A stretch of DNA of 64,000 nucleotides from a virus (IMGVR_UViG_3300028534_000026:2128-66127); one strand, 5' to 3'. Positions 1-64,000 are shown, counted from the first letter of the stretch. The notes: generated from the sequence alone by a model not told the origin. A program made the numbers and translations.

Positions 1-232
1 TTTGGTGTCTCTTATAAGCGGACTCCAGGCTGTAGTCCCCGTCATATCTGGGGTTTAATACTATTAACCCCTTAATATACGGCTCTGTTATCCAAGACGG
101 CGGGTTCTTCCAAATAACACACTCTCTTGGATCAACCCCATACAGCCTTATTAATTCATTAGCGTTTACATAATGGAGATCACCGTCTGCCTTACTTGTT
201 ATGTAGCCTGGTACCACTAAATATTCCCTCAT
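1..232 (-). CDS. hypothetical phage protein, runs off the window edge
   Basis: Hand translation MREYLVVPGYITSKADGDLHYVNANELIRLYGVDPREC...NPRYDGDY; GGAGG RBS upstream; no stop before position 1. Confidence 0.7.
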   Translation of the reverse strand, partial: MREYLVVPGYITSKADGDLHYVNANELIRLYGVDPRECVIWKNPPSWITEPYIKGLIVLNPRYDGDYSLESAYKRHQ

Positions 233-394
233 TATATACCTCCTGATCTCATAAAATACCTCTCCCCTTCCGGATATTCTTGTCTAGGGGCTAGACTCAA
301 CTGTTGCACAACAGGCTGTTCAACCCCTATGGAAAGGGGAGGAATTCGGCCATGAGGAGCCGGTGCGTATGGATACCCGGTACCTTGTCTCATG

Positions 395-667
395 TTATTC
401 TCCCAAAATATCTTTTACAATAGTCTCTATCTTCTTCTGAACTTCCCCCCTCTCCCTCTTGAAAAAAGGAATCATAACATCCTTGACTCCTTCCATCAAG
501 CCCTCGTCATCTGAATTCAGAATCCCAGTCTTCCGGGACCACCCTATCCGGGGCTCAATGGTGCCGGAATCCATACCCTCAATCCAGGAAGTGAGCTGCT
601 GTTCTTTTTTCTGCAGCTGCTCATACTCGTGTATGAGATTTTTAAGGTCTCTTATTTCTGGTCTCAC
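395..667 (-). CDS. hypothetical protein
   Basis: 90-aa ORF with AGGAGG RBS and GTG start, co-oriented with neighbours. Confidence 0.75.
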   Translation of the reverse strand: MRPEIRDLKNLIHEYEQLQKKEQQLTSWIEGMDSGTIEPRIGWSRKTGILNSDDEGLMEGVKDVMIPFFKRERGEVQKKIETIVKDILGE

Positions 668-677
668 CTTCTACCTC

Positions 678-851
678 CTATTCAGGTGGCTCTTCTTCCC
701 AGCCACACTCAGTACAAGTTAATGGATTATTTACGCAGGCTGCACATGGTGGGACTATGAAACATGTACAGTTCTCAACTGGGCCATACTCCAATATACC
801 CTCACCACACTCAGGGCACCTGTCCCCTTCTTCAAGTCTGTTGTCTGTCAT
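678..851 (-). CDS. small Cys-rich zinc-binding protein (57 aa, not in ORF track)
   Basis: MTDNRLEEGDRCPECGEGILEYGPVENCTCFIVPPCAACVNNPLTCTECGWEEEPPE; three CxxC pairs; fills the gap between neighbours. Confidence 0.75.
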   Translation of the reverse strand: MTDNRLEEGDRCPECGEGILEYGPVENCTCFIVPPCAACVNNPLTCTECGWEEEPPE

Positions 852-853
852 TT

Positions 854-1975
854 TCACACCTCCTCAGCAAGTTCTTCATCCCACAAACCAAGCCCACAGA
901 GCTTGTCATAAGTTTCCAGGCAGGCTTCAGCAATCCTTACCACTTCCGAAACCGAGTCATACCCCATCTCCTCCAGCTCCAATACAGCATCATGAAACCC
1001 CCTACAACCAAGCATGGCATCCCGGAGCAGGCAACTGGCGAAATCCTCTTTACTTATTTTACCCTCATGAGCAAACCCAAGGGTGTATTCAAATACCTCT
1101 GACCCCTGGGACGTGGTAACCGTCACGTCAAACACGTCCGCGTGCTCTGTTTTTCCTTTCCGTACTGGTGTTATGTGAAACTTTTCACAATACTTCTGTA
1201 ACCCGGTTTTCGGTGCCTCTGTTTTGGGCTCCCACTTCAAAATCTTTTCAGCAATATCAGCAGGTATCTCGCGGGTCAGCCACTGGGATCCATACACATA
1301 CGCCTTTCCATCCACCATGTAGTCGGGGTCACGATAGAGCCCCAAATCCTTCAATCTTGACACCGTATAGGAGTAATAGTCTATAGGGGTATCGTATTTA
1401 CAGGCCAGCCGCCCGTGTTCAATAACTGCTCCTTTTTGGAGGAAAATCGCTGTAGTCCTTCTCAGGGTCCATCTACCTCCCCCTCTTACCTTACTCACAA
1501 CCCGCTGCGGTATAACAATTGAAGACAGGGGGTTTTTTGACTCGTTAATAGTGGTCTCTTTCAAATATTCCATTATATCAATAACCACTTTATCTACCCT
1601 GGCAGAGTGTATCTCTGTCTTGAGCCGTTTTTTCAACAGCTCTACTTGGTGCCAGAACTCCTCAGACATGCTCTTGCGTCTCTCTTCCAGCTTCTCATAC
1701 TCTGGCCTTATAATAGTATTAACCGCGTCCATCTGTCTTGGTGTTCCAGGGCTCAAATCATTTCCTGACCACCCCTTACATACCTCACAAAACTCCTTAA
1801 CAAACTTGTCATCCTGGAAGTCTTCGAGAAGCTGATCGTAGAAATCCCCACACATTAAGATATCCGACCCTGACTTATTGTAGTAGTCTACTGAGGACTT
1901 CAATACTCCGTCTTTAAACTCCCACACACAGAATACCTGCTCTCCGTCATCCGTTGTTCCAACATATCTTCTCAT
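854..1975 (-). CDS. hypothetical protein (373 aa)
   Basis: Long ORF with GAGGAG RBS; contains GTPRQ and L.DLGL..D....G..Y.YGSQWL..EIP segments of a kind seen in phage/plasmid proteins. Confidence 0.8.
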   Translation of the reverse strand: MRRYVGTTDDGEQVFCVWEFKDGVLKSSVDYYNKSGSDILMCGDFYDQLLEDFQDDKFVKEFCEVCKGWSGNDLSPGTPRQMDAVNTIIRPEYEKLEERRKSMSEEFWHQVELLKKRLKTEIHSARVDKVVIDIMEYLKETTINESKNPLSSIVIPQRVVSKVRGGGRWTLRRTTAIFLQKGAVIEHGRLACKYDTPIDYYSYTVSRLKDLGLYRDPDYMVDGKAYVYGSQWLTREIPADIAEKILKWEPKTEAPKTGLQKYCEKFHITPVRKGKTEHADVFDVTVTTSQGSEVFEYTLGFAHEGKISKEDFASCLLRDAMLGCRGFHDAVLELEEMGYDSVSEVVRIAEACLETYDKLCGLGLWDEELAEEV

Positions 1976-2029
1976 GGCTCGACTCCTCTTTGGTTATTAT
2001 TTCCCCGACCTAGTGGCCGGGGTATCCTG

Positions 2030-2749
2030 TTACTTACCAGCCAACTTCCTGATATCCTGCATGTCATCGGCCAGCGGAATATCTGAACATCTCCCAGGAT
2101 CTTCCTCCAACCCCTTGGCAAGCCGTATCCACCCAATAAACTCAGGAAAAGTGTTACAAAGTTTTATTGTGGAGGTGTAATTCCACAGTATGTTTCTCAC
2201 CTTAGTACGAAACTCCGTAGCTCTGCCTGAAAGGTCAGTGACTTTTCGGTGGAATTCCAGCAACCTCTCCCTCAAATCTTGGTCCAGCAGGTCAAAGATT
2301 TCATCAGCACTCAATTCAGCCTCACATAAGCGAGGGAGGTTCCAAGAATTAGACGGAATATCAGCAGTGGGAAGAGTACAGTACCCCCTCTCTTTGGCTT
2401 CTGAGACACTGTTCCACCTACCGGCTCTACCTACTCTAATTTCTTCTCCATTAGCGTCAATTATTATCCCCGATTCCACTCTATACGTATCCAGGACTAT
2501 GTGTTCTGTGCCTCTGAAGACAGAGTGGGCCTCTTTGACAAGCTTTTCATACTCCTCCCTCTTCTCCTGTGGGTAAATGTGGGCCAATATAGCCTCAAAA
2601 AGTTCGAACTCTTCCTTGACAAGAGTGTTTGTCTCCTCTCCAAAAATACTCTCACCAGCAGCCCTGATAACCATCTCCCTGTTATGATTGGACAAGGTGA
2701 ATCCCTTCGGCAACCCGAGCTCTTTAGCAGTCTTCCATTTCTTTTCCAT
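2030..2749 (-). CDS. hypothetical protein (239 aa)
   Basis: Long ORF with GGAGGAG RBS. Confidence 0.8.
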   Translation of the reverse strand: MEKKWKTAKELGLPKGFTLSNHNREMVIRAAGESIFGEETNTLVKEEFELFEAILAHIYPQEKREEYEKLVKEAHSVFRGTEHIVLDTYRVESGIIIDANGEEIRVGRAGRWNSVSEAKERGYCTLPTADIPSNSWNLPRLCEAELSADEIFDLLDQDLRERLLEFHRKVTDLSGRATEFRTKVRNILWNYTSTIKLCNTFPEFIGWIRLAKGLEEDPGRCSDIPLADDMQDIRKLAGK

Positions 2750-2750
2750 T

Positions 2751-2900
2751 TTAACTCCTCCCTAATAATTGGTTAATACATCTTGTTAACTCTTCGCGGT
2801 TCTCCCGAATAAAAGTAGTGATACCTTTACCAGTATCTTTCCCCCACAGGTACAGCCCCTCATCATTCATTATCCACTCTTCCCTTTCTTTATCATTCAT
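2751..2900 (-). CDS. small hypothetical protein (49 aa)
   Basis: MNDKEREEWIMNDEGLYLWGKDTGKGITTFIRENREELTRCINQLLGRS; stop lies next to the downstream start. Confidence 0.65.
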   Translation of the reverse strand: MNDKEREEWIMNDEGLYLWGKDTGKGITTFIRENREELTRCINQLLGRS

Positions 2901-3024
2901 CGCAGCAAGTCTCCACAAACTCCGTATTTTTCTTTCTTATCATTCTCCCGAGTTGTGATCCAGGCAGTACACATTATGCTGATACACAATATAGATACCC
3001 TGTCTTATGACACCACAACTTCAT
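2897..3024 (-). pseudogene. small Cys-containing gene broken by a 1-nt deletion
   Basis: Span is 128 nt (3n-1); one extra G in the GGG at 2998-3000 gives MKLWCHKTGVSILCISIMCTAWITTRENDKKEKYGVCGDLLR, ending in an ATGA overlap. Confidence 0.45.
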
Positions 3025-3028
3025 CCAC

Positions 3029-3184
3029 TTACTTTCCTTTTTGATTTCCGGTCGAATCTGTTTCATAGAATTCCCATTCCTCCTGTTCACATATTCTTTG
3101 TTCGAAGGATGCTGCTTTACACAGCGCCCATATAATTACCAAGAAAGCCATACCACAGATTGATAAACCCAACCAAGTCAACAT
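3029..3184 (-). CDS. small membrane protein
   Basis: One hydrophobic segment (MLTWLGLSICGMAFLVIIWALC); start re-picked at the internal ATG. Confidence 0.6.
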   Translation of the reverse strand: MLTWLGLSICGMAFLVIIWALCKAASFEQRICEQEEWEFYETDSTGNQKGK

Positions 3185-3558
3185 GTTACCACCCCACTGA
3201 TTAATATACTCGCGATAAGCACAGCAGAGCAAACCAAAACCAGTACAGTAACTAGGGAAAGCAGGAGCACAAACCACCGTGGTCGAGATTCAACAGCCAC
3301 TGCAATGATCAATAATACCAGACCTGCTGCTTCGAGCACCACCACCGACCACCCCACAACGTTGATAAAATTAAACCCACCTACCAAACTTAACGTACCT
3401 CTATTTGAAAACCAGATGGTTAGCTCTGCTGTGACTGAAACCAGGATGGAGAAACACGCCGTACCCAACAGCCAAGGTCGGTTCTCAAAACAACAAAAAG
3501 CCCAAGAAGCTACCCCAACAACCATGGATACCACAAATACCAACTCTATAATTGACAT
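3178..3558 (-). CDS. multi-pass membrane protein
   Basis: About four hydrophobic segments; start re-picked at MSIIELVF. Confidence 0.65.
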   Translation of the reverse strand: MSIIELVFVVSMVVGVASWAFCCFENRPWLLGTACFSILVSVTAELTIWFSNRGTLSLVGGFNFINVVGWSVVVLEAAGLVLLIIAVAVESRPRWFVLLLSLVTVLVLVCSAVLIASILISGVVTC

Positions 3559-4178
3559 ATTACCACACCCTCCAGCCTGTGGGCATACCAAGGCAGAAAC
3601 ATAGACCACTTCTTCTCGGCCCGCTCTTTCTCATAGTTGGCAAGATTGGCAAGGGCTTCATCAGCGGCCTCTTTACAGTGTTCATAACCAATAAACCCCC
3701 AACGACTCTCAACAACCTCATCGTCCTTATCCAGAATCTCATACCCGTACACTTCCCCCTCCATGTAGGCAGAAAACTCCTTGATCTCTCCCTCAAGCCT
3801 CTTTTCCAGTTCCTCGTCAGTGAGCCCATCAACCTCCTTCTTCGCCACGATAACACCACACTGCCCTGAATCCCAGGAGCAGGTAAAAGGGCTGGTGCTT
3901 ATGACTACACCTGAGTGAATATAGGCATGTACATCCAGAATGACGTAATGCTTATCAAGAATCCCCTTGATAGCGTCATCCAACCAATAGTCTGATATAT
4001 TTTCCGGATCAAAATCAGGGTGGATATCCTGACAGAGTTCGACCATCTTCTCCTGAATATCGTCCACCTGCTCATCCCCAAGAACGTACCGGGTAGAGGT
4101 ATAATAAATTGTTCCCAAATTACCCCACTCTCTTGGGTTCATCGGGTCATCATCTCTGACTATTTTGTACCGTAACAT
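3546..4178 (-). CDS. acidic protein of the HSG..STSPF.C.WDSGQ.G family, often annotated anti-restriction
   Basis: Motifs AYIHSGVVISTSPFTCSWDSGQCG and YMEGEVYGYEI...VESRWGFIG; D/E-rich. Confidence 0.6.
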   Translation of the reverse strand: MLRYKIVRDDDPMNPREWGNLGTIYYTSTRYVLGDEQVDDIQEKMVELCQDIHPDFDPENISDYWLDDAIKGILDKHYVILDVHAYIHSGVVISTSPFTCSWDSGQCGVIVAKKEVDGLTDEELEKRLEGEIKEFSAYMEGEVYGYEILDKDDEVVESRWGFIGYEHCKEAADEALANLANYEKERAEKKWSMFLPWYAHRLEGVVICQL

Positions 4179-4179
4179 G

Positions 4180-4377
4180 TTAACCTCCTCCTGGATTATA
4201 GGTTAAATAAACGCTGAAGCCGAGCGAGACTACAATCACAAACATCAAGACATTGTCCACCCAGTTCCACGCCGCCTTCCTGCCCAGTGCTCTTGCCACC
4301 AGCACAGATATCCTGATATATATCAACATGCACAGAAGCAGTAACACCGAGTTCACAGCCAGTATTGCATGTGACAT
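4180..4377 (-). CDS. two-TM membrane protein
   Basis: Two hydrophobic stretches; GGAGG RBS before MSHAIL. Confidence 0.65.
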   Translation of the reverse strand: MSHAILAVNSVLLLLCMLIYIRISVLVARALGRKAAWNWVDNVLMFVIVVSLGFSVYLTYNPGGG

Positions 4378-4378
4378 A

Positions 4379-4561
4379 TCATCCTCCCGGATTATCAAAA
4401 CACATTTTGTTTATGAGGGCGTCATCCGCCCCCAGCCTGATGTAATCAACAATCTGCTCCGGAGAGCAGGTTACCCACGGTGTGGGGTATACATTCTGTA
4501 ACTTTATTTCAGGAGTATACCACACCGAGAATAAAAGTAAAGTCTTTACAAAGAAAATCAT
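4379..4561 (-). CDS. hypothetical protein
   Basis: 60-aa ORF with GAGG RBS, tightly packed. Confidence 0.55.
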   Translation of the reverse strand: MIFFVKTLLLFSVWYTPEIKLQNVYPTPWVTCSPEQIVDYIRLGADDALINKMCFDNPGG

Positions 4562-4563
4562 CT

Positions 4564-4842
4564 CTACCTCGCTGTTGATGGGACAGAGGGACAGGGTCCA
4601 CCTGTTTCCCTCTCTGGCTTCACCACGTCTTTCCGGAGTTCTGTGAGCTGGGGCTCGTCAAAGAACTGCTTTTCCTGCGGTACACCATCCTTCAACTCCT
4701 TTGGCTGAATTCCGTAAGTATTACAATTGTGTATCCACTGGCACCTGCATACCACAATCCCGTAAAACCCGGTAAATGTATCCTTGACTTCTGACCCCAA
4801 ATCAAATTTAAACTCAGGCTTTTTCTTTCCAGACATTTTCAT
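4564..4842 (-). CDS. conserved-looking phage hypothetical protein
   Basis: FDLGSEVKDTFTGFYG...CNTYGIQP...FFDEPQL pattern; ATGA overlap upstream. Confidence 0.7.
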   Translation of the reverse strand: MKMSGKKKPEFKFDLGSEVKDTFTGFYGIVVCRCQWIHNCNTYGIQPKELKDGVPQEKQFFDEPQLTELRKDVVKPERETGGPCPSVPSTAR

Positions 4843-5090
4843 TCTCCTTCATGTGGAATAACTTTTTTCTTCTCTAGGTCCCACTTCCCAATAGATGTGG
4901 CCCACCCCTTCCACCCCCTCTTCACGGCCAGGGTGTCACCAGCCTTATTTTCGATAACGAGGATGGTGTCATGAAACATCTGCCTCTTGGAAGCCGTCAC
5001 TTTGGCCCCGGTCAAGCTGTTGGTTGCTATCCAGTAACACTTCCGAAAGCTATTGGTAGCCCCCTGTTCACATATTTTGTATTTGGTCAT
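4839..5090 (-). CDS. hypothetical protein
   Basis: 83-aa ORF overlapping both neighbours by a few bases. Confidence 0.65.
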   Translation of the reverse strand: MTKYKICEQGATNSFRKCYWIATNSLTGAKVTASKRQMFHDTILVIENKAGDTLAVKRGWKGWATSIGKWDLEKKKVIPHEGE

Positions 5091-5641
5091 TTAATCTCCT
5101 CCCACTCTCCAAATATTGTACTCCACCTTCCGCCGCTATACCGTTGAGTAAACACAAATAACCCATCAGAGTACACTCTTACTAGGGAGTCATCAAAATG
5201 CCTCCTGTTCTGAGCTGTCAACATAGCTTGCTCGGGTGGCATCCTCGGAACCCGGTAAACAATTGGTACTACTTTCCTCCATTTCTTTGGTATCTCTTTT
5301 ATGGTATACGGCCCAGTGTCTTGGGCCAAGCCAACCGCCCGATTGAACTCAACACACCCATCTGCGTGCCCTGAAGGGGTAAATATACACAGACTCTCTT
5401 CAATGTTATACCCACCAAATCCATTCTTGGCACGATATCTAACCCTTACAAGAAAAGCGTCTCCCTCTCTTTTCACCTTATACCAAGTAATGTACTGCAG
5501 ACTATCAGGATCTTTTAGATTCTTCTGAAACCAGTCATCCACCTGTTTTACAACCCCGGTTTCCGGGTCATTTTCCACAGTAAGCCCGTAAGCAGTCGAG
5601 GCAGCCAACAACATTACAATTACCATCATCATCTTTTTCAT
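5087..5641 (-). CDS. exported protein with LKDPDS...RAKNGFGGY motif
   Basis: Signal peptide MKKMMMVIVMLLAASTAYG; KNLKDPDSLQY and YRAKNGFGGY motifs. Confidence 0.7.
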   Translation of the reverse strand: MKKMMMVIVMLLAASTAYGLTVENDPETGVVKQVDDWFQKNLKDPDSLQYITWYKVKREGDAFLVRVRYRAKNGFGGYNIEESLCIFTPSGHADGCVEFNRAVGLAQDTGPYTIKEIPKKWRKVVPIVYRVPRMPPEQAMLTAQNRRHFDDSLVRVYSDGLFVFTQRYSGGRWSTIFGEWEEIK

Positions 5642-5919
5642 TTTTCTTCTCCTCTTAAATTGTTATAAAACAACTTAGTAATTCTTTTAACAAACTCAGC
5701 AAACTCCGGGTCACCAGTATCCCAAAGAGTGGTGTGTATTTCCACAATTCTTGAGTTTGCCCACCTGTCAAAATTGTCCTTTGTGGCAAGGGCCAAGACA
5801 CCATAAGTGTCTTCTTCTTCTGTGCCGTAATAAATCCACCGACAATTCCCGACGGACCCCTCGCTGAAAATGTTTTCTCTTACTACTTTTAAGAGCTTAT
5901 CCGTCTGCCCTGATTTCAT
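5638..5919 (-). CDS. hypothetical protein
   Basis: 93-aa ORF with GGAGGAG RBS. Confidence 0.7.
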   Translation of the reverse strand: MKSGQTDKLLKVVRENIFSEGSVGNCRWIYYGTEEEDTYGVLALATKDNFDRWANSRIVEIHTTLWDTGDPEFAEFVKRITKLFYNNLRGEEK

Positions 5920-6142
5920 TATGTCTCCTCCCTGATAAGGTTACCATAGGGGTCAACCAGGTATTTATTTCCGTCAGTGTCAAGTATCCCGTGGCTGTAC
6001 CCCTTTTTGGTCAACCTCTTTGACATGACTACAGCGGCCCTCTCTGTTCTGTGGCATACATACCCCTTCCCACCATAATAGGAAGCAAGAACAGTAGCGT
6101 CCCCCTATGAATATCTGTAAACCTTATAAAGTCATCAAACAT
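5919..6142 (-). pseudogene. 74-aa gene broken by a 1-nt deletion in a G5 run
   Basis: Strong AAGGAGG RBS + ATG at 6142; a 60-codon open frame from 6101 ends in a TAATG overlap at 5919; span 224 nt (3n-1). Confidence 0.6.
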
Positions 6143-6154
6143 TCTTCTTCCTCC

Positions 6155-6532
6155 TTAGTATACTGCCGGTGTAGTTTCCCGGACTTTCTGCAATCTGCGT
6201 CTGATCTCATCTACTCCATCCAACTCAGCAGCAGAAATGAAGTCTGATTCATCAGTATCCAAAACCTCTATGTCCAAATCAGGGATATCAGAGAATACAG
6301 ACTGAACAATACCACCCTCCACATGGATAACTACTTTCTTTTCATACCCGAGCAATTCCAGTATCAAGCCAGTTAGAACTTTGATGGCGTGGTCGTCATC
6401 ACCAGAGTTAACTTCACCACAATAAATGTCCCACATAGGGCAATCCTGACAATCAGTTACAGTGCCGCAGTCAGCTGGGTTCTTGTTAATTACCTTTATA
6501 ATATCCAACTTATCCAAAACTCTGGTTTTCAT
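6155..6532 (-). CDS. hypothetical protein, Cys-cluster N-terminus and acidic C-terminus
   Basis: CGTVTDCQDCP motif; AGGAG RBS. Confidence 0.7.
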   Translation of the reverse strand: MKTRVLDKLDIIKVINKNPADCGTVTDCQDCPMWDIYCGEVNSGDDDHAIKVLTGLILELLGYEKKVVIHVEGGIVQSVFSDIPDLDIEVLDTDESDFISAAELDGVDEIRRRLQKVRETTPAVY

Positions 6533-6592
6533 CTCCTATTCCTCCTTCTCGATTCCCAAGTTGGTTTCAGACTTCCAAGTAAATTCAGTATT

Positions 6593-6814
6593 CTACTCAT
6601 ATCCATTCTCCTTTTTCCATTTTTCACATGATTCAACAAGCACCGGGTCAGGGCCGTAAGCGTAAGAACCCGGTGTACAAACACCTGCTTCTTCACAAGA
6701 CAGCCCTGTCTCGGTGTGTTTGGACATGAAAGGGCAGTCTGCACACAGCACCCCATCACAGGCCCCATTATACTCCAAGATTGTGTTCACTGTTTTCAAA
6801 AATGTCTCTTTCAT
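6593..6814 (-). CDS. small Cys-rich protein
   Basis: GGAGG RBS before MKETFL; CDGVLCADCP motif resembles the adjacent gene. Confidence 0.65.
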   Translation of the reverse strand: MKETFLKTVNTILEYNGACDGVLCADCPFMSKHTETGLSCEEAGVCTPGSYAYGPDPVLVESCEKWKKENGYE

Positions 6815-6924
6815 GTTGGTTCCTCCTTGACTTTCAGAGTCTTTTAATTTATTCTTCAGGTTCCTTCGTTCCATTTTTGAAACAAGGATGTTACTTACCA
6901 TATACTGAAATGGAGTTACTGTCA

Positions 6925-7128
6925 ATGACTTTCAATGATTTCAAAAAACAATCCGGAAAAAGCTTCTCCAAAATTTCCGAAGAAACCGGCATCCCCAAGG
7001 CCACACTATGGCGCATCTCCCAGGGAAAAGAAATAAAACTCAAACATGCGTTTCTTCTTGTCGATTGGAGCGGTGGTGTGATTGACCTCTCAGACTTCCA
7101 AAAATCTGCAGAGGAGGCCACCGTATGA
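6925..7128 (+). CDS. Cro/XRE-like HTH regulator
   Basis: SFSKISEETGIPKATLWRISQG helix-turn-helix; GGAG RBS; stop overlaps the primase start. Confidence 0.8.
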   Translation: MTFNDFKKQSGKSFSKISEETGIPKATLWRISQGKEIKLKHAFLLVDWSGGVIDLSDFQKSAEEATV

Positions 7129-9860
7129 ATATCACATTCACGGAGATTAAAGTTGACAAGGGGAATGTAGCCAAAAAATACATCGTAGATGTTGATGGTA
7201 GTCTGAATGTAAAATCAGCCGCGAATATCTATTCGGGTAAGGCAGAAGTCAAATCCGTCCCCGCTGAATCCTTCTCAGAATACTTAAAGGAACTTGGAAG
7301 TTATGACAATAAGTGTATAACTTTAGGTACTTTTGGAGAGGTTGGAGAAATCAAGGAACTCACAACAAGGGACAAGGTTAAAGGTGAATTCATCGCCCGG
7401 ACAAAGGACTTCTTCGACTGGTGCAACAGTGGGAATATCGGGCTCATCTACCTTGACTTTGACAAACCTGTTTCCGGAACAGAGAGGGAAGATTTCCTCG
7501 GTGATCTTGATGTACTCCTACAGGATGCCCTCATTGGAGAGAGTGAAACAGAGAGGACAACAATCTGTAAGTGGATCCGGGGCTCCTCCTCATCCAGTGT
7601 CAGTGTCAAGGGTGAGACAGGCTCAGGACTCCACGTCTTCATCCCAATAAAAGGAAACGCTGATAATATTGTCCAGCTCATCCACCGCTTGTGCTGGTTG
7701 GATGACAGGTTCAGAGGGTGGAGACTCACGGAAGCAGGAACAGTCCTTCCTGAGAGCCTGATAGATGGTATGGTCGGGTCACCTGAACGGGTCATCTATA
7801 CCGCAGACGCACAGATCAGCAACAGAGGAAACTTCGACTGGATAGCAGCTGTTGAAAGAGACTGCAGGTACATACCTGGAGGAGTCTTGGATGCTGAAAT
7901 AGCCCGGACAATCCTTGAAACCCTGTGTGCTGACTTCCGGTACGAGTGGAATATATACCGGAGGTCAATAGAAAGCTCCCCTGAAGTCAAGCAGAAAAGA
8001 AAAGAATGGAAAACCAAACAAATCAAGAAGTACCAGAAAAAGGGTTTGAATATCAAGGAGTCCAAGAAGGTCGTAGAAGGACTCGAAGAGAAAATTATAT
8101 ACAGTAATTTCAACCTGTTACGTAATGATGGGTCTTACGTATCCGTCCGCGACATCCTGTGCAACCCGGACGACTGGATAGATGTCGGGGGATTTGCTGA
8201 CCCTATCAAGATGGAGCAGTCCAGAAATGTAGGAATGATTCTCGGTTCCCATGACAACCTCATCCTCCACTCCTTCTCCCACGGTGGAATAAAGTACAAA
8301 CTTCGGTGGGATTTCGAGGACCTGCTGAACTGGGCAGAATCCTGTGGTGTGGATGAGTTGGAAGAAAATTTCGCCCTGTTCGGCACCTTGTGTGGAATCC
8401 ATGGCATTACCGGCGTCCAGGAAGACAGGTATATAGAGATCATCACAGACCGCCTGCAGTGTGGGAAAGGCGGCCTCCGGAAAGACATATCAGAAACCAA
8501 GAAACGTATAAAGAAGAAGCAGCCACCGGAGACAATTGGAGATGATTCCGAAGCCGACTGCCTGTACGACGCAAAAGAAGACGGGAGCCACATGGAGGCC
8601 GGTGCCACCCACGGGGATGTCATCACAGACTTCCTGAGCTTCCTTCCTGACTGCGTTTCTTATGGAGACACCTTATATACATGGTCAGGGAGCAGCCTGT
8701 GGACCGGCATGAATACCGGAGCAATTCAAAAAAAGATCCGGGTCCGGTACAACCATGTAGAGCGCTGTAAAAGAGTTTCAGATTATAGGTCAATTGCCGG
8801 GGCAATCGTCACGGAGGAGGATATCAGGACAGAACAGTGGGTGGAAACACCAGGCTTCCCCTGCTCTGATGGATTCTATGAAGTATCACCGGACGGATTC
8901 CCGGGAATAAGTGGTGACTCAGGGTACAAATTCATTCGCCTCAGAAAATATGAGAAAGAAGATTACTGCCGTTTCAAACTTGGCTTAAAACCTGATTTCG
9001 ATTTTGAGATTGAATCAGGAATGTTCAACCACATCCTGAAAAATGTTGATAACCCTATATTATTACAGCAATTATGTGGCCTAGCAGTATGTGGATTGCT
9101 CCCACAACTCCAGAAAGTGGCAACCTTCTTCGGAGATGGCGGAGCCGGGAAAGGAACCATGTTCGATATTCTGGAGGCCCTGCTCCCGAAGAACAGACTG
9201 ACATCTATCTCAATCGAGCAGATGAACGACCCAAAATACCGGATAAACCTGGCCGACTCCCGGATAAATTTTGTTTCAGAAATCCGAAAGGACAGAAAGA
9301 TTGACCTGACCGGCCTGAAAGAAATAGTCGGTGGAGGTACCATTACAGGAAGGCCCCTGTACATGCCCCCTGTTTCGTTCAAGCCAAACGTAGGAATGAT
9401 CCTGTCCATGAACGAATTCTTCAGGCTGAATGAAGTAGGGAGTGCTATCCAAAGGCGGTTTGGGGATACAATCGTGAAGTTTGTCAGGCGGAATGAATTC
9501 CAGATTGATGGCCTCGCCAAAATGATTCTTGAAAAAGAACTTCCGGCTGTTCTGGCCTGGTGCATTACAGGGGTGGAACTGTGGGCAGAAGGTGGTTTGG
9601 ATACAACTCTGAGTAAGGCCCTGTGGGAAGACTGGAAACTTGTTGAAGATCCTGTCGCCCTGTTTATCAAAGAGTCCATCTTGTCAGGCGGCAAAGGAAT
9701 ACACAGAACCCTCGCATGGGACAGGTACATGAAATTCTGTGAAGAATCCAATGTCAAGCCTCTCAGGAAAGGTGAATTCTACGTCCAGATGGACAAGACA
9801 CTGGGGAAAGCCGTCCGCAGGGCGGACGGCTGGATATGGCGGGGATACGCGCTTACTTAG
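7125..9860 (+). CDS. primase-helicase: AEP-like N-terminus, D5/P4-type SF3 helicase, C-terminal winged helix
   Basis: IYLDFD and GSGLHVF primase motifs; Walker A FFGDGGAGKGT; INFVSE Walker B region; C-terminal AWDRYMKFCEESNVKPL. Confidence 0.85.
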   Translation: MNITFTEIKVDKGNVAKKYIVDVDGSLNVKSAANIYSGKAEVKSVPAESFSEYLKELGSYDNKCITLGTFGEVGEIKELTTRDKVKGEFIARTKDFFDWCNSGNIGLIYLDFDKPVSGTEREDFLGDLDVLLQDALIGESETERTTICKWIRGSSSSSVSVKGETGSGLHVFIPIKGNADNIVQLIHRLCWLDDRFRGWRLTEAGTVLPESLIDGMVGSPERVIYTADAQISNRGNFDWIAAVERDCRYIPGGVLDAEIARTILETLCADFRYEWNIYRRSIESSPEVKQKRKEWKTKQIKKYQKKGLNIKESKKVVEGLEEKIIYSNFNLLRNDGSYVSVRDILCNPDDWIDVGGFADPIKMEQSRNVGMILGSHDNLILHSFSHGGIKYKLRWDFEDLLNWAESCGVDELEENFALFGTLCGIHGITGVQEDRYIEIITDRLQCGKGGLRKDISETKKRIKKKQPPETIGDDSEADCLYDAKEDGSHMEAGATHGDVITDFLSFLPDCVSYGDTLYTWSGSSLWTGMNTGAIQKKIRVRYNHVERCKRVSDYRSIAGAIVTEEDIRTEQWVETPGFPCSDGFYEVSPDGFPGISGDSGYKFIRLRKYEKEDYCRFKLGLKPDFDFEIESGMFNHILKNVDNPILLQQLCGLAVCGLLPQLQKVATFFGDGGAGKGTMFDILEALLPKNRLTSISIEQMNDPKYRINLADSRINFVSEIRKDRKIDLTGLKEIVGGGTITGRPLYMPPVSFKPNVGMILSMNEFFRLNEVGSAIQRRFGDTIVKFVRRNEFQIDGLAKMILEKELPAVLAWCITGVELWAEGGLDTTLSKALWEDWKLVEDPVALFIKESILSGGKGIHRTLAWDRYMKFCEESNVKPLRKGEFYVQMDKTLGKAVRRADGWIWRGYALT

Positions 9861-9869
9861 TGGTTGTGG

Positions 9870-9892
9870 GGCAGGGGCTGCGCCTGCCTTTT
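9870..9892 (+). terminator. intrinsic terminator after primase
   Basis: GGCAGG/CCTGCC stem followed by TTTT. Confidence 0.55.
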
Positions 9893-10516
9893 CTACCTGT
9901 CAACAAAGAATGGAGCAACATAGCCCTCAACATCCGGGTTGCTTATCTTAACCCGGATCATTGCTATATCTTCTTCATCAGAGAATGCTAGTTCCAACTC
10001 AACGTAATCAGATTTCTGGGATTTAGCGACCTTCAGCATTTTCTCCAAATGAGGAACCCCAATGGCTACCTTCTCCGACTTCTGGGATTCAACAAGCTTG
10101 TTAAATTCCTTGACAACGTTATCAGTATCAGGGAACTCCCCCTCAAACGGCTTTACTTCAACACTATCAGTAGTCTCTAGGTCAGTGGTGGTGAGTTTAA
10201 TTTTACCGTCACTCATACTGACATGAATATTGTTAAGTATTGAAAGGCTGGGTTTTTTGGGGACATTTTTCATAGCCTTCTCAAACGCCTTTACCGGAAT
10301 AATAGAGGTAAAATCATCAGGGAGAGCTTCTGACCCCTGTGTTGCGGGAAATTCCTCATGTAACGTCTGGAGGGTATGTCGCCACAATGCTTCGTTATCT
10401 GTAGCTTCAAGAATACCTCCTCTCAACCTAACACCTTTAGTGACTTCATAGTAAGTAACCCTGCTAATGGGCGTCGTCATGCCTTTTAAATACTCCGCCT
10501 CTTTTGGTATTAACAT
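9893..10516 (-). CDS. short beta-sliding-clamp-like protein
   Basis: LEATDNEAL, KKPSLSILNNIHV...IKLTTTDLE and FEGEFPD resemble DnaN segments; only 207 aa. Confidence 0.5.
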   Translation of the reverse strand: MLIPKEAEYLKGMTTPISRVTYYEVTKGVRLRGGILEATDNEALWRHTLQTLHEEFPATQGSEALPDDFTSIIPVKAFEKAMKNVPKKPSLSILNNIHVSMSDGKIKLTTTDLETTDSVEVKPFEGEFPDTDNVVKEFNKLVESQKSEKVAIGVPHLEKMLKVAKSQKSDYVELELAFSDEEDIAMIRVKISNPDVEGYVAPFFVDR

Positions 10517-10544
10517 AGTATACCTCCTCTAGTTTTAGTTATTG

Positions 10545-10939
10545 TTAATTACTGATAGGGTACCATTTTAGTGGGTACCCTGCTTCTTTCCAGTCATAAA
10601 GAAGATTGCCTACATCAACGGTATTGTATATCCAGGCCGCTGTTGTAGATTCCCCATCATTGTCATACCCCACCTTTTCCGTCACATACTTGTTCAAACT
10701 TTTTATGGGCACCTCTACTTCCACCTTGTGCCGATCCTTAAACAGACCGGACTTCCTGGCAAAATCCTCTGTGACATAGGCTTCAAAGTAGTGGTGCTTC
10801 AATTCTTTGGAGAGCCCGTGAACTACTCCCAGCGGAATGTTCGGACCGAGTTCAGCACGGATTCTGTCCACGGCCGCAAGACCGACTTGCTGATGACCGG
10901 AGCAGAAACATTGGTTACAAATTTTACTGTAAGTTCCAT
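10545..10939 (-). pseudogene. frameshifted paralog of 13387-13785
   Basis: AGGAGG RBS and TAATG overlap at ATG 10939; span 395 nt (3n-1); restored product is 131 aa versus 132 aa for the paralog. Confidence 0.6.
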
Positions 10940-11280
10940 TACTCTTCCTCCTTTATTTCAATAATGTCATATACTTCTGGCATCAAATCGTATGTCAATA
11001 CCTCCTCCATCCAGTATATGCGTTTGATTTTGGTCACAACTTGAATCGTGACCGGTATATCTTTCACCTCACCTGGCTCCAAGTCAGGCAGGTTAAACAT
11101 AAATTCTCCCAGAGCTGCGCAAAACCATGGAGAATCCGCAAATTTCGAATCATGGTCCAGTAAGTGCAGGCCGGTATATGCTGATTGTGCAACCCGGATA
11201 GTCGCCTTGTGCTTACACTGTTCCTGCGGGAATAAGTGGCCCCACGTCTGGTGCATGACCACTTCTTTATGACTCGCCAT
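10939..11280 (-). CDS. hypothetical protein
   Basis: 113-aa ORF coupled by TAATG overlaps. Confidence 0.7.
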   Translation of the reverse strand: MASHKEVVMHQTWGHLFPQEQCKHKATIRVAQSAYTGLHLLDHDSKFADSPWFCAALGEFMFNLPDLEPGEVKDIPVTIQVVTKIKRIYWMEEVLTYDLMPEVYDIIEIKEEE

Positions 11281-11561
11281 TACTTTTCCTCCTCGATTGT
11301 GAAGACAGGATTACGGAAATCTACCTTCGCTTTATTATAGTTTGCTCTTTTTAATGTGTCACGTGGCACAAAATATACAGCCCTGTACTTCATGTTATCT
11401 TTTACTACCGGCCCCCTCATGAATACGGCAGCCCCCTGTTTAGCAGCCCTGACCAACTCAACCTCACACTCCTTCAGCCTGGTGATAACACTGTCTGGAA
11501 TATGGCCCTTTTCTACTTTCGTACCCAAGTCAAGATCCCTTGGGTCTCCAAGAAAAGGCAC
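11280..11561 (-). CDS. hypothetical protein, possibly the 3' part of the upstream gene
   Basis: GTG directly follows the upstream TAA in the same frame; no clear RBS. Confidence 0.5.
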   Translation of the reverse strand: MPFLGDPRDLDLGTKVEKGHIPDSVITRLKECEVELVRAAKQGAAVFMRGPVVKDNMKYRAVYFVPRDTLKRANYNKAKVDFRNPVFTIEEEK

Positions 11562-11984
11562 TTATTTCAAAGGGGCATTTGAAGTAAGCCAAGATGGGTC
11601 CCACTCATACAACGGGTCAGGCTCCTTCCCACAGTTACCAAACATGCTGTGATAGAAATAGGGCATGTGTGGGTTCTGATTTGTCCATGGCTTATGTAGC
11701 GCATTACCAGGAAGATACCCCTGTTTGACAATAGTTTCGAGAAGCTCCCTCTTAGGCAGGACAACCTGCTTGGATTTTGGTTTCTTCAATAATTTCAATA
11801 CTTTATCGTATTCAGGCCGGTCATGTTCGACCACGACTGCTTCGAGCGGCCCTACTCCCCGGTAGGACCTGTACTCCTCCACCAACTTCAGGATCAAGTC
11901 AAGGTAGGCCAGCGAGTCTTCCGGTATCCCTGCCTCCTTGAGGTCTTTCCTCTTAATTATGATGTATCTATCCTCGCGTTTCAT
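11562..11984 (-). CDS. phage hypothetical protein
   Basis: REDRYIIIKRKDL...AVVVEHDRPEY pattern; GGGAGG RBS before MKRED. Confidence 0.7.
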   Translation of the reverse strand: MKREDRYIIIKRKDLKEAGIPEDSLAYLDLILKLVEEYRSYRGVGPLEAVVVEHDRPEYDKVLKLLKKPKSKQVVLPKRELLETIVKQGYLPGNALHKPWTNQNPHMPYFYHSMFGNCGKEPDPLYEWDPSWLTSNAPLK

Positions 11985-12570
11985 TTTTGGATTCCTCCCA
12001 TCTTTTTTTAAGCCAGTCACGAACCTTGGCTTTACCGACTCTATCCTGATAAGGCTCTACTCCTCCCAACCACTTAAACACACTCTCTTTATCAGAATGA
12101 TCAAACTCGAAATAAAACTCCCGCACATCCCCGCGAAAGTTTGGGACGGCGTTAGCCCCTTTGAAATATATTATCGCGTCTTCGAGGGTTAACTTTTCTC
12201 CTCTCTCCTCATATAATTCATTAAAGTATAGAGACGCCTCATTAAATACTTTGTCGACTATGCCGGTGGCATAGTCCTGAAATTCTGCCGTTATACCTAT
12301 CTCGACAATCCTCAACAGGTAATAAATCCGTGGGTAATGGCACCACTCTCCGTTTGGCCTGAGATATTGATGGTCTGTACTACCACCAGTACCTAAAACG
12401 TCGATTAAAGCGTCAGCTAAAAACGATTTGAACTCCCTATATTCTTCCCCAGCCAGTACGTCAAACACCTGCTTCAGACGTCTATACATATTCTTACACT
12501 TATAAACCCAGGGGTGACTGTCCCAATAAACGTTATTGTAGGTTTTGTCATATCTTGTTACACCGGCCAT
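11968..12570 (-). CDS. hypothetical protein (200 aa)
   Basis: Long ORF with GAGGAGG RBS. Confidence 0.75.
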   Translation of the reverse strand: MAGVTRYDKTYNNVYWDSHPWVYKCKNMYRRLKQVFDVLAGEEYREFKSFLADALIDVLGTGGSTDHQYLRPNGEWCHYPRIYYLLRIVEIGITAEFQDYATGIVDKVFNEASLYFNELYEERGEKLTLEDAIIYFKGANAVPNFRGDVREFYFEFDHSDKESVFKWLGGVEPYQDRVGKAKVRDWLKKRWEESKNETRG

Positions 12571-12572
12571 GT

Positions 12573-12890
12573 TTATTCCTCCTCTATTTTTATTGGCACC
12601 AAGGCACCTGATTGAGTCTCCAGAGAAGCATCAAAATGCCACCTGATACCTTCTCTGTCTTCATACGTATCTTGGGATACTTTTACTGGAAAAATATCCT
12701 CCAGGAAGATCTCAGCATCGTTCAGCATAGCCAAAATCTCAAACTGGATAGGTGTTTTATTTCTAAGGGGGCCAAAAAGTTCAGCATCCAGGTAAGCGGA
12801 TACCCCACCAAGCTCAGCTATGTCATCAATTATGCCCACTTCTTCAGCGTAATCCGAAAATCTACTTATAACTTCGCCTTTTGTTTTCAT
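12573..12890 (-). CDS. acidic hypothetical protein
   Basis: 105-aa ORF with AGGAG RBS; D/E-rich. Confidence 0.7.
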   Translation of the reverse strand: MKTKGEVISRFSDYAEEVGIIDDIAELGGVSAYLDAELFGPLRNKTPIQFEILAMLNDAEIFLEDIFPVKVSQDTYEDREGIRWHFDASLETQSGALVPIKIEEE

Positions 12891-12892
12891 CT

Positions 12893-13120
12893 TTATTTCT
12901 CCTTTTTAGACCAATCCCCACCAACAAAAATACCCAGGGTGAGTATAAAAAGAAAGGCCAAGTGAACATTCACTACCGGCCAAAAAGAACCCACCAACAA
13001 AATTATATTCTCAATTTTAGATGGGCGTATTTTTGGATAAGCAAAGTACAGAAATGCCCAGGCTGCAAGGCAGAAAAGTAGTGGAGCGTAGTATACTAAG
13101 CCAAATTCTGATAGTGTCAT
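12893..13120 (-). CDS. two-TM membrane protein
   Basis: Two hydrophobic segments; GGAGG RBS. Confidence 0.7.
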   Translation of the reverse strand: MTLSEFGLVYYAPLLFCLAAWAFLYFAYPKIRPSKIENIILLVGSFWPVVNVHLAFLFILTLGIFVGGDWSKKEK

Positions 13121-13144
13121 AATTCCTCCGTTTTGTTTTATACG

Positions 13145-13384
13145 TCAGTTTGTCTGGTTTGTCTGGTTTGTCTCATCCTCAACTAATTCAAACTTTGCGG
13201 TTGATTCAATAACACTGTTTCCGTGCTCATCTTCAAAGTCATAGCCATATGGACCATTGTGCCCTGTGACTGTAACAATGCTACCTACAGTGAATTTCCC
13301 GACTAGACTGCTTGCTTCTGTCAGCAGGCGCACCTTTTTACCTGGAGGGTTTCCAACTCTTTTTGTTTTTGATATATAAGCCAT
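13145..13384 (-). CDS. hypothetical protein
   Basis: GGAGG RBS before MAYISK; ends in a short 9-bp repeat (NQT)n. Confidence 0.65.
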   Translation of the reverse strand: MAYISKTKRVGNPPGKKVRLLTEASSLVGKFTVGSIVTVTGHNGPYGYDFEDEHGNSVIESTAKFELVEDETNQTNQTN

Positions 13385-13386
13385 TT

Positions 13387-13785
13387 TTATTCCTCCCATC
13401 CCAGTGGAAACCCAGCCCCTCTCCAGTCCTGAATCAAGGCTGAGTTTCTGATTTCATAGTAAGCCTCCGCGTGACATAAGGGCCCCTCCCCATCTATTTT
13501 TATTTGTAGTGAGGTGTATTTATTGAGAAAATCTTTTGATACACGCACACGTACTGTGGAAGACTCCTCAAATAGCCCTGTGGTCCTGGCCTCCTCTTCC
13601 GGGAGAGTTATTGAGTACTCTTTAAGTTTGATACCCCTAACTTCCTCCTTAACATTTCGTAAATACAGGTGACGTGGGTGTGCCTTCTCCCTCATCTTTC
13701 CAAGCAGGCCGAACCCTACCGTATGGGTAGGGATGTTTAGGGCTTCGTAGTGGTTGTTACGGTAAAAAATTACTTTAAATTCCAT
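13387..13785 (-). CDS. hypothetical protein, paralog of 10545-10939
   Basis: Shares AR.xGLF...V.V.V....LNKY and L..DW..AG(F/Y)PL.W with the 10.5-kb gene. Confidence 0.75.
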   Translation of the reverse strand: MEFKVIFYRNNHYEALNIPTHTVGFGLLGKMREKAHPRHLYLRNVKEEVRGIKLKEYSITLPEEEARTTGLFEESSTVRVRVSKDFLNKYTSLQIKIDGEGPLCHAEAYYEIRNSALIQDWRGAGFPLGWEE

Positions 13786-13807
13786 GGGTTACCTCCTTAT
13801 TTTGTTA

Positions 13808-14155
13808 TTAAAACAACTCATCCGGATATGGCGGGTTCTGCCCCATTGTTAGGGCCTGCCTGTTATGCCTTTCCCTTATGTATTTTTGGGATTGGTCATG
13901 TGGTGGCTTGAGTTTGAGTTTGTCGCTGTATTTGTTCATAAGGTGCTGATTTTCCTTGAAATATTCAAGGCAAGCCTCGAACCCTTTTGGGATTAGTGGT
14001 TTATATGCTTCTCTGTGGTCTCCATTCAGGATGAAGAAGGTTGTCATATTGTTGTCTACCAGGGCGGTGGTGTCGGACCCATAGAGGCGGGTGTCTACGG
14101 AATTGTAGCTTATGTAGAATCCGTTTCCATTCTGGATGCTGTTTGGTGTTATCAT
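13808..14155 (-). CDS. conserved-looking phage hypothetical protein
   Basis: FYISYN...YGSDTTALV...FFILNGDHREAY...GFEACLEYF pattern; AGGAG RBS. Confidence 0.75.
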   Translation of the reverse strand: MITPNSIQNGNGFYISYNSVDTRLYGSDTTALVDNNMTTFFILNGDHREAYKPLIPKGFEACLEYFKENQHLMNKYSDKLKLKPPHDQSQKYIRERHNRQALTMGQNPPYPDELF

Positions 14156-14177
14156 AGTTTGTCTCCTTTTATGTGTT

Positions 14178-14207
14178 AAAAAGCCCTCAGAGGCTGCTGA
14201 CGGGCTT
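14178..14207 (-). terminator. intrinsic terminator
   Basis: AAGCCC-TCAG/CTGA-GGGCTT stem followed by a T run on the minus strand. Confidence 0.55.
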
Positions 14208-14209
14208 GT

Positions 14210-14567
14210 TTAGGTTAATGAATGGTAGAGGTCACGAAAATAATTTGTGACCTGTAGGGCGTACTCAGGGGCTCTTGTGTCCTTGAATTTAGTATAGGGA
14301 GAATCTGGACCCTCGCAGGGGCACATGTGAGTGTTTGGAGGGCACCCCCACAAGAGCAGGCCAAGGCATTCCGGGCAGTGATCACTTGAGAATGCCCCTG
14401 GTTTGAAGATAGTGGAGGGCATGTAATTCCATATCGGTAATAATGCCTCTGATCTGGAGGATCTCGGCTGCTTCAGCTTTTCTGATATAAAGGCTGGAGG
14501 GGTCTGGGGAGTTTGGTACCTCTTCCCAGAGTTTCCAGGTCAGGTAGATTGCTCTTTTCTTGTTCAT
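14210..14567 (-). pseudogene. probable single Cys-rich gene split by one extra base
   Basis: MNKKRAIYLTWKLW (ATG 14567) and HCPEC...CP...CPC lie in overlapping frames; span 358 nt (3n+1); G4 run at 14395-14398. Confidence 0.4.
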
Positions 14568-14797
14568 TTTTGGGCCTCTTTTTTGTACTACTTTGTAGTA
14601 TATTGTGGTTTTTTCTGGGTTTTTCTTTTTATTGTTATTCCAAGCAGTTATGTTGATTGGTGTCCTACTTTGTAGTATGGATTTTGCCTGATGGAGCAGG
14701 GGTATGGTAAATTTCACGGGTATTTAGTGTTAGGAATGAAAGTTTGTTAGGATTTTATTTTTTCTGCGGAAGGTGCCTGTAAGAGCGGAAATGAGGG

Positions 14798-15213
14798 TTA
14801 GTGTATTTTTTGATGTATGAAAAATGACTATTTTGTGTATTTTTTTATGTGTTGGATTTACTTTTATTCCAATTAGTTAATGGATTTTAGTGTATAAAAT
14901 GAATGAATTTGCTTCTGTTTTTCCTTTAGGGAAAATAAAAATATGTTGACTCTTTTGTTTGTTAGAAATGGAGCGAAATTTTTGCCTGATTTTTCTATTT
15001 ACTCTTTAATGAAGAAAGATATATATAGTGGTTAGGAAAAAATTATTGTTAGAAATGTTGAGCATACCTATTTTTATTTTCCTATAGAGAAAACGAAAGC
15101 AAATTCCTTCATAAAATACACTAAAATTGCTTAAGTGCTTGAAATCCTTTTTGATCCACGATTTCAAAAAGTACACAAACCATACATTTTTCATACACTA
15201 AAAAATACACTAA
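14798..15213. repeat. imperfect inverted repeat, arms 14798-14952 and 15060-15213, in AT-rich non-coding DNA; candidate origin
   Basis: Hand alignment gives about 115/155 identities with one gap; ATACACTAA recurs on both strands. Confidence 0.8.
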
Positions 15214-15249
15214 AAATACACTAAATCCAAAAGCAGGGCAAAATCGGTG

Positions 15250-15264
15250 TGAGAATCATTCTCA
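15250..15264. promoter_or_regulatory. 7-1-7 palindrome TGAGAAT-C-ATTCTCA, Fur-box-like
   Basis: Perfect inverted repeat; two symmetric differences from the Fur consensus TGATAATnATTATCA. Confidence 0.4.
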
Positions 15265-15536
15265 GTCTATTTAAGCATTTTCTTATGCATGGAGCATTTC
15301 AAATTTTCTCATCTTGCTTCAATCATCTGTTAGAAACTCTGAATCCTAACATTTTTCAGAGCGAAAAACCTAACAAAAATGGAGGTTTTTGTACTACATT
15401 GTAATACAAAAATGGCTTAAATCCTTGACATTACTGCCGATACAAAACGCATCCCTATTTAACGATATCCTTATGCATGGAGTATTCTGCACGCGCGAAC
15501 TTGCAATATGCTCAGATTTAAATTAATATTCAAAAC

Positions 15537-16289
15537 ATGGAACAAACTGAACTCATAAATGGCTTGATATCCGCTGACTTACAATCGGCGGAACATTATA
15601 CAAAGCAGGCGATGGCTGCAAGTTCGGCGCCGATTTTCCTGGAAACCACCGAAATTGCTGTGCGGAATTATCGTTCTGTTTTATCCATACTTGATCAGCA
15701 GGAAGAATTTAAGTTACTGTTTTATCAGGATTTTCAGAGCAGACTAAACGTCATGTGGCGCAATTTGAAATCCTTATTGATCCGGCTAAAGAAGTTTGAG
15801 TGCTCAGAACGCAACCTTCAGCTTGTCAATAACTTTACTTCAGTTTCAAACTCAATTTCATCCTTGCTCTTGAAACAAGTTAAGGTCAATAAATCTACTA
15901 ATAATCTTGCGAGTAGGCTGAAATTCTACCCTGGAAATTCCATGACTACACCAAGATTAATTGCAGAAGCATACTTGCAAATATGCGACAAATATAATGC
16001 ACAACCACTTGATTCCGAAACATTTTCCCGCATGGTTCAGAATCAGATTGGAATTCCAAGTGAAGCTGGAATTTACAGAATCGGCGGGTTTTTGGTCAAG
16101 TTATTTGACCGGATGGAAATCCCAGCGGACCCAAAAATTCTGTTTGGTCCTGAATTAGGGATAGAAATCGATAACACAGAAATCCAACCTTGTAGAATTA
16201 CTGAACGGCCGGAAATAGACAAAAAGTACGCTGAAATCGCCGCCAGAATGCGGAATAAGAAGCCAATACGAATGATAGCGGAAGGGTAA
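15537..16289 (+). CDS. hypothetical protein with a D5/RFX-like winged-helix segment
   Basis: LIAEAYLQICDKYNAQPLDSETFSRMV resembles the primase C-terminus in this window; lone plus-strand gene beside the repeat block. Confidence 0.65.
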   Translation: MEQTELINGLISADLQSAEHYTKQAMAASSAPIFLETTEIAVRNYRSVLSILDQQEEFKLLFYQDFQSRLNVMWRNLKSLLIRLKKFECSERNLQLVNNFTSVSNSISSLLLKQVKVNKSTNNLASRLKFYPGNSMTTPRLIAEAYLQICDKYNAQPLDSETFSRMVQNQIGIPSEAGIYRIGGFLVKLFDRMEIPADPKILFGPELGIEIDNTEIQPCRITERPEIDKKYAEIAARMRNKKPIRMIAEG

Positions 16290-16340
16290 AAGCGTGGCGT
16301 GAGCGCGAATCTGAGGCTTTTTGGAAGGGAATTTTGACAT

Positions 16341-16387
16341 GGATTCAAGAGCAAATTCGGTTTTGATTTAAATTTGCTCCTGAATCC
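16341..16387. terminator. 17-bp-arm hairpin between convergent genes
   Basis: GGATTCAAGAGCAAATT / AATTTGCTCCTGAATCC, 16/17 complementary, 13-nt loop. Confidence 0.6.
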
Positions 16388-16413
16388 AAATTTTTTGGGA
16401 GGGTGCCTAACAA

Positions 16414-16800
16414 TCAATCGGAGTCAGGGTGGTACAAACACCTGAATTGCACATGCTTGAAGACATTTGTTTTCCTAACAGTTCCGTCAGGATTCTGGAC
16501 TTCTTTGGACTCCCGTTTGGTCGTGGGTGTCCAGACTGGTTTTTCCATAACGATTGCCCAAGCAACTACTGTTAAACACGCAGACAGTTCGCCCATAACT
16601 ATGATGTGATCAAATTCTTTGAAGAAAGGAATAAACTCACATAAGTAGTCTTCTAAGTCAGACATGCTAAATTCAGGGTCAATCTGGCCCCACTTGGGAT
16701 TATCCAGGCTGGTCAGGTCATAGCTCCCAAACTGATCGGCCATGTCTCTGAGCTGTTCATCCGTGGCCTTATGGTTACTTATCCATAAAATCTTTTTCAT
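16414..16800 (-). CDS. hypothetical protein
   Basis: 128-aa ORF with GGAGG RBS. Confidence 0.75.
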   Translation of the reverse strand: MKKILWISNHKATDEQLRDMADQFGSYDLTSLDNPKWGQIDPEFSMSDLEDYLCEFIPFFKEFDHIIVMGELSACLTVVAWAIVMEKPVWTPTTKRESKEVQNPDGTVRKTNVFKHVQFRCLYHPDSD

Positions 16801-16871
16801 AACAATACCTCCATGTTTTCTACTACAATGTATGCCAGTATAATTAATACCGGCCCGAAATATCTCATCAT
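16797..16871 (-). CDS. 24-aa hydrophobic microprotein
   Basis: MMRYFGPVLIILAYIVVENMEVLL; GAGG RBS; ATGA overlap downstream. Confidence 0.5.
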   Translation of the reverse strand: MMRYFGPVLIILAYIVVENMEVLL

Positions 16872-16873
16872 TT

Positions 16874-17014
16874 TTACACCTCTATAATATTCCACGCCCA
16901 GCAATCTGCCCTGTGAGGCATGAAGTAGTATTTTCCTTTCCAAATAACCTGGCAGCCTGTATCATTTTTATAGACACAGACTGCCCCAGACCAGTTATAT
17001 ATCCAATATTTCAT
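16874..17014 (-). CDS. 46-aa aromatic-rich microprotein
   Basis: MKYWIYNWSGAVCVYKNDTGCQVIWKGKYYFMPHRADCWAWNIIEV; GAGGTGG RBS; ATGA overlap. Confidence 0.55.
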   Translation of the reverse strand: MKYWIYNWSGAVCVYKNDTGCQVIWKGKYYFMPHRADCWAWNIIEV

Positions 17015-17082
17015 TTAACCACCTCTGTGATCAAATACAGGATTACAGGCCAGCTACTTCCAAGTAAGAATAGAAATTTCAT
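17011..17082 (-). CDS. 23-aa hydrophobic microprotein
   Basis: MKFLFLLGSSWPVILYLITEVVK; ATGA overlaps at both ends. Confidence 0.5.
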   Translation of the reverse strand: MKFLFLLGSSWPVILYLITEVVK

Positions 17083-17390
17083 CCGAACCCCCTTTGATAT
17101 CTTTTTTCCTGGCGGGTAATCGCCTGTTGTTCGTCGTATTCTTCAGGTGTCGGGCTGTATTTTCTCACCCTTCCACCAGCACAGCAATTCTCAAGGAACC
17201 AGTATGCTTTGTCCTGTTCCTTGAATTCAGCAATCGTCATGCCATTGCTATCATCAACATACCATACTGTGTTTTTCAGTATCTTTGGTTGTTTCGGCTG
17301 TTCATCCCTAAAGGGCCATGAACTGATGATTTCGCAATCATCATTGTACTGGCTATTTGTAAATGTTATTGCGAATTCTTTTTCATCCAT
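17079..17390 (-). CDS. early hypothetical protein
   Basis: GAGG RBS before MDEKEF. Confidence 0.7.
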   Translation of the reverse strand: MDEKEFAITFTNSQYNDDCEIISSWPFRDEQPKQPKILKNTVWYVDDSNGMTIAEFKEQDKAYWFLENCCAGGRVRKYSPTPEEYDEQQAITRQEKRYQRGFG

Positions 17391-17412
17391 TGTCTTTACC
17401 TCTACAAACAAA

Positions 17413-17500
17413 AATCCCTGTATAGGTGGTCACCTATACAGGGATTCAGAATTTATAGGTGTTCACCTATACCGTTTCCCGGTATAGGTGAACACCTATT
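17413..17500. repeat. three copies of palindrome TATAGGTG-NN-CACCTATA
   Basis: Copies at 17421, 17454 and 17483; copy 1 extends to a perfect 16-bp stem (17413-17446); copies 2 and 3 are a 19-bp inverted pair. Confidence 0.85.
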
Positions 17501-17502
17501 TC

Positions 17503-18159
17503 CTAACCATTTGATGCAGCTTTGACCTTCTCGACTGCTTCTGCAGTCATGTCTTGATCAATGCCGAAGAATCCTGCGATTTCTTCAGCGCTCTTACCGT
17601 TTTTGGCAAGAGCAATGATGGAGCTGTAGTGCTCCTGCACCTGCCTTTCAGCCGCTTTTTCGGCGGCCATCTTCCGCAAGCTGGCGGAGCGCTTTTCCGC
17701 TCTTTTCTTTGCGGCCTCGATGGATGCAAAGATTTCAGTTATGGCGGTTTCATCCGCTCCTAACTCACCTGCCTTCTCTGTTAATATGTCTGAGGCCGAT
17801 TTTCTGGCCTTGATCACCTTTTCTTTGGCCTTGACCGGGTTGTACCCGGTCAGGGTCATAGTGGTTGACCATTCAGCCGTGTGGCGCTCAACCGCAGTGG
17901 CAAACCTGCGGCTCAAGTTCTGCTGCAGGTTCGCAGCGTTTTTACCTTCCCCGAATACGCCCTCATCTTTCAGGGCGCGAATGGAATCGGTCAAGAACTG
18001 ACAAAGACCAGTCAGGTCTTTGTCAAAATGACTGACTACTGCGTCCGTGGACGCAGTTATCTTTTCTGACAGCATTGTTTTAATGCTGTCAGATTTCTTG
18101 ATATCCACTACGGCGTATGCGGTTGTACTAACAGCTTGAAATAATTCTACCTTTCTCAT
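17503..18159 (-). CDS. early hypothetical protein, Ala/Lys-rich and helical
   Basis: 218-aa ORF with GGAGG RBS. Confidence 0.8.
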   Translation of the reverse strand: MRKVELFQAVSTTAYAVVDIKKSDSIKTMLSEKITASTDAVVSHFDKDLTGLCQFLTDSIRALKDEGVFGEGKNAANLQQNLSRRFATAVERHTAEWSTTMTLTGYNPVKAKEKVIKARKSASDILTEKAGELGADETAITEIFASIEAAKKRAEKRSASLRKMAAEKAAERQVQEHYSSIIALAKNGKSAEEIAGFFGIDQDMTAEAVEKVKAASNG

Positions 18160-18193
18160 GATTTAATCCTCCGGTGTTGATTTAAACAACGAC

Positions 18194-18226
18194 AAAAGGC
18201 CGTGACGGACTAATCCGTCACGGCCT
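18194..18226 (-). terminator. intrinsic terminator
   Basis: Perfect 13-bp stem AGGCCGTGACGGA/TCCGTCACGGCCT, 4-nt loop, T run on the minus strand. Confidence 0.8.
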
Positions 18227-18230
18227 ACCA

Positions 18231-18563
18231 TTAATACCCCAGCCAGTTCTTGACATAGCCTGCGGCCATGTCGATAAGCTCGGTTGTCTCTTCGGCATTG
18301 CCGAATCGGCAATGCCAAAGAGCGTTTCTGCGCTCTTTTTCCGGCAAGGGTACGCCTTTGCCGGAAACAAGTTCTTTTTCTGTCAGCCAGCTAAACAGCC
18401 GACTGATACGGGTAGTATCATGACTTATCGTCATGATATTTTCAATGGCCCGGACTGTCCCTAGACAGTCAGAGCCGTGCCAAGTGAGGCCGCCTGCGTT
18501 GTCCACGCAGGCAGCCTTAACATGTTGCCGCGCCTGGCGGCATTCGTTCAAGATATTTTTCAT
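18231..18563 (-). CDS. first leftward early gene, hypothetical
   Basis: 110-aa ORF with GGAG RBS, just downstream of the promoter. Confidence 0.75.
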   Translation of the reverse strand: MKNILNECRQARQHVKAACVDNAGGLTWHGSDCLGTVRAIENIMTISHDTTRISRLFSWLTEKELVSGKGVPLPEKERRNALWHCRFGNAEETTELIDMAAGYVKNWLGY

Positions 18564-18610
18564 GATTTTATTACTCCCTGTGTTGAGGTTAATAATTTAT
18601 CCCATGCCTC

Positions 18611-18639
18611 TTTATACCACGCTGGTTAGGACAAGTCAA
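18611..18639 (-). promoter_or_regulatory. sigma70-type early promoter
   Basis: TTGACT-N17-TATAAA with an A-tract upstream. Confidence 0.7.
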
Positions 18640-18681
18640 TAGATCGGGGTAATTTTTTTACTGTCTATTCACTTTTTTCTG

Positions 18682-18736
18682 GCAGGGCGGAGCAGGGCGG
18701 AGCAGGGCGGAGCAGGGCGGAGCAGGGCGGAGCAGG
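18682..18736. repeat. 10-bp tandem repeat (GCAGGGCGGA) x5.5
   Basis: Five exact copies plus GCAGG, between the divergent early and packaging units. Confidence 0.9.
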
Positions 18737-18888
18737 ACTCCCTGGTAAAGGTACCACAGCGTAGTATATAAGACGTATACCAATAACTGGCAAATTGGCC
18801 TGGAGGTTGCTTATAGGCACCCCTTTGAAACAAAGATCAATTTTAAACCTTGAAATATCAATCTTAATACAGTAATCTTAAAATAAAA

Positions 18889-19349
18889 ATGCTGAAAACC
18901 AAATGGACACAAAAAGAGATAGCCGGCACACTCAAGGTTTCACAGGCGACAGTCAGCAACTGGCTGAACAGGAGAACAACACCGACTGGTTTAGCCAGGA
19001 GATCGCTGAAGAAACACTTCCCGGAGATATACAACGCCCTGAAAGACCAGACAAAGCCACCCTCGTAATATCAGACGAGCTCAAGGAGCACTACAACGCT
19101 ATTATAGCCCGTAGAGACGAGATGCTCCAAGAGCCAGACAGGTACAAGGATACGGACATCACGGCCATGCTGAATGCGACCACTAAGATGCTCCAGGCCC
19201 TCGTAGCAACACAGGAGAAGCTCTATAATGCTGAGACCCATGCCAGGTTCCAGCACATAGTGATAGAAGCTCTGTCAAAAATAGACCCGAATCTGGCAAA
19301 TCAAATACTGGAACAAATAGATGCCGAACTTGAGAACGCTGAGGACTAA
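18889..19349 (+). CDS. terS: terminase small subunit: HTH frame (18889-19068) plus helical frame (to 19349), offset by -1
   Basis: MLKTKWTQKEIAGTLKVSQATVSNWLNRRTTP is an XRE-type HTH in a different frame from the track ORF; one extra C at 19060-19062 fuses them (153 aa); position upstream of TerL. Confidence 0.6.
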
Positions 19350-21054
19350 ATTTATCCATGCGGCCAAATCCAAGGTCAACTTTTCCTCAGATGATATAAA
19401 AGAATTCATCTTTTCACATACTTATCTCAATCAAAGACCATTCTCCACCAAGCATCATGAGTATCAAGACAAAATAATTGAGATACTTTCCGATCCTGAT
19501 GTGGATTTTGTCCTCAGCAAGGTGGCACAGGCCGGTGCCTCGGAAGTAATATACAGGGTGAAGCTTTCCTACGCATATTTGACCCCGAGTTATTACTCCG
19601 CTCTCATCCTCCCGTCCCTCGGGCAGGTTACAGAGGTGATGAAGGTGCGAATAGCACAGATAATTGCCGAGGCGCCCATGCTGGCACAGGCAATTGACCC
19701 CAAAATAGACTCGGCGTCCCTGAAAAGACTCCGGAACGGGTCCGTACTCTACGCTTTGTCAGGCTCAAAAGACTCAAAGAGTACCGCCATTACACGTCCG
19801 ATCAGGGATATAACCGTGGATGAGTTGGCGAGGGTGTCTATGAAGACGGTTACGGCCATGTCAAACAGGCAGAGGCACCAGGAGCACAAGTCAACAACCT
19901 TTTTTTCCACTCCGCTGTACGAGGGGTTTGATATTTCTGCTGAATTGGACAATTGTGGTGTAGTTTGGGAGAATATTCTGTCCTGCAGTAGGTGTAGCCA
20001 TGAGTTTTTCCCTGATTTTTACAAAGATGTGAGGATTCCGGGTTATACACACCCGGTTCGTACACTTACGGTCAGGAAAATAGCGAAAAGTAACCTGAAT
20101 ATACAGGAAGCATACCTGGAATGTCCCAGGTGTAACAGGCAGACACTGTTCGGGTACCCATATACGAGGTGGGTTAATACGGCGGAGACTCCTAACTTGC
20201 CGAAAATAGGGATGAAAATTGGTCCGTTCGATCTGCCGAAGTTTGTGTCCCCTGGGGACCTTATAAAGGCGATGGTGACGAATCAGGACAGGAATGATTT
20301 CGAGCAGCAGGCGCTTGGGATTCCTACGTCAAGTAAGAATAGCGCACTTGACATATCGCAGTTGAGGTTCGAATCGCAGCCTCCGGGTCCGGTCAATGTA
20401 TTCGGGTTGGATGTGGGGAAGTATTTGTGGATGACGATTGGGACTGTGATGGATGCGAGGCTGTATATCCATACGATAGCTCCGATTAAGCTCAAGGATG
20501 TGAGGCAGGAGTTTCCTAAAATTATCAATAAATTCAGGTGTATAGGAGGGGTGATGGACCTGATGCCGGAGACTTCTCTGGCGAGGGAGCTTGTTATGGC
20601 GACCCCAGGAATGTGGGCGGCGGAGTATAGGGTGTATCAGAAGCCGAGGCCGGAGTTATTTACTCTGGATGTTAGGGATGATGAGGCTACCGGTAAGGTG
20701 AAGCTGGTGAGTATCAACATGTCCCCTGCCTTCGATGTGTTTTCTGATATGGTCTCTTCCGGGTTGCTTACGTACAGGACATCGGAGTATGACCAGATGT
20801 TGCTGGAGCACCTGCAGGTTATGAGGAGGGTCAGGGATGCGAAGAATTCATCAGCGGGGCAGACGGTTTATAAGTGGATAAAGCCGAAGAAGCTCTCGAT
20901 TCGCGGGGCGTCAGATGAGGATCACTTGCACCATTCGTCAGTATACTGTATGGTGGCGAGTAGGATTGTTATGAAGGATATTGCCCAAGTCTATATGCCG
21001 GTTGATATACATACGGTGGATACTAGGTTTGTGCGTCAGCCAGAAAAACCTTGA
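19321..21054 (+). CDS. terL: terminase large subunit, lambda gpA-like
   Basis: KVAQAGASE, ITVDE, FFSTP, CSRC/CPRC zinc motifs, FGLDVG and DHLHHS nuclease motifs. Confidence 0.9.
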   Translation: MPNLRTLRTKFIHAAKSKVNFSSDDIKEFIFSHTYLNQRPFSTKHHEYQDKIIEILSDPDVDFVLSKVAQAGASEVIYRVKLSYAYLTPSYYSALILPSLGQVTEVMKVRIAQIIAEAPMLAQAIDPKIDSASLKRLRNGSVLYALSGSKDSKSTAITRPIRDITVDELARVSMKTVTAMSNRQRHQEHKSTTFFSTPLYEGFDISAELDNCGVVWENILSCSRCSHEFFPDFYKDVRIPGYTHPVRTLTVRKIAKSNLNIQEAYLECPRCNRQTLFGYPYTRWVNTAETPNLPKIGMKIGPFDLPKFVSPGDLIKAMVTNQDRNDFEQQALGIPTSSKNSALDISQLRFESQPPGPVNVFGLDVGKYLWMTIGTVMDARLYIHTIAPIKLKDVRQEFPKIINKFRCIGGVMDLMPETSLARELVMATPGMWAAEYRVYQKPRPELFTLDVRDDEATGKVKLVSINMSPAFDVFSDMVSSGLLTYRTSEYDQMLLEHLQVMRRVRDAKNSSAGQTVYKWIKPKKLSIRGASDEDHLHHSSVYCMVASRIVMKDIAQVYMPVDIHTVDTRFVRQPEKP

Positions 21055-21079
21055 CATTACACCGGCATAACTGTACCAT
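21051..21079 (+). promoter_or_regulatory. sigma70-type promoter before portal
   Basis: TTGACA-N17-TACCAT with TG extension. Confidence 0.65.
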
Positions 21080-21108
21080 GAGTATAAAACCCACAACAGG
21101 CGCAACCC

Positions 21109-22593
21109 ATGGGAATACTTAATAAAATTTTTGGTAGGGCATCGCAGGCTCAGACGGAAGAGGTGAAGGTGCCGGGTAAGAAGACTGAGATTACCACTCC
21201 GTCGTACCTTACGACCTCTAAGGGGTCGACGATTACTGATAATACTACTAATATCACTAATTTAGTCCTGTCTGACTCTATAAGGTGGTCTCCTACTATG
21301 TCGGAGACTATCAAGAAGTTGGTGTTGTCTTCACCGGACTTGTCACATGCGGTAGAGGCTAAGATAAAGTCTGCGATATCAAGTAGATATACAGCCTTTG
21401 CGTATGACCAGACAGGGCGGGTTGATGAGCAGGGCACGGAATTGGTCCAGATGTTCCTCACCAGGCTGAATTTTGCTGCTCCTGATTACACTAAATTTTC
21501 CAAGCCGAGGGATCTGAGGTCCCTTACATCAAGTTTTCTTTATGATACCTTTCGGTATGGGGCGGGGATGCTGGAGGTGGTTCTTGGTAAAACAAGGTTG
21601 CCGGCCTATATCAAGGTTGTTCCTGCCAGGTTGTTGGAGTGGGCTGATGATAATCCGTCTACATATCCAATATACAAGGGTCCAAATAATGTAGATATCC
21701 CGCTTAATTACCCAAATATTATATATTCTTCCTCTATTCAGGATGGGGAATCGCCATATGCTGAGTCGCCGCTACAGGCTGCGATCCAGGCGTGTCTGTG
21801 GGATTCAGATTTTGTGAATGACTTGCGCCGGGCGGCTGTGAGGAATTTGTTCCAGCGGATGGTTGGGACAATTGACTCAGAGAAATTTGTCAAGTCGCTT
21901 CCACTGGACGTGCAGACGGATCAGAAGAAATTAAAAGAACACCGGGAAGCGCTTCTCACTGCGTTGGACAGCAGGCTTAAGAATTTGTCTCCATGGGACG
22001 CCCTTGTTGTCTTTGATAATATTGCGTTTGACACGATTTCTGCAGCGAACAGGTCTGAGGATAGGACCATATCTGTGTTGCAGGAATTGATAAACGGGAA
22101 GATTTCTGCAGGGGCGAAGATCCTGCCCTCCATTATAGGTCGGGGGACTTCTTCGGATGCGGCCTCTACGGAATCCCTGTTGTTCCTGAAGAGTATTTCT
22201 GCGGCTCAGTTGGAATTTAATAATGCTATGTCGCGGGCGTTGACGTTTGTGCTCAGGACGTATGGGAACAGGGGTTACGCGAGTTTTGCTCTGGAAGAGG
22301 TCAACCTGCGGCCCTACCTGGAGCTGGCGAGCTTTCGGGCGATTGAGCAGTCGACTATTCTGGAGCTGTTATCTCTCGGGCAGATGTCAGATACCATGGC
22401 CTGTATCAAGTTGACAGGGTCTCTGCCGCCGGAAGGGTATAAACCTTTGTCCGGTACGATGTTCGGGGTGAAGAAGCCGGATGTTTCCGGGAATGATTAT
22501 TCCAATACTTCAGTTTCTCCGGACGGGAAGCCGGATTCGACACAGGCTCAGAAGAATTCAGATCCTGATAATAAAGGAGTTAAGTCAAAATGA
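21109..22593 (+). CDS. portal protein
   Basis: 494 aa between TerL and the protease; call rests on size and synteny. Confidence 0.75.
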   Translation: MGILNKIFGRASQAQTEEVKVPGKKTEITTPSYLTTSKGSTITDNTTNITNLVLSDSIRWSPTMSETIKKLVLSSPDLSHAVEAKIKSAISSRYTAFAYDQTGRVDEQGTELVQMFLTRLNFAAPDYTKFSKPRDLRSLTSSFLYDTFRYGAGMLEVVLGKTRLPAYIKVVPARLLEWADDNPSTYPIYKGPNNVDIPLNYPNIIYSSSIQDGESPYAESPLQAAIQACLWDSDFVNDLRRAAVRNLFQRMVGTIDSEKFVKSLPLDVQTDQKKLKEHREALLTALDSRLKNLSPWDALVVFDNIAFDTISAANRSEDRTISVLQELINGKISAGAKILPSIIGRGTSSDAASTESLLFLKSISAAQLEFNNAMSRALTFVLRTYGNRGYASFALEEVNLRPYLELASFRAIEQSTILELLSLGQMSDTMACIKLTGSLPPEGYKPLSGTMFGVKKPDVSGNDYSNTSVSPDGKPDSTQAQKNSDPDNKGVKSK

Positions 22594-23453
22594 CAATGAA
22601 ACCAACTACTTACGATATACTCATGATACAACGGGGGTATTATGAGAAGTTCCTCCAGGCTGAAGCTTCCGTGGCCGAGGTGTTGATGGCTGGTACGATG
22701 AACCCGTCTGATGCCGATGAGAGTAGGAACCCAGCTCCTGAAGTCTTGTCCATTCAGGACAACGTGGCGGTGGTATCAATTTCTGGGATGCTTACGAACA
22801 GGCACTCTTGGGCAAATAAGTATCTTGGGTTGGTGGCTTATGAAAGGATCAACCAAGCTATTATGTACGCCATGGAGCAGGATGTCAAAGCAGTCGTGTT
22901 TTATTTTGATACTCCAGGCGGGAAGGTGAATGGCGTAGCGGAGACTGCGGATCTGATATCCAATATACCAGTCAAGACTTTTTCTTATGCCGGTGGGAGT
23001 ATGTGTTCAGCAGGGTATTTTCTTGGCTGCCAGGCTGATTATGTTTTTGCTGACATGATGGCAATGGTCGGGTCTATCGGGGTGATCATGGAATTTTATG
23101 ATTACTCAGGGTTTCTGAAAGAGAGGAAGATCAAGCCAGTGAGGTTCCGGTCGGGGAATTTGAAGGGCGCAGGGAGTCCTGCCTTCTCTTTGACAAAAGA
23201 AGAGATCGCCCACATCCAGGGTATTGTAACGTCTATGGCTGACAATTTTTACCAGATTGTTATGGATGCCAGGGGGATTGATATGGCGGTCATGAAGGCC
23301 CGTGATATTCCCTCCGGGAAGGAGTTTATAGGTGAGCAGGCTGTCCACGCGATTCTGATTGATGGGGTAAAACCATTCGGGGAAGTAATGACCCAAGCTA
23401 TTGAAGAGGCGGAAAAACACTTGACAAATACTAGCCAAATGCTGTATGGGTAG
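22590..23453 (+). CDS. S49-family prohead protease
   Basis: FDTPGG, MCSAGYFLG and VGSIGV motifs. Confidence 0.88.
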   Translation: MTMKPTTYDILMIQRGYYEKFLQAEASVAEVLMAGTMNPSDADESRNPAPEVLSIQDNVAVVSISGMLTNRHSWANKYLGLVAYERINQAIMYAMEQDVKAVVFYFDTPGGKVNGVAETADLISNIPVKTFSYAGGSMCSAGYFLGCQADYVFADMMAMVGSIGVIMEFYDYSGFLKERKIKPVRFRSGNLKGAGSPAFSLTKEEIAHIQGIVTSMADNFYQIVMDARGIDMAVMKARDIPSGKEFIGEQAVHAILIDGVKPFGEVMTQAIEEAEKHLTNTSQMLYG

Positions 23454-24550
23454 AACACAGACTAAAAGTAGCTGATTTATAAGCCATATACGAGGTGTCA
23501 TGATTAGAAGTTCTATATTATCAGTAGGTGCTGCCAACCGAAGTAAACTATTACTGTTAGACAGTATCTCGGATGAAATGCTTGCAGTAGTTAATTTATA
23601 TATTGACTCACTGTGGAGTAAAAAGGACTTTTCTTCTAAGTTTGTCAGCGAGAAAGTTGACACCTGGTTATCTGCCCGATTACAGCAGTGTTTGGGAAAA
23701 CAAGCCCTTGAGATAGTCAAATCTCAAAGAAAGAAGAAGAATAGGGTGAAACCAGTGTTGAAGAGAAAATCATTTAATCTGGACAGTAGATTTATAGATT
23801 TTCAGTCAGGCAACCATTTTGATTTGTGGGTAAGAATTTCATCAGTAGGCAGGCGTATTCAGTTGCGACTACCAGCAAAAGCCCATAAACATTATAATAA
23901 ATTCAAAAATTGGAACAGAAGTAAGTCTGTCAGATTAATTAATAGGGGTGGAAGGTGGTTCATTGAGGTTTTCTTTGAGAAACAGGTACCAAAAAGAAAA
24001 AGCAGTGGTAAGGTTGTAGGGATTGACTGCGGCTATAAAGAACTTGTTAGGACTTCTGCTGATCAGTCTTTTGACGACGGCCTTGAGCATATTTACGAAA
24101 AAATATCCAGAAAGAAACAAGGAAGTAAGGCGTTTAAGCGGGCGTTGATCGAAAGGGACAGCTTGATAAACAAGTCACTAAACAAGTTTGACTTGTCAGA
24201 GGTTATGGAGCTGGTAGCAGAGGATTTGAAAAATGTAAAGCGGAAGTCGAAAGGCCGAATAAATAAGAAGTTTAATAACAAATTACAACGATGGAGTTAC
24301 CCAAAGGTTTTGAGGAAGCTCCAGCGACTGGCAGAGGAGGCTGGGACATTATTCACTCTAATACCACCAGCCTACACAAGCCAGAAGTGTTGTAAATGTG
24401 GGACGATTGATAAATCTAACCGACAAGGGAAGATTTATCAATGTGCTTGTGGGAGCGTTATAGATGCAGACTTAAACGCAGCAATTAATATCTCACACAT
24501 GGGAGTTTATAGTCCCCATGCCCTGTGTTAAGCTACTTAGTAACTATGGG
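23451..24550 (+). mobile_element. non-autonomous TnpB element, IS607-like ends, no TnpA
   Basis: TATGGGTA at 23445-23452 and 24545-24552, exactly 1100 bp apart; removal restores GGG TAA and a normal spacer to the scaffold RBS; right-end hairpin at 24494-24527. Confidence 0.7.
23500..24531 (+). CDS. tnpB: RNA-guided endonuclease TnpB (343 aa)
   Basis: RuvC triad VVGIDCG / LVAEDL / DADLNAAINI intact; YTSQKCCKCG...CACG zinc ribbon. Confidence 0.92.
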   Translation: MIRSSILSVGAANRSKLLLLDSISDEMLAVVNLYIDSLWSKKDFSSKFVSEKVDTWLSARLQQCLGKQALEIVKSQRKKKNRVKPVLKRKSFNLDSRFIDFQSGNHFDLWVRISSVGRRIQLRLPAKAHKHYNKFKNWNRSKSVRLINRGGRWFIEVFFEKQVPKRKSSGKVVGIDCGYKELVRTSADQSFDDGLEHIYEKISRKKQGSKAFKRALIERDSLINKSLNKFDLSEVMELVAEDLKNVKRKSKGRINKKFNNKLQRWSYPKVLRKLQRLAEEAGTLFTLIPPAYTSQKCCKCGTIDKSNRQGKIYQCACGSVIDADLNAAINISHMGVYSPHALC

Positions 24551-24570
24551 TAAAGACAATCACAACAGAA
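24400..24570 (+). ncRNA. predicted omegaRNA (5' boundary approximate), guide TAAAGACAATCACAAC...
   Basis: TnpB omegaRNAs are known to overlap the tnpB 3' end and read into the right flank; the hairpin is seen directly; the extent is inferred. Confidence 0.45.
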
Positions 24571-24583
24571 GGAGACCTTCGAT

Positions 24584-25120
24584 ATGAAGAAAGCTGTTAA
24601 CAAGGCTGCCCTTGAGCAGCTGTACAAAACAAAAGTGGCGGAAGAGCCTGAAGCTGAGACCAACCTCGATGCCAATGAAGAAGAGGTAGAGACTCCTGAA
24701 TCCAGTACAGAGGTTGCTGAGACTCCTGAAACTAGCGGAACTCCCGAGATGGAGACAAAAGTAGCAGAGCTTGAGTCCAAAATTACTGACCTTGAGGCCA
24801 AGATTACTGAGTTGGAGGCGGCTGCTGAGAATGTCTCAAAGGAGGCTGAGGCTAAGGACGAGCTTATCACTGAGATGCGAGGTGTTCTTGCAGGCCAACT
24901 GGAACTTCGCAGGGCTGCTCTTGATCTTGCTGAAGTGGATACCAAGGAGATGGATGCTGCCACTGTGCTCAAAGAGTTTAAGGCTGCTGACAAGCTATTC
25001 ATGAAGAGCCTCCCTTCCGGGGAAGTTACTCCTGAAGCTACTACTGCTAAACCTGAAGAAGAAAGGGTCTTCAAGACCATAACCGACAGAGCGGCTGCTG
25101 AGGCCCTCGGATTTGAATAA
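24584..25120 (+). CDS. capsid scaffolding protein
   Basis: Very acidic, coiled-coil heptads; AAGGAG RBS; follows the protease. Confidence 0.75.
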   Translation: MKKAVNKAALEQLYKTKVAEEPEAETNLDANEEEVETPESSTEVAETPETSGTPEMETKVAELESKITDLEAKITELEAAAENVSKEAEAKDELITEMRGVLAGQLELRRAALDLAEVDTKEMDAATVLKEFKAADKLFMKSLPSGEVTPEATTAKPEEERVFKTITDRAAAEALGFE

Positions 25121-25132
25121 AGGAGGTCCAGA

Positions 25133-25558
25133 ATGGGCAAAGCAACTCAAGATGTATATGGTAAGATTACCAATGTCCCTTGGAAGATTAATGACTCCGG
25201 GATTGATGACAATGACCTGAACAAGCCGGTCAAGCTGGTGTCCAGTGACACGGTAGCCCTGTGCTCTGATGGAGACCAGATATATGGCTTCATCAACTCG
25301 GTTGAGCAGAGGACTCAGGATGGAAAGACCATTGTAGGTATTCAGGACTCTGGCCGGGTATGGGTCCAGCTCTCGGGTGCCTCCAGCTTTGGAGCACTGG
25401 TAGAAGCAGGAGCGAACGCTGCTGCAGGTACAGCAAATTCCGGGACCAAGAAAGCAATCGTATCTACCCACACCAAGGTCACTGCGACTGAAAAGATGTG
25501 GAAAATTATTTCAGGAACATTCTCCGATGGAGACACCGTTCTCATCGAAAAACAGTAA
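25133..25558 (+). CDS. head decoration/cement protein
   Basis: 141-aa beta-rich ORF directly before the capsid gene. Confidence 0.6.
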   Translation: MGKATQDVYGKITNVPWKINDSGIDDNDLNKPVKLVSSDTVALCSDGDQIYGFINSVEQRTQDGKTIVGIQDSGRVWVQLSGASSFGALVEAGANAAAGTANSGTKKAIVSTHTKVTATEKMWKIISGTFSDGDTVLIEKQ

Positions 25559-25569
25559 GGAGAACCAAA

Positions 25570-26775
25570 ATGGCAAAATTTATTGATGAAAATGGTAAGC
25601 TCCAGGAAGTGAATCTGGAGGGTATGAAGTATCATGCCATTGCTCAGAAAGAGGGGCTCACCTACCGCCAGGTAATTAACAGGGAGTTCCCAACCAGAGC
25701 AGGTGACCCTGATGCTTTCACCCAGATGTGTGTAAGTGCCGGTCTTCGGTTTAAGTTTGATAGCAAGCTTGGTCAGACACCAACCAATCTGCAGACTGTG
25801 CTGCGGCCCGAGGCTGGTACGAATCAGGTCGGCGGTACTTATACATCTGCCCCGCAGGTGCCTGACAGTACCGTGCTCTTTGTACCTGCCCTTCTGGAAA
25901 CAGTTGAGGCGTCCCTCGCCAAGAAGACTGCTCCGGCTGTTCAGGCTTTTAACAGCCTGCTTGCCAAAGAGCGGACTATTCCGGGGAAAGAATTTAAGAG
26001 GGCTATTGTGAACTACGCCGGCGATCGTGGTCCGGAGGACTTTGAATGGAAGCGGACGGCTCAGAACAGTGAGCCGAGTATCATGCTGTCCATCACCGCT
26101 GCTGACGTGAGCCGGAACATCCCGACCTTCGGCGTGGGTATGCAGGTATCGGCAGAAGCAATGCTGATCTCCGGTATTGACATGATCTCTGATCCTCTGG
26201 AAAGGTTCTTCAGCCTGGCGACCTATAATGACTGGGTTGATAATCTGTCCCTGATCCTTACCGGTGACCCGGATGGTACTTCGTCTGATATGGATGATAA
26301 CACCGCCGCTCTCACCCAGACCAAGGCCAATGTACACGACTCCAGTATCACATCTGCGGGCGTGCTGACTCAGAAGGCATGGCTCAAGTGGCTGTATAAC
26401 GGCTCCATGTACGCCACCAAGAATAAGGTCGTATGCGACTTTGACGCTGCCCTTGCTATTGATGAACGCGAAAATCGGCCAAAGGTCACCGATAATAACT
26501 CCATGGATCGACTTGATGTGCCGTTTAAGATCATTTATCCGGCATTCCAGGATACTCTGGAAGTTATTGTTATGCCTGATGGGACCTGGCCTGCCAACAC
26601 CATTATGGGCGTTGACAGTAACTGGGGACTGGAGAAGGTGAACAGCCTCTTTGCTAATTATCAGGCCGTCCAAGAGATGGTCCTGAGCCGATCCACCATG
26701 GTCCGAGTAGACCACGGGTCGGTAATTTACAGACTCTATACCGAGGCATTTGATGTACTGTCTCTGACCGTATAG
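25570..26775 (+). CDS. major capsid protein
   Basis: 401 aa; AAGGAG RBS at MAKFID; followed by a strong terminator; synteny. Confidence 0.85.
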   Translation: MAKFIDENGKLQEVNLEGMKYHAIAQKEGLTYRQVINREFPTRAGDPDAFTQMCVSAGLRFKFDSKLGQTPTNLQTVLRPEAGTNQVGGTYTSAPQVPDSTVLFVPALLETVEASLAKKTAPAVQAFNSLLAKERTIPGKEFKRAIVNYAGDRGPEDFEWKRTAQNSEPSIMLSITAADVSRNIPTFGVGMQVSAEAMLISGIDMISDPLERFFSLATYNDWVDNLSLILTGDPDGTSSDMDDNTAALTQTKANVHDSSITSAGVLTQKAWLKWLYNGSMYATKNKVVCDFDAALAIDERENRPKVTDNNSMDRLDVPFKIIYPAFQDTLEVIVMPDGTWPANTIMGVDSNWGLEKVNSLFANYQAVQEMVLSRSTMVRVDHGSVIYRLYTEAFDVLSLTV

Positions 26776-26814
26776 CCACCCACAAGGAGTTTCCCTCCGA
26801 CTCCTTCTCCCGAG

Positions 26815-26844
26815 ACCCCGGCCAGTTTACTGGCCGGGGTTTTT
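26815..26844 (+). terminator. intrinsic terminator after capsid gene
   Basis: ACCCCGGCCAG/CTGGCCGGGGT 11-bp stem plus T run. Confidence 0.85.
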
Positions 26845-28506
26845 CCATACCCACTTTGTTTTGCCACAATCCCATATACGAAGGTAACCATTCCGTAAGG
26901 CGTTATCGTGTTCTGTTTCCTCGGGTGAGAAATCAAATCCAGGCAGTTTTTTCATTCTTGATTTGGTAAGCATGTTTTTAGGGACCACCAGTTCAGATTT
27001 CATGTACTTATAATCCGGTCGTAGGTATTTATCTTTGGTGAACCCAAGATTTCTATACATTTCCCCTGTAAACCACCTGTTATCGGAGTAGCTGGTTATC
27101 GTCTTTGGTTGGTACTTTCTTATAAAAGAAGCAAACAGCTTTCCTGCCCCACCTATTACAGCTGTTTTTGTTGAGAACCTTCTGAGCTCCCACACACCTT
27201 CCTCTTTTCTGAGCCCGCGATGCCCTACAGGTGAACTAAACAGCATACACCCAATGAGGTCATTGTTGTGGAAAATGCCAAAACTCTTGCAGCCGGATAC
27301 CCAACCCTGCAAGTGGTTTTCTTCTAGTAGCTCTTTTGTCCCTATACATTCGATTTCTCTGCATTCGCAGTTTCTGGCATATACCCTGTTTTTGGTTACG
27401 CCCAATATATGCAGGAGGGTTTTCTTTACTACCTCCTGATCTTCATATTCGGCCACATGAATGAGTCTGATGCTGTGGGAAGCACAGAGTTTTTGCTTTT
27501 CTATTAGGTGGTTTTTATTTTTGAATCTCTCAGAGTGCCAGAAGTTGCCGTTGAACTCTATTGCCATGTTCTTGTCTGGGATAAGTATGTCTAGCTCATG
27601 TCTTCCTATTACTCCCCTCACATTCCTTTTGATGTCTATGTGTCTGGATAAGAAGTCAGCTAGCTCTTCTTCTTTTGAGGATTTACCACCATACCTACAT
27701 TTTGGGCACCCTTCTCTGAGTAGGTGGGATTCTGGGGTCTGGCTGAATACGGTGTTGTGTTCAGTACAGATTATATCAACTCGTTTTCTGCAGTCCTCAT
27801 AATTTACCTTAGAGTAGTCATATTTGTCTCCATACTTGGCCTCGCAGTTTTTCACCCATTTATTGTACCCCGTGTCAGTATGGGTCAGCCGTGTAATTAG
27901 TTTAGCACATTCTTGGCACCCACTCCCTTTTAAATGCGTTTCCGGGGTTTGTTTGAATACTCCGTGCGTAGGGCACATTATGTCTACTTCTTCTCTGCTA
28001 GATTTATATCTAACAGCATTGTAGTCATAGGTCTCTCCATGGATGTTTTTGGCCTTCATAATGAAACCAGCAGTAGACATTGTCATTCTTATAGTATGGT
28101 CATCATCTGCGCATTTTCTACAGCCGCTGCCCTTTAAGTGTGTTCCAGCCCGTTGAAAAAAAGGCCCATGTGCAGGGCACACTATTTCTATCTTATTGTT
28201 GCTTCCAGTGTATTTCGAGAGACTGTAGTCATATTTATTGCCGTGTATTTCTTTAGCCTGCTTGATAAACTCCTCTGTGGTCTTTTTTAGTCTCTCGCTA
28301 TTTTCACCATTTTTGCAAGCCATACACCCATTCCCTGCTAGGTGGCCTGCTGCTCGTTGGCTGAACTCACCGTGAGTTGGGCAGATTATTCTGACTAGCC
28401 CGTTACTGCCGGTGTAGTTCGCCAGCGAGTAGTCATATTTGCCGCTGTGCTTTTCTGTAGACCTTTTGATAAACTCCTCCGTGGTCAACTTTCTTCCTCT
28501 AGCCAT
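26827..28506 (-). CDS. Hef-like homing endonuclease: Zn repeats, PD-(D/E)XK-like domain, C-terminal domain
   Basis: Four KYDYS...IxCPxHGxFxQ...HLxGxGCxxC repeats; ELDILIPDKNMAIEFNGNFWHS; EENHLQG...WELRRF...IWDCGKTKWVW; antisense to the operon. Confidence 0.8.
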   Translation of the reverse strand: MARGRKLTTEEFIKRSTEKHSGKYDYSLANYTGSNGLVRIICPTHGEFSQRAAGHLAGNGCMACKNGENSERLKKTTEEFIKQAKEIHGNKYDYSLSKYTGSNNKIEIVCPAHGPFFQRAGTHLKGSGCRKCADDDHTIRMTMSTAGFIMKAKNIHGETYDYNAVRYKSSREEVDIMCPTHGVFKQTPETHLKGSGCQECAKLITRLTHTDTGYNKWVKNCEAKYGDKYDYSKVNYEDCRKRVDIICTEHNTVFSQTPESHLLREGCPKCRYGGKSSKEEELADFLSRHIDIKRNVRGVIGRHELDILIPDKNMAIEFNGNFWHSERFKNKNHLIEKQKLCASHSIRLIHVAEYEDQEVVKKTLLHILGVTKNRVYARNCECREIECIGTKELLEENHLQGWVSGCKSFGIFHNNDLIGCMLFSSPVGHRGLRKEEGVWELRRFSTKTAVIGGAGKLFASFIRKYQPKTITSYSDNRWFTGEMYRNLGFTKDKYLRPDYKYMKSELVVPKNMLTKSRMKKLPGFDFSPEETEHDNALRNGYLRIWDCGKTKWVWKNPGQ

Positions 28507-28743
28507 CCTATTCGTTCCACCTTTTTGCTCTGATTTTTACGTTCCTGGATCTATCCCTGTCCCATACCCGACTCTTGCAGTGAGGGCAAGCTACAGGTTT
28601 TCTCTCTGTTCTTGGAATCCACTCATATTCACACCTTTTGCATTTGAGTTTGGTAATTTCCAAAATTTTCCTCCTTTATATTGATTAAGATAATGTTGAT
28701 ATACACAACAATACACCACCTGCTTCATCCTGTCAACAATTTC

Positions 28744-28772
28744 TTGCATTTCTTTTGCCCACCGTGTACAAT
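28744..28772 (+). promoter_or_regulatory. sigma70-type promoter before neck/tail genes
   Basis: TTGCAT-N17-TACAAT with TG extension. Confidence 0.65.
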
Positions 28773-28816
28773 CCTGAAAAGTATGACACCTTATCAAATT
28801 TTAACCGGAGGCAATT

Positions 28817-29107
28817 ATGGCTGAAGAGAAAGCTAAGGAAATCAAGGAGGCCAAGGAGGCCAAGGAGGCCAAGGAGGCCAAGGAGGCCAAGGAGGCCAAG
28901 GAGGCCAAGGAGGCCAAGGAAACCAAACCTACTACTAAACCATCTGCTGCGAAACCAAGCGGAAAGAAAATTAAAGTTGTTTCCAAGAAAAGGCGCCAGG
29001 TGAATCCGTTCACCCGAGAAGTGTTTGATGTGAACCAGCCGATCTTGGCTGTGAACGACTCGTGGTTACAGTGTCAACTCAAAGCAGGGATTCTGCATAA
29101 GGCTTAA
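28817..29107 (+). CDS. small head-associated protein with (KEA)n tract
   Basis: GGAGG RBS; lies before the head-tail adaptor. Confidence 0.75.
   Translation: MAEEKAKEIKEAKEAKEAKEAKEAKEAKEAKEAKETKPTTKPSAAKPSGKKIKVVSKKRRQVNPFTREVFDVNQPILAVNDSWLQCQLKAGILHKA
28843..28920 (+). repeat. 9-bp coding tandem repeat (CAAGGAGGC) x8.7
   Basis: Eight exact copies plus CAAGGA. Confidence 0.9.
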
Positions 29108-29109
29108 TT

Positions 29110-29613
29110 ATGCCAATCACTGATTACACATCATATGATGAGGTCAGGTCAGCCTGTGGTCTGTCTACTGATGACCTTCCTGACGAGACGCTTGCTCTGG
29201 AGATGTATGGCAATGCTCTGGATCTCAGGCTGGGTGAGGTGACTCTTCCGGACGATCCGCCCGGCCCAGGGGATCTGGCTACCAGGTTTGTTGAAATCAA
29301 GGCTTTGGATGAGTCGGCCAGGACAACGCTGGAACAAAAGTTATATAACCTCACCAGGCTTTATGCTACATATGCTGTGGCTGTAGAGGTAGCTACATCT
29401 CTTTCCATGAGGGCTGCCAAGAGTATAAGCGACTCAAAGACGACAATTGTCAGGTTCTCTCCTGAGAGTACATATGAGCTTGTCATAGATAAGCTGAATG
29501 ACCTTATGAGTACCACAAGGGAGAGTATTGAGAATATTGTTGATTCATCAGTTGATGTTTCTGAATATGTTGTGGTTGTCTCTCCAGACACAGACCCGGT
29601 GACAGGCGTATGA
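29110..29613 (+). CDS. head-tail adaptor (putative)
   Basis: 167-aa helical ORF; synteny only. Confidence 0.6.
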   Translation: MPITDYTSYDEVRSACGLSTDDLPDETLALEMYGNALDLRLGEVTLPDDPPGPGDLATRFVEIKALDESARTTLEQKLYNLTRLYATYAVAVEVATSLSMRAAKSISDSKTTIVRFSPESTYELVIDKLNDLMSTTRESIENIVDSSVDVSEYVVVVSPDTDPVTGV

Positions 29614-30446
29614 TCAGCTTAAAGCAAGCAGCTAGAGCTTTTGATGACCAGACTTTTTCTGACGTACACGGCACAACAGCTGATTTTGCCGGGAAACTGC
29701 TGCCGTTTAATGACAGTACCCGGTCTGGTCCTGCTACCCAGCGGAGGATTCTTGATACCTCTGTTGATTCTGTTATTCCAACAGAGCGGGAGATAGTATC
29801 TGGTGGTATTGTTTATATTGTGGCCCACAGGAATGTGGATTTTTTCAAGGGTGAGATCATCAGAGTTAAGTATCCGGTGCTCCCTGCTGCCGGTACCTAC
29901 TTTATCAGAACGATAAGCCAGGTCTTGGCCGGGACCGGCGGCACCCCTGCAGCGTATTTGATGCCGATGTATATCAGGAGGGCTATATTTGAGGACCAGG
30001 CTGATTATGCCGGAGGCTATATCATATACGGGAGTTCTTATTATTCTATCCACAGTGGGGAGATAATCAGTGACGGCTCCCAGTATTATGTGGCCAGGGA
30101 AGATTCCAGGGTGGATGAGGCCGGGTTCGGGGCCACTGAGGTCACTGACCTCGTTGCTCCACTACAGAGTCTGGATGTTGTCTTGAATTCTGCTAGTTAT
30201 GACCCTGTGACTGATGAGTATACACCGACAACTTTATCGGCGGTAAGCGTGTTTGTCGAACACTACAGTTTGGATTTCAAGAACGTAGCCTTGGGGTTCG
30301 AAGGCATAGAGGCCGGAGACAAGGCGTTGTCCATGTTGAAATCGGACGTGTCTTCTATTAAGCCGAATGACCGTGTTGGGGATTATGCTGTGAGGTCGGT
30401 GAGAGACCGGGGGGATTATTGGACCGTGCATGGGAGGAAGGTATGA
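29610..30446 (+). CDS. head closure/neck protein (putative)
   Basis: 278-aa beta-rich ORF; ATGA overlaps; synteny. Confidence 0.55.
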   Translation: MISLKQAARAFDDQTFSDVHGTTADFAGKLLPFNDSTRSGPATQRRILDTSVDSVIPTEREIVSGGIVYIVAHRNVDFFKGEIIRVKYPVLPAAGTYFIRTISQVLAGTGGTPAAYLMPMYIRRAIFEDQADYAGGYIIYGSSYYSIHSGEIISDGSQYYVAREDSRVDEAGFGATEVTDLVAPLQSLDVVLNSASYDPVTDEYTPTTLSAVSVFVEHYSLDFKNVALGFEGIEAGDKALSMLKSDVSSIKPNDRVGDYAVRSVRDRGDYWTVHGRKV

Positions 30447-30982
30447 TTAGGACTCATATAAAGCTTGATGAACAGTTTGAGGGGAAGATGGCTACAGCCA
30501 GGAAGGACGTGGCTAAAGCCATGATCTCCACAGTGCTGGATGAATTTAATCATATGCTTAAAGGCGCCCCCCAGAGGTACGGTAATTTTGTGGCTAATTT
30601 CTCGATAGCGCCAGGGCTCAGGGCTGGTAGAGTTCCGGCCAAGTTATACTTTCCTACCAATACTGATGAAAACTCTTGGTTTGCGAGGGGGAATTTACCG
30701 GCTATTCAGGTTGCCCAGAGTAATGTGAGTAACCTGGCCAGCAGGATGACAGCCCATATAACCAAGTCGTCAGGGTGGATGTCCGGCATGACTGTGTATA
30801 ACAGGTTGGATTACGCTGAGAGGGTGGAAGGATATTCGGAGTTTACTCTCAGGGCGGAAAACAAAGGCGGGTCTCACCCGCTGGCTAAGATGGAAGCTCG
30901 GCTGGCGGCCAGGTCAAAGAAGAAAGTAGTATATGGGTCGCCGGAATTTGAGGCTCTGGTTAGGAGGGCCGGTGATGTCTGA
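30443..30982 (+). CDS. neck/tail-completion protein (putative)
   Basis: Basic ORF with NRLDYAERVE motif; ATGA overlap at MIRTHI. Confidence 0.55.
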   Translation: MIRTHIKLDEQFEGKMATARKDVAKAMISTVLDEFNHMLKGAPQRYGNFVANFSIAPGLRAGRVPAKLYFPTNTDENSWFARGNLPAIQVAQSNVSNLASRMTAHITKSSGWMSGMTVYNRLDYAERVEGYSEFTLRAENKGGSHPLAKMEARLAARSKKKVVYGSPEFEALVRRAGDV

Positions 30983-31394
30983 TATATTTGAAGATACCAG
31001 ACAAAGGCTGATGAAGGTGGTCAGAGATTTTCATGCCGCTGAATACCCATCACTGGAGGTGAACTACCCGGACAGGTTTATTACAGACGTGGAGAAGGTG
31101 TCTGGCCCTTTTATCACAGTTGAGCTAACTATGAGATCAAGAGCAATGGGCCTGCCATTAAAAAATCTTGTGCGGGTTTCGGGAGAGCTTGTCCTGAATT
31201 ATTATGTTCGGGAGGGGGCTGGGTTGGCTGACAGTACCAAGTATACTGATGCTTTGATGACTTACTTGGGTCTGTCAACAATTGACAGGGTGACCTACCT
31301 GGAAGTCCTGCCATATGATAACAGTGGTATACCCGGATTTTCCGGAACTATGAACTCAATAGAGTTCTATATTGATCACACAAATTTAGCATAG
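30975..31394 (+). CDS. tail terminator (putative)
   Basis: AGGAGG RBS before MSDIFE; directly precedes the tube gene. Confidence 0.55.
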   Translation: MSDIFEDTRQRLMKVVRDFHAAEYPSLEVNYPDRFITDVEKVSGPFITVELTMRSRAMGLPLKNLVRVSGELVLNYYVREGAGLADSTKYTDALMTYLGLSTIDRVTYLEVLPYDNSGIPGFSGTMNSIEFYIDHTNLA

Positions 31395-31403
31395 GAGATT
31401 ATT

Positions 31404-32609
31404 ATGCCTGCTTCCAGTTCTGCCGGAATATTTCGGTACTTGAAAGAAACGACACCGGGTGAGATTGAAACCGGTGGTCCTCAGATTTACAGAGTAACAG
31501 ACGGGACTCTCTCCCAGACCACTGAAAGTTCTGAGGATAACGAGCTCAGAGCTGATCGTGGCCGGGGTGATACCACGTTGGTATCCGGCTCTGTAAACGG
31601 CCCGCTGAGTATTAACTGGTCCCATAAAACCCATGATGACTTCCTGCAGTCACTTCTGGCTTCCACTTATACTGAGGTGGGTACTGATGGTGTGAAGACA
31701 GTATCTGATATGGCTTTTGATGGGTCGGCCCATACGATTACATCAGGGACTGCTGCCCTCCCAAGTCTGGAGAAAGGACAGTGGTTCCAGATATCAGGCG
31801 CCAATACTGCGGCCAACGATGGTATCTATAAGGTCAGTGACTCAGTAGCTCCTACGACCTCCACCATTACTCTTGACACGGCGGTGAAGGACGCTACCAC
31901 AGACGCCGCCAACTCAACTACCATATCCAGCGCTCGACTCAAACAGAGCAACTCTGCTCTGGAGTCCTACACCATCGAGCGGGAGATGGCTGATGTATCC
32001 CAATTCCTTACTTGGAAGGGCGTGTATGTGGCTTCTCTGAATCTGAACTATTCAGTAGGCGATAAGTTGAACGGGGCGTTTAACTTTATTGGTACTGAGA
32101 CAGAAGAAGGACCGAATACCTCCAGCCAGTTCCCTGGGATCGGCTCTGAGGTTGCTGCTACTACTTCTGGTTATTTCAATACAGTAACAAATACCCATGT
32201 TTTGCTGGACGGTACTGCGATGGGTGAGAGCTGTGTTGAATCTCTCACGATTGATGTTCAAGGAAATTTGCGTGAGAGGCGGTGTCTTGGTGGTGGGTTG
32301 GCTGCTTCCAGTCTCGGCGCAGATCAGTTTAAGATATCTACCCAGGCTAATATCTTCTTCGGTACGACAGCTTCTGCCAACCTGTATAAGAAGAAGCTTG
32401 CGGACTCTGCCCTGACCTTTGCTGTGTGCCTGCAGGATGCAGATGGGAATGGCGTTGCGGTTACCCTCCCAAGAGGGAAGATATCCTCTGCAGAGATTAC
32501 AGGTGGAGCACTCGGTTCCGATGTTATGCTGAACTTGAGCTTCGATGCTGTGACAAGTCCAGACTTCTCCACGATGATTATTTTTGATCGTCTTGGCTCT
32601 GTAGCGTAA
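31404..32609 (+). CDS. major tail tube protein
   Basis: 401 aa; Ser/Thr-rich inserted domain; AGGAG RBS; upstream of the chaperone and tape measure genes. Confidence 0.8.
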   Translation: MPASSSAGIFRYLKETTPGEIETGGPQIYRVTDGTLSQTTESSEDNELRADRGRGDTTLVSGSVNGPLSINWSHKTHDDFLQSLLASTYTEVGTDGVKTVSDMAFDGSAHTITSGTAALPSLEKGQWFQISGANTAANDGIYKVSDSVAPTTSTITLDTAVKDATTDAANSTTISSARLKQSNSALESYTIEREMADVSQFLTWKGVYVASLNLNYSVGDKLNGAFNFIGTETEEGPNTSSQFPGIGSEVAATTSGYFNTVTNTHVLLDGTAMGESCVESLTIDVQGNLRERRCLGGGLAASSLGADQFKISTQANIFFGTTASANLYKKKLADSALTFAVCLQDADGNGVAVTLPRGKISSAEITGGALGSDVMLNLSFDAVTSPDFSTMIIFDRLGSVA

Positions 32610-32766
32610 CATCATCTTCAAACTCAAAAATCTGGTGTTGTTCGATTAACCTCTGAATGACACCAGATTTGCTTATTCCAGTCCTCTCACAGATCAGTTC
32701 CAACTTCTTCCGGTGGTATTCAGGCAGTGTTACAGGTATTGTTTTGTTTCCTTTCTTGACAGCCAT
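32578..32766 (-). CDS. ribbon-helix-helix (CopG-like) regulator, antisense
   Basis: MAVKKGNKTIPVTLPEYHRKKLELICERTGISKSGVIQRLIEQ; AAGGAG RBS. Confidence 0.75.
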   Translation of the reverse strand: MAVKKGNKTIPVTLPEYHRKKLELICERTGISKSGVIQRLIEQHQIFEFEDDVTLQSQDDQK

Positions 32767-32775
32767 CTTTTCTCC

Positions 32776-32804
32776 TTGCTTTCTATTTAACTTTTGTGTA
32801 CTAT
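32776..32804 (+). promoter_or_regulatory. sigma70-type promoter before tail chaperone, divergent from RHH gene
   Basis: TTGCTT-N17-TACTAT with TG extension. Confidence 0.6.
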
Positions 32805-32847
32805 CGTACAGGTAAGTACAATAAAAGTCAAACAAAAGGAGAAGGAA

Positions 32848-33270
32848 ATGGCTGATTTTAACAAGTTGTATGATTTTGATGAGGAGCTCGCGGACAAAGG
32901 GGCCAAGATGATTGTTGGACCTAACCCGGAAGAGGACTATGTTTTTGTCAGGAGGATCCCGAATCCTGAGTACCAGCGTGAGCTGGATAGAGTCCTCCAG
33001 GCAAACCACAAAGTTTTGGAATATTCCAAACAGCAGGATCCCAAGAAGTATGAGGAGCTGAATGGTAAGCTCCTTGCAGGCGTTATAGCCAAAACAGTGG
33101 TTACCGGGTGGGGTGTGGTCAAACTGGATGGAAAAACATTGAAGTTTAATGTGAAGAATGCCACCCTGCTGCTCACAAGGTATCCTGAGTTCCGTGGGGA
33201 TATCATTGATTTTGGCCGGGATAGGAATAACTACCCTGCCAAGGTAGATGTAGATGAGGTAAAAAAGTAG
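32848..33270 (+). CDS. tail assembly chaperone (G-like)
   Basis: Between tube and tape measure genes; ends at A-AAA-AAG-TAG. Confidence 0.8.
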   Translation: MADFNKLYDFDEELADKGAKMIVGPNPEEDYVFVRRIPNPEYQRELDRVLQANHKVLEYSKQQDPKKYEELNGKLLAGVIAKTVVTGWGVVKLDGKTLKFNVKNATLLLTRYPEFRGDIIDFGRDRNNYPAKVDVDEVKK

Positions 33271-33596
33271 TCGTCCCATTCTATGAGTGGACAAAAGAAT
33301 GGGGCAACCACCTGCCAGTCCTACGTCGGGCGAAGGAGCTTGGGCAGGATCCGGAGGCCCTAAAAAACCGCCCAAGGCTGCCGGGGTATATGGAAAGTAT
33401 ACTCCGGCACTTCTATACCCTCTCTTTTTCTCGTAAATACGGGCATTCCGGCCCACTTCCGATTGACATCCTTACCATGCTTGGGTACAATGACCGTATC
33501 GCAAAGATGGATCCTGCAGATTTTTTGGAGCTGATGCAGAGCTTGGATGAGGTTTACCTCAGACAAAAACCAAAAGAGGAAACGAAACTGGTCTAG
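33261..33596 (+). CDS. -1 programmed frameshift extension of the chaperone (GT-like)
   Basis: Slippery AAAAAAG at 33261-33267; the -1 frame is open from VVPFYEWTKEW to 33596. Confidence 0.85.
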   Translation, partial: KKVVVPFYEWTKEWGNHLPVLRRAKELGQDPEALKNRPRLPGYMESILRHFYTLSFSRKYGHSGPLPIDILTMLGYNDRIAKMDPADFLELMQSLDEVYLRQKPKEETKLV

Positions 33597-33599
33597 CCA

Positions 33600-36500
33600 A
33601 TGGCAATAGAATTTGATATAAAAACCGCGGAAGGTGTATCCAATCTTGATAGGCTTACCAAAGCCTGGGACAGAAACCGTGACCGGGTGAATACGGCTAC
33701 GGCTGCTTATGAGAAGCAGACTCAGCGGTTGGGTAGGTCAATTCTTGAGAACCAGAAGTTGGTAAGGTCGTTGAATACCTTAGAGGGGGAGTATATCGAA
33801 CTCCAGAAAAAGACCTCTGGACTGTCAACAACCACTAAGGTACTGGGTAACAGGGTAAAGATTCTTGAAGCTGAACTCTCCCTGCTCACAGCTGAGATGT
33901 CTAAACTCAGCGCTGCCAACTCAAAAGTTAATGCCTCTACTGCCAAGACAGTAAAATCTCAGACACAGCTGCGCTCTGCTTTCCGGGGTACAGCCGGTGC
34001 ACTCGGCGGCCTGTGGCTGGCCTACGGCGACATCTTGCCTATGATGGCTGCTTTCTCAGCTTCCGCAATAGCCAAAGATGTGCTGACCCAAGGTGCTGCA
34101 TTTAGGTACACTACAAAATTCATCACTGTCCTTGGTGAGGAGTCTGGCACTTCTTCAATTTCCGTAGAAGAGTTACGTGACCAACTGCAGAGTTTCGAGG
34201 GGCTGAGGAAAGGCCCACAAGAGTTGGCAGCTGGTATGAAAGAGTTCTCTAAAGCTGGGGTAAGCGCTGTTACTGCTTTGGGTGATATCGAGGAGATGGC
34301 TAGGTTTGCTACTATAGCTGAGTTGGATATGTCTGCCGCTACCTCCCTTATAATTGGTCAGGCAAATGCGTTTGGTGAGACATATTCTGACTCCGCTAAT
34401 ATGGTCACTGCTGCAGCTATGTCCTCAGCAACGAGTATTCAGGAGATGGCTCAGGCCATGACCAACACCACGGAGCTAGGGTCTATTTCCAAAGTACAGT
34501 TTCATGAGATAGCCACAGCTTTGGCTATTATGGCAAATAACGGTATCCGTGGATCTAAGGCTGGTACAGCTCTACGAACCTCTATCATGCGTATGCAAAC
34601 CCCAACGAAGAAGCTGCTGGGGCTTATGGGTGATCTGAATATCGAGTGGTCTGCTTTTACTGAGGATGGAAAAGTCAAGTCAGTGAAACAGATGTTCACT
34701 GAACTTAATAATGTGACGAAGGACCTCACATCTGAGAAGCGGATCGAGTTGTTTAGAGAGCTGTTCGGCCTCCGAGCAATGAAGGGTGGCGCCAACATAA
34801 TAGCCAATATAGTGGACAAGTTTGATGAAATGGACACTAAGGTGAGGGAGGCTTCGGAGGGGGTTACCCTTCTACAGCGGACTCATGAAGAGATGGCTGA
34901 TACCACTATGGCTAAGTGGGATGAACTCGGTGTTCATTATGAGAAGTTCATCACCGGTCTGAAATCTTCTTGGGTTGCCGACCTCGGTATCTACTTGGCA
35001 GATTTGGGGATTTCGTTTTTTGAGCATTTGGATTTGGTAGGGAAATGGGAGGAATATGTAGAAGCAGTCGGTACACTGTTAAGTGAGGGGTTGAAAGGAA
35101 AAGCCAAAGATGGCGCTGAGGATTTCGCCAAAGTGTTTACAGCTAAATCAAAGCCAGCCTGGTATGAGGGAGGTATACAGGCAGGATCAGAATGGGGGAA
35201 AGGGGTAAGAGATGCCCTGAATAGCTTACCGTCTGCAGGGGATAGTAGTAAGCCATCTCAGAGTTCTGCGGCTATTTTAAACGGTCTGCGAGACAACGCT
35301 ATTAATGGGAAAGTCTATGCTGAGATCACCAGACTCAATGAGGCTTATTCCGTTTCCGCCATAGCAGCCGACCCATGGATGAACCCAAAAATTCAGAAAG
35401 AGCGGGCTGATGCCATGGAGCGGGGCCTGAAGCTTGAGAATGAAATGTTGGTCAAGAGGGAAGAGGCCAACTTGAAAGCTGCTAAGTCTATGACAGACAT
35501 GTGGCTGGCTTATGACAAAGGTAAATTAGAAGCTGATATAAGGGCTGAGAACGCTTTACAGGCTAAAAGGGAGGAGGTTGCTGAACGCCTGTCCAGACTC
35601 CATATGTCCGATAAAGAACTTGCTTTAGCCGATCTCAAAGAGAGGTTTGACAAAGAGACGGAGTATATGGACCACACTTCAATCTTATACCAGCAGTTGT
35701 CAGAGATTTATCGGTATGAGGCTGATGAAATAAAGGGCATTAATTTTGATCTCGTTAAAGAGCTGAAGAACCACTGGGATGATTTTAGTGACAGCTTGAA
35801 GTCTTCTTTAAGGGACGGCCTTTCGCAGTCATTTAAGGTCTTGGTGTCCGGGTCGAAGAAGTATGAGCAGCAGTTGGCTACTATTCAAGGAAAAATACAC
35901 CAGTTGCAATACGACAGTCTGTCTTCAGGGGTAGAGCAGATGGAGTTCTTACAGCGGGAGTATGATACCACGTTGGATGCAGCACTGGGGGGGAATGAGT
36001 CTGCCCTCCAGCAGTATATGGATAACCTTGATACATACCTGTCTAAAGCGAAAGAGGAGATGGACCCGCAGGAGTACACCCAGATATATGACCAGGCTAT
36101 GCAGGATCTTGATGCTCTTAACAAGGAATACTCAGATAACACTAAAGCTAAGTGGGCCGAGCTGAAGGAGGTATGGGGGGATCTGTGGGATAGTATGCTT
36201 GACAAGTTGGTAGACACGTTGGCTGACATGGCTGTGTCTTGGGCTGCCTCCCAGGTGTCCAGTATGTTCTCTGGGTGGAAGTTCCATGACGGGTTGTGGA
36301 ATCTTGAGGATGACGAGTTGCCGGCTATTCTCCAGAAGGGTGAGATGGTTATTCCAGCGACACATGCAGAGCAGATCCGTGAAAACCTAATGGGTATTGG
36401 TAACGGTACTGGAAATGTTTTTGATGCTGTAGTTGCCGGGACTTCTCTGATGGACCTCACCGGGTGGGAGGATGAGTTCTCAGACCACTTATCCTCAGCC

Positions 36501-37544
36501 TATAAAGACGATTACGTTGCGGCTGCTCTTGGTACTCTTGCTTCCGGCAGCCCTCTCACTGGTTTACTGAGTTTCCTCGGTCCGCAGGTAGGTATTCAGA
36601 ATACCGGCCAAGCTCTAGCTGAAACAGGTCTTGATGTCATGGGTATCCATGGCAGCTGGTCAGATGCAGGGTTTATGATAGGCTCAGTGTTGTCCACTAT
36701 GTTGATGGGAGGGCCTCTTGCTTCCGTGACAGGGCTGAATAACCTTGGTGGTTTTGTTGGGGCGATTGCTGCTGATATGATTGGTGACGCTCTGGATGCC
36801 AGAGAGTTCGAAGCTGTCAGGGATGAGCTGGAAGAGAATTTTAATTTAACCCCATCTCAGCAAGCCCAGGCTGTCCAAAGCATGGAAGCTTTTCAGGCAG
36901 AGTGGGGCAGATTATCACCAGTGCAGTCCCTTGCCACCAACATATCAATGATGTCTTCATTCACAGGAGCAAATCTAGGGTTGAATGATTTGTTGGCTTC
37001 TGAAAAAGAAGCTCGTAGGGAAGAGCTGGCTAGAGCCAGAGAAGACAGAGAGCAGGCTCTCAGGGAATATAGCTCTTATTATGAGGACACGTTTGGTGAG
37101 ACATACAGCGGATATTACGCGCCTCCTGGGTATACCGAGTCTAAGATAGATGATGCTCTGAATGATTTTTTTGATGAAATAGATTCTATCAGCGAAGGTT
37201 CGAGTGAAGGACCAGGGGTTGGAGAGACTGGTGGTGGTACGCCAGATCATGAGCCCGGTGGGTCTTTCGGTATGGCTTCTGGCGGTGTTGTGGACAGGTT
37301 GCTGGTACCACGGGGCGAGGACGGTTATATGGCCCTGCAGTATGGTGAGGGTGTAGTTGATAGAGACACCATGAGTATACTGTCCAGAGAGATGAAGAGT
37401 GGCGGATTCTCTGCTGTGGTGGCTGCTATCCAGGAACTGAAAGATCAACTAGCAGCTGCCAACTTTGCCATCGCCAAGAACACACAGGATACAGCTAAAC
37501 TCTTGAGAAAAATGGATGCTATCGGGTTAGGAGTTCGGACATGA
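33600..37544 (+). CDS. tape measure protein
   Basis: 1314 aa, helical and Ala-rich; TP901-like core (LAIMANNGIRGSKAGTALR). Confidence 0.92.
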   Translation: MAIEFDIKTAEGVSNLDRLTKAWDRNRDRVNTATAAYEKQTQRLGRSILENQKLVRSLNTLEGEYIELQKKTSGLSTTTKVLGNRVKILEAELSLLTAEMSKLSAANSKVNASTAKTVKSQTQLRSAFRGTAGALGGLWLAYGDILPMMAAFSASAIAKDVLTQGAAFRYTTKFITVLGEESGTSSISVEELRDQLQSFEGLRKGPQELAAGMKEFSKAGVSAVTALGDIEEMARFATIAELDMSAATSLIIGQANAFGETYSDSANMVTAAAMSSATSIQEMAQAMTNTTELGSISKVQFHEIATALAIMANNGIRGSKAGTALRTSIMRMQTPTKKLLGLMGDLNIEWSAFTEDGKVKSVKQMFTELNNVTKDLTSEKRIELFRELFGLRAMKGGANIIANIVDKFDEMDTKVREASEGVTLLQRTHEEMADTTMAKWDELGVHYEKFITGLKSSWVADLGIYLADLGISFFEHLDLVGKWEEYVEAVGTLLSEGLKGKAKDGAEDFAKVFTAKSKPAWYEGGIQAGSEWGKGVRDALNSLPSAGDSSKPSQSSAAILNGLRDNAINGKVYAEITRLNEAYSVSAIAADPWMNPKIQKERADAMERGLKLENEMLVKREEANLKAAKSMTDMWLAYDKGKLEADIRAENALQAKREEVAERLSRLHMSDKELALADLKERFDKETEYMDHTSILYQQLSEIYRYEADEIKGINFDLVKELKNHWDDFSDSLKSSLRDGLSQSFKVLVSGSKKYEQQLATIQGKIHQLQYDSLSSGVEQMEFLQREYDTTLDAALGGNESALQQYMDNLDTYLSKAKEEMDPQEYTQIYDQAMQDLDALNKEYSDNTKAKWAELKEVWGDLWDSMLDKLVDTLADMAVSWAASQVSSMFSGWKFHDGLWNLEDDELPAILQKGEMVIPATHAEQIRENLMGIGNGTGNVFDAVVAGTSLMDLTGWEDEFSDHLSSAYKDDYVAAALGTLASGSPLTGLLSFLGPQVGIQNTGQALAETGLDVMGIHGSWSDAGFMIGSVLSTMLMGGPLASVTGLNNLGGFVGAIAADMIGDALDAREFEAVRDELEENFNLTPSQQAQAVQSMEAFQAEWGRLSPVQSLATNISMMSSFTGANLGLNDLLASEKEARREELARAREDREQALREYSSYYEDTFGETYSGYYAPPGYTESKIDDALNDFFDEIDSISEGSSEGPGVGETGGGTPDHEPGGSFGMASGGVVDRLLVPRGEDGYMALQYGEGVVDRDTMSILSREMKSGGFSAVVAAIQELKDQLAAANFAIAKNTQDTAKLLRKMDAIGLGVRT

Positions 37545-38464
37545 TTGTACTTGAGCCTATTACTATTACCAGTTTCACTTCCTCAAACGTCCCTGAAAAT
37601 GATGAGACTGAGTGGGATTCCACTACATCCTATGTGGTGGGTGATCTGTGTATGGTCGTGGCAGAGCATAAAATATACGAATGTCAGGTTGATAATCTGA
37701 ATAAATATCCGCCTGATTATCTGGATGACGGTGATCCGGACGCTGACCCGGTTGTCCCAAATACCTGGAAAGAGGTGTCTGCTACAAACAAGTGGAAGAT
37801 GTTTGATAACAAGACCCAATCACCAACTTCTCAGGCTGACGATATCACAGTGTCTTTCACTCCCGGAGTGTTATTTAATGGGGTGGCCCTTCTCGGTGTA
37901 TCAGCGGAGACTGTAACAATCACAGTAACCGACCCGGATGATGGTGAGGTGTATAAAGAAGAAGTGGAGATGCTGGATTACACAGCCATTATTGACTATT
38001 ACCAGTGGTTCTTTTATCCCATGGTAAAGAAGACGGTGGTTGTGAAGCTTGATCTCCCAGCTTATTCTGAGGCTACTATTGAGATTCAACTCACAGATTC
38101 AGGAGAGACCGTTGAACTCGGGGAGCTCATCATAGGTACCCAGAAGGATATCGGTGACGCTGTCTTCGGTACCTCAGTCGGTCTGGCCGATTACTCTCAG
38201 AAATCTGTGGATAGCGATACCGGTGAGGTCACTCTTGAAGAAGGTATCTATAACAACACTGTTGATTTCCGGATTGAAATGGACAGTAACAAGGTGTATG
38301 ATGTCAGGAGATTCCTGGCACAGTACCGGGCTACCCCGGTCTTGTATGTAGGCCATGAGGATTATGAGGCCACAGTGATTTACGGTTTTTATAAGGATTT
38401 ATCAATAGTTATAAGTAACGTGGCAATTTCGGCTTGTAGTCTGGAAGTCGAAGAATTGAGTTGA
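37541..38464 (+). CDS. distal tail/baseplate protein
   Basis: SSNVPEND..EW...YVVGD...HKIYE...WKEVSATNKWKMFD pattern; follows the tape measure gene. Confidence 0.7.
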   Translation: MIVLEPITITSFTSSNVPENDETEWDSTTSYVVGDLCMVVAEHKIYECQVDNLNKYPPDYLDDGDPDADPVVPNTWKEVSATNKWKMFDNKTQSPTSQADDITVSFTPGVLFNGVALLGVSAETVTITVTDPDDGEVYKEEVEMLDYTAIIDYYQWFFYPMVKKTVVVKLDLPAYSEATIEIQLTDSGETVELGELIIGTQKDIGDAVFGTSVGLADYSQKSVDSDTGEVTLEEGIYNNTVDFRIEMDSNKVYDVRRFLAQYRATPVLYVGHEDYEATVIYGFYKDLSIVISNVAISACSLEVEELS

Positions 38465-38476
38465 TAGGAGAATCAA

Positions 38477-39589
38477 ATGTCAAATGTCCCTTCATATACA
38501 GGTACAGTACCCAACAGGACCCAGGCTCAATCGGAGTTTAATACAAACGTCCAGGCGTTCCTGAGTTATATCGCTCTGCTGGCCCCGGAGATAAATAATG
38601 CGGTGGCTGAGATAGCTGCTCTTGAATCGCTGGAGTCTTATAGTTCTACGGTCACATACAATACCAATGACGCTTGTATCGGGTCGAATGGCGTCACATA
38701 CAGGTGTACAGCTGACGGGGTGACTGGGGATGACCCTGTTACGTCCAGTACCGGTAATTGGAAGAACATTACCCTGTACTTGGGTCTGCCTGATCAGGAT
38801 GGGATGATGTTGAAATCCACCACAGATGGTGTGTTGAGTTGGGCATTCGCCGGCCTTGGTGAGATGCCATCTGGTATTGAGATGGAAGGTTCTTTTGTTG
38901 GTGGGGATTACACCAACGGGACAGATGCTGTGAACGATATTGACATTCAGCCTTTTGTCTTCCCATCTCATGATAATACAGACATCATATCTTCTACGGC
39001 TGTCATTACGGCGGCCACTGATGGCTCAGGAGCAAATGGGATGTTGGGTGGGGCCAAACAGTCTGGAGACATTCTGGACATTTGGGCGTTGAAAGGTACC
39101 TCTGGAACCTGCGTGGGGTTTACCAGGAACGGGTCTGAGACAATAGGAGGAGTGACCCTGCCGTCCGGGTACGCTGATGCGTATAAGTGGATCGGGACAA
39201 CCGGCCTATTGGATGTTACAGATCTGCCAACAATAGTTTGTGTTGGGAACCAGTTCACTTATTTGTATGATCTGCAAGCTATTTTTTCTGGTGTATCCAT
39301 AGGCACTACTTATGAACTGAAGTCCCTGTCCGGAATCCTCCCTGATGATAGATACTATGCTTGTAGGTTTGGCCTGCAGGATAATGACTCAGCGCAGGTG
39401 GCTTTTTCTATAGATGGTGTCAATGATTATTACACGGTTGATACATCTACGGCAGGTATGACTTCATGGGGCTACAGGATGACCCAGCCTTCAGGTCATA
39501 TTCCGATACTGGATAACCAGATATACGTGAAGCAGAGTATAGCAAACGCAACAGCTCTGCTTATGCAGGCTGCACTCTTGAGGAGATAA
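38477..39589 (+). CDS. tail fibre / receptor-binding protein
   Basis: N-terminal anchor-like segment, carbohydrate-binding-like repeat (Y..ND...GSNG..Y.C), beta-rich body; no signal peptide. Confidence 0.65.
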   Translation: MSNVPSYTGTVPNRTQAQSEFNTNVQAFLSYIALLAPEINNAVAEIAALESLESYSSTVTYNTNDACIGSNGVTYRCTADGVTGDDPVTSSTGNWKNITLYLGLPDQDGMMLKSTTDGVLSWAFAGLGEMPSGIEMEGSFVGGDYTNGTDAVNDIDIQPFVFPSHDNTDIISSTAVITAATDGSGANGMLGGAKQSGDILDIWALKGTSGTCVGFTRNGSETIGGVTLPSGYADAYKWIGTTGLLDVTDLPTIVCVGNQFTYLYDLQAIFSGVSIGTTYELKSLSGILPDDRYYACRFGLQDNDSAQVAFSIDGVNDYYTVDTSTAGMTSWGYRMTQPSGHIPILDNQIYVKQSIANATALLMQAALLRR

Positions 39590-39591
39590 CT

Positions 39592-40191
39592 ATGAGATAT
39601 TGGAACGCTTACACTGAGACCGGAAAAGAGCTGGTAACCAGTATTGATATATCAGGAAAAGGGAAACCTGTTGACGGATATGATATGTACACTTTCCCAG
39701 CTTCTGAGTTTGTTAAAGGCAGGGAGCCATCCTTGTACCTGGTTGTGTCAGACAGGCTGCAGTTAAGGTCGGAGCCGGATATACTGGCTGACCCAACGAC
39801 AAAGAAGAGAGCCCTAGAAGCGAAGAAGCGTGATGTTGAAGCGTTGGTCGCTGCCAAGCAGCGTGAGTTGTATGAGTACAATGGTCATAAGTATTATCCG
39901 GATGAGCGGCTCATGAATGCTATCGCTACAGCCTACCCATTCAGGCCGGATGACCATACCTTGGATGTGAAGACGGCTGAGAAAATGACTGACGGGGTGA
40001 ACAATGTCTGGGTCACTTTGACCAAGGCGGAGTTGGCCGGGTTGTCCATGGGTTTCCTGGCTAGACAGTCGGATCTCTGGGACTATGGGTACAAAACTCT
40101 TAAAAACAAACTTAATGAACTGTGCCTCGATTCCACTAAAACCTATAAAGATATTCAGGAGTTTGATATTGAATCAGGATGGCCGAGTTAA
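39592..40191 (+). CDS. tail fibre assembly protein (DUF4376-like)
   Basis: Follows the fibre gene; FEY.G..Y..D-like segment and NNVWVTLT...L. Confidence 0.5.
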   Translation: MRYWNAYTETGKELVTSIDISGKGKPVDGYDMYTFPASEFVKGREPSLYLVVSDRLQLRSEPDILADPTTKKRALEAKKRDVEALVAAKQRELYEYNGHKYYPDERLMNAIATAYPFRPDDHTLDVKTAEKMTDGVNNVWVTLTKAELAGLSMGFLARQSDLWDYGYKTLKNKLNELCLDSTKTYKDIQEFDIESGWPS

Positions 40192-40284
40192 TAACAGGTA
40201 CGACGGTGGCCGTCCACCGTGGAAATTCATGGTGGTCATACCGATATCACGAATAATAAATTTCTTTCGAAGGAGGAAGAAGAG

Positions 40285-40608
40285 ATGAATTTTTTACTTA
40301 AATCAGCTGTCCCCATGTTGGTTGATATTGTAGCCGACATGATTACTCCAGAAGGTGTTACGGAATTCCGGAAAGAAGTCATCACGATGTTGGAGAAGGC
40401 TGCTATCTCTTCTGACCTGGCGCTGGATGATAAAACTCTTGAAGTCTTCATCAGTACCATTATGACTGAAGAAAATTTCGAGCAGTTCGGAGCAGGGATG
40501 GTTAATATAATGAAGGATTATGTCAGGAACTCTGAAACAAAGTACGATGACTGGGTTATACCAATCCTTGATAGTCTTCTTGAGGCTTTTTCTGTGGAAA
40601 AAGTTTAG
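40285..40608 (+). CDS. hypothetical acidic helical protein
   Basis: AAGGAGG RBS before MNFLLK. Confidence 0.7.
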   Translation: MNFLLKSAVPMLVDIVADMITPEGVTEFRKEVITMLEKAAISSDLALDDKTLEVFISTIMTEENFEQFGAGMVNIMKDYVRNSETKYDDWVIPILDSLLEAFSVEKV

Positions 40609-40657
40609 TGTTTCTGCTACACTGACTGAAACATGAACTCAAATCTGTGAGGAAAAT

Positions 40658-40975
40658 ATGCTCAAGGGTTTATCAGAGGTTATCAGTCAGGAGGCCCTCT
40701 TGGGGGTGCTCGCTGCTTCAGGTGGCATAGCCAGAATAGTTGTAGGTACCCACAAGATTCAAGATGTTTCCTGGATTGGTGAGGCCGCCAGAATTCTTTT
40801 TGTGGCTCTTCCCGTCGGGATAATGTCCGGCCTTTACATTATGACAAAATTCCAGTCTCCCGTACTCCCCCTCGCAGCTTCTTTTTCCGCTGGTGTAGTG
40901 AGCCTTAATGTGGTAAGGTTCCTATTATCAGCCGAGGGGCTCAAAATGCTGAGAAGCCTCATTGGAGGAAAGTGA
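40658..40975 (+). CDS. putative holin
   Basis: 105 aa, three hydrophobic segments, basic C-terminus. Confidence 0.6.
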   Translation: MLKGLSEVISQEALLGVLAASGGIARIVVGTHKIQDVSWIGEAARILFVALPVGIMSGLYIMTKFQSPVLPLAASFSAGVVSLNVVRFLLSAEGLKMLRSLIGGK

Positions 40976-41211
40976 TGCGGAAGATAAAACTGTTGAAGAG
41001 AGTAAGCCGGTGTAGGACAGTCATAACCCACTTAATTGTATCATGGCTGCTCACGAATATGGCCCTAGCTTTTGTTTTATATATGTCCTGTACTAAAGTG
41101 GAAGTTATAGCGTCCATGGCCTTGTTCACTCTGGGGCTCAAAGTAATGCAATATGATTTGTGGAAGATCAGGCATGACAAATACAAGAAACAACAGGTGG
41201 TTAAAGGGTGA
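40972..41211 (+). CDS. two-TM membrane protein
   Basis: Basic N-terminus, two hydrophobic segments; overlaps the holin stop. Confidence 0.55.
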   Translation: MMRKIKLLKRVSRCRTVITHLIVSWLLTNMALAFVLYMSCTKVEVIASMALFTLGLKVMQYDLWKIRHDKYKKQQVVKG

Positions 41212-41482
41212 CTATTGCACCTGGTTTCCGGATAAGGTTTTTGGTGTTGATATTGGTCTTGCTTGTTATGATCATGACGCCGCCTACGCTGCAGGCCATT
41301 ACCGGTTGAAATGGAGTGGGGACAAAAATCTTTTTAGAGACGTGTGGGAGATTGGGAACAGACAAGAAGGCTGGCGGGAGCCGGCCATAAAAGCGGTGGC
41401 CGGCCTCATGTTTGCTGCCGTAGCCACAGTTGGGAATTTATTTTGGTTAAGGAGCAGATATGGCACTGACAAAAGTAATTGA
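41174..41482 (+). CDS. phospholipase A2-like small protein
   Basis: DYCTWFPD...ACYDHDAAY...GDKNLF His-Asp motif; start uncertain. Confidence 0.5.
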   Translation: MTNTRNNRWLKGDYCTWFPDKVFGVDIGLACYDHDAAYAAGHYRLKWSGDKNLFRDVWEIGNRQEGWREPAIKAVAGLMFAAVATVGNLFWLRSRYGTDKSN

Positions 41483-41753
41483 TAATGTAGCAGTGGAAGT
41501 TGACTTGGCATCAGCTACAGAGATAACAGTAACCTCCCGTGCACTACTGGTGGCTGAGGGGTTTGAAGGTACAGACGAAATAGCAGTCGTCTACATTTTA
41601 GGGCCGTCAGGCAGTTACACCCCGTTACGTAATGAGTCTGGGACAGTTACACTTGTCCTGAAGCCTAATGTGGCTGAAGTCCCAGGGCCGGCTAAATACA
41701 AAATAACCAAGACGGCTACAGAGGGGGGTACTTATGTCGGTTACGAAGAGTAG
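41460..41753 (+). CDS. hypothetical beta-rich protein
   Basis: 97-aa ORF with AGGAG RBS. Confidence 0.65.
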   Translation: MALTKVIDNVAVEVDLASATEITVTSRALLVAEGFEGTDEIAVVYILGPSGSYTPLRNESGTVTLVLKPNVAEVPGPAKYKITKTATEGGTYVGYEE

Positions 41754-42153
41754 CTATGTAATCTATGTACCTATTACTGTATCCAATGACAGTGTTGTCC
41801 AGTGCCCTCTTGGTAGGTGCTTAGGCAGGCAGGCTGTCACGCTCGGGTCTGTTAATAACGCTGAACTTTCTACACTGATCACCAGCCGTAAGGCGTATCC
41901 TGGAGTAGCCGGTACCTTGTCTATTACATCAGGGTCGGGAGAAATATCCGTGAACGGTGGAGCGTGGACGTCAAGTAGCCTGTCTATAGCTAAGGGAGGC
42001 TATTTCCAAGTACGCACAACCAGCTCTGGGTCATATGACACAGCTGTAGCTATAGTTGTGGATATAGACACATATACTGATACGTTCACCGTTACCACCA
42101 AATCAGAGGAAGTGTCAGGGTTTCCATACACTTTCCCGTTTACACTCGAATGA
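41734..42153 (+). CDS. putative virion protein
   Basis: Ser/Thr-rich Ig-like domain; ends GFPYTFPFTLE. Confidence 0.6.
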   Translation: MSVTKSSYVIYVPITVSNDSVVQCPLGRCLGRQAVTLGSVNNAELSTLITSRKAYPGVAGTLSITSGSGEISVNGGAWTSSSLSIAKGGYFQVRTTSSGSYDTAVAIVVDIDTYTDTFTVTTKSEEVSGFPYTFPFTLE

Positions 42154-42161
42154 GGGCCGCC

Positions 42162-43709
42162 ATGAAAAGATTGTCAATATTACTAGCTCTAACCCTGCTT
42201 CCTGTAGCCTCGTATGCTACAGATATAACCTATGCTGATAAAACTACTGGGTCACAATTCACATCTACCGATGCGAATGAGATAAAATCTGCTGTGAACA
42301 GTAAAGTTGACAAGACACAGGTACTGACTAACGTTCCATCAGGTGCGGTGTTCACTGATGACCAGACGGCCAGTGAGATTTCATTCACTCCGAATGGGTC
42401 AATTGAAGCAACAGACGTACAATCAGCAATCCAAGAGGTTCGGGATGAGGCTGGTTCCGGATCAATTGTTTATCCAGGGGCCGGAATACCGAACTCAACA
42501 GGCACAGCCTGGGGAACGAGCTACTCTTTAACCACACTGGCTGCTGCTCTGGACGACGAAGGTTGGGTGTTCACCGGCAGCGTTGACATGACAGGTGCTT
42601 CCTCGGTATCACTCGGGCCGATCAAATTTGCGGATTCTGATGGATCTCCATCAACTGTAGGCGAATTTAGATATGATAATAACGTCACTGGATTTGCTGG
42701 AGGGTCGCTTGAATATAATAACGGCACCGTTGTTAAAAATGTAGTTGATTACGACAAAGATTCTCCACCTACTACAACGGGACAAGTTCCAACTTATGAT
42801 GCGACAAATCAAAAAATGGTGTGGAATATTCCGTCTGGAGGAACATCACCGACGATACAAGCAGATGACCCCGATTCGTCAAGTCCAGTAGGGTTTTATG
42901 GAGCAACTACATCTGGTCATTTTTTCTATAAATCATCACTTGGATTGTTCGATTTTGCTTCTGGCACTTATACTTTAGATCCTCCACCTACATATACACT
43001 TAATTTATCCATTACTGGAGGAGGAACAGTTACTATTGACTCAACTGGATACACATCATCTGGATCACCTCACGCTATCACAGGGCAGTCAGGAACAGTT
43101 AATATGACCGCCGCCTACGGAACAGGGGAGGATACTATTACATGGTCTGGTGATACTGTATCAGGCACTTATCCTGATTACACGATAGACATGGGATCTG
43201 CAGATAAAACAATTACAGCAGCTTTTAGTGAGGCTGCTTTTTGTTCCACCCAAAGTGTGATAACTGAACAGACCAGTGAAGGAAGTTGGGGTAACAATAT
43301 TTCAGATCAAGATGCAGAGGGGCAAGGAGTTGTATTTGCTTCTGATGCAAGTATTTATTCGATTATCGTTAAAACACACACAAAGTATGGGACTTCACCA
43401 GCAAAAATCAGATTTGGTACATCAGCCGATTTATCATCTAGTTACCTGGCTGAGTCCGCTCAGGTCGATATCGATACCGATGCAACCGAATACGAGTTTG
43501 TTTTTCCGACGCCGATATCTGTAACATCTGGAACTCAATATTACTGGGTAATATCTAACTTACAAGCAACTTATTATTTTAGTTTAGAGCGATCTGACAC
43601 TGATTCAGTACCCACGCAAAGCCGATGGTACGGCAGCAATCAAATATTTAATGCGTCAGCGAGTAATACAACTGATGATTATTTCTATAGGATTAAAAAA
43701 TGCGACTAA
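42162..43709 (+). CDS. tail-fibre-like protein with Sec signal peptide
   Basis: MKRLSILLALTLLPVASYA then TDITYADK...DANEIKSAVN and ATDVQSAIQEV fibre-type motifs; surface-protein repeat-like domain (TYTLNLSITGGGTVT...TITAAFS). Confidence 0.7.
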   Translation: MKRLSILLALTLLPVASYATDITYADKTTGSQFTSTDANEIKSAVNSKVDKTQVLTNVPSGAVFTDDQTASEISFTPNGSIEATDVQSAIQEVRDEAGSGSIVYPGAGIPNSTGTAWGTSYSLTTLAAALDDEGWVFTGSVDMTGASSVSLGPIKFADSDGSPSTVGEFRYDNNVTGFAGGSLEYNNGTVVKNVVDYDKDSPPTTTGQVPTYDATNQKMVWNIPSGGTSPTIQADDPDSSSPVGFYGATTSGHFFYKSSLGLFDFASGTYTLDPPPTYTLNLSITGGGTVTIDSTGYTSSGSPHAITGQSGTVNMTAAYGTGEDTITWSGDTVSGTYPDYTIDMGSADKTITAAFSEAAFCSTQSVITEQTSEGSWGNNISDQDAEGQGVVFASDASIYSIIVKTHTKYGTSPAKIRFGTSADLSSSYLAESAQVDIDTDATEYEFVFPTPISVTSGTQYYWVISNLQATYYFSLERSDTDSVPTQSRWYGSNQIFNASASNTTDDYFYRIKKCD

Positions 43710-45925
43710 AATTAACACGATTAATACAAATCATAGTAACAGTAGTTACTATCGTGATTGTTCCTTCGGCTATTTTTGCGCAGACTTATTACGTGCGAAC
43801 GGACGGAGGAACATCATCGGAATGTACTGGACTGGTTGATGCTGCTTATCCTGGCTCAGGAGCAGCGCAGTCCTGTGCGTGGAAAAGTCCAATGATAGCA
43901 CTTCCGCCATATGATCATTCTGGCAATCCAACTGGAACACCCTTAATATCAGGAGGTGATACACTTATAATCAAGAACGGTGATTATAAGATAGGTGCCC
44001 AAGATTGGGCAGTTAATGAGTTCAATTATTGCTCATATACAAGCGCATCAAGTTGTAATATGGCGCCGATACCAAAGGGAACTCCAACAAACCACACCAG
44101 AATACTAGGTGAAGGATATGAAGATTGTCAAACAATCGGAGTAGAACTTTATGCAACAAGAGGATTAGGTGTTTTATTAAGTCTTAATGATTCCGATTAT
44201 GTTGATGTGCAATGTCTAAGACTCACCGATCATATGGCGTGTGCATCATCAACGTCATATAGTGATGATAGCCGAGAATGTATAAATGTCGATGCTGATG
44301 GTGATTGGGGAAATAATGGCATTCAAGCAGCCGACATGTATAATTGGCAAACAACAACCGACGTAACTTTAAAAGATGTTGAGATACGAGGTCTCGGCGC
44401 CAACGGCATAAAAGCAAGCGCTTATAAAAATTGGACATTTGATGGTGTTAAAATAATAGCTAATCAAATGGCAGGTTTTGATGGAGAAGTAAGTCAAAAA
44501 ATCGTTGACTGGCCCAGGGATGATAATCCTGATGATCTTGGAACAATGACTTTCAAAGACACTGAACTAGCTTGGATGGGATGTATCGAAGGTTGGCCCG
44601 ATACAACTGTACATGACGGTTGTGACTCGAATTACGGCGACGCTTTAGGAACTTTCATCGTGGGAGGGAATTGGACGTTTGATAATGTATACGTCCACCA
44701 TGTTATGTCGGATGGAATTGATTTACTATACCATATATCAAGATATAGTAAATTGCCTTTTAAAAATGGATCACAAGAAATAACTCCGACTACAGGGTAT
44801 CTTGATCAAGTTGCAAATAATAATCAACAGTTAGTTGGAGGAACTTCCAACGCTGTTGGTACAGTAGTACAAGTAGTGGTAACGAGTGGTACATGGGCAG
44901 GAGGCGATGCTGCTGGATATATTTACATGACTAGCCAGTGGGGAGATTTTACTACGGACGAGACAATAACACGTCCTGAAGGCGGAAGCGCTGTTGTATC
45001 CGGTTCGGCTATAGACCTTGATCCAGGGACAATTACTGTTAAGAATTCCAGATTTGAAGCTGTCACCGGAAACTGTATGAAAATAAGGGGCAATAAAGTA
45101 ATATATAACAATGAAGTTATTCATAATTGCAGATATTTTTCTGTAGGAAGAGGAGGGGAGAATTTAATAGCGCCAACACCAAATAATATTTTGCTATGTA
45201 GAGCCGGTGCAAGCACTATATCAGCAGGATTAAAATACGGTAATTGGGTGGTTGTTATGAATAACAGTATAATAACGGAATCGTCTGGTGGTATATCAAT
45301 AGACGGAGTAGTCGACACTTGGGGAGGGCATGATAGAAACATGGGTACAGAAGAGGCCTGGTTATATAACAATATATTTTATGCTATGCAAGGTGATAAT
45401 CATGTTACCTATGCTGACAACGTGGCGGCAGAATATGAAAACAGCATCAACTATCTAAATAATATTGCTTATAATAACTGGGATAACACTTCATTTGTGG
45501 ACGGGAATAATAATGTTATCGCTGATCCAAAATTTGTTCATGTTAGTTTAGACGGAAATAGCGTGACAACTGACGATGTATTCGACATACATATTCTCGA
45601 TGATTCCCCTGCATTAGATGCTGGAACAAATATAGGTGTTGACGCTGGCGGACATTCTACTGTCCCGTCGGTTGATAGAGTTGGTGTAACGAGAACATCC
45701 CCCGTCACTATAGGTGCATACGAATTAGCAACGGGCGTTACTCCATCTTGTTCAAATACTGCGTCCTTGTGCACAAACCAAACAGACTGTGAGACAGCTA
45801 ATTGGTATTGGTATAATGATGTGTGTAACTCATCACCTCAGCAAACAGCAATGACAAAATCACAGTTCGGGACAGGAACACCAGCTTTATTCGGTTCCGG
45901 CACACCCGTTTTATTTGGTGAATAA
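43700..45925 (+). CDS. secreted parallel beta-helix (pectin-lyase-like) protein
   Basis: Signal-like N-terminus; TYYVRTDGG start; Asn-ladder repeats; many Cys; Cys-rich C-terminal repeat. Confidence 0.75.
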   Translation: MRLKLTRLIQIIVTVVTIVIVPSAIFAQTYYVRTDGGTSSECTGLVDAAYPGSGAAQSCAWKSPMIALPPYDHSGNPTGTPLISGGDTLIIKNGDYKIGAQDWAVNEFNYCSYTSASSCNMAPIPKGTPTNHTRILGEGYEDCQTIGVELYATRGLGVLLSLNDSDYVDVQCLRLTDHMACASSTSYSDDSRECINVDADGDWGNNGIQAADMYNWQTTTDVTLKDVEIRGLGANGIKASAYKNWTFDGVKIIANQMAGFDGEVSQKIVDWPRDDNPDDLGTMTFKDTELAWMGCIEGWPDTTVHDGCDSNYGDALGTFIVGGNWTFDNVYVHHVMSDGIDLLYHISRYSKLPFKNGSQEITPTTGYLDQVANNNQQLVGGTSNAVGTVVQVVVTSGTWAGGDAAGYIYMTSQWGDFTTDETITRPEGGSAVVSGSAIDLDPGTITVKNSRFEAVTGNCMKIRGNKVIYNNEVIHNCRYFSVGRGGENLIAPTPNNILLCRAGASTISAGLKYGNWVVVMNNSIITESSGGISIDGVVDTWGGHDRNMGTEEAWLYNNIFYAMQGDNHVTYADNVAAEYENSINYLNNIAYNNWDNTSFVDGNNNVIADPKFVHVSLDGNSVTTDDVFDIHILDDSPALDAGTNIGVDAGGHSTVPSVDRVGVTRTSPVTIGAYELATGVTPSCSNTASLCTNQTDCETANWYWYNDVCNSSPQQTAMTKSQFGTGTPALFGSGTPVLFGE

Positions 45926-45926
45926 T

Positions 45927-46343
45927 ATGCGCTGACCGTGGCAGAAGAAAGCAATACCCAATCCTGAACTTATCCCTATCACAAAGGCCGAAATTTTTGA
46001 ACTACTCAAGCCATGGGGAATAACCAGCTATGAGTTAGTTGACCGAGATTGGGTACTTGTTCCTGACGATTATTGCAGGGCTGTAGCTCTTGCCAGCAAG
46101 GTGAGAGATAAACGATACATACCAGAAAAAAGAGACTGTGAGAATTTTACCCACTCATTGATTGATGCTTTTAATACTGGTGATGGCTGGATTTTTGGTG
46201 GTTGTAGAGGTAGGACAAAATCAATTGGCCCACACGCATGGTGTTTTTATATCAATGAAAATAAGAATGTCAGGTTTGTGGAACCCCAAACATATGGGAG
46301 GATTGATGATATTATTTCAGTAATGTCATTTTACACGATATGA
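45927..46343 (+). pseudogene. Cys-His (DCENF...HAW...EPQT) protein with in-frame TGA at codon 3
   Basis: ATG CGC TGA CCG TGG is in frame with the 46101 ORF; MR(W)PWQKK... reads through 138 codons. Confidence 0.55.
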
Positions 46344-46616
46344 AATTACGAAAGAAGATCGAAGAATACGATGAGTTGGTAAGGTTGAAGAAAGAGGCCA
46401 TAGCATACCTTGAGTTGTATGAAGACGACAGGATGAAGCCAGTGTTGGGGCATCATATCAGTCAACCATATGAGTATCCATCCTCACAGTATAGCCAACG
46501 GGAGGATACTTACTGAGCTTGAGAAAGAACTGCGAGCTTCAGCCATTAATGCCATAAAAATGGCTTTGGTAAGAACCAACCACAGGACAGAAAAATTACA
46601 AAAGGAGCTGTCATAA
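46340..46616 (+). pseudogene. helical protein gene with one extra base
   Basis: ATGA-coupled start; span 277 nt (3n+1); deleting one G at 46447-46450 gives a continuous 91-aa ORF. Confidence 0.45.
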
Positions 46617-47143
46617 AATTTATCATCAAAGCAGAACAAGCAGCAGATGAAACTGTTTTCGGGTTAATCCTCAAAATGCTGGCTATGGGTGCGGATAAGG
46701 AATCTTGGGCCGGTGGTGTAACATACTTCATCACTAAGAACGAGGTGCTAGCTAAGCCTTACATCCCTGTCGCCATTGAAAAGAAGATTGATATACAGGA
46801 TTATCCGCTTTGGTTGAGAGTTCCTGATGCTGTGGTCGATGACTATGTTCCGGCTGACTGGCCTGATGCTACTGACCTTGACGAGAATGACGAGACTCAG
46901 AAGAAAAAGTTTTGGGAATATACTCCTGTCAAAAGAGGAATAAACGGAGAGTCCCTCGTCCGGATGAACCATTTCCCTGGTAGAGCAACAGCAGATAATA
47001 CTTTCAGTTCAACCTCGGTACCATTCTCACCGGAAGAAACCGACAGATACCTTACCTTGGTTTCCGGGGATGTATCAAAGGTCGTTTACGGGTCTATCTT
47101 AAACCAGTGGCTGGCGGATAACACAGCCCAAGAGTCACCATGA
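46613..47143 (+). CDS. hypothetical protein, probable start ATA at 46613
   Basis: AAGGAG-N5-ATA is in frame with the 46676 ORF and overlaps the upstream TAA. Confidence 0.6.
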   Translation: MKFIIKAEQAADETVFGLILKMLAMGADKESWAGGVTYFITKNEVLAKPYIPVAIEKKIDIQDYPLWLRVPDAVVDDYVPADWPDATDLDENDETQKKKFWEYTPVKRGINGESLVRMNHFPGRATADNTFSSTSVPFSPEETDRYLTLVSGDVSKVVYGSILNQWLADNTAQESP

Positions 47144-47535
47144 AAAATTTGATTGAATCCATATGGAGGAACGAGGGGTTCAGGCCAAGACCCTACCAGG
47201 ACCACCTCGGGGTGTGGACTTTTGGAGTTGGGTTTACTTATATTACAGAAGATGAGTCTCTTTATATCCTCCGGGGCCGCGTTAATCAGTTATATACCTG
47301 GCTCGATCCTGATATAAGCCCTCTACGAGAGGCTCAACAAGAGGTTCTTGTTGAAATGGCGTACCAATTAGGATATGATGGCCTCAAGAAGTTCGAGAAA
47401 ATGTGGTTGGCTATTCAGGCCGGCGACTGTGAAACCGCTGTCAAAGAAATGCTGGACAGCAAGTGGGCCTCACAGACGCCGAGCAGGGCCAACCGCCTGG
47501 CTATAAAATTCTATGATGGAGGGCGTGATGAATAA
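47140..47535 (+). CDS. endolysin, T4-like lysozyme (GH24)
   Basis: NEGFRPRPYQDHLGVWTFGVG; EMAYQLG; EMLDSKWASQTPSRA. Confidence 0.9.
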   Translation: MKNLIESIWRNEGFRPRPYQDHLGVWTFGVGFTYITEDESLYILRGRVNQLYTWLDPDISPLREAQQEVLVEMAYQLGYDGLKKFEKMWLAIQAGDCETAVKEMLDSKWASQTPSRANRLAIKFYDGGRDE

Positions 47536-48295
47536 GAAGCTTTTTATCCCCTTGTTACTGGCCCCTTTCCTACTGTCCGGGTGTTTCCTGACCAATGTAC
47601 AGACAGGAAAGCAGGTCAAAACCGAGACCAAAAAAGATGGTACAGTAATCAAGACCGAAACAGACAGGCCACTAGGGGACACCCAGTTTGACTACCAACA
47701 GTCTGTTCAGAAGGCTGTGGAAGAGGCGGCCAAATCAGATGTGGCTCGGGCCAAGGCCATCAGGGACGTAACTGTCAACACTATGAAGACAGCACAGACC
47801 AAAACAGAGGCTACTTTGGTTGGAGTGTTTGGTGCCCTGGCCCTGGAGAGAATGCAGTCTGCTATTCCGCAGACACTAAACTCCATGCAGGATCGTCCTC
47901 TCACGGCATCAGAAGCCGGGATAGAATATTTGAAACAGATAGCCAACTTCGCGTGGACTGTTCCTGTTACTGTTTCCGTAATGGAGGCCAACAAGACAGC
48001 CAGGACAGCGGCTGAAAATTCAGGCTCACATACCACTGTCACCGGGACCGGGAATTCGACTTATGTGAAGGACACCAAAACAATTTCCAATAACACCAAC
48101 TACATTAAGGGGGATAATAATAACCCGACAAATACAACCAGCCAGTCAGCGGACTGTCCGACTGGTAACTGTGGGTCCAGTGGGTTTACCCTTGACTCCT
48201 GTATATCGAATCCGCCTGGCGGGGTTATAAATGGTATTCCGTACTGGACTGCTGCCGGGTGCTCTTGTGAATCTCATGCCGCCGGGAGGTGCTAA
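47528..48295 (+). CDS. lipoprotein next to endolysin (spanin-like or envelope protein)
   Basis: Lipobox LLSGC; helical middle; Cys-rich C-terminus. Confidence 0.65.
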   Translation: MNKKLFIPLLLAPFLLSGCFLTNVQTGKQVKTETKKDGTVIKTETDRPLGDTQFDYQQSVQKAVEEAAKSDVARAKAIRDVTVNTMKTAQTKTEATLVGVFGALALERMQSAIPQTLNSMQDRPLTASEAGIEYLKQIANFAWTVPVTVSVMEANKTARTAAENSGSHTTVTGTGNSTYVKDTKTISNNTNYIKGDNNNPTNTTSQSADCPTGNCGSSGFTLDSCISNPPGGVINGIPYWTAAGCSCESHAAGRC

Positions 48296-48513
48296 TGAAG
48301 AGTAAAATTATTTTGAAGGAAGCCGTGCCGAATAAGGAGAGGAAATTTGGATCTCAAACCAAATACTTCCCGGCCAAGTTGGTATTGGACACGGGTGAGG
48401 AGATTAAAGCCCTGTTTACTTATGACCAGTTGGAGGTGGCCCGATCCAGGGCCAGTAGGAATTTGGAGGATTTCCCGGAAGAAGAATCCTTCTGGGATTT
48501 CCTGAACCTTTAA
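48295..48513 (+). CDS. hypothetical protein
   Basis: TAATG overlap with GGAGG RBS. Confidence 0.6.
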   Translation: MKSKIILKEAVPNKERKFGSQTKYFPAKLVLDTGEEIKALFTYDQLEVARSRASRNLEDFPEEESFWDFLNL

Positions 48514-48520
48514 TGAATGT

Positions 48521-48549
48521 AGCCGGTCGGGGATCCGACCGGCTTTTTC
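48521..48549 (+). terminator. terminator between convergent late and replication units
   Basis: AGCCGGTCGG/CCGACCGGCT 10-bp stem plus T run. Confidence 0.85.
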
Positions 48550-48552
48550 TTA

Positions 48553-48894
48553 TCATCCTTCCATCTCTCTTAACATTAACTCTAGCCTAGCAAGAGCATT
48601 CCATGCGGCGTGTCCTGCATGTAGGATACCAAAGTCTTTTGCTATTGCCTCACCCTCAGCTTCTTTAAGTGTGTGCCGGTATAAGGAGTCTGTATACCTT
48701 TCTATGCCGTTTGGTACATCCATCCACCCGTTATCAGAATATTTAGCTGCGCCAAAAGTTCCTACTTTGGCTACTTCCGAGAGGGCCCTTGGGAACCCAT
48801 GCAATACCAGCCCAACCCTGGGCTTCCCTTCATCAAGTTTGGCCCCCGGTTCGTGTGGGGTTCTCCCTGTGGGGTCTTTTTCAATCTCCCTCAT
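48553..48894 (-). CDS. dATP/dGTP diphosphohydrolase-domain protein (DUF5664-like)
   Basis: GAKLDEGKPR...VAKVGTFGAAKYSDNGW...RYTDSLYRH...HAGHAAWNAL. Confidence 0.85.
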   Translation of the reverse strand: MREIEKDPTGRTPHEPGAKLDEGKPRVGLVLHGFPRALSEVAKVGTFGAAKYSDNGWMDVPNGIERYTDSLYRHTLKEAEGEAIAKDFGILHAGHAAWNALARLELMLREMEG

Positions 48895-50249
48895 GCCTTC
48901 TTCACCTCATTTATACAGTATTCAAGTGTATCAGCTTCTTCCTTATCCTTAAATCTGGTCTCCACGAAGCGGCCATGGTCAAGACACATGGTGGTCCTGT
49001 CTGTCTTATCAGTAGTTATGCCGGTAAATCTCCCGGTGACTATTTTTCCCTTGCGGTCATTCCACCAGTCTACACCAAGCAACCTCTCTTCATCCGAAAA
49101 CCCATTACCTAGCCTGGACACCAGCTTACCACAGGAGGTCTTTACGATCAGGCCACCAAGGTGGTATGCCCATTTCTTCCCCTTATCCCCGTGATAGGCT
49201 TCAATGATTTCAAACTCAGCCTCAGCTTCCGGCTTCAGTTTCACTCCATATGGGGTCCCGGACTGCTGATCCTTCCAGAACAGCTTGTCAGTCTCTTTTA
49301 CCATGGCGCCCTCTTCATCCCTCTTTCTGGCAGCACGGTAAAACTCCATAGCCTCTTCAAGCGAGCCGACTGTAGTCGTTTCACTTAATTTGATCTGTCC
49401 TCCTCCAGAACAACAGCGTGAGTCCAAGAGAATTGTATCCTGATAAGACCGCTTGGATACCCTTGCTTCGAACTCTTTCTCAGTAATAAACCCCCATGTG
49501 ACGTAGTGAATGTCCTTTATCCTCTTGGGGTCTCCTTTGCCAGATATAAAGGAGTTGATTATTCCATTTCCCTCTTTTCTCGGTAAGTACCTTCCGTCCG
49601 GTCCCATGACAAGGAGTTCCCCCATCCTGACAGTGGGTTCCCCGATTGTAGCGTCAACCAGAGGAAGCCAGCTATTATCAATTACCTTCCTGAACTCAGG
49701 CCCGAGGTCAAATGTACTACCATTCCTGGACAAGAAATAATCTTCCCCCCTGGCTGTGAACAGGTAGGCGAATTGCCCGTCCATCTTCAACTGTGCTACC
49801 ACTGTCCCTCGACTGAAGTCAATTTTGTGGATACTGGAGAAAGATTTGTACCGCTGGTATGGTACCTCATACACCCACCCCTTCTTCACCCCATTGAACA
49901 CTTTTGCACGGGCGCCACACCGCAGGTCTTTCTTCAGTATTTTTAACACAACCTCCCGAGCGGGCCCGGAGCCACAGGCATCTGAAAGCTCCTGGGCTTC
50001 CTCCATGGTTGTTCCTTTTTTCTCTGCCATGGAGTCCAATATGCTGAAGATAGTTCCTCTGTGGACAGGTTTCGGCTCTGTTACCGGCTCCGGTAGGTCT
50101 GTCAGATCATATGACCTATCTTGGTCCAGAGCGTATTTCACCACCCTGTTGAACAGGGCGTTGTCTTCATACTTCTTAATGACTGCTTTCTTCTCTTTCA
50201 CCCCGGAAACCGAGGCTATCTCATCAATGATTCTCTTTACCGTTTCCAT
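48891..50249 (-). CDS. ATP-dependent DNA ligase
   Basis: AQLKMDG (KxDG), MGELLV, EEGAMVK and KLKPE motifs. Confidence 0.9.
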   Translation of the reverse strand: METVKRIIDEIASVSGVKEKKAVIKKYEDNALFNRVVKYALDQDRSYDLTDLPEPVTEPKPVHRGTIFSILDSMAEKKGTTMEEAQELSDACGSGPAREVVLKILKKDLRCGARAKVFNGVKKGWVYEVPYQRYKSFSSIHKIDFSRGTVVAQLKMDGQFAYLFTARGEDYFLSRNGSTFDLGPEFRKVIDNSWLPLVDATIGEPTVRMGELLVMGPDGRYLPRKEGNGIINSFISGKGDPKRIKDIHYVTWGFITEKEFEARVSKRSYQDTILLDSRCCSGGGQIKLSETTTVGSLEEAMEFYRAARKRDEEGAMVKETDKLFWKDQQSGTPYGVKLKPEAEAEFEIIEAYHGDKGKKWAYHLGGLIVKTSCGKLVSRLGNGFSDEERLLGVDWWNDRKGKIVTGRFTGITTDKTDRTTMCLDHGRFVETRFKDKEEADTLEYCINEVKKA

Positions 50250-50250
50250 A

Positions 50251-50949
50251 TTATTTCTCCAATGACCCCCACTGATCAGCTATGGCATCTGCCATGCCTT
50301 GAAATGTTTTACTTCTGTCTCTTTTCCTGGTCTTTTTGTCAGCGTTTGAACACCATTCCGGTATCCACTTCCCTGAGCTCTGGTACTGAAGTTTACCATA
50401 TCCGTCTCGTGTAGGTCTTGAACCCTTACAGGCAGAGCAGTCTTCACCAACAGGGAAAGTGCGTCCACAGGCACAGGACGTTATCTTTTCCAACATGTTT
50501 GTAGGCTTCAGTTCAGGGAGATTATGTAAAGCAAACCCAGTTTTCTTTTGTATTGGCTCCCCAAACCAGGCCGGATGAACATACTGTACCGGTCTGATAT
50601 ACTTAAATATCACACTTAACGGGTTTTCCAGAGCAACTCGTGGCGAGTATGCTTTCGCCAGCTCCCATAATTCTGTAGTCCATTTGATTGCTGCAATTCT
50701 TTCATAGTGTTTTGGCTTCCCTTTCCCGTAATGCCGATTCCCGGACAGTGCCATAGCCGTACAATCCGGGTGAAGCACTATCAAGTCCCATCCACCCAGT
50801 TTTATGGCCTCCATCACATCCATTTGAAGGTGGAATTCCGGGTGGCGCCCTCTGGTGGGCTGCAGATCACAAGACCACGCTTCGTGGCCTCTGTCAAGGA
50901 ACGCCTGACAAACTGTCTGGCTCTCTTCACAGCCTATTAGGACTCTCAT
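50251..50949 (-). CDS. DNA cytosine-5 methyltransferase-like protein
   Basis: VLIGCEESQ...AWSCDL, HPDCT, ALENP, KKT, RSKTFQGMADAIADQWG. Confidence 0.7.
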   Translation of the reverse strand: MRVLIGCEESQTVCQAFLDRGHEAWSCDLQPTRGRHPEFHLQMDVMEAIKLGGWDLIVLHPDCTAMALSGNRHYGKGKPKHYERIAAIKWTTELWELAKAYSPRVALENPLSVIFKYIRPVQYVHPAWFGEPIQKKTGFALHNLPELKPTNMLEKITSCACGRTFPVGEDCSACKGSRPTRDGYGKLQYQSSGKWIPEWCSNADKKTRKRDRSKTFQGMADAIADQWGSLEK

Positions 50950-51491
50950 TACTGTTCCTCCATGGATATCATTTTCATAATTTTATCAGGGTCATACCTC
51001 TTCACTTTGTAGTTACCACAAGGCCGTGGTTCACAACAGTACCCACCACGAAAAGCACATTGAGGTACCATATGCCTTGACAGGTCTGGGTCAATACCTC
51101 TCAGGGTGTTTTTGACGGCCTGGATAACTTCCCTTGTCTCGGGCGATGCTTGATAACAAAGCCTTTTTTGGGCTATGTTGATAATGCTCTCAGCATTACA
51201 CCACAGCGTGGTGTCTACCGGAGTGTACCGGTTCTCAGTCTTATCCCCTCCTCGGTCATCCCTCTTTGATGTGACAAACGGGACCGTGGTTACATGCCTG
51301 ACCAAATGGGTCGACACAAAGGCATAAATGTCCTCCAGTATTATTTCAAATATCTGTGTCCTGATGGGGCTGTGCATCCATGTGTATATTTGGTCAAGGT
51401 TTGCGTGACTGACAAAGCCCTTCTCCATGGTTGCTTCAATTGCTCTTCTTGCTTCTTTAATACCCGTGTGCTTAATAATTGTTACATTCAT
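50949..51491 (-). CDS. thyX: FAD-dependent thymidylate synthase (ThyX-like)
   Basis: MHSPIR, VSTHLVRH...SKRDD, NIAQKRLCYQAS, VPQCAFRGG. Confidence 0.8.
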   Translation of the reverse strand: MNVTIIKHTGIKEARRAIEATMEKGFVSHANLDQIYTWMHSPIRTQIFEIILEDIYAFVSTHLVRHVTTVPFVTSKRDDRGGDKTENRYTPVDTTLWCNAESIINIAQKRLCYQASPETREVIQAVKNTLRGIDPDLSRHMVPQCAFRGGYCCEPRPCGNYKVKRYDPDKIMKMISMEEQ

Positions 51492-53626
51492 CCATTTTCT
51501 CCTATGATTATGCGCTGATCACATACTTCTACCGAATCATTGTCATGAGTAATCATTATATTCTGGCCGGGGATTGACTTGATAGCTGCGATGATGGCCG
51601 CGGCTGTCTCCCTGTCAGCGCCATCAAGAGGCTCATCCCACAGCATACACTCACACCTTTCCGCAAATATGGCTCTCAGGGCAGCCCTCAGGGACACCCC
51701 GAGAACAGTCCTCTCAGATCCTGACAGCCTCTTAAAGGGTTTTCCGTTTACCAAGAACCCTGTCTCTGTCCTGACAACTTCCACCTGGTCCCCCATAATA
51801 CTGGAATATTGGGAGCTGACATATACCAAAATATTCGACCAGACTTGGTTCAAGACTTTTACCTTGGCTGTCTTTACATTGGCTACCAATTTCCGGTTTC
51901 TTTCGTCTCTCCTTATAGACTCTTTTAATTCTTCTATTCTTTTCTTCTCCCCCTGTATCACTGCGTTGTTGGCTTTTATAGCGTCCTGCGTTCTTTGGAT
52001 AACTCTTTCCGCCCCCCTCTTCTGCTCTTCTACTCTTCTTATTTTCCCTCTCAGGGCTTCATTGTTGTCCCTCAGAGCCTGGGCTTGGTCAGCCATGTGT
52101 TTGTACTCGGGAAGCTCCGGTCGGTTACTGAGGGCTTCCTGAAGACCTTTCAGCTCAGATTCTGCGATTACTCTCTTTTTATTCTTTGTTTCTATTCTGC
52201 TGGTGAGACTCTTCACAAGCTCTGCAGAGGCGTCGTATTCCTGAATCAGCTCCAGATTTGTTTGGTAATTCTCCTCAGACCAGCTCCCTTTAACAGTAGG
52301 GTCATCAGCATACTGTACTTCGTAAGGCACTACAGACCGCTTAATGATGAACCCGACATCCTGAAACCTGTCAAGTCCGGCCTGTATAGCGTCATTCTCC
52401 TTCTTAATCTGCTCAAGGGTCTCTATATCCTCAAACTCAGTAAGCTTGGCTTCTACTTTGCTTAACTCCTTTTCCTTCTTCCTGATCTGGTCCTGGAGTT
52501 CTTTGTTGATTTTCTCATACCTATCTGATAAGTCAGTACCACAGGTCCTGCAGACCATGTTCTCACTAGAAACAATCTGCTTTCTGAGGGCCCGGATGTC
52601 AGCAGACAACTCGGCGGCCTGGAGCTCGATACTTGTCTTGGCTTTTCTCTTGAGAGATATCTCTTCCAGCAGGCTCTCAACATCCCCTTCCCACACAGTG
52701 TCCGGCTCTTCCAGCCCAGTTGCCCACAGGTACGCCTCTCTCCTTCTGACCATGGTGGGCCACTCAGACACAAATTTCCTGGCTGTTTTGACTTCATCTT
52801 CAGAAAACACCGGGATATCCGCCAGCTGTCTGATTAATTCCTCTGCCTCTTTACCGAGATCTTTGATAAGTTTTTCTTTCCATAGGGCCTGTTCTTTTAA
52901 GGACTTTACTCTTCTCTCCTCATCCTTGACCCGATCCATTTCTTCCATAAGCAGGCCTAGGTCTGAAATGGCTTTTCTTTTCTGCTGTGTAGTCTCGGTG
53001 ATAAAGTCCTCAAGTTCCTTGACTCTGACTTTGTATGGCTCTAAGTCCTCGAATTCCACGGTTCTAGCTTCAGCCAGTCTTCCTTTTGCTTCCTCCAGAA
53101 ATTCTTGGTAGATTTTTTTACTGCCGTATGGGAACGCTTCCTCCACCTTTTTAATAATTTCATCAATCTTGGAAAAGCCTGCTACTGATTCGATGAACTT
53201 ATTCACCTCCCCTGACTTACCGGACAGGACCCCGGTCACCATATTCTGTTCGGCTGCCATTATTTTATCTTCTGACCCTGGTTTCAGCCCGAGCTGCTCC
53301 CGGATGAAGTCGGAAACCTTCGCCTGTCCTGAGATTTTTACACCCTTCCCGGTTACCATGGCTGATGACTTGGATCTGGTGACCACATAGTCTCCAATTT
53401 CTACCCTGACCTTGAGGCTGGACTCCTTTTCGCCCTGCCTGACAGTATCAGCAAGGTTGGCTTCAAGCATACCTGCTCCGAACAGTCCATACAGGGTGGC
53501 CTGGATGACAGCAGTGGACTTCCCCCGCTTGTTCTTCCCGGTCACCACAACAAATCCGCTCTGGTACTCGATTTTTATATGTTCGTGGATACCAAAATTC
53601 CACGCTTCAGTTGATTTCAATAACAT
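51488..53626 (-). CDS. sbcC: SbcC/Rad50-like ATPase
   Basis: GKNKRGKS Walker A; CRTCG hook; LSGSE signature; LWDEP Walker B; MITH. Confidence 0.9.
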   Translation of the reverse strand: MLLKSTEAWNFGIHEHIKIEYQSGFVVVTGKNKRGKSTAVIQATLYGLFGAGMLEANLADTVRQGEKESSLKVRVEIGDYVVTRSKSSAMVTGKGVKISGQAKVSDFIREQLGLKPGSEDKIMAAEQNMVTGVLSGKSGEVNKFIESVAGFSKIDEIIKKVEEAFPYGSKKIYQEFLEEAKGRLAEARTVEFEDLEPYKVRVKELEDFITETTQQKRKAISDLGLLMEEMDRVKDEERRVKSLKEQALWKEKLIKDLGKEAEELIRQLADIPVFSEDEVKTARKFVSEWPTMVRRREAYLWATGLEEPDTVWEGDVESLLEEISLKRKAKTSIELQAAELSADIRALRKQIVSSENMVCRTCGTDLSDRYEKINKELQDQIRKKEKELSKVEAKLTEFEDIETLEQIKKENDAIQAGLDRFQDVGFIIKRSVVPYEVQYADDPTVKGSWSEENYQTNLELIQEYDASAELVKSLTSRIETKNKKRVIAESELKGLQEALSNRPELPEYKHMADQAQALRDNNEALRGKIRRVEEQKRGAERVIQRTQDAIKANNAVIQGEKKRIEELKESIRRDERNRKLVANVKTAKVKVLNQVWSNILVYVSSQYSSIMGDQVEVVRTETGFLVNGKPFKRLSGSERTVLGVSLRAALRAIFAERCECMLWDEPLDGADRETAAAIIAAIKSIPGQNIMITHDNDSVEVCDQRIIIGENG

Positions 53627-54662
53627 TTTTCACCTCCTCCCGGAACTCCTCGTCAATAGCGGATATAAGCAGGTCCACCACGTTGAAATCTGTGACCTCC
53701 TCCTCTGAGATATTTCCTACCGTATAAGCCGGAACTTCCACTTTATTTGAAATCACAAATGCTTCTGACTCTTTCCTGAGCTTTGAATAAGCTCTCAATA
53801 CATCAGGCCATTCCTCAGTAGTACAGGTGCCAGCTATCTTTATGAATGGGAAGTTGGCAATACCCCCACTGAGAAGGGTTTTATAATCGTATTCCTTGTA
53901 AATCCCTTCAATGACACACCTTGAACCATCCGGGGAATAGGATCTGGTGTTGAAGACAGTAAATACCTCTACTCCCGAGGTGTCAGTGTCAATAATGTAA
54001 CAAACTTTCTCTCCACAGTTTGTCAGGTCGCTTATACTGGTAGGGATCTGGTTCCCTGGAATCCACACATTGTCCAGATCCCTCTGAATGTGCTCGTGCC
54101 CGGCGATTACAGTGGCGTCCTTCTCTTTAAGAGTCTTTATCTGCTTTTTGGACAGGTTGGGGCTGCTATCCCCAACAGCAAAGGGGGAATCGACATTACA
54201 ATGGCAGATCATGAAACAGTTTTCCGGGCAATCTTCCACAGCCTTATCAAATTCCTCCTGATTAAACATGTGGGGGATAAGATACAGCCCCTCAAATACC
54301 GCTGGTTCTCCTCTTACCAACATGGAATTGGTGATTAGCGCTTCTGTCATCTCTGCCGAGGAGATGGTATTGTCTTTTACAGCCGCCCTGCCCTCCTCAT
54401 CATGGTTGCCGAGCATAATAACGACTCTCTTCCCCCTAGTTTCCTGATTAAAAGCCTTTATGGTTCTCAGGATGACATGCTCGGGTACAGTCCTCTTATC
54501 ATACAGATCACCGGCCACTACAACGGCATCATACTCCAATTCCTCAAGGAGCCCTTCCAGAGTATTGAACATCCAGTTTTCCATAGCCAGCCTGGATTCC
54601 GGTGTGGCTCCTTTCACTCTTCTGACCCCAAGGTGAAGGTCATTCAAAATTAATATTTTCAT
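53607..54662 (-). CDS. sbcD: SbcD/Mre11-like nuclease
   Basis: LNDLHLG, AGDLYD, LGNHD, ICH and AGHEH metallophosphoesterase motifs. Confidence 0.9.
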   Translation of the reverse strand: MKILILNDLHLGVRRVKGATPESRLAMENWMFNTLEGLLEELEYDAVVVAGDLYDKRTVPEHVILRTIKAFNQETRGKRVVIMLGNHDEEGRAAVKDNTISSAEMTEALITNSMLVRGEPAVFEGLYLIPHMFNQEEFDKAVEDCPENCFMICHCNVDSPFAVGDSSPNLSKKQIKTLKEKDATVIAGHEHIQRDLDNVWIPGNQIPTSISDLTNCGEKVCYIIDTDTSGVEVFTVFNTRSYSPDGSRCVIEGIYKEYDYKTLLSGGIANFPFIKIAGTCTTEEWPDVLRAYSKLRKESEAFVISNKVEVPAYTVGNISEEEVTDFNVVDLLISAIDEEFREEVKNVIEIN

Positions 54663-54985
54663 ACTCTTTTACCTCCGTGCTTGTACCCTCTGGTCTTGTT
54701 TATTTCCAGCTTCTTGGACACGGCTTCATCCATATCTATCCCCAGCCCTGAAGTCATATCCAAAATCCGTATTAATTGGTCAGCACACTCCTCAGCAAAA
54801 TTCTCTTTATCATCCTTTCTGAAAGCCTCTAAAGCCTCACTTGTTTCACTCGTGATCAGGGCTAATACAGCGGGTATTTTGTACTCTGTGTTTTCCCAGT
54901 CGCCCGGAGTGGTAACATTCCACCCATTTGCTTTATTTATGGCTACAATTTTATTTCCCAGTTCGTTCAAGCTCAGTGCTTTCAT
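54659..54985 (-). CDS. mazG: MazG-like NTP pyrophosphohydrolase
   Basis: LALITSETSEALEA...EECADQLIRILD. Confidence 0.85.
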   Translation of the reverse strand: MKALSLNELGNKIVAINKANGWNVTTPGDWENTEYKIPAVLALITSETSEALEAFRKDDKENFAEECADQLIRILDMTSGLGIDMDEAVSKKLEINKTRGYKHGGKRV

Positions 54986-55410
54986 TCTATCATCTCCAGT
55001 AACTTTTCGATAAATTCTTCGATCCCATTAAGCTCCACCCCGAGGCCATCACCAAACACCCATGACGGTTTTCCTGGAGCGAGACTCCTTACCTCAGCCA
55101 TAAACAACCTGTCCGGAACATAAAAGTGTACCAGAATTATTCCGGCTACACCGGCCATAGACCAATCAAGCATGTCGGTGTGCTGAGAGAATTTGGGGAG
55201 CCTGAGCGTTTTTGATTTTGATGTTTTACACTCTATGTGGGCGGCGTCTCCCCAGTTTGAGACAAAGAAGTCTGCAGGTTGGGCTGGTATTCTTCCGTGA
55301 GCCGCCCTTGCATCAGGCAACCTGCGGTACTTGAATTTTTTGTTATCTCTCTGGAATTTTATCAGCTCTGTTTCCACAGCTTCTTCCAAATATTTTCCAT
55401 CATTTTTCAT
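54982..55410 (-). CDS. RecU-like Holliday junction resolvase (PD-(D/E)XK)
   Basis: GKYLEE...RRLPD...PADF...HIECKT. Confidence 0.7.
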   Translation of the reverse strand: MKNDGKYLEEAVETELIKFQRDNKKFKYRRLPDARAAHGRIPAQPADFFVSNWGDAAHIECKTSKSKTLRLPKFSQHTDMLDWSMAGVAGIILVHFYVPDRLFMAEVRSLAPGKPSWVFGDGLGVELNGIEEFIEKLLEMIE

Positions 55411-55597
55411 CTTTCTCTCCTGGTTTGGTCGAAGCACACCATATTGATTTTACCTTCCTCCCTACGGGTATCTCTTTAGTATCGCAGCGCTTGCCGCTGT
55501 CCAATCTCCTACCTATAGCAGGGGCTAAATCGACTGGTACTCCTTCCGGCACCCCGTCAATTATGTAACCTATCACCTGGCCTGCTTCATTGAACAC
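55400..55597 (-). CDS. hypothetical protein
   Basis: 65-aa ORF co-oriented with the operon. Confidence 0.5.
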   Translation of the reverse strand: MFNEAGQVIGYIIDGVPEGVPVDLAPAIGRRLDSGKRCDTKEIPVGRKVKSIWCASTKPGEKDEK

Positions 55598-55611
55598 ATT
55601 TTATACATGGT

Positions 55612-55884
55612 TTACCCATTTCCTGCCTCCTCAAAATTAAACCCTTCTGTCTCCCACAACTGTCCCAATACTACACAGTTATGTACCCCTATCACGGCTT
55701 CTCTGACTCTTTGGCACACAGCACAGGTCTTGTATGTAGCGAACACACCGTCCCATACTCCTGTCAGCTTGTGGTACTTCTCACCGGGAAGTATCTCAGA
55801 CCCACACTCACAACAAGCGTAGGTTTTTCTTGCGGTCGGGGTAGTCTCCCAAAAAGTTGTCGCCGGCTCTGCTATGTCGCACAT
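55612..55884 (-). CDS. small zinc-binding phage protein
   Basis: ARKTYACCECG.EI.PGEKY...KTCAVC. Confidence 0.75.
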   Translation of the reverse strand: MCDIAEPATTFWETTPTARKTYACCECGSEILPGEKYHKLTGVWDGVFATYKTCAVCQRVREAVIGVHNCVVLGQLWETEGFNFEEAGNG

Positions 55885-56546
55885 ATTCTCTCCTGTATTT
55901 TATGGGGTAGATTGTGTTTCCGGATGAACTCATTTCGGGCTTCGCAAGCTTCCCAGGCGGTGGGGAATATTCCAAGATAGGCGTATTTTTTGGGGAGCCT
56001 GATACTTGAGATAGAGACTGAGAACTTATTCGACTTGGTCTTTACTACCCCTGTGTATCCGGATGTGTTGTCCTTCCTCGTCCTCTGGTTGTTTGAATTT
56101 ATCTCAGGTGTGACCCACCTGCAGTTGCTTGGTTCGTAGTCCCCTTCATTATCAATCCTATCTATCTGCAATTTATCTGAGTACCCATTTGCTAGCGCCC
56201 ACGTGATGAAATTGCCGGCATCCCTCCAGTCTTGGCATACTTCTATTCCCCTCCCTCCATAGTTTTTATAACTGTGGTCTTTTGGATTAGCACACCTGCT
56301 TATGATATGTTCCCATATAGAATACAGCCTTGTGTCACTAAACCCGTGCTTTACCCTGTTTTCAGTTTGAACGCATCCACAGGACGTTGTGTGACCCACC
56401 CTTAAATTTCCTCCTGTTACTGTGCACTTACCACCACAGTCACATACGCAGTCCCACATCTTCTGACCCCACTTATCTGTACCTGCTGAAGAAACTACCG
56501 TTAATCTGCCGTGCCTATTTCCTGTCTCGTCTATTGCTTTCGGCAT
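55872..56546 (-). CDS. HNH homing endonuclease with AP2-like domain
   Basis: WDCVCDCG, TTSCGC, YKNYGGRGI, IDRIDNEGDYEPSNCRW, NTSGYTGV; start re-picked at MPKAID. Confidence 0.9.
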   Translation of the reverse strand: MPKAIDETGNRHGRLTVVSSAGTDKWGQKMWDCVCDCGGKCTVTGGNLRVGHTTSCGCVQTENRVKHGFSDTRLYSIWEHIISRCANPKDHSYKNYGGRGIEVCQDWRDAGNFITWALANGYSDKLQIDRIDNEGDYEPSNCRWVTPEINSNNQRTRKDNTSGYTGVVKTKSNKFSVSISSIRLPKKYAYLGIFPTAWEACEARNEFIRKHNLPHKIQERICAT

Positions 56547-56676
56547 CTTTATCTCTCCTCTCTTTTTGCCAATAAGGTGACGTGCAATGTGGGCACCGTT
56601 TCGGTGTCGTTTGTATCCTGGGGAACCACGTATGCCCGCATCGCTTACAACATAACTCTTCAACAACTCTTTTCAT
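56515..56676 (-). CDS. 53-aa zinc-ribbon protein (not in ORF track)
   Basis: MKRVVEELCCKRCGHTWFPRIQTTPKRCPHCTSPYW...; GGAGG RBS. Confidence 0.75.
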   Translation of the reverse strand: MKRVVEELCCKRCGHTWFPRIQTTPKRCPHCTSPYWQKERRDKDAESNRRDRK

Positions 56677-56696
56677 TGTTATACCTCCATGGTGGT

Positions 56697-56726
56697 AGTA
56701 TATGCCATATTACTTGATTGAGTCAA
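56697..56726 (-). promoter_or_regulatory. sigma70-type promoter for the Zn-ribbon/HNH pair
   Basis: TTGACT-N18-TATACT overlapping the polymerase stop. Confidence 0.55.
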
Positions 56727-59700
56727 CGACTTTCTGAATTTTCTCTGCATCGAACTCGTCTCCAATCTCTATGAGGGACCCGTAGTTCTTGCCCACCTCT
56801 ATACTGGACCGGAAGTCTATCTCGAAGTCGCAAAACCTCTGACACATGATCGGGTGTACCACTTCAATGAACCCCACTACATCGTCTCTATGGACAATAA
56901 AGTCCACCTGGTCATGGGTTGTACCAAGAAAAAACGCGTCAAATTTCTCCAGTATTTTCTCTTTCCATAGCCTCCTCAATACCAGTTTGACCTGGGACGC
57001 TGCGCCCCCTTGCACGATATGGTTTCCTGCTCCCCGGAGCACATGGGCTTTATTGGCATGGGTGATCTCTCTCCAAATATGTCTGATTCTACCCATCGGG
57101 GTTACAGCCCAACCCCGCTGTTCGTGGATCTCCTTCATCCTGTCGATCCATACCTGAACCCCTGGAAACATCTCATCAAAAGCATCAAGCAGTGCCTGTG
57201 CTTCGTCCTCAGAACACAAGAGGTCAGTAGCCAACCCTGCAGCCTGACCATCATAAGTCTTCCTGAAGTTTGCTGGCTTCGCTTTTTTGTTCCTGATGTC
57301 AGCCAGGGCCTTGTCTTCCTTACGCTTGGCAGCGAACTCCTCATACGTCATTGGCTTCTCTGCCTTCTGATTGTAAATAGCTGTACCGGTCTTGGAGTGG
57401 ATATCATCCCAGTCACCGGTGAAACAGGCAAGCATATTTTCATCCTGGGAGTGCCAGGCTATATGAGCCAACTCCTGAGAACTGAAGTCCAGTGATACCC
57501 ACAGGTACTCATCCGAATATGGGGTGTAGACCTGTCTAAGCTCTCCATCCTTGGCAAGCTGGGCGTCATTCGGGCCGGAAGCTGTCCCCCTCCCAGACTT
57601 CTGTGCTGAAATCTTGAACTGGGGGTGAATGTAACCATCAGAATAGTGAGGCATATTCTTATAGGGCTTGTAATACAGGGAGGCCATGGTTCTGGTCTTC
57701 TTGGCTTTTAATAAAAGCTCTATCAGTTCCCTAGCCTTTTCATTGTCATCCCCTTGCAAGTCATATACAATTGCATGTTTGAAGGCGTCCTCATTCGCAG
57801 ACGGATTACCCTCCTTCTGCCCTTTCTCCCTCATCTTGTCAGTAACTTTCCCGCGAATCCGGACAGGTAGCCCCATGAAATCATACATAAGAGAGCAAAG
57901 CTGCTTTGGACTCTGCAGGTTTAATTCTGGATCTGGAGCAAAAGCATCTGCAACCAGAGTATTCAGGCTGTCCAGATCGTTCTCCCTGACACAATCAGCA
58001 AATGCGTGATCACCCTGCTCTTCAATTATACCCGCGATCTTGTCCAGTTTTCTGACCTTGAATTTCAGGTCCCAGCCTGTGTAATCCTTATACAGTCTCT
58101 TGATCTCTTTGGGAGTAAGCTTGGTCGCCGGTACAAACACACTTCCGGGCCATCGGTGGACAATCTTTTTCGGTTTGACTTCCTTCTTCGGCTCGGGTTT
58201 CAACTCCCCTTTTTTCATTTTGAGGAAGTCTTCAGCCGATATCCTTTTCGGTTTGGACTCTTCCGGGAAAACCTCCTCCTCCCAAGTCAGAGTAACCAAA
58301 TGATCCTGAATCTTTGAATAGAGTTCCTGGAACTCCTTCTCATTCTTCTCATCCAGCTCCTCCAGCTTCTCCATATCCGGGCGGAACCCGTTGATGAACT
58401 TCTCAGTATACATGAATTGAGCAGGGACATCACAGGTCTCATAACAATTCCATGACCCCTCGTAATCCATAACCGCCCTGAACAGTCTGTATAGAGCCGC
58501 CGTACAGATGGTGTCATCACACCCATAGGATAATACCTCTTCCCCTGTCAGTTCATTCATGTCCCTGCCTCCTGTCACCTCTTCATAGGTGGCCTGAGCG
58601 TAACCGAGATGGCTGAGAGAGTTATCTTTCAAACCGGTGGGTAACAGCTCATCCACATACCCAGACATGATCTGAGTGTCATGTAGGAGTTGTGGTAACC
58701 ATCCACGATCAAACCTGAGCTCATATAACAACCTGAACACAGTTAGTTCGAAGTTCGAGTTATGGACAATAAGGGGTACCCCGGCGTCCTCATCAGGGAG
58801 CATGTTAAGGATATCTTCTGCGTCCTTGTGAGAGATGCAGTCTGTATCCTTATGTTCAATGGGAAAGTAATACGTCAGGTTACTGTTTGGCCCAGTCGTA
58901 ATAGAGAACCCGGTTATGACCTGCCCGAGTACATCCAGAGGCATTTTGCCCTGTTTGTTCTTATTGGCTTCCATCCACTTCTTGCCCGCCTCAGTTGTAT
59001 AAGACTCAATATCAATTGAGTTCAAAGGGGCGGACCAGAGGAGCTCCTGAAGCTTCTCCTTAAATTGTGGTGTGAGTTTCCCTTTCGTGATCAGCTCTTC
59101 CTTCGGATCGTACTCAGGAAAAACATTCTGGAATCCTTTTGGATACCCTGCTCTCCACTCTATATCCAGCCCAGGGTCGTGGAATTTCACACACTCCCAA
59201 GTATCATAGACATCCGACTCTTGGTCGATAATCTTCTGGAACGGTGGGAACTCCTTTACATAGTCTTCCAACTGCCTGATTGTACCATCTTCAAACATCT
59301 CGGCCAGATCGTCCATCACATCCACATCAAATTCGGCCATCATTTTGATGGCAGTGGCCTCCCCGAACCCTTTCACACCTGGCAGCTTATCAGATGTGTC
59401 ACCTACCAACGTCTTGAATACCTGAATCCGTTTTCCGGTAAGCCCAAAGAACTTGTCAGGGTTGATCTCACCCTTATAATACACATCTCCGGCTGCCAGA
59501 AGATCCTTGTCCCCCGACCAGATAATCGAATCCATATTGGCAGCCATTTTTGCAATAAGGTCGTCAGCCTCCCACCCATCTTTATGAGCAACAAGGCCCC
59601 CATACCCTATGATAAGTTCTTCTACCATGCTCTGGGCCTTGTAGAAAGAATCCATCCATGCAGGGTGTGAGGGTTTCCGGACACAGTACCCAGGTATGAT

Positions 59701-59940
59701 AGCCCTCCTCATCTCTTTACACTTGTACCCGTCCTTCACCATGATGACCTGACTGGGGACCATATCAAGATCCTTGAGGGTCTTCTTTAAGCTCATCAGG
59801 AACACATTAAACCCGGTTTCCGGGTCCGGTATCTTGACAATCTTTCCTTCCCAATCTTCCTGGGAAGCTGTACTCTTTCCAGCTGAAACGTGCAGGCAAG
59901 CCTTTAGTATGTGGCTGGAATCCATGATTAATCTCTTCAT
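56710..59940 (-). CDS. polA: family A DNA polymerase with fused 5'-3' and 3'-5' exonuclease domains
   Basis: WEADDLI and LVGDTSDKLPGVKGFG (5' exo); IDIE, HNSNFE, YGCDD (3' exo); motif A LDFSSQE, motif B KPANF..TY, motif C HDQ. Confidence 0.92.
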   Translation of the reverse strand: MKRLIMDSSHILKACLHVSAGKSTASQEDWEGKIVKIPDPETGFNVFLMSLKKTLKDLDMVPSQVIMVKDGYKCKEMRRAIIPGYCVRKPSHPAWMDSFYKAQSMVEELIIGYGGLVAHKDGWEADDLIAKMAANMDSIIWSGDKDLLAAGDVYYKGEINPDKFFGLTGKRIQVFKTLVGDTSDKLPGVKGFGEATAIKMMAEFDVDVMDDLAEMFEDGTIRQLEDYVKEFPPFQKIIDQESDVYDTWECVKFHDPGLDIEWRAGYPKGFQNVFPEYDPKEELITKGKLTPQFKEKLQELLWSAPLNSIDIESYTTEAGKKWMEANKNKQGKMPLDVLGQVITGFSITTGPNSNLTYYFPIEHKDTDCISHKDAEDILNMLPDEDAGVPLIVHNSNFELTVFRLLYELRFDRGWLPQLLHDTQIMSGYVDELLPTGLKDNSLSHLGYAQATYEEVTGGRDMNELTGEEVLSYGCDDTICTAALYRLFRAVMDYEGSWNCYETCDVPAQFMYTEKFINGFRPDMEKLEELDEKNEKEFQELYSKIQDHLVTLTWEEEVFPEESKPKRISAEDFLKMKKGELKPEPKKEVKPKKIVHRWPGSVFVPATKLTPKEIKRLYKDYTGWDLKFKVRKLDKIAGIIEEQGDHAFADCVRENDLDSLNTLVADAFAPDPELNLQSPKQLCSLMYDFMGLPVRIRGKVTDKMREKGQKEGNPSANEDAFKHAIVYDLQGDDNEKARELIELLLKAKKTRTMASLYYKPYKNMPHYSDGYIHPQFKISAQKSGRGTASGPNDAQLAKDGELRQVYTPYSDEYLWVSLDFSSQELAHIAWHSQDENMLACFTGDWDDIHSKTGTAIYNQKAEKPMTYEEFAAKRKEDKALADIRNKKAKPANFRKTYDGQAAGLATDLLCSEDEAQALLDAFDEMFPGVQVWIDRMKEIHEQRGWAVTPMGRIRHIWREITHANKAHVLRGAGNHIVQGGAASQVKLVLRRLWKEKILEKFDAFFLGTTHDQVDFIVHRDDVVGFIEVVHPIMCQRFCDFEIDFRSSIEVGKNYGSLIEIGDEFDAEKIQKVVDSIK

Positions 59941-60230
59941 AGTACCTCCTCCAGAAATGCCAGAACGTCATCTGATTGAACGTAACATTCTGCCCACCTG
60001 TTGATAGTCCCAGCGCAGATACAAAGCTCTACACCCGGCTTCAAGTTCTTAATGTCATCTATATAGTATGATTCATACCCGGTCGGACCCCCGCGGAAAT
60101 ACAGAATATCATTCCTCACTTCCATCGAGAGCTCCCTTGTTGTCTCTTCTTTCACCCGGTGGATAAAGGTGTCTGTGGCATTTGACCAGTGCCCTTTCTT
60201 CACCACCCACCTAGCTTTTATCTTCTTCAT
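59937..60230 (-). CDS. hypothetical protein
   Basis: 97-aa ORF with ATGA overlaps. Confidence 0.7.
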   Translation of the reverse strand: MKKIKARWVVKKGHWSNATDTFIHRVKEETTRELSMEVRNDILYFRGGPTGYESYYIDDIKNLKPGVELCICAGTINRWAECYVQSDDVLAFLEEVL

Positions 60231-60898
60231 CCCGTTTTCCTCATGTAATAATTGACAGTGGCCCTCATATCGATATCAAGATCCTGTTTTGAGAGCCAGC
60301 CCAGGTAACTTTTCGGTACGTCCTTCATCCTCTCCCCCTTGTGCTTGCCCCACGGCATCAGCTGTAGCACCAGAGGCTCTTTTGCCCATGGGATGAGAGC
60401 CTCCACTGACATCTCAGCCCCTTGGCAAAGGTATTTCAACAGGAATGAGGTCTGAAGTACATCCATCCCAGCGCTATGGGATACCATGGCCGGCAGGTCA
60501 CAATAACAGAGCAGTGTAGCCAGCTTGTGATCAGGGGCGTCAGGGAGCAGCCTCCTTGACAACCTGAGTGTGCACAGCTCATCCACGATATTAACGTGGG
60601 GTTCCAGCAGGGGCCGGTCAAAAGCGGTATTATGAGCCGCCAAGATTATGGGGCCTTCCGGGAATCTGACCTCAGTTATCTTTGGAAACTTCCCAGATTT
60701 TATGTCCTCGTCCCTGATTCCGTGGACACCAGCGGCCGCGCAGTTGATTGGTTTTTCCGGATCTACAGTGTGGACAGTGGGAACCCCTACTGCCATACCT
60801 CTGTAATTTATCTCAACCCATGACACCTCTACAATGGCCTTATCGTCCTCCAGGCCAGTCGTTTCGGTATCCATCACGAATATTCTTGGTTTATTCAT
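60227..60898 (-). CDS. DnaQ/ExoX-like 3'-5' exonuclease
   Basis: MDTETTG, AAHNTAFD, CTLRL, SHSAGMD; C-terminal MPWGKHKG. Confidence 0.88.
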   Translation of the reverse strand: MNKPRIFVMDTETTGLEDDKAIVEVSWVEINYRGMAVGVPTVHTVDPEKPINCAAAGVHGIRDEDIKSGKFPKITEVRFPEGPIILAAHNTAFDRPLLEPHVNIVDELCTLRLSRRLLPDAPDHKLATLLCYCDLPAMVSHSAGMDVLQTSFLLKYLCQGAEMSVEALIPWAKEPLVLQLMPWGKHKGERMKDVPKSYLGWLSKQDLDIDMRATVNYYMRKTG

Positions 60899-61308
60899 TT
60901 TGTAACCCCCCAATTACTTAAGGCAATATCATGAATAATGGCCTTTGGTTTAAAAATCACCTTATAATGGTATACACTGGCTACTGCAGGATCTAACTGT
61001 TCTACAAAATAGGATACATTGTCAGACAGCCCCAAGAAATGCTTTTTGTACACATCTTCCCCGGTTTTACACGTCACTTCAAGCTGGCCTCCCTGATCAG
61101 AAATAGAACACAACCCCTCTATTGAAAGAAGGTATGTATCCGTAATCCCGTTAAAGAATACTACCCTCCTGTTGATCTGAAACATGTCAGCTGCCTTTGA
61201 CAGATTCTTCGAGGCAATATCAGAATCTGTACTGCACGAGGATAATACTACTAGGCACAGACCAGTGAACAATAAAACTGCTTTACAAACTGATTGGTTG
61301 CTTATCAT
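60895..61308 (-). CDS. phage lipoprotein
   Basis: Lipobox VLSSC; SKNLSKAADMFQINRRVVFFNGIT pattern. Confidence 0.75.
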   Translation of the reverse strand: MISNQSVCKAVLLFTGLCLVVLSSCSTDSDIASKNLSKAADMFQINRRVVFFNGITDTYLLSIEGLCSISDQGGQLEVTCKTGEDVYKKHFLGLSDNVSYFVEQLDPAVASVYHYKVIFKPKAIIHDIALSNWGVTK

Positions 61309-61325
61309 AACTAAGCCCTCCATAC

Positions 61326-61349
61326 AAGAAAGGCCGCCCGAAGGCGGCC
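61326..61349 (-). terminator. intrinsic terminator
   Basis: GGCCGCC/GGCGGCC stem, 4-nt loop, TTTCTT tail on the minus strand. Confidence 0.7.
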
Positions 61350-61360
61350 ACAGTTAAGGA

Positions 61361-62149
61361 TTAATCACTTACCGGAGTGTACTCCGCCAGAACGTCCAGA
61401 GGAACCGGCTTGAAGTCTGTGGTAGTATAAGACATATCACCGGTATGGGAGACAGCCACGACTCTCATGCAGTGCCTGTGACTGGGCACCATCTTACCCT
61501 GCCTCTCAAAGAGCATGGTCTGCATGGTAAATTTCTTGAGCTGTCTGGAAGAAGTAGGAGATACTGAAATCTGGACCACTCCAAGTTCCTTGGCTTTATC
61601 AGCATTCTTCTCGGCATTGAAGATCACTGCGAAGACATCCCTGTATTTGGAGACTTTATTAGGCTCATACCCGGCATTTTCGATCTCCTCCTTCCACTCG
61701 TCAATGGTGATGTCAGGTTCGCCATCCAGCCCAGGTATGACTTTTCCATCATATGAGGCCCGGCAGAGTTTTTTGGCCTTCTTATCACTCTGCTCTGCGT
61801 CAGGTGTGATCATCCAGCGGTCAGAGGTAGAGAGAACCTGAACATCAATGAACTCTCCCATAATAATGTCGCCACAAACGAGGGAGCCGTTCGATCCAAC
61901 AACCCGGTCAAACAGATTCCCGTATTCCTTAGCGTCAAAGACGTTTTCTAGGGATTTGATGGATGGCGCTTGAGGGAGTACATCAGTGGAGACATCTGTA
62001 CCGGCTGTGGTGGCTGGCACTTCAGCAGGGGCTCCCTGGGCGGTTTCTTCAGGAGCAGCTTCTTTAGCGGACTCCTGAGTAGTTTCTTCGGCAGGCTTAG
62101 CGGCGGTTTCGGTGGTAGGCTTCTTAACTTTGTTTCTTACAAGACCCAT
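61361..62149 (-). CDS. putative ssDNA-binding/replication protein
   Basis: Own promoter and terminator; flexible Ala/Glu/Thr N-terminus; beta-rich core; replication context. SSB function is a weak inference. Confidence 0.4.
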   Translation of the reverse strand: MGLVRNKVKKPTTETAAKPAEETTQESAKEAAPEETAQGAPAEVPATTAGTDVSTDVLPQAPSIKSLENVFDAKEYGNLFDRVVGSNGSLVCGDIIMGEFIDVQVLSTSDRWMITPDAEQSDKKAKKLCRASYDGKVIPGLDGEPDITIDEWKEEIENAGYEPNKVSKYRDVFAVIFNAEKNADKAKELGVVQISVSPTSSRQLKKFTMQTMLFERQGKMVPSHRHCMRVVAVSHTGDMSYTTTDFKPVPLDVLAEYTPVSD

Positions 62150-62172
62150 AATGGACCTCCTTTCAAATGGCG

Positions 62173-62228
62173 CAGGCTACAGGTTAGCTGTTATTGGTTT
62201 CAGGTTGTAGGCTGCAGGTTATAGGTTA
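62173..62228 (-). repeat. degenerate 7-bp array x8 in the 5' UTR
   Basis: taaccta taacctg cagccta caacctg aaaccaa taacagc taacctg tagcctg. Confidence 0.8.
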
Positions 62229-62252
62229 GTGTTCCGTAAGGGAACAGGGTAC

Positions 62253-62281
62253 AACATACTTACTTTTCAAACGAAAGTCAA
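62253..62281 (-). promoter_or_regulatory. sigma70-type promoter
   Basis: TTGACT-N17-TATGTT. Confidence 0.65.
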
Positions 62282-62629
62282 CTACTTTTCCTCAGAAAGT
62301 TCCTTCAAATACTCGGTAGCCTTAATTTCCAGGATACTCAGAGATTTATCAGCCACGTTCTGGATCCTCTCGTTGTTGGCTATTTTAGGGATCAGCCAGA
62401 TAGCCGCTGCTTCTTTCTGTGTTGGCACAGCTAAGACAATAAACATGAAAAGCGCCCCTACAAAGGCCAAGAGCCACCCTACTTTCTTCCCGCCTCGAAT
62501 AGTGTGGCTATCCCCAGGCTCCACCAAAGCAAAAAGTGTGAGAATAGCTGTCACTACCAGACCAACAACACCTGTAAGGTTTATGACATCCAGCCTGGTA
62601 AACAGGTACATCGTAAATGGTGTAATCAT
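62282..62629 (-). CDS. membrane protein
   Basis: Two hydrophobic segments; AGGAG RBS. Confidence 0.7.
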   Translation of the reverse strand: MITPFTMYLFTRLDVINLTGVVGLVVTAILTLFALVEPGDSHTIRGGKKVGWLLAFVGALFMFIVLAVPTQKEAAAIWLIPKIANNERIQNVADKSLSILEIKATEYLKELSEEK

Positions 62630-64000
62630 TTTTCTTCTCCTAAAAGTTCTTTTAATATTTCTTTTTTTGTTTTTTCTTCAGCAATTACAGTATCACCCAA
62701 CAGGTCATCCCGTAGGGACCTCTCTGTCCTTACCACCTCTGCCATAAGGTCATCCTTCTCAAAAAATTTGGTCATAAGAGTTTCTTGAATCGTCCCCATG
62801 GCTACCATCACAATTGCAAAGACCGTCTGTTCTTGGCCCTGCCTGAAACATCGTGCACACGACTGGATAAAGTCACGCGGTGTATATGGCAGTTCCGGAA
62901 ACACCACGTAATGGCACATAGGAAGATCCAACCCATACCCACCACTCTTCGGGTGACACGTAAGGCCCTTCAACTCCCCGGCTTTAAAAGCAGAAATATA
63001 CTTCTGCTGTCTGGCCGGTGTCTCCTTGCCGTACACCGCCCCGATACCGTACCTTCCCTTTATCTTCTCATTGGTAATGGTATAATTCCCAAAACACAGG
63101 AACTGGTCAACCGACCCGACAATACCATCCAGCACTTCGAGTCCAACAGGGTCTTTCTCATACCCCCCATATTCTGGATTGAGTATTAACCTCTGTGCCC
63201 AGTGGTACAACTTCATGACTTGCTTGGCGTCAATAAGCTTTCCTTTTGTTGACACCATCACTCTTTCCTTCAACACCTTTCTATACATAGTCAGGTGCTT
63301 TGGATCGAGGTCGTACTTCAGCAGCTTCGGTACCAGCGGAGGTAGATCAAGGTGGTCGGTAGCCAGCCGCCGAACCGCGTTGATCATCAGGTTCTCCTTG
63401 AGCATGTCAAGATTTTGATACTCTTTCGGAGACCCAAAGTAATCCACCTCCTTTACATGTATCCTCTCAAACTGCCCGAATGAGTCATACAGACCAGGGG
63501 TTTTGGTTTCAATCAAACCAAAGGCGTCCAGTGGCTTGTTCACCGGGGTCGCTGTCAGCAGAGCGCTTCCTCTATTGATCCTTGGATAGTTGATCACAAT
63601 CTCCTTTGGCTTCAACTTCCCAGGGACCTTCTCATACTTCTTTATCTCCGCACCATTCAGCATTCTCCATATAAGATTAGTATGATTGCACAGTACCGTG
63701 GCTTCATCCACGATAAAGTAAGCGTCAATGTCTTTCAGCCTCTCATAATCTCTCTGAAAAATTTGGAAAGACATGACAAGGAAATCAGTATCCAGCTTCA
63801 TCTTCCTGCGTTGGGCCGGTGTCCCAGCGTAGAGAGTGACTGAAGGCCCCATAGGTTCAATGGTGTCATGCCACTGCCTTGTGAGAGCAGCCGGCATGAG
63901 GACAATACACTGTTCAAACTCCCCCATTATGAGCTTATAACAAGCTATCATAATTGCCTCAATGGTCTTCCCGAGGCCCATGTCAAGGAACGGGGCACAG
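62626..64000 (-). CDS. SNF2-family helicase, 5'-truncated by the window edge
   Basis: FLDMGLGKT, FIVDEAT, LTATP, GGYGLDL and ARCFRQGQ; the frame is open to 64000. Confidence 0.9.
   Translation of the reverse strand, partial: CAPFLDMGLGKTIEAIMIACYKLIMGEFEQCIVLMPAALTRQWHDTIEPMGPSVTLYAGTPAQRRKMKLDTDFLVMSFQIFQRDYERLKDIDAYFIVDEATVLCNHTNLIWRMLNGAEIKKYEKVPGKLKPKEIVINYPRINRGSALLTATPVNKPLDAFGLIETKTPGLYDSFGQFERIHVKEVDYFGSPKEYQNLDMLKENLMINAVRRLATDHLDLPPLVPKLLKYDLDPKHLTMYRKVLKERVMVSTKGKLIDAKQVMKLYHWAQRLILNPEYGGYEKDPVGLEVLDGIVGSVDQFLCFGNYTITNEKIKGRYGIGAVYGKETPARQQKYISAFKAGELKGLTCHPKSGGYGLDLPMCHYVVFPELPYTPRDFIQSCARCFRQGQEQTVFAIVMVAMGTIQETLMTKFFEKDDLMAEVVRTERSLRDDLLGDTVIAEEKTKKEILKELLGEEK

Follow-up and report, generated by a model that had tools for sequence, protein, structure and literature searches.

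A transposase-less IS607-type TnpB element between two capsid genes of an uncultured phage, a candidate for guide-RNA-directed homing

Genetic organization of the insertion

The window analysed here is a 64,000-nt stretch corresponding to bases 2128-66127 of a 69.6-kb IMG/VR phage record. It contains a morphogenesis operon in which the genes for a terminase (19321), a portal-like protein (21109) and an S49 prohead protease are followed by a tnpB element and then by genes for scaffold-like, cement-like and major capsid proteins (Table 1). The insertion, which separates two capsid genes, is a selfish element of approximately 1.1 kb that consists of TnpB and a putative guide RNA only. Its GC content is 0.37-0.42, as compared with 0.47-0.51 in the flanks. 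The assembly of the source run (Logan) crosses the whole insertion with zero differences; therefore, the element is not an assembly chimera.

Table 1. Features of the tnpB element and the adjacent genes in the window
Feature	Position	Strand	Remarks
S49 prohead protease gene	22590..23453	+	Pfam PF01343, 1.3e-26
Proposed TAM, TGTAT	23443..23447	+	Immediately 5' of the element; predicted from the empty site and the family right-end boundary
Left copy of the 8-bp direct repeat TATGGGTA	23445..23452	+	
Left end, 52 nt	23448..23499	+	Begins with GGGTAG, which re-creates the protease Gly-stop
tnpB, 343 aa	23500..24531	+	Catalytic set of RuvC and zinc finger complete
Putative omegaRNA scaffold	24395..24547	+	Overlaps the 3' end of tnpB; 5' limit approximate
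Hairpin S3	24498..24520	+	Stem 24498-24503 with 24515-24520; invariant loop GUUUAUAG
AACTAT, last six bases of the family right end	24542..24547	+	Proposed scaffold end
Right copy of the 8-bp direct repeat TATGGGTA	24545..24552	+	
Predicted guide-encoding flank, GGGTAAAGACAATCAC... (16-20 nt)	24548..24567	+	Ends at the scaffold-gene RBS; position predicted from the right-end boundary
Acidic scaffold-like gene	24584..25120	+	Directly downstream of the element

The initial annotation had described a left end of about 50 bp and a repeat at both junctions, 1100 bp apart, and both descriptions held. The repeat is the 8-bp TATGGGTA, and 49-52 bp separate it from the ATG of tnpB. By itself, the pair of repeats is at chance level (four 8-mer pairs occur within 1.2 kb); it is meaningful because a natural empty site exists, as described below. 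The last codons and stop of the protease gene, TAT GGG TAG, overlap the left junction of the element, and the protease genes of all relatives terminate with ...TGTATGGGTA(A/G). In the left end, an RBS (GAGG) is located 5 nt ahead of the tnpB ATG, and we found neither tnpA nor a recognizable promoter there; no terminator was predicted on the plus strand within the element. The only inverted repeat found, a subterminal pair (AAGTAGCT/AGCTACTT), is an 8-mer at chance level and was not retained as a feature.

TnpB protein and its family

TnpB is the ancestor of Cas12, and the role shown for it is to keep a transposon from being lost after excision. The 343-aa product had been described at the outset as a TnpB with an intact RuvC domain, and our profile searches, alignment and structural model agree with that description. 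The protein matched NCBIfam NF040570 over residues 39-332 with 108.3 bits (cut-off, 100) and the TNB domain of Pfam (PF07282) with 61.8 bits (cut-off, 26.3; E 6.8e-17). The RuvC D-E-D residues, D176, E241 and D324, and the cysteines of the CxxC...CxC zinc finger, C297, C300, C315 and C317, were invariant among 23 sequences. An AF2 model of the protein (pLDDT 88.5) matched AsCas12f (3.5e-17), ISFba1 TnpB (5.9e-16) and ISDra2 TnpB (2.6e-13) in Foldseek. Membership of the TnpB family is thus indicated by the profile score, the catalytic triad and zinc finger, the fold, and an RNA at the 3' end that was assessed by structure only.

Protein and alignment searches recovered 16 viral and 19 metagenomic loci at 30-65% identity, and only three related TnpB loci were found among one-per-species prokaryote genomes. 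A database search returned 1154 clusters at E <= 1e-40; the family is thus large, its context is mostly unknown, and a provisional label of a mostly viral clade was dropped for this reason. The window protein is unique, the closest TnpB elsewhere being 76% identical. The element was present in one contig only; a database search revealed no near-identical copy of it elsewhere, and the INPHARED phages contained no near DNA match. The viral contigs yielded no useful relatives of either the protease or the L003 upstream gene.

IS607-type ancestry and loss of tnpA

In relatives of the element at 54-76% identity, a gene for a serine TnpA lies directly upstream of tnpB, and in at least 14 relatives this serine recombinase, of 185-190 aa, overlaps the tnpB start. 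It is an IS607 TnpA, scoring 176.5 bits against NF033518 (cut-off, 110). The description of the window element as transposase-less was upheld for the whole 69.6-kb record, in which neither a serine (PF00239) nor a Y1 (PF01797) transposase was matched. Since TnpA is absent here yet encoded beside tnpB in the relatives, the lineage is, as judged from gene content, of the IS607 type, and the window copy is a derivative without tnpA. The serine TnpA of the relatives and the lack of a PF01797 match in the record speak against membership of the IS200/IS605 family.

The initial assignment to IS607 stood for the lineage but not for the rule that such elements end in GG and insert at or after GG. The right end of this family is AACTAT and the bases that follow it are unconstrained in 20 elements; in the window, the GGG after AACTAT belongs to the target. 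The norm for IS607 is neither a target-site duplication nor terminal inverted repeats. The direct repeat seen here is 8 bp long, with three of its bases, but not the other five, accounted for by the likeness between the proposed TAM and the right end, and the only inverted repeat is the chance-level 8-mer mentioned above.

At least ten copies in the family are solo, that is, without tnpA. In the maximum-likelihood tree, solo and full copies were interspersed, and the well-supported branches force at least four losses of tnpA. All ten solo TnpBs retain the D/E/D and Cys residues. Internal deletions of tnpA were clear in L054 and L033; a 29-codon in-frame remnant of tnpA is present in L054 and L055, and L033 carries a similar stub.

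Empty and alternative alleles at the insertion site

The junction that the initial annotation had predicted for an empty site was found letter for letter. A contig of run X2, which derives from another sample and another study than the source, passes directly from 23444 to 24545, with 8 letters that could belong to either side, and three contigs found via homologues of the scaffold protein (L009, L010 and L011) equal the window minus exactly 1100 bp, with the repeat present once. These three share identical mismatch lists and were counted as one independent sample. L009 is 95.6% identical to the window across 6.9 kb and has zero mismatches from -89 to +51 around the junction; no co-conversion tract was visible in the comparison of occupied and empty alleles. 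The occupied and precisely empty alleles lie in genomes that are collinear elsewhere, as is typical of homing elements. In the empty alleles, the letters of the guide flank come directly after TGTAT. When viral contigs were scanned for exact copies of the empty site or of the right flank, nothing matched; the empty site came from reads and protein neighbours.

The claim that the insertion is silent was borne out: the protease has 287 aa and ends in MLYG-stop in both the occupied and empty alleles, and the scaffold RBS beside the insertion is intact. A more distant phage, L008, the protease of which is 74% identical, is also free of the element, and its protease gene ends with the same TATGGGTA; therefore, the empty state is ancestral.

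A different allele was found in L006, L007, L051 and L053, which come from at least two studies and share a 92% identical backbone. These phages carry an identical 183-nt intergenic sequence in place of the element. Run X4 represents an L006-type phage, and run X3 gave no contig across the junction. The 183-nt sequence terminates with ...TTTGG and contains an orphan RAGATH-18-like RNA motif, which scored 27.3 bits (gathering score, 44.9; E 0.0023) and matched the conserved GGAG...GAUGAAG core. Because another branch of IS607 TnpBs has RAGATH-18 as the core of its guide RNA, two different IS607-type elements seem to have entered the short gap between the protease and scaffold genes. The idea that the 183-nt insert is a deleted copy of the window element was unsupported (125/300).

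Structure of the putative omegaRNA

Within the putative omegaRNA region lie the hairpin 24406-24442, S3 and a short terminal hairpin, together with an outer stem that surrounds the DAD codons and the AACUAU terminus; perfect arms of 12 bp occur in this region. The last ~150 nt of the element had a fold z-score of -2.7 relative to shuffles. RNAalifold analysis of 18 elements gave 17 pairs, 12 of which showed compensatory changes. In S3, 91.7% of the cells were paired and five of the six pairs had changed on both sides; this level was reached by 0 of 500 shuffles, and slid controls gave 28-57%. S3 is followed by a short hairpin of variable sequence and then by the invariant AACTAT. In 18 of 21 elements, the bases of the S3 loop, AUAGU, complement the terminal ACUAU, with L041 showing one compensatory change; the two segments may form a pseudoknot adjoining the guide.

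No Rfam family matched the region or the 11 related loci. For RAGATH-18 in particular, a search of 23300-24800 at E values up to 10 gave no match, nor did these 11 loci contain one. The conserved, covarying structure at the 3' end of tnpB is consistent with an omegaRNA, and its fold would be one without an earlier description.

Guide register and TAM

The right end AACTAT is conserved in approximately 20 relatives, and nothing is conserved beyond it; the related pairs L043/L044, L035/L037 and L024/L027 diverge directly after these six bases. Since conservation stops at this point, the scaffold would end at 24547 and the guide would start with GGGTAAAGAC. Combined with the empty site, the same boundary implies that the element begins at 23448 and that TGTAT would serve as the TAM. 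The left junctions of the five solo relatives that could be placed read (G/T)TAT, and all right ends of the family read CTAT. In L020, a diverged duplicate (paralogue) of the target gene has AGTAT where the right junction has ACTAT. GTAT was present upstream of tnpA in 10 of 13 elements, as compared with 4 and 7 in the control zones, a mild enrichment; the distances from GTAT to tnpA were less clustered when the true start codons were used, and the support from this motif is only mild. From one empty site, one paralogue and these mildly enriched motif counts, the TAM likely ends in (G/T)TAT, and we predict that GTAT in the empty allele and CTAT in the occupied allele separate target from self.

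The target predicted in this register is GGGTAAAGACAATCACAACA. Among off-targets in the window, the best has 3 mismatches, and a 12-nt seed at 17389-17400 differs at the first base and reads TGTAG where TGTAT would be needed. Against the predicted guide, mismatches begin at position 6-7 in the L006-type and L008 alleles, which are therefore predicted to be immune.

The initial annotation had instead proposed a TGGG TAM with a guide starting TAAAGAC, which corresponds to a canonical IS607 insertion at 5'-TGGG-3' with the scaffold ending ...AACUAUGGG and with TAAAGACAATCACAAC as the guide and target. TGGG is both the TAM and the target motif of CboIStron, GG is the usual end of IS607 elements, the 8-bp repeat permits this register, and the ...TTTGG end of the L006-type insert fits the GG rule. 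However, 17 of 20 relatives have no GG after AACTAT, and the related pairs diverge at precisely that position. Moreover, the terminal ACUAU is complementary to the invariant loop of S3, and such pairing would mark ACUAU as part of the scaffold. In the TGGG register, the same six bases and target would be present in the occupied and empty alleles, TGGG preceding the target at the occupied right junction as well; therefore, the phage would cut itself. The proposed TAM and guide are thus probably wrong, and we consider it very unlikely that the TGGG register applies.

Left end and shared flank bases

The first five bases of the left end, GGGTA, recur directly after the right end, and it is this sharing that makes the repeat 8 bp long and restores the Gly-stop of the protease. 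A TAT followed by at least four bases of the element's own right flank (GGGTA in the window) was found within 150 nt upstream of tnpB in five of nine solo elements, as compared with 5.6% in a cross-paired control (binomial p 1e-4) and with none of 10 full-length elements. Flank duplication as a general feature was discarded, being seen only in L020. The left end showed a weak similarity to the 3' ends of tnpA in the nearest relatives, which was significant with the shared TGTATGG (2/1000) but not without it (118/400); its similarity to the L006-type intergenic DNA was also weak (13/2000, and 49/500 by local alignment).

This recurrence of flank bases could possibly reflect selection for harmless insertions, a recombinase that favours targets similar to the element junction, or a copy-and-join event initiated by TnpB. 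In the last case, the nuclease would cut a matching site ~20 nt from the TAM and stay on the TAM-proximal end, the free end would copy the right end and tnpB leftwards from a donor, and end joining would seal the product. The outcome would be a truncated left side without tnpA and with a footprint of the first few target bases, which would explain why TAT plus 4-7 bases of the own flank stands at the left border in five of nine solo elements and in none of the 10 full-length ones. That solo TnpB cassettes of phages are made and spread in this way by TnpB itself, and are not mere decay products, seems to us improbable.

Proposed spread of the element and alternative explanations

Taken together, the gene content, RNA structure and empty alleles leave us with little doubt that the insertion is a transposase-less IS607-type TnpB/omegaRNA element, that it is silent, and that its site is empty in sister phages. 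Our main reading, to which we give about an even chance, is that the element homes actively between co-infecting phages. The element is a non-autonomous IS607-type derivative that has lost the serine transposase and kept a 52-nt left end, tnpB and a right end with the putative omegaRNA. In the register proposed here, it sits after TGTAT, one codon before the protease stop, where GGGTAG re-creates the Gly-stop and thereby leaves the capsid operon unharmed. Read-through transcription of that operon would yield TnpB and an omegaRNA with the scaffold end AACUAU and the guide GGGTAAAGACAATCAC, and this complex would recognize (G/T)TAT plus the flank sequence. Because the occupied genome has CTAT before the same target, only element-free sister phages would offer the target. 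During co-infection, the empty genome would be cut near the scaffold RBS, and the break would be repaired from the occupied genome so that the element is copied in, or the rival would simply be removed.

Lacking a transposase and a clear left end, the element could spread by homing only. We favour homing because TnpB and the RNA structure are intact, solo copies have been retained repeatedly, the natural target is perfect, and there is bacterial and plasmid precedent. On the other hand, the empty alleles come from a different sample than the occupied allele, which counts against homing, as does the lack of a visible co-conversion tract, and there is no sign of recent spread, given that the element is in one contig and its nearest TnpB is 76% identical. 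Nor does homing account for the five bases that the start of the left end shares with the flank.

The element may instead be an inert passenger that arrived by ordinary IS607 transposition, either as a full copy that then lost tnpA or with TnpA acting in trans, and that is now stranded and neutral, with TnpB intact only through recency. The single occurrence without near-identical copies, the lack of a transposase in the record and the unharmed neighbours all agree with such a history, as do the tnpA deletions in close relatives, which show decay under way. Against it, ten independent solo copies in a deep tree all keep the catalytic set and the RNA structure, and the 343-aa frame has stayed open although the flanks already differ by 4.4% from the empty allele. 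Useless DNA is also rapidly shed by phage genomes. We therefore regard an inert passenger as unlikely, although it retains an appreciable chance. A further alternative accepts cutting but not copying: TnpB and its omegaRNA would be kept mainly to destroy competitors with the empty allele, or for another target. The perfect target in sister phages suits this idea, an advantage of this kind is known from homing endonucleases in cases where recombination fails, and the phage carries a second transposase-less TnpB in addition to the one described here. However, at 95.6% identity, recombination is expected to be efficient, so that exclusion and homing would go together, and the window holds no other good target, its closest candidates being the mismatched sites mentioned above. 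We doubt that destruction of competitors is the main function. For testing whether such elements home, the locus provides a natural set of alleles, one occupied, one empty with a perfect match and two with mismatches in the target, together with a predicted TAM and guide and a falsifiable GTAT versus CTAT rule of self-avoidance.

Comparison with known systems

One close parallel is CboIStron, the Clostridium botulinum IStron and the one IS607 system known in detail, where homing is driven by a TnpB that cleaves the donor joint (Zedaveinyte et al., bioRxiv 10.1101/2023.11.20.567912). CboIStron has the TAM TGGG and the right end TCGG, and the single-base difference spares its own right junction (bioRxiv 10.1101/2023.11.20.567912). 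The window element resembles it in belonging to a serine-TnpA lineage, in having a putative right-end omegaRNA with a guide from the flank, and in the predicted one-base difference between the TAM and the right end. It differs in lacking tnpA and a group I intron, in its AACTAT end and likely (G/T)TAT TAM, and in its location in a phage capsid operon, where the target would be another genome and not the sister chromosome after excision.

ISDra2 TnpB, of the IS200/IS605 family, is accompanied by a Y1 TnpA that performs single-strand transposition (Karvelis 2021, PMC8612924; PDB 8H1J, 8EXA). The two systems share a compact TnpB with matching folds, an omegaRNA that overlaps the 3' end of the ORF and an A/T-rich TAM (both predicted here), whereas the TnpA in the relatives of the window element is a serine enzyme and a Y1 gene is absent.

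With respect to the expected mode of spread, the element can be compared with the free-standing homing endonucleases of phages, such as SegF, SegB and Mob of T4 (reviewed in PMC13565253). In both cases, a nuclease gene lies between conserved phage genes and is absent in relatives, and it would be expected to spread by cutting a rival in mixed infection. Here, however, a guide RNA and a short TAM would perform the recognition, and self would be set by the presence or absence of the element, not by base substitutions. A gene drive has been described for plasmids, in which an IS605 element homes non-restoratively into element-free copies of a multicopy replicon (bioRxiv 10.1101/2025.02.20.638934, PMC11870625). 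Homing of a TnpB element into element-free copies, as we infer it here, would be similar, but the setting would be a phage population in the lytic cycle and the element a solo one of the IS607 type. Phage-borne solo TnpBs are often annotated, and the concept of homing into co-infecting phages is already present in the literature, in a review; our literature search found no paper showing TnpB homing between phages. The persistence of transposase-less TnpBs by homing between co-infecting genomes has thus been proposed, and it has been shown for plasmids. What the locus adds is a natural series of four alleles at one site in a capsid operon, together with a non-GG right end and a likely A/T-rich TAM in an IS607-type lineage.

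The TnpB of ISFba1 has an AGGAG TAM and an reRNA that lies wholly downstream of the ORF and contains RAGATH-18 (Ren et al., Cell Res 2024, PMC11061315; PDB 8IAZ). Both are IS607-type TnpBs with a similar fold (Foldseek E 5.9e-16). Unlike in ISFba1, the putative guide RNA overlaps the ORF in the window element, and RAGATH-18 is lacking both there and in 11 relatives; it is the L006-type allele at the same site that carries the RAGATH-18-like motif. The family described here would represent an IS607-type branch outside the rule of GG ends and G-rich TAMs, with very small nucleases (~340-350 aa) and a putative guide-RNA fold that are of possible interest for genome editing.

Borders of the transposase-less elements and loss of tnpA

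Upstream of tnpB, the sequence TAT together with the 4-7 bases that open the element's own right flank was repeated in five of the nine solo elements, namely the window element and those at L054, L020, L033 and L038. The corresponding frequency was 5.6% in controls (p = 1e-4), and none of the 10 full-length elements, which carry the serine tnpA, showed the repeat. The repeat is a brief footprint that resembles a duplication and is peculiar to copies lacking the transposase. The solo tnpB of L020 lies between two copies of the upstream gene's final ~35 codons (79% identical, z = 27); the intact copy precedes tnpB, and the displaced copy begins directly after the conserved terminus AACTAT.

In close relatives (L054, L055 and L033), tnpA was shrunk to an in-frame stub and the left end was retained. 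The L054 stub consists of 29 codons, in which the N-terminal MKLNKYAKQNG is joined to the C-terminal KRRTRRK... These stubs are snapshots of how the transposase is lost.

Alternative allele at the tnpB site

A 183-nt protease-scaffold spacer replaces tnpB in sister phages whose backbone is 92% identical, and it is the same in all four contigs (L006, L007, L051 and L053). This spacer lacks the nuclease gene and contains a motif (RF03064, 27.3 bits, E = 0.0023) resembling RAGATH-18, the guide-RNA core of another IS607 TnpB branch. It may be an orphan IS607 guide RNA occupying the same gap as the window tnpB.

Right end and predicted guide

The invariant loop of the hairpin, AUAGU, and the equally invariant terminus ACUAU are complementary in 18 of 21 elements; their pairing may form a pseudoknot that positions the guide. 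Positions 2-13 of the predicted guide were also matched over 12 nt where an early gene starts. This match is unlikely to be a guide target because TGTAG-A rather than TGTAT-G stands before it and mismatches come after it. Close to the end of tnpB, the conserved hairpin is overlapped by a weak sigma-70-like match (TTAATA, 17 nt, TATAGT), which might supply transcripts to the scaffold gene or might have arisen by chance.

Other features of the phage

The same phage encodes a second TnpB of 378 aa, which is unrelated to the window TnpB (29% identity) and likewise lacks a transposase, none being found anywhere in the record. A 559-aa ORF combines repeated treble-clef/DUF723 zinc-finger modules with a weak Mom-like C-terminus. 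Both L009, the sister with the precise empty site, and L006 lack this ORF and have ~300 bp with a 107-aa ORF at that place. The phages thus differ by presence or absence at a second locus, which lies 2 kb downstream.

Locations of the features described in this section
Feature	Location	Strand	Remark
Upstream-gene end copies around L020 tnpB	L020:2371-2484 and L020:3582-3696		
tnpA stub	L054:249-338; L055 same; L033:~400-458		
183-nt spacer	L006:4757-4939		equivalent to window 23454-24583
Hairpin loop and complementary terminus	window 24507-24512 and 24543-24547		
12-nt guide match	window 17389-17400	-	
Sigma-70-like match	window 24485-24513	+	
Second TnpB	G000:C1:68181-69317 = L002:1255-2391		outside window; NF040570, 199.9 bits
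559-aa zinc-finger ORF	window 26827-28506	-

Follow-up and report, generated by a model that had tools for sequence, protein, structure and literature searches.

Tailed phages are, by textbook account, assembled wholly in the cytoplasm, and two large, probably late genes of an uncultured phage raise the question of why a fibre-like protein and a beta-helix protein should both begin with signal peptides, and where such proteins would act. The stretch of DNA analysed here, a 64-kb window, is part of a 69.6-kb uncultured virulent-type siphophage with its own genes for DNA polymerase, primase, helicase, ligase and SbcCD. No integrase was seen in the phage genome and, given this and the virulent-type replication set, lysogenic conversion was rejected as the main reading. 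The two ORFs are as given in the preliminary description:

42150/42162-43709, + strand: P0001, fibre-like protein, 519/515 aa
43700-45925, + strand: P0002, beta-helix protein, 741 aa

The P0001 and P0002 genes are co-directional with the tail and lysis genes, overlap their neighbours and are translationally coupled. The DNA is AT-richer, as had been claimed: GC is 0.40-0.42 at 43-47 kb versus 0.44-0.50 in the flanks, the deviant base composition expected of a moron. Promoter-like sites (24 versus 18.2+/-4.2 in shuffled sequence) and terminator-like sites (10 versus 6.0+/-2.8) were not clearly above expectation. A location between holin and endolysin had also been proposed. The endolysin has a firm family match, while the holin is putative, being called from TM segments and position. 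The neighbouring features are:

40658..40975, + strand: putative holin, 105 aa, three hydrophobic segments, near-identical in sister phages
40972..41211, + strand: small membrane protein, 79 aa, two TM segments, holin or antiholin candidate; identical protein on 11 contigs
41153..41482, + strand: 109-aa protein with a CYDHD motif and a C-terminal TM segment; gene kept by sister phages
41460..41753, + strand: conserved 97-aa protein without a signal peptide, upstream member of the module, in all three sister phages
41734..42153, + strand: 139-aa protein without a signal peptide, C-terminus GFPYTFPFTLE
45927..46343, + strand: conserved gene of 138 codons, right after the C-terminal tag of P0002, whose codon 3 is an in-frame TGA in this phage
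47140..47535, + strand: endolysin, GH24-type phage lysozyme (PF00959, E 1.3e-10), without a signal or SAR segment
47528..48295, + strand: lipoprotein, 255 aa, lipobox LLSGC, Cys-rich C-terminus, without a C-terminal TM segment

Family searches gave no match for either of the two putative holin ORFs or for the 97-aa protein, and only a weak match of the 109-aa protein to prokaryotic phospholipase A2 (PF09056, E 8e-4, 20.4 bits, below the cut-off of 29.4). The gene at 45927..46343 gave papain-fold matches, all sub-threshold; it is intact in phage L003 (MRWPWQKK...), and the TGA recurs in the 100% identical contig L021. A signal-less fibre-like gene is present at 38477-39589, as described, and the tape measure and Dit-like genes are directly followed by a separate variable fibre region, likewise signal-less.

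This neighbourhood suggests that the exported proteins might be lysis or escape accessories which break down a host outer layer (capsule, sheath or other polysaccharide) that traps progeny. The holins, PLA2-like protein, exported enzyme, endolysin and lipoprotein would then form one extended cassette acting from the periplasmic side. The position between putative holins and endolysin fits, the flanking PLA2-like membrane protein and large lipoprotein also look envelope-directed, no canonical two-component spanin was seen, and a lipoprotein closes the same kind of exported module in three other phages (L006, L007 and L018). A Sec signal alone, however, does not take a protein across the outer membrane, and the swapping of unrelated cargo among near-identical phages, described below, looks more like host-range variation than like a fixed lysis step. 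We consider a dedicated role in lysis unlikely.

Signal peptides were called with a heuristic of our own, which asks that the first ~35 residues contain a basic n-region, then about 8-16 hydrophobic residues free of charge (the h-region), and small residues at positions -3 and -1. The heuristic is untrained, and the cleavage sites are hence predicted ones; it passes 11 of the 152 window ORFs of at least 80 aa, several of the 11 being off-frame noise. Both proteins fit this scheme in all three respects, their h-regions being 13-16 uncharged residues long, in agreement with the preliminary description:

42162..42218, + strand: P0001 signal peptide MKRLSILLALTLLPVASYA, by the heuristic; an earlier in-frame ATG lies at 42150
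43700..43780, + strand: P0002 signal peptide MRLKLTRLIQIIVTVVTIVIVPSAIFA, 27 aa, by the heuristic, with a 10-nt overlap with the end of P0001

Cleavage is predicted after P0001 residue 23 (19 counted from MKRL), leaving TDITY at the mature N-terminus, and after P0002 residue 27, leaving QTYYV. A Shine-Dalgarno-like GAGGG stands 5 nt before the ATG at 42162 and an AGGA 8 nt before 43700, and MKRL is also the start of the P0001 orthologues P0123 and P0122. True starts lying downstream had been named as what would overturn the signal peptides. This is not the case: for P0001 no in-frame start codon occurs from the h-region to where the conserved mature N-terminus begins, and the only downstream candidates in P0002 are GTGs at codons 19 and 32, without a ribosome-binding site. 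P0123 and P0124, orthologues of P0001, have each retained a signal peptide, also where their sequences diverge. P0001 and P0002 thus each begin with what is, by its residues, a canonical Sec signal peptide with a predicted cleavage site. Predicted Sec export of both is well supported by comparative evidence: P0002 shares its junction and Cys residues with cellular proteins, cleavage of P0001 would expose the N-terminus that homologues have at Met1, and all three proteins found in the P0002 slot keep signals.

We also weighed whether P0001 and P0002 might be an ordinary cytoplasmic tail fibre and tailspike whose hydrophobic N-termini stem from wrongly called starts or are leaders without function. 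Both genes stand at the far end of the tail gene cluster, and fibre-like and beta-helix architectures fit receptor-binding proteins. Against this stand the lack of an alternative P0001 start, the retention of signals by every orthologue and by three unrelated cargo proteins although the signal sequences differ, the secreted nature of the P0002 family with its same junction, and the existence of a lipobox variant. This explanation appears very improbable.

P0001 comprises the signal peptide, a short conserved segment that we call the handle, a conserved core and a swappable tip:

42219..42323, + strand: handle of mature P0001, 35 residues, TDITYADKTTGSQFTSTDANEIKSAVNSKVDKTQV (alignment A8)
42456..43229, + strand: conserved core, residues 103-360, 70-88% identical in L003 and L005 and partly common to P0125-P0127
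43230..43709, + strand: swappable C-terminal tip, residues 361-519, with Cys365 and Cys518

The tip is 52% identical in L003 and is replaced by an unrelated domain in L005 and L013. AF2 on an 18-row alignment gave no usable model of P0001 (pLDDT 46), the beta-rich tip being the only part at pLDDT about 70-84. P0001 has no Pfam or PHROG family, no PDB sequence relatives and no full-length relatives in IMG/VR, and tblastn against phages returned only a 42-residue motif. Of the "fibre-type motifs" ascribed to it, what holds is a set of short motifs common to other uncultured-phage proteins; no curated fibre family matched. Two further ideas about P0001 were dropped. The tip matches no ORF of the window or the sister phages, contrary to the notion of a receptor decoy in which it would be an exported copy of a receptor-binding tip, and Pfam gave nothing at E up to 1 for residues 282-361, which by eye resemble an InlB B-repeat. 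In layout, and by layout only, P0001 matches the mosaic adhesive trimer (MAT) fibres of Bdellovibrio bacteriovorus, cell-owned, phage-tail-fibre-like proteins that work outside the cytoplasm and have a signal peptide, a conserved N-terminal domain and exchangeable tips (Caulton et al. 2024, PMC10769870). The conserved domain is about 130 aa in MATs and 35 aa in P0001, and P0001 is phage-encoded and would be late-expressed.

P0002 was described as a beta-helix protein with many Cys, and this was borne out, mature P0002 having 17 Cys and the following parts:

43781..45739, + strand: right-handed beta-helix body, AF2 pTM 0.80
44732-45028, + strand: low-confidence insert, residues 345-443
45581-45727, + strand: choice-of-anchor Q domain, residues 628-676 (NF041518, 26.8 bits versus a cut-off of 25)
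45749..45826, + strand: Cys-rich mini-module CSNTASLCTNQTDCETANWYWYNDVC

We found 218 homologues, with E down to 5e-77, on cellular contigs of up to 516 kb, where they are named beta-helix or choice-of-anchor Q proteins; 80 of 119 pass the signal-peptide heuristic. Nearly all of the first 37 homologues listed have, as P0002 does, a signal peptide and then (A)TYYVRTDGGxxxQCTG, and the junction A/xTYYVRTDGG is common to P0002 and about 100 cellular homologues. Ten Cys positions are invariant across 120 sequences of the family. The closest comparison is with secreted beta-helix/choice-of-anchor Q proteins (PF13229/NF041518), such as those of Omnitrophica and Lysobacter MAGs, which are 35-41% identical over the N-terminal 43-50%. 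P0002 residues 28 to about 712 match these proteins, sharing the junction, the 10 invariant Cys, the choice-of-anchor Q domain and YYWYNxxC. Since the YYWYNxxC mini-module also occurs in the tails of Omnitrophica homologues, it belongs to the captured body. P0002 differs in its place in the late operon of a virulent-type phage, in the 100-residue insert, and in ending with a phage-lineage tag where cellular members have other tails or anchors. By these sequence relationships P0002 is a captured bacterial secreted beta-helix protein.

The fold says less about function. The P0002 model gave Z 20-25 to many solved beta-helices, including Z 23-25 to AlgE epimerases, RbmB and Pel9A and about 22.6 to the Sf6 tailspike (VIA-align). 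The best matches, to PL6, PL9, AlgE epimerases, RbmB, GH136 and tailspikes, were tied, and such matches are generic for beta-helices, adhesins and tailspikes among them. A profile search gave no PDB sequence match, Pfam no match at E up to 1, although many homologues carry PF13229, and PHROG no family. The only tblastn match among phages was a 26% beta-helix match to Tunturi gp17, whose label "virion structural protein" is a prediction and not proteomics. The Sf6 and CBA120 tailspikes and the structural protein of Cellulophaga phage phi17:2 are of the same fold class, with a likely polysaccharide target; against tailspike/depolymerase beta-helices P0002 gave Z about 22-23 and rmsd 2.8-3.6 A over ~320 residues (BFVD E 8.5e-10). 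Tailspikes lack a signal peptide and have an N-terminal virion-binding domain, whereas P0002 has a signal peptide and a C-terminal tag and lacks an N-terminal adaptor.

In two sister phages the P0002 slot holds other signal-bearing proteins, P0140 and P0141. The three bodies (741, 566 and 464 aa) are unrelated, each with its own signal peptide, P0140 and P0141 also having no PDB sequence relatives, and share a single element:

45857..45925, + strand: C-terminal tag, 22 residues, KSQFGTGTPALFGSGTPVLFGE, plus stop codon; the only similarity of P0002, P0140 and P0141

The tag consensus is FGTGTxALFGSGTPxxFGE. Over the 22 codons each pair differs by 7-10 synonymous and 2-5 non-synonymous changes, a pattern that indicates purifying selection on the tag. 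The DNA directly downstream of the tag is conserved too, and part of the tag's conservation could come from its lying at a recombination boundary. The AF2 model of P0002 shows the tag as disordered. Scans of IMG/VR and GTDB genomes gave pattern matches and no relatives, a search of 5.8 billion clusters found only P0002 and P0140, and a profile search of 1.8 billion representatives returned only FG-repeat noise; a widespread host sorting signal was rejected on these results. Known C-terminal sorting signals have a signature motif with a TM segment and basic tail, or a CTD of ~80 aa, or a terminal aromatic residue. The tag, with 22 aa, no TM segment, no PEP or LPXTG motif and the ending FGE, did not resemble PEP-CTERM, T9SS CTD, LPXTG, GlyGly-CTERM or OMP beta-signals when compared by eye.

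Exported phage proteins as such are known, examples being λ Lom and Bor, T5 Llp, Cor, spanins and SAR endolysins. Signal-peptide genes are also found in Porphyromonas phages (Matrishin et al. 2023, PMC10367356). Known phage exported proteins near tail or lysis genes use host Sec or Lol and have an AT-richer, moron-like composition, as here. They are small proteins of exclusion, lysis or unknown function, whereas those here are 500-750 aa, fibre- or enzyme-like, and part of a swappable cassette with a common tag.

The handle, with consensus TDITYADK..DANEIK.AVNSK directly after the predicted P0001 cleavage site, has invariant residues T4, K8, E21, K23, V26 and N27 among the 15 sequences of alignment A8. 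All are from uncultured phages, and no cultured phage with a handle was found. A signal peptide precedes the handle in 10 sequences, a lipobox in one lineage (L018) and only Met1 in 4 of the aligned sequences (5 lineages across uncultured phages), so that cleavage of P0001 would recreate the N-terminus of the signal-less homologues. Cys counts do not cleanly separate handle proteins with and without signal peptides. In nine of the handle loci the upstream gene ends in FPYxLPFxL, and the C-terminus (G/N)FPYx(L/F)PFxL is the only conserved part of these nine otherwise divergent genes (alignment A7). In L003 a 794-aa LamG protein replaces the 139-aa upstream protein, and the handle of the next gene is also different. 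A complex prediction for the 139-aa FPYxFPF protein with the P0001 handle region (A7 plus A8) gave a score of 0.02 and a mark of 0.32 and is uninformative either way. In other phages, handle proteins have signal-bearing neighbours with Beta_helix, LamG, Calx-beta or CBM5/12 domains; a PL14 match in this group was sub-threshold (17 bits versus a cut-off of 27).

These features bear on the idea that P0001 and its tagged cargo are virion appendages folded in the periplasm, which would dock onto finished tails after the inner membrane is breached by the holin, at a stage when the outer membrane still encloses virions and periplasmic proteins alike. P0001 would be fixed by its handle to a tail protein, for which the 139-aa FPYxFPF protein is a candidate, and the enzyme would be fixed to P0001 by the tag, so that receptor binding and depolymerase activity would be combined in one branched complex. 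Signal-less handle proteins, with the handle at Met1, lie in structural clusters adjoining capsid or tail-tube genes (L009, L011 and L012), which suggests that the family may be virion-borne. The upstream motif accompanies the handle and is lost with it in L003; tips and cargo are exchanged on a conserved handle, core and tag, as in receptor-binding proteins; and the beta-helix relatives include phage tailspikes and the Cellulophaga phage protein. The timing is physically possible in λ-type lysis, where spanin-defective cells round up with the outer membrane intact. On the other side, a lipobox, as found in L018, would tether the protein to a membrane, the body of P0002 was taken over whole from a secreted protein of cells, and the phage already has a signal-less variable fibre region beside its Dit-like gene. 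We know of no precedent for periplasm-folded virion appendages in tailed phages, and none was found in the literature searched. We hold such appendages to be possible, though doubtful.

The reading we prefer, at roughly even chances, is that the genes specify a modular set of exported proteins, expressed late and directed at polysaccharide, whose folding takes place in the periplasm and whose action comes after lysis. P0001 and P0002 would be made late, taken through the host inner membrane by Sec and trimmed by signal peptidase I; folding would follow in the periplasm, where P0002 would form the disulfides its family needs. P0001 would be a modular fibre- or adhesin-like protein built of signal peptide, handle, core and swappable tip. 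The P0002 slot is a cassette into which this phage lineage has brought a variety of captured secreted proteins, all fused in frame to the 22-residue tag, which would let each dock on a conserved partner encoded by the phage. After the cell has been opened by holin, endolysin and the disruption of the outer membrane, the set would work outside the cytoplasm, binding and cutting host surface or matrix polysaccharide, with the result that progeny would be freed and the way cleared to new cells. It counts against this proposal that the stay in the periplasm would last only the final minutes of the lytic cycle, with no obvious benefit beyond folding. A free enzyme would need neither conserved tag nor handle, and both therefore hint at assembly onto something, possibly the virion. 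The lipoprotein-anchored L018 homologue and the cellular origin of P0002 favour a non-virion reading. A virion reading stays in play through the docking-like tag, which is conserved, and through the occurrence of signal-less handle homologues in structural modules.

Thus, of the interpretation first offered, export is upheld, and its alternatives of virion appendage and secreted enzyme or adhesin are not separable from sequence. It was also suggested that the module could be undescribed, and we found no description of it in the published literature searched. The occurrence of the handle behind a signal peptide, a lipobox or Met1, the three cargoes that differ except in the tag, and the intact captured protein P0002 make these ideas directly testable. 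It is conceivable, at less than even chances, that assembly takes place in two compartments, with exported P0001 and tag-plugged cargo snapping onto cytoplasm-built tails via the handle after the holin is triggered and before the outer membrane ruptures, an assembly route for which tailed phages offer no described example. In sum, a recurring set of this kind would point, if these readings are true, to virion parts having a second compartment for their assembly or, alternatively, to phages releasing a class of enzyme complexes that work outside the cell; the tag and handle may also be of use as small docking elements by which enzymes could be fixed to scaffolds derived from phages.

The virus record from which the window derives is 69,618 bp long, the window being its bases 2128-66127, and its completeness is estimated by CheckV at 86%. 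Genes in the window include those for a terminase, portal, protease, major head protein, Phage_tube_2 tail tube and 1314-aa tape measure, and the phage has its own replication set of DNA polymerase, primase, helicase, ligase and an SbcCD-like nuclease. Given these replication genes, and since no integrase was seen among the phage's genes, we take the phage to be a siphophage of virulent type. Its relatives in culture are very distant: the protein at the Dit position is about 30% identical to its counterparts in Salicola, Limnohabitans, Caulobacter and Vibrio siphophages. Within the head-to-tail structural operon, the opposite strand encodes a 559-aa HNH/homing endonuclease (window 26827-28506, minus strand; phrog_559, E 5e-124). 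The two genes under study are:

42150-43709: P0001, fibre-like protein with a signal peptide; likeliest start, ATG at 42162
43700-45925: P0002, adjoining downstream, beta-helix enzyme-like protein with a signal peptide

L021, a contig from a separate run (SRR8439170), matches the 3776-nt P0001-P0002 region and the following 775 nt at 100% identity, so the sequence of the pair is reproducible. The preliminary description placed both genes in AT-richer DNA, and GC does fall to 0.40-0.42 at 43-47 kb. It also proposed that both proteins carry Sec signal peptides, and these are predicted by our own heuristic, each with an n-h-c layout and an AXA-type site (…VASYA/TDITY in P0001, …SAIFA/QTYYV in P0002). 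The heuristic passes 11 of the 152 window ORFs of at least 80 aa, among them a 255-aa lipoprotein (47528-48295) and two early-region exported candidates. Two more exported candidates lie outside the late operon, at window 5087-5641 and 60895-61323, both on the minus strand; one is 184 aa long with a clean signal peptide (MKKMMMVIVMLLAASTAYG/L), and the other is a 142-aa lipoprotein matching PF25682 (Phage_VG64, E 1.4e-51). The ATG at 42162 is the likeliest P0001 start because a GAGGG precedes it by 5 nt and the orthologues begin MKRL. In P0001, no in-frame start codon separates the hydrophobic core from the conserved mature N-terminus; in P0002 the only ones in this interval are two GTGs, both without a ribosome-binding site.

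Comparison of P0001 with its orthologues P0123 and P0124, from the sister phages L005 and L003 respectively, divides the protein into four parts: signal peptide, N-terminal region, core and swapped tip. The core (residues 103-360) is conserved at 70-88% identity; L003 has a tip 52% identical to that of P0001, and L005 an unrelated one. The handle, as the first 35 residues of the mature protein are called here, has the form (T)DITYADKxxGxxFxAxDANEIKxAVNSKxD and recurs in uncultured phage contigs. In alignment A8, which holds 15 handle sequences, the handle is preceded by a signal peptide in ten, directly by Met1 in four (L008, L009, L010 and L016), and by a lipobox and short spacer in one (L018, …LSGC-AAQRSLERSG-TDITYSDK); a fifth Met1 form, of more divergent sequence, is that of L012. 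Because the ORF caller starts at the most upstream ATG, GTG or TTG, the Met1 forms hide no signal peptide behind a mis-called start. The predicted cleavage would thus restore an N-terminus that is native to signal-less relatives, which is the strongest in-silico argument for cleavage of P0001. L018 encodes two lipoproteins (5926-7227 and 10891-12117) with a common C-x3-R(S)LER(S/T)G spacer past the lipobox, one of which runs on into the TDITYSDK handle. Signal-bearing handle proteins usually precede further proteins with signal peptides; in L006, L007 and L018 a lipoprotein comparable to the 255-aa one comes next and ends the exported module. Domains in the signal-bearing neighbors are Beta_helix, LamG, Calx-beta and CBM5/12, with a sub-threshold PL14 match. 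The gene directly upstream of the handle protein ends (G/N)FPYx(L/F)PFxL in nine loci, the remainder of the upstream protein being unconserved.

P0002 itself has no Pfam or PHROG match; its residues 628-676 score above the NF041518 cut-off. A large protein collection yielded 218 homologues (best E 5e-77). Most are beta-helix (PF13229) or choice-of-anchor Q proteins encoded by MAGs of Omnitrophica, Lysobacter and others, where the cellular contigs reach 516 kb. In the homologues the signal peptide is followed by (A)TYYVRTDGGxxxQCTG, a junction that P0002 shares. Ten Cys are invariant in 120 aligned family sequences, and a YYWYNxxC mini-module ahead of the tail is common to P0002 and the Omnitrophica members. 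The AF2 model is a confident beta-helix (pTM 0.80) with a disordered insert (350-439) and tail (712-741), and its structural neighbors are tied at Z 20-25: AlgE epimerase/lyases, RbmB, Pel9A, PL6 lyases, GH136 and phage tailspikes. Among viral models, a structural protein of a Cellulophaga phage and uncultured-phage beta-helices match best. P0002 is, we conclude, a secreted bacterial protein of beta-helix fold that was captured by the phage, and it is probably polysaccharide-directed.

In the syntenic sister phages L003 (= L020) and L005 (= L022), where neighboring genes are near-identical to those of the window, the P0002 slot is filled by the unrelated proteins P0140 (566 aa) and P0141 (464 aa), each with its own, differing signal peptide. 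Likeness among the three is confined to the last 22 residues, K(S/A)(Q/N)FGTGT(P/S)ALFGSGTP(V/A)(L/I)FGE, here called the tag. Each pair differs in the 22 tag codons by 7-10 synonymous versus 2-5 non-synonymous changes, and from this synonymous excess the peptide is under purifying selection. The DNA directly 3' of the tag, which begins the next gene, is conserved as well, so the tag is the left edge of the backbone. We argue that the tag is needed, since it was kept through three independent in-frame joins. The tag was found nowhere else in IMG/VR, GTDB genomes, 5.8 billion protein clusters or 1.8 billion representatives, and a general host sorting signal is therefore rejected. To our knowledge, it matches no sorting signal. 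We read it as a putative docking peptide, by which these proteins would bind a conserved partner from the phage. In two other lineages, L006 (2781-4448) and L008 (9323-11194), the cargo-position proteins terminate in short G/T-rich mini-repeats arranged in tandem (…SLNGTGQSSLNGAGSLTIQY and …KFSTGTGKRTTGTGKQVNN, respectively); FGTGT…FGSGT-like in style, these may represent the same docking idea in lineage-specific form. Directly 3' of the tag, a conserved gene of 138 codons (window 45927-46343, plus strand) contains a TGA in frame at codon 3, also present in the independent contig L021 and replaced by TGG in L003; its product has papain-fold matches, all sub-threshold. The next small gene, orthologous to that for a 91-aa L003 protein, has a frameshift near 46447. 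Genes directly after that for the Dit-like protein are also swapped between sister phages (370 and 199 aa at window 38477-40191; 231, 278 and 136 aa at L005 6040-7981), so the lineage varies in two distinct regions, of which one is signal-less and the other exported.

The pair had been placed between a holin and an endolysin. The endolysin is borne out as a PF00959 lysozyme (47140-47535); for the holin, a 3-TM protein and then a 2-TM protein are present, and neither has a family match. Directly after these two putative holins is a 109-aa late protein (window 41153-41482, plus strand), kept in the sister phages, with a CYDHD motif and, at its C-terminus, a TM segment. This protein matches prokaryotic phospholipase A2 below threshold (PF09056, E 8e-4) and could be an outer- or inner-membrane disruptor in place of a spanin. 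The 255-aa lipoprotein (plus strand; lipobox LLSGC, Cys-rich C-terminus) sits at the expected spanin position, and neither a C-terminal TM segment nor an embedded o-spanin was found in it.

The sequence evidence supports export of P0001 and P0002 and an extracytoplasmic function that is modular and directed at sugars. Given the phage's virulent look and the late position of the genes, the proteins would be periplasmic only shortly before lysis. In the simplest view, the benefit of export would be that a secreted enzyme, once captured, could fold oxidatively, and after lysis the proteins would act on capsule, EPS or receptor polysaccharide. Handle and tag point to assembly into a complex. Such a complex might stay free or might dock onto virions, the latter a two-compartment assembly that we think rather unlikely, though signal-less handle proteins are located in structural clusters and the swapping pattern follows receptor-binding-protein logic. 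Handle and FPY motif are, moreover, lost jointly in L003, where a 794-aa LamG protein replaces the FPY-motif protein and the P0124 handle differs too. To judge by lambda-type lysis, docking between holin triggering and outer-membrane rupture is physically plausible. However, docking has no known precedent, a lipoprotein version of the handle protein exists, P0002 is of cellular origin, and the lineage has its separate signal-less variable fibre region after the Dit-like gene.

The pair P0001/P0002 is filed with exported proteins encoded by phages and with phage depolymerases. Among cellular proteins, the MAT fibres of Bdellovibrio come closest to P0001 in layout, with a signal peptide, conserved N-terminal domain and exchangeable tips (PMC10769870). 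For Porphyromonas phages, signal peptides are reported on genes for capsid, spanin and unknown proteins, and on none for tail parts (PMC10367356); further literature searches found nothing closer. New here are a single handle that alternates among signal peptide, lipobox and Met1, a cassette slot with a tag, and the location inside a siphophage lysis region.
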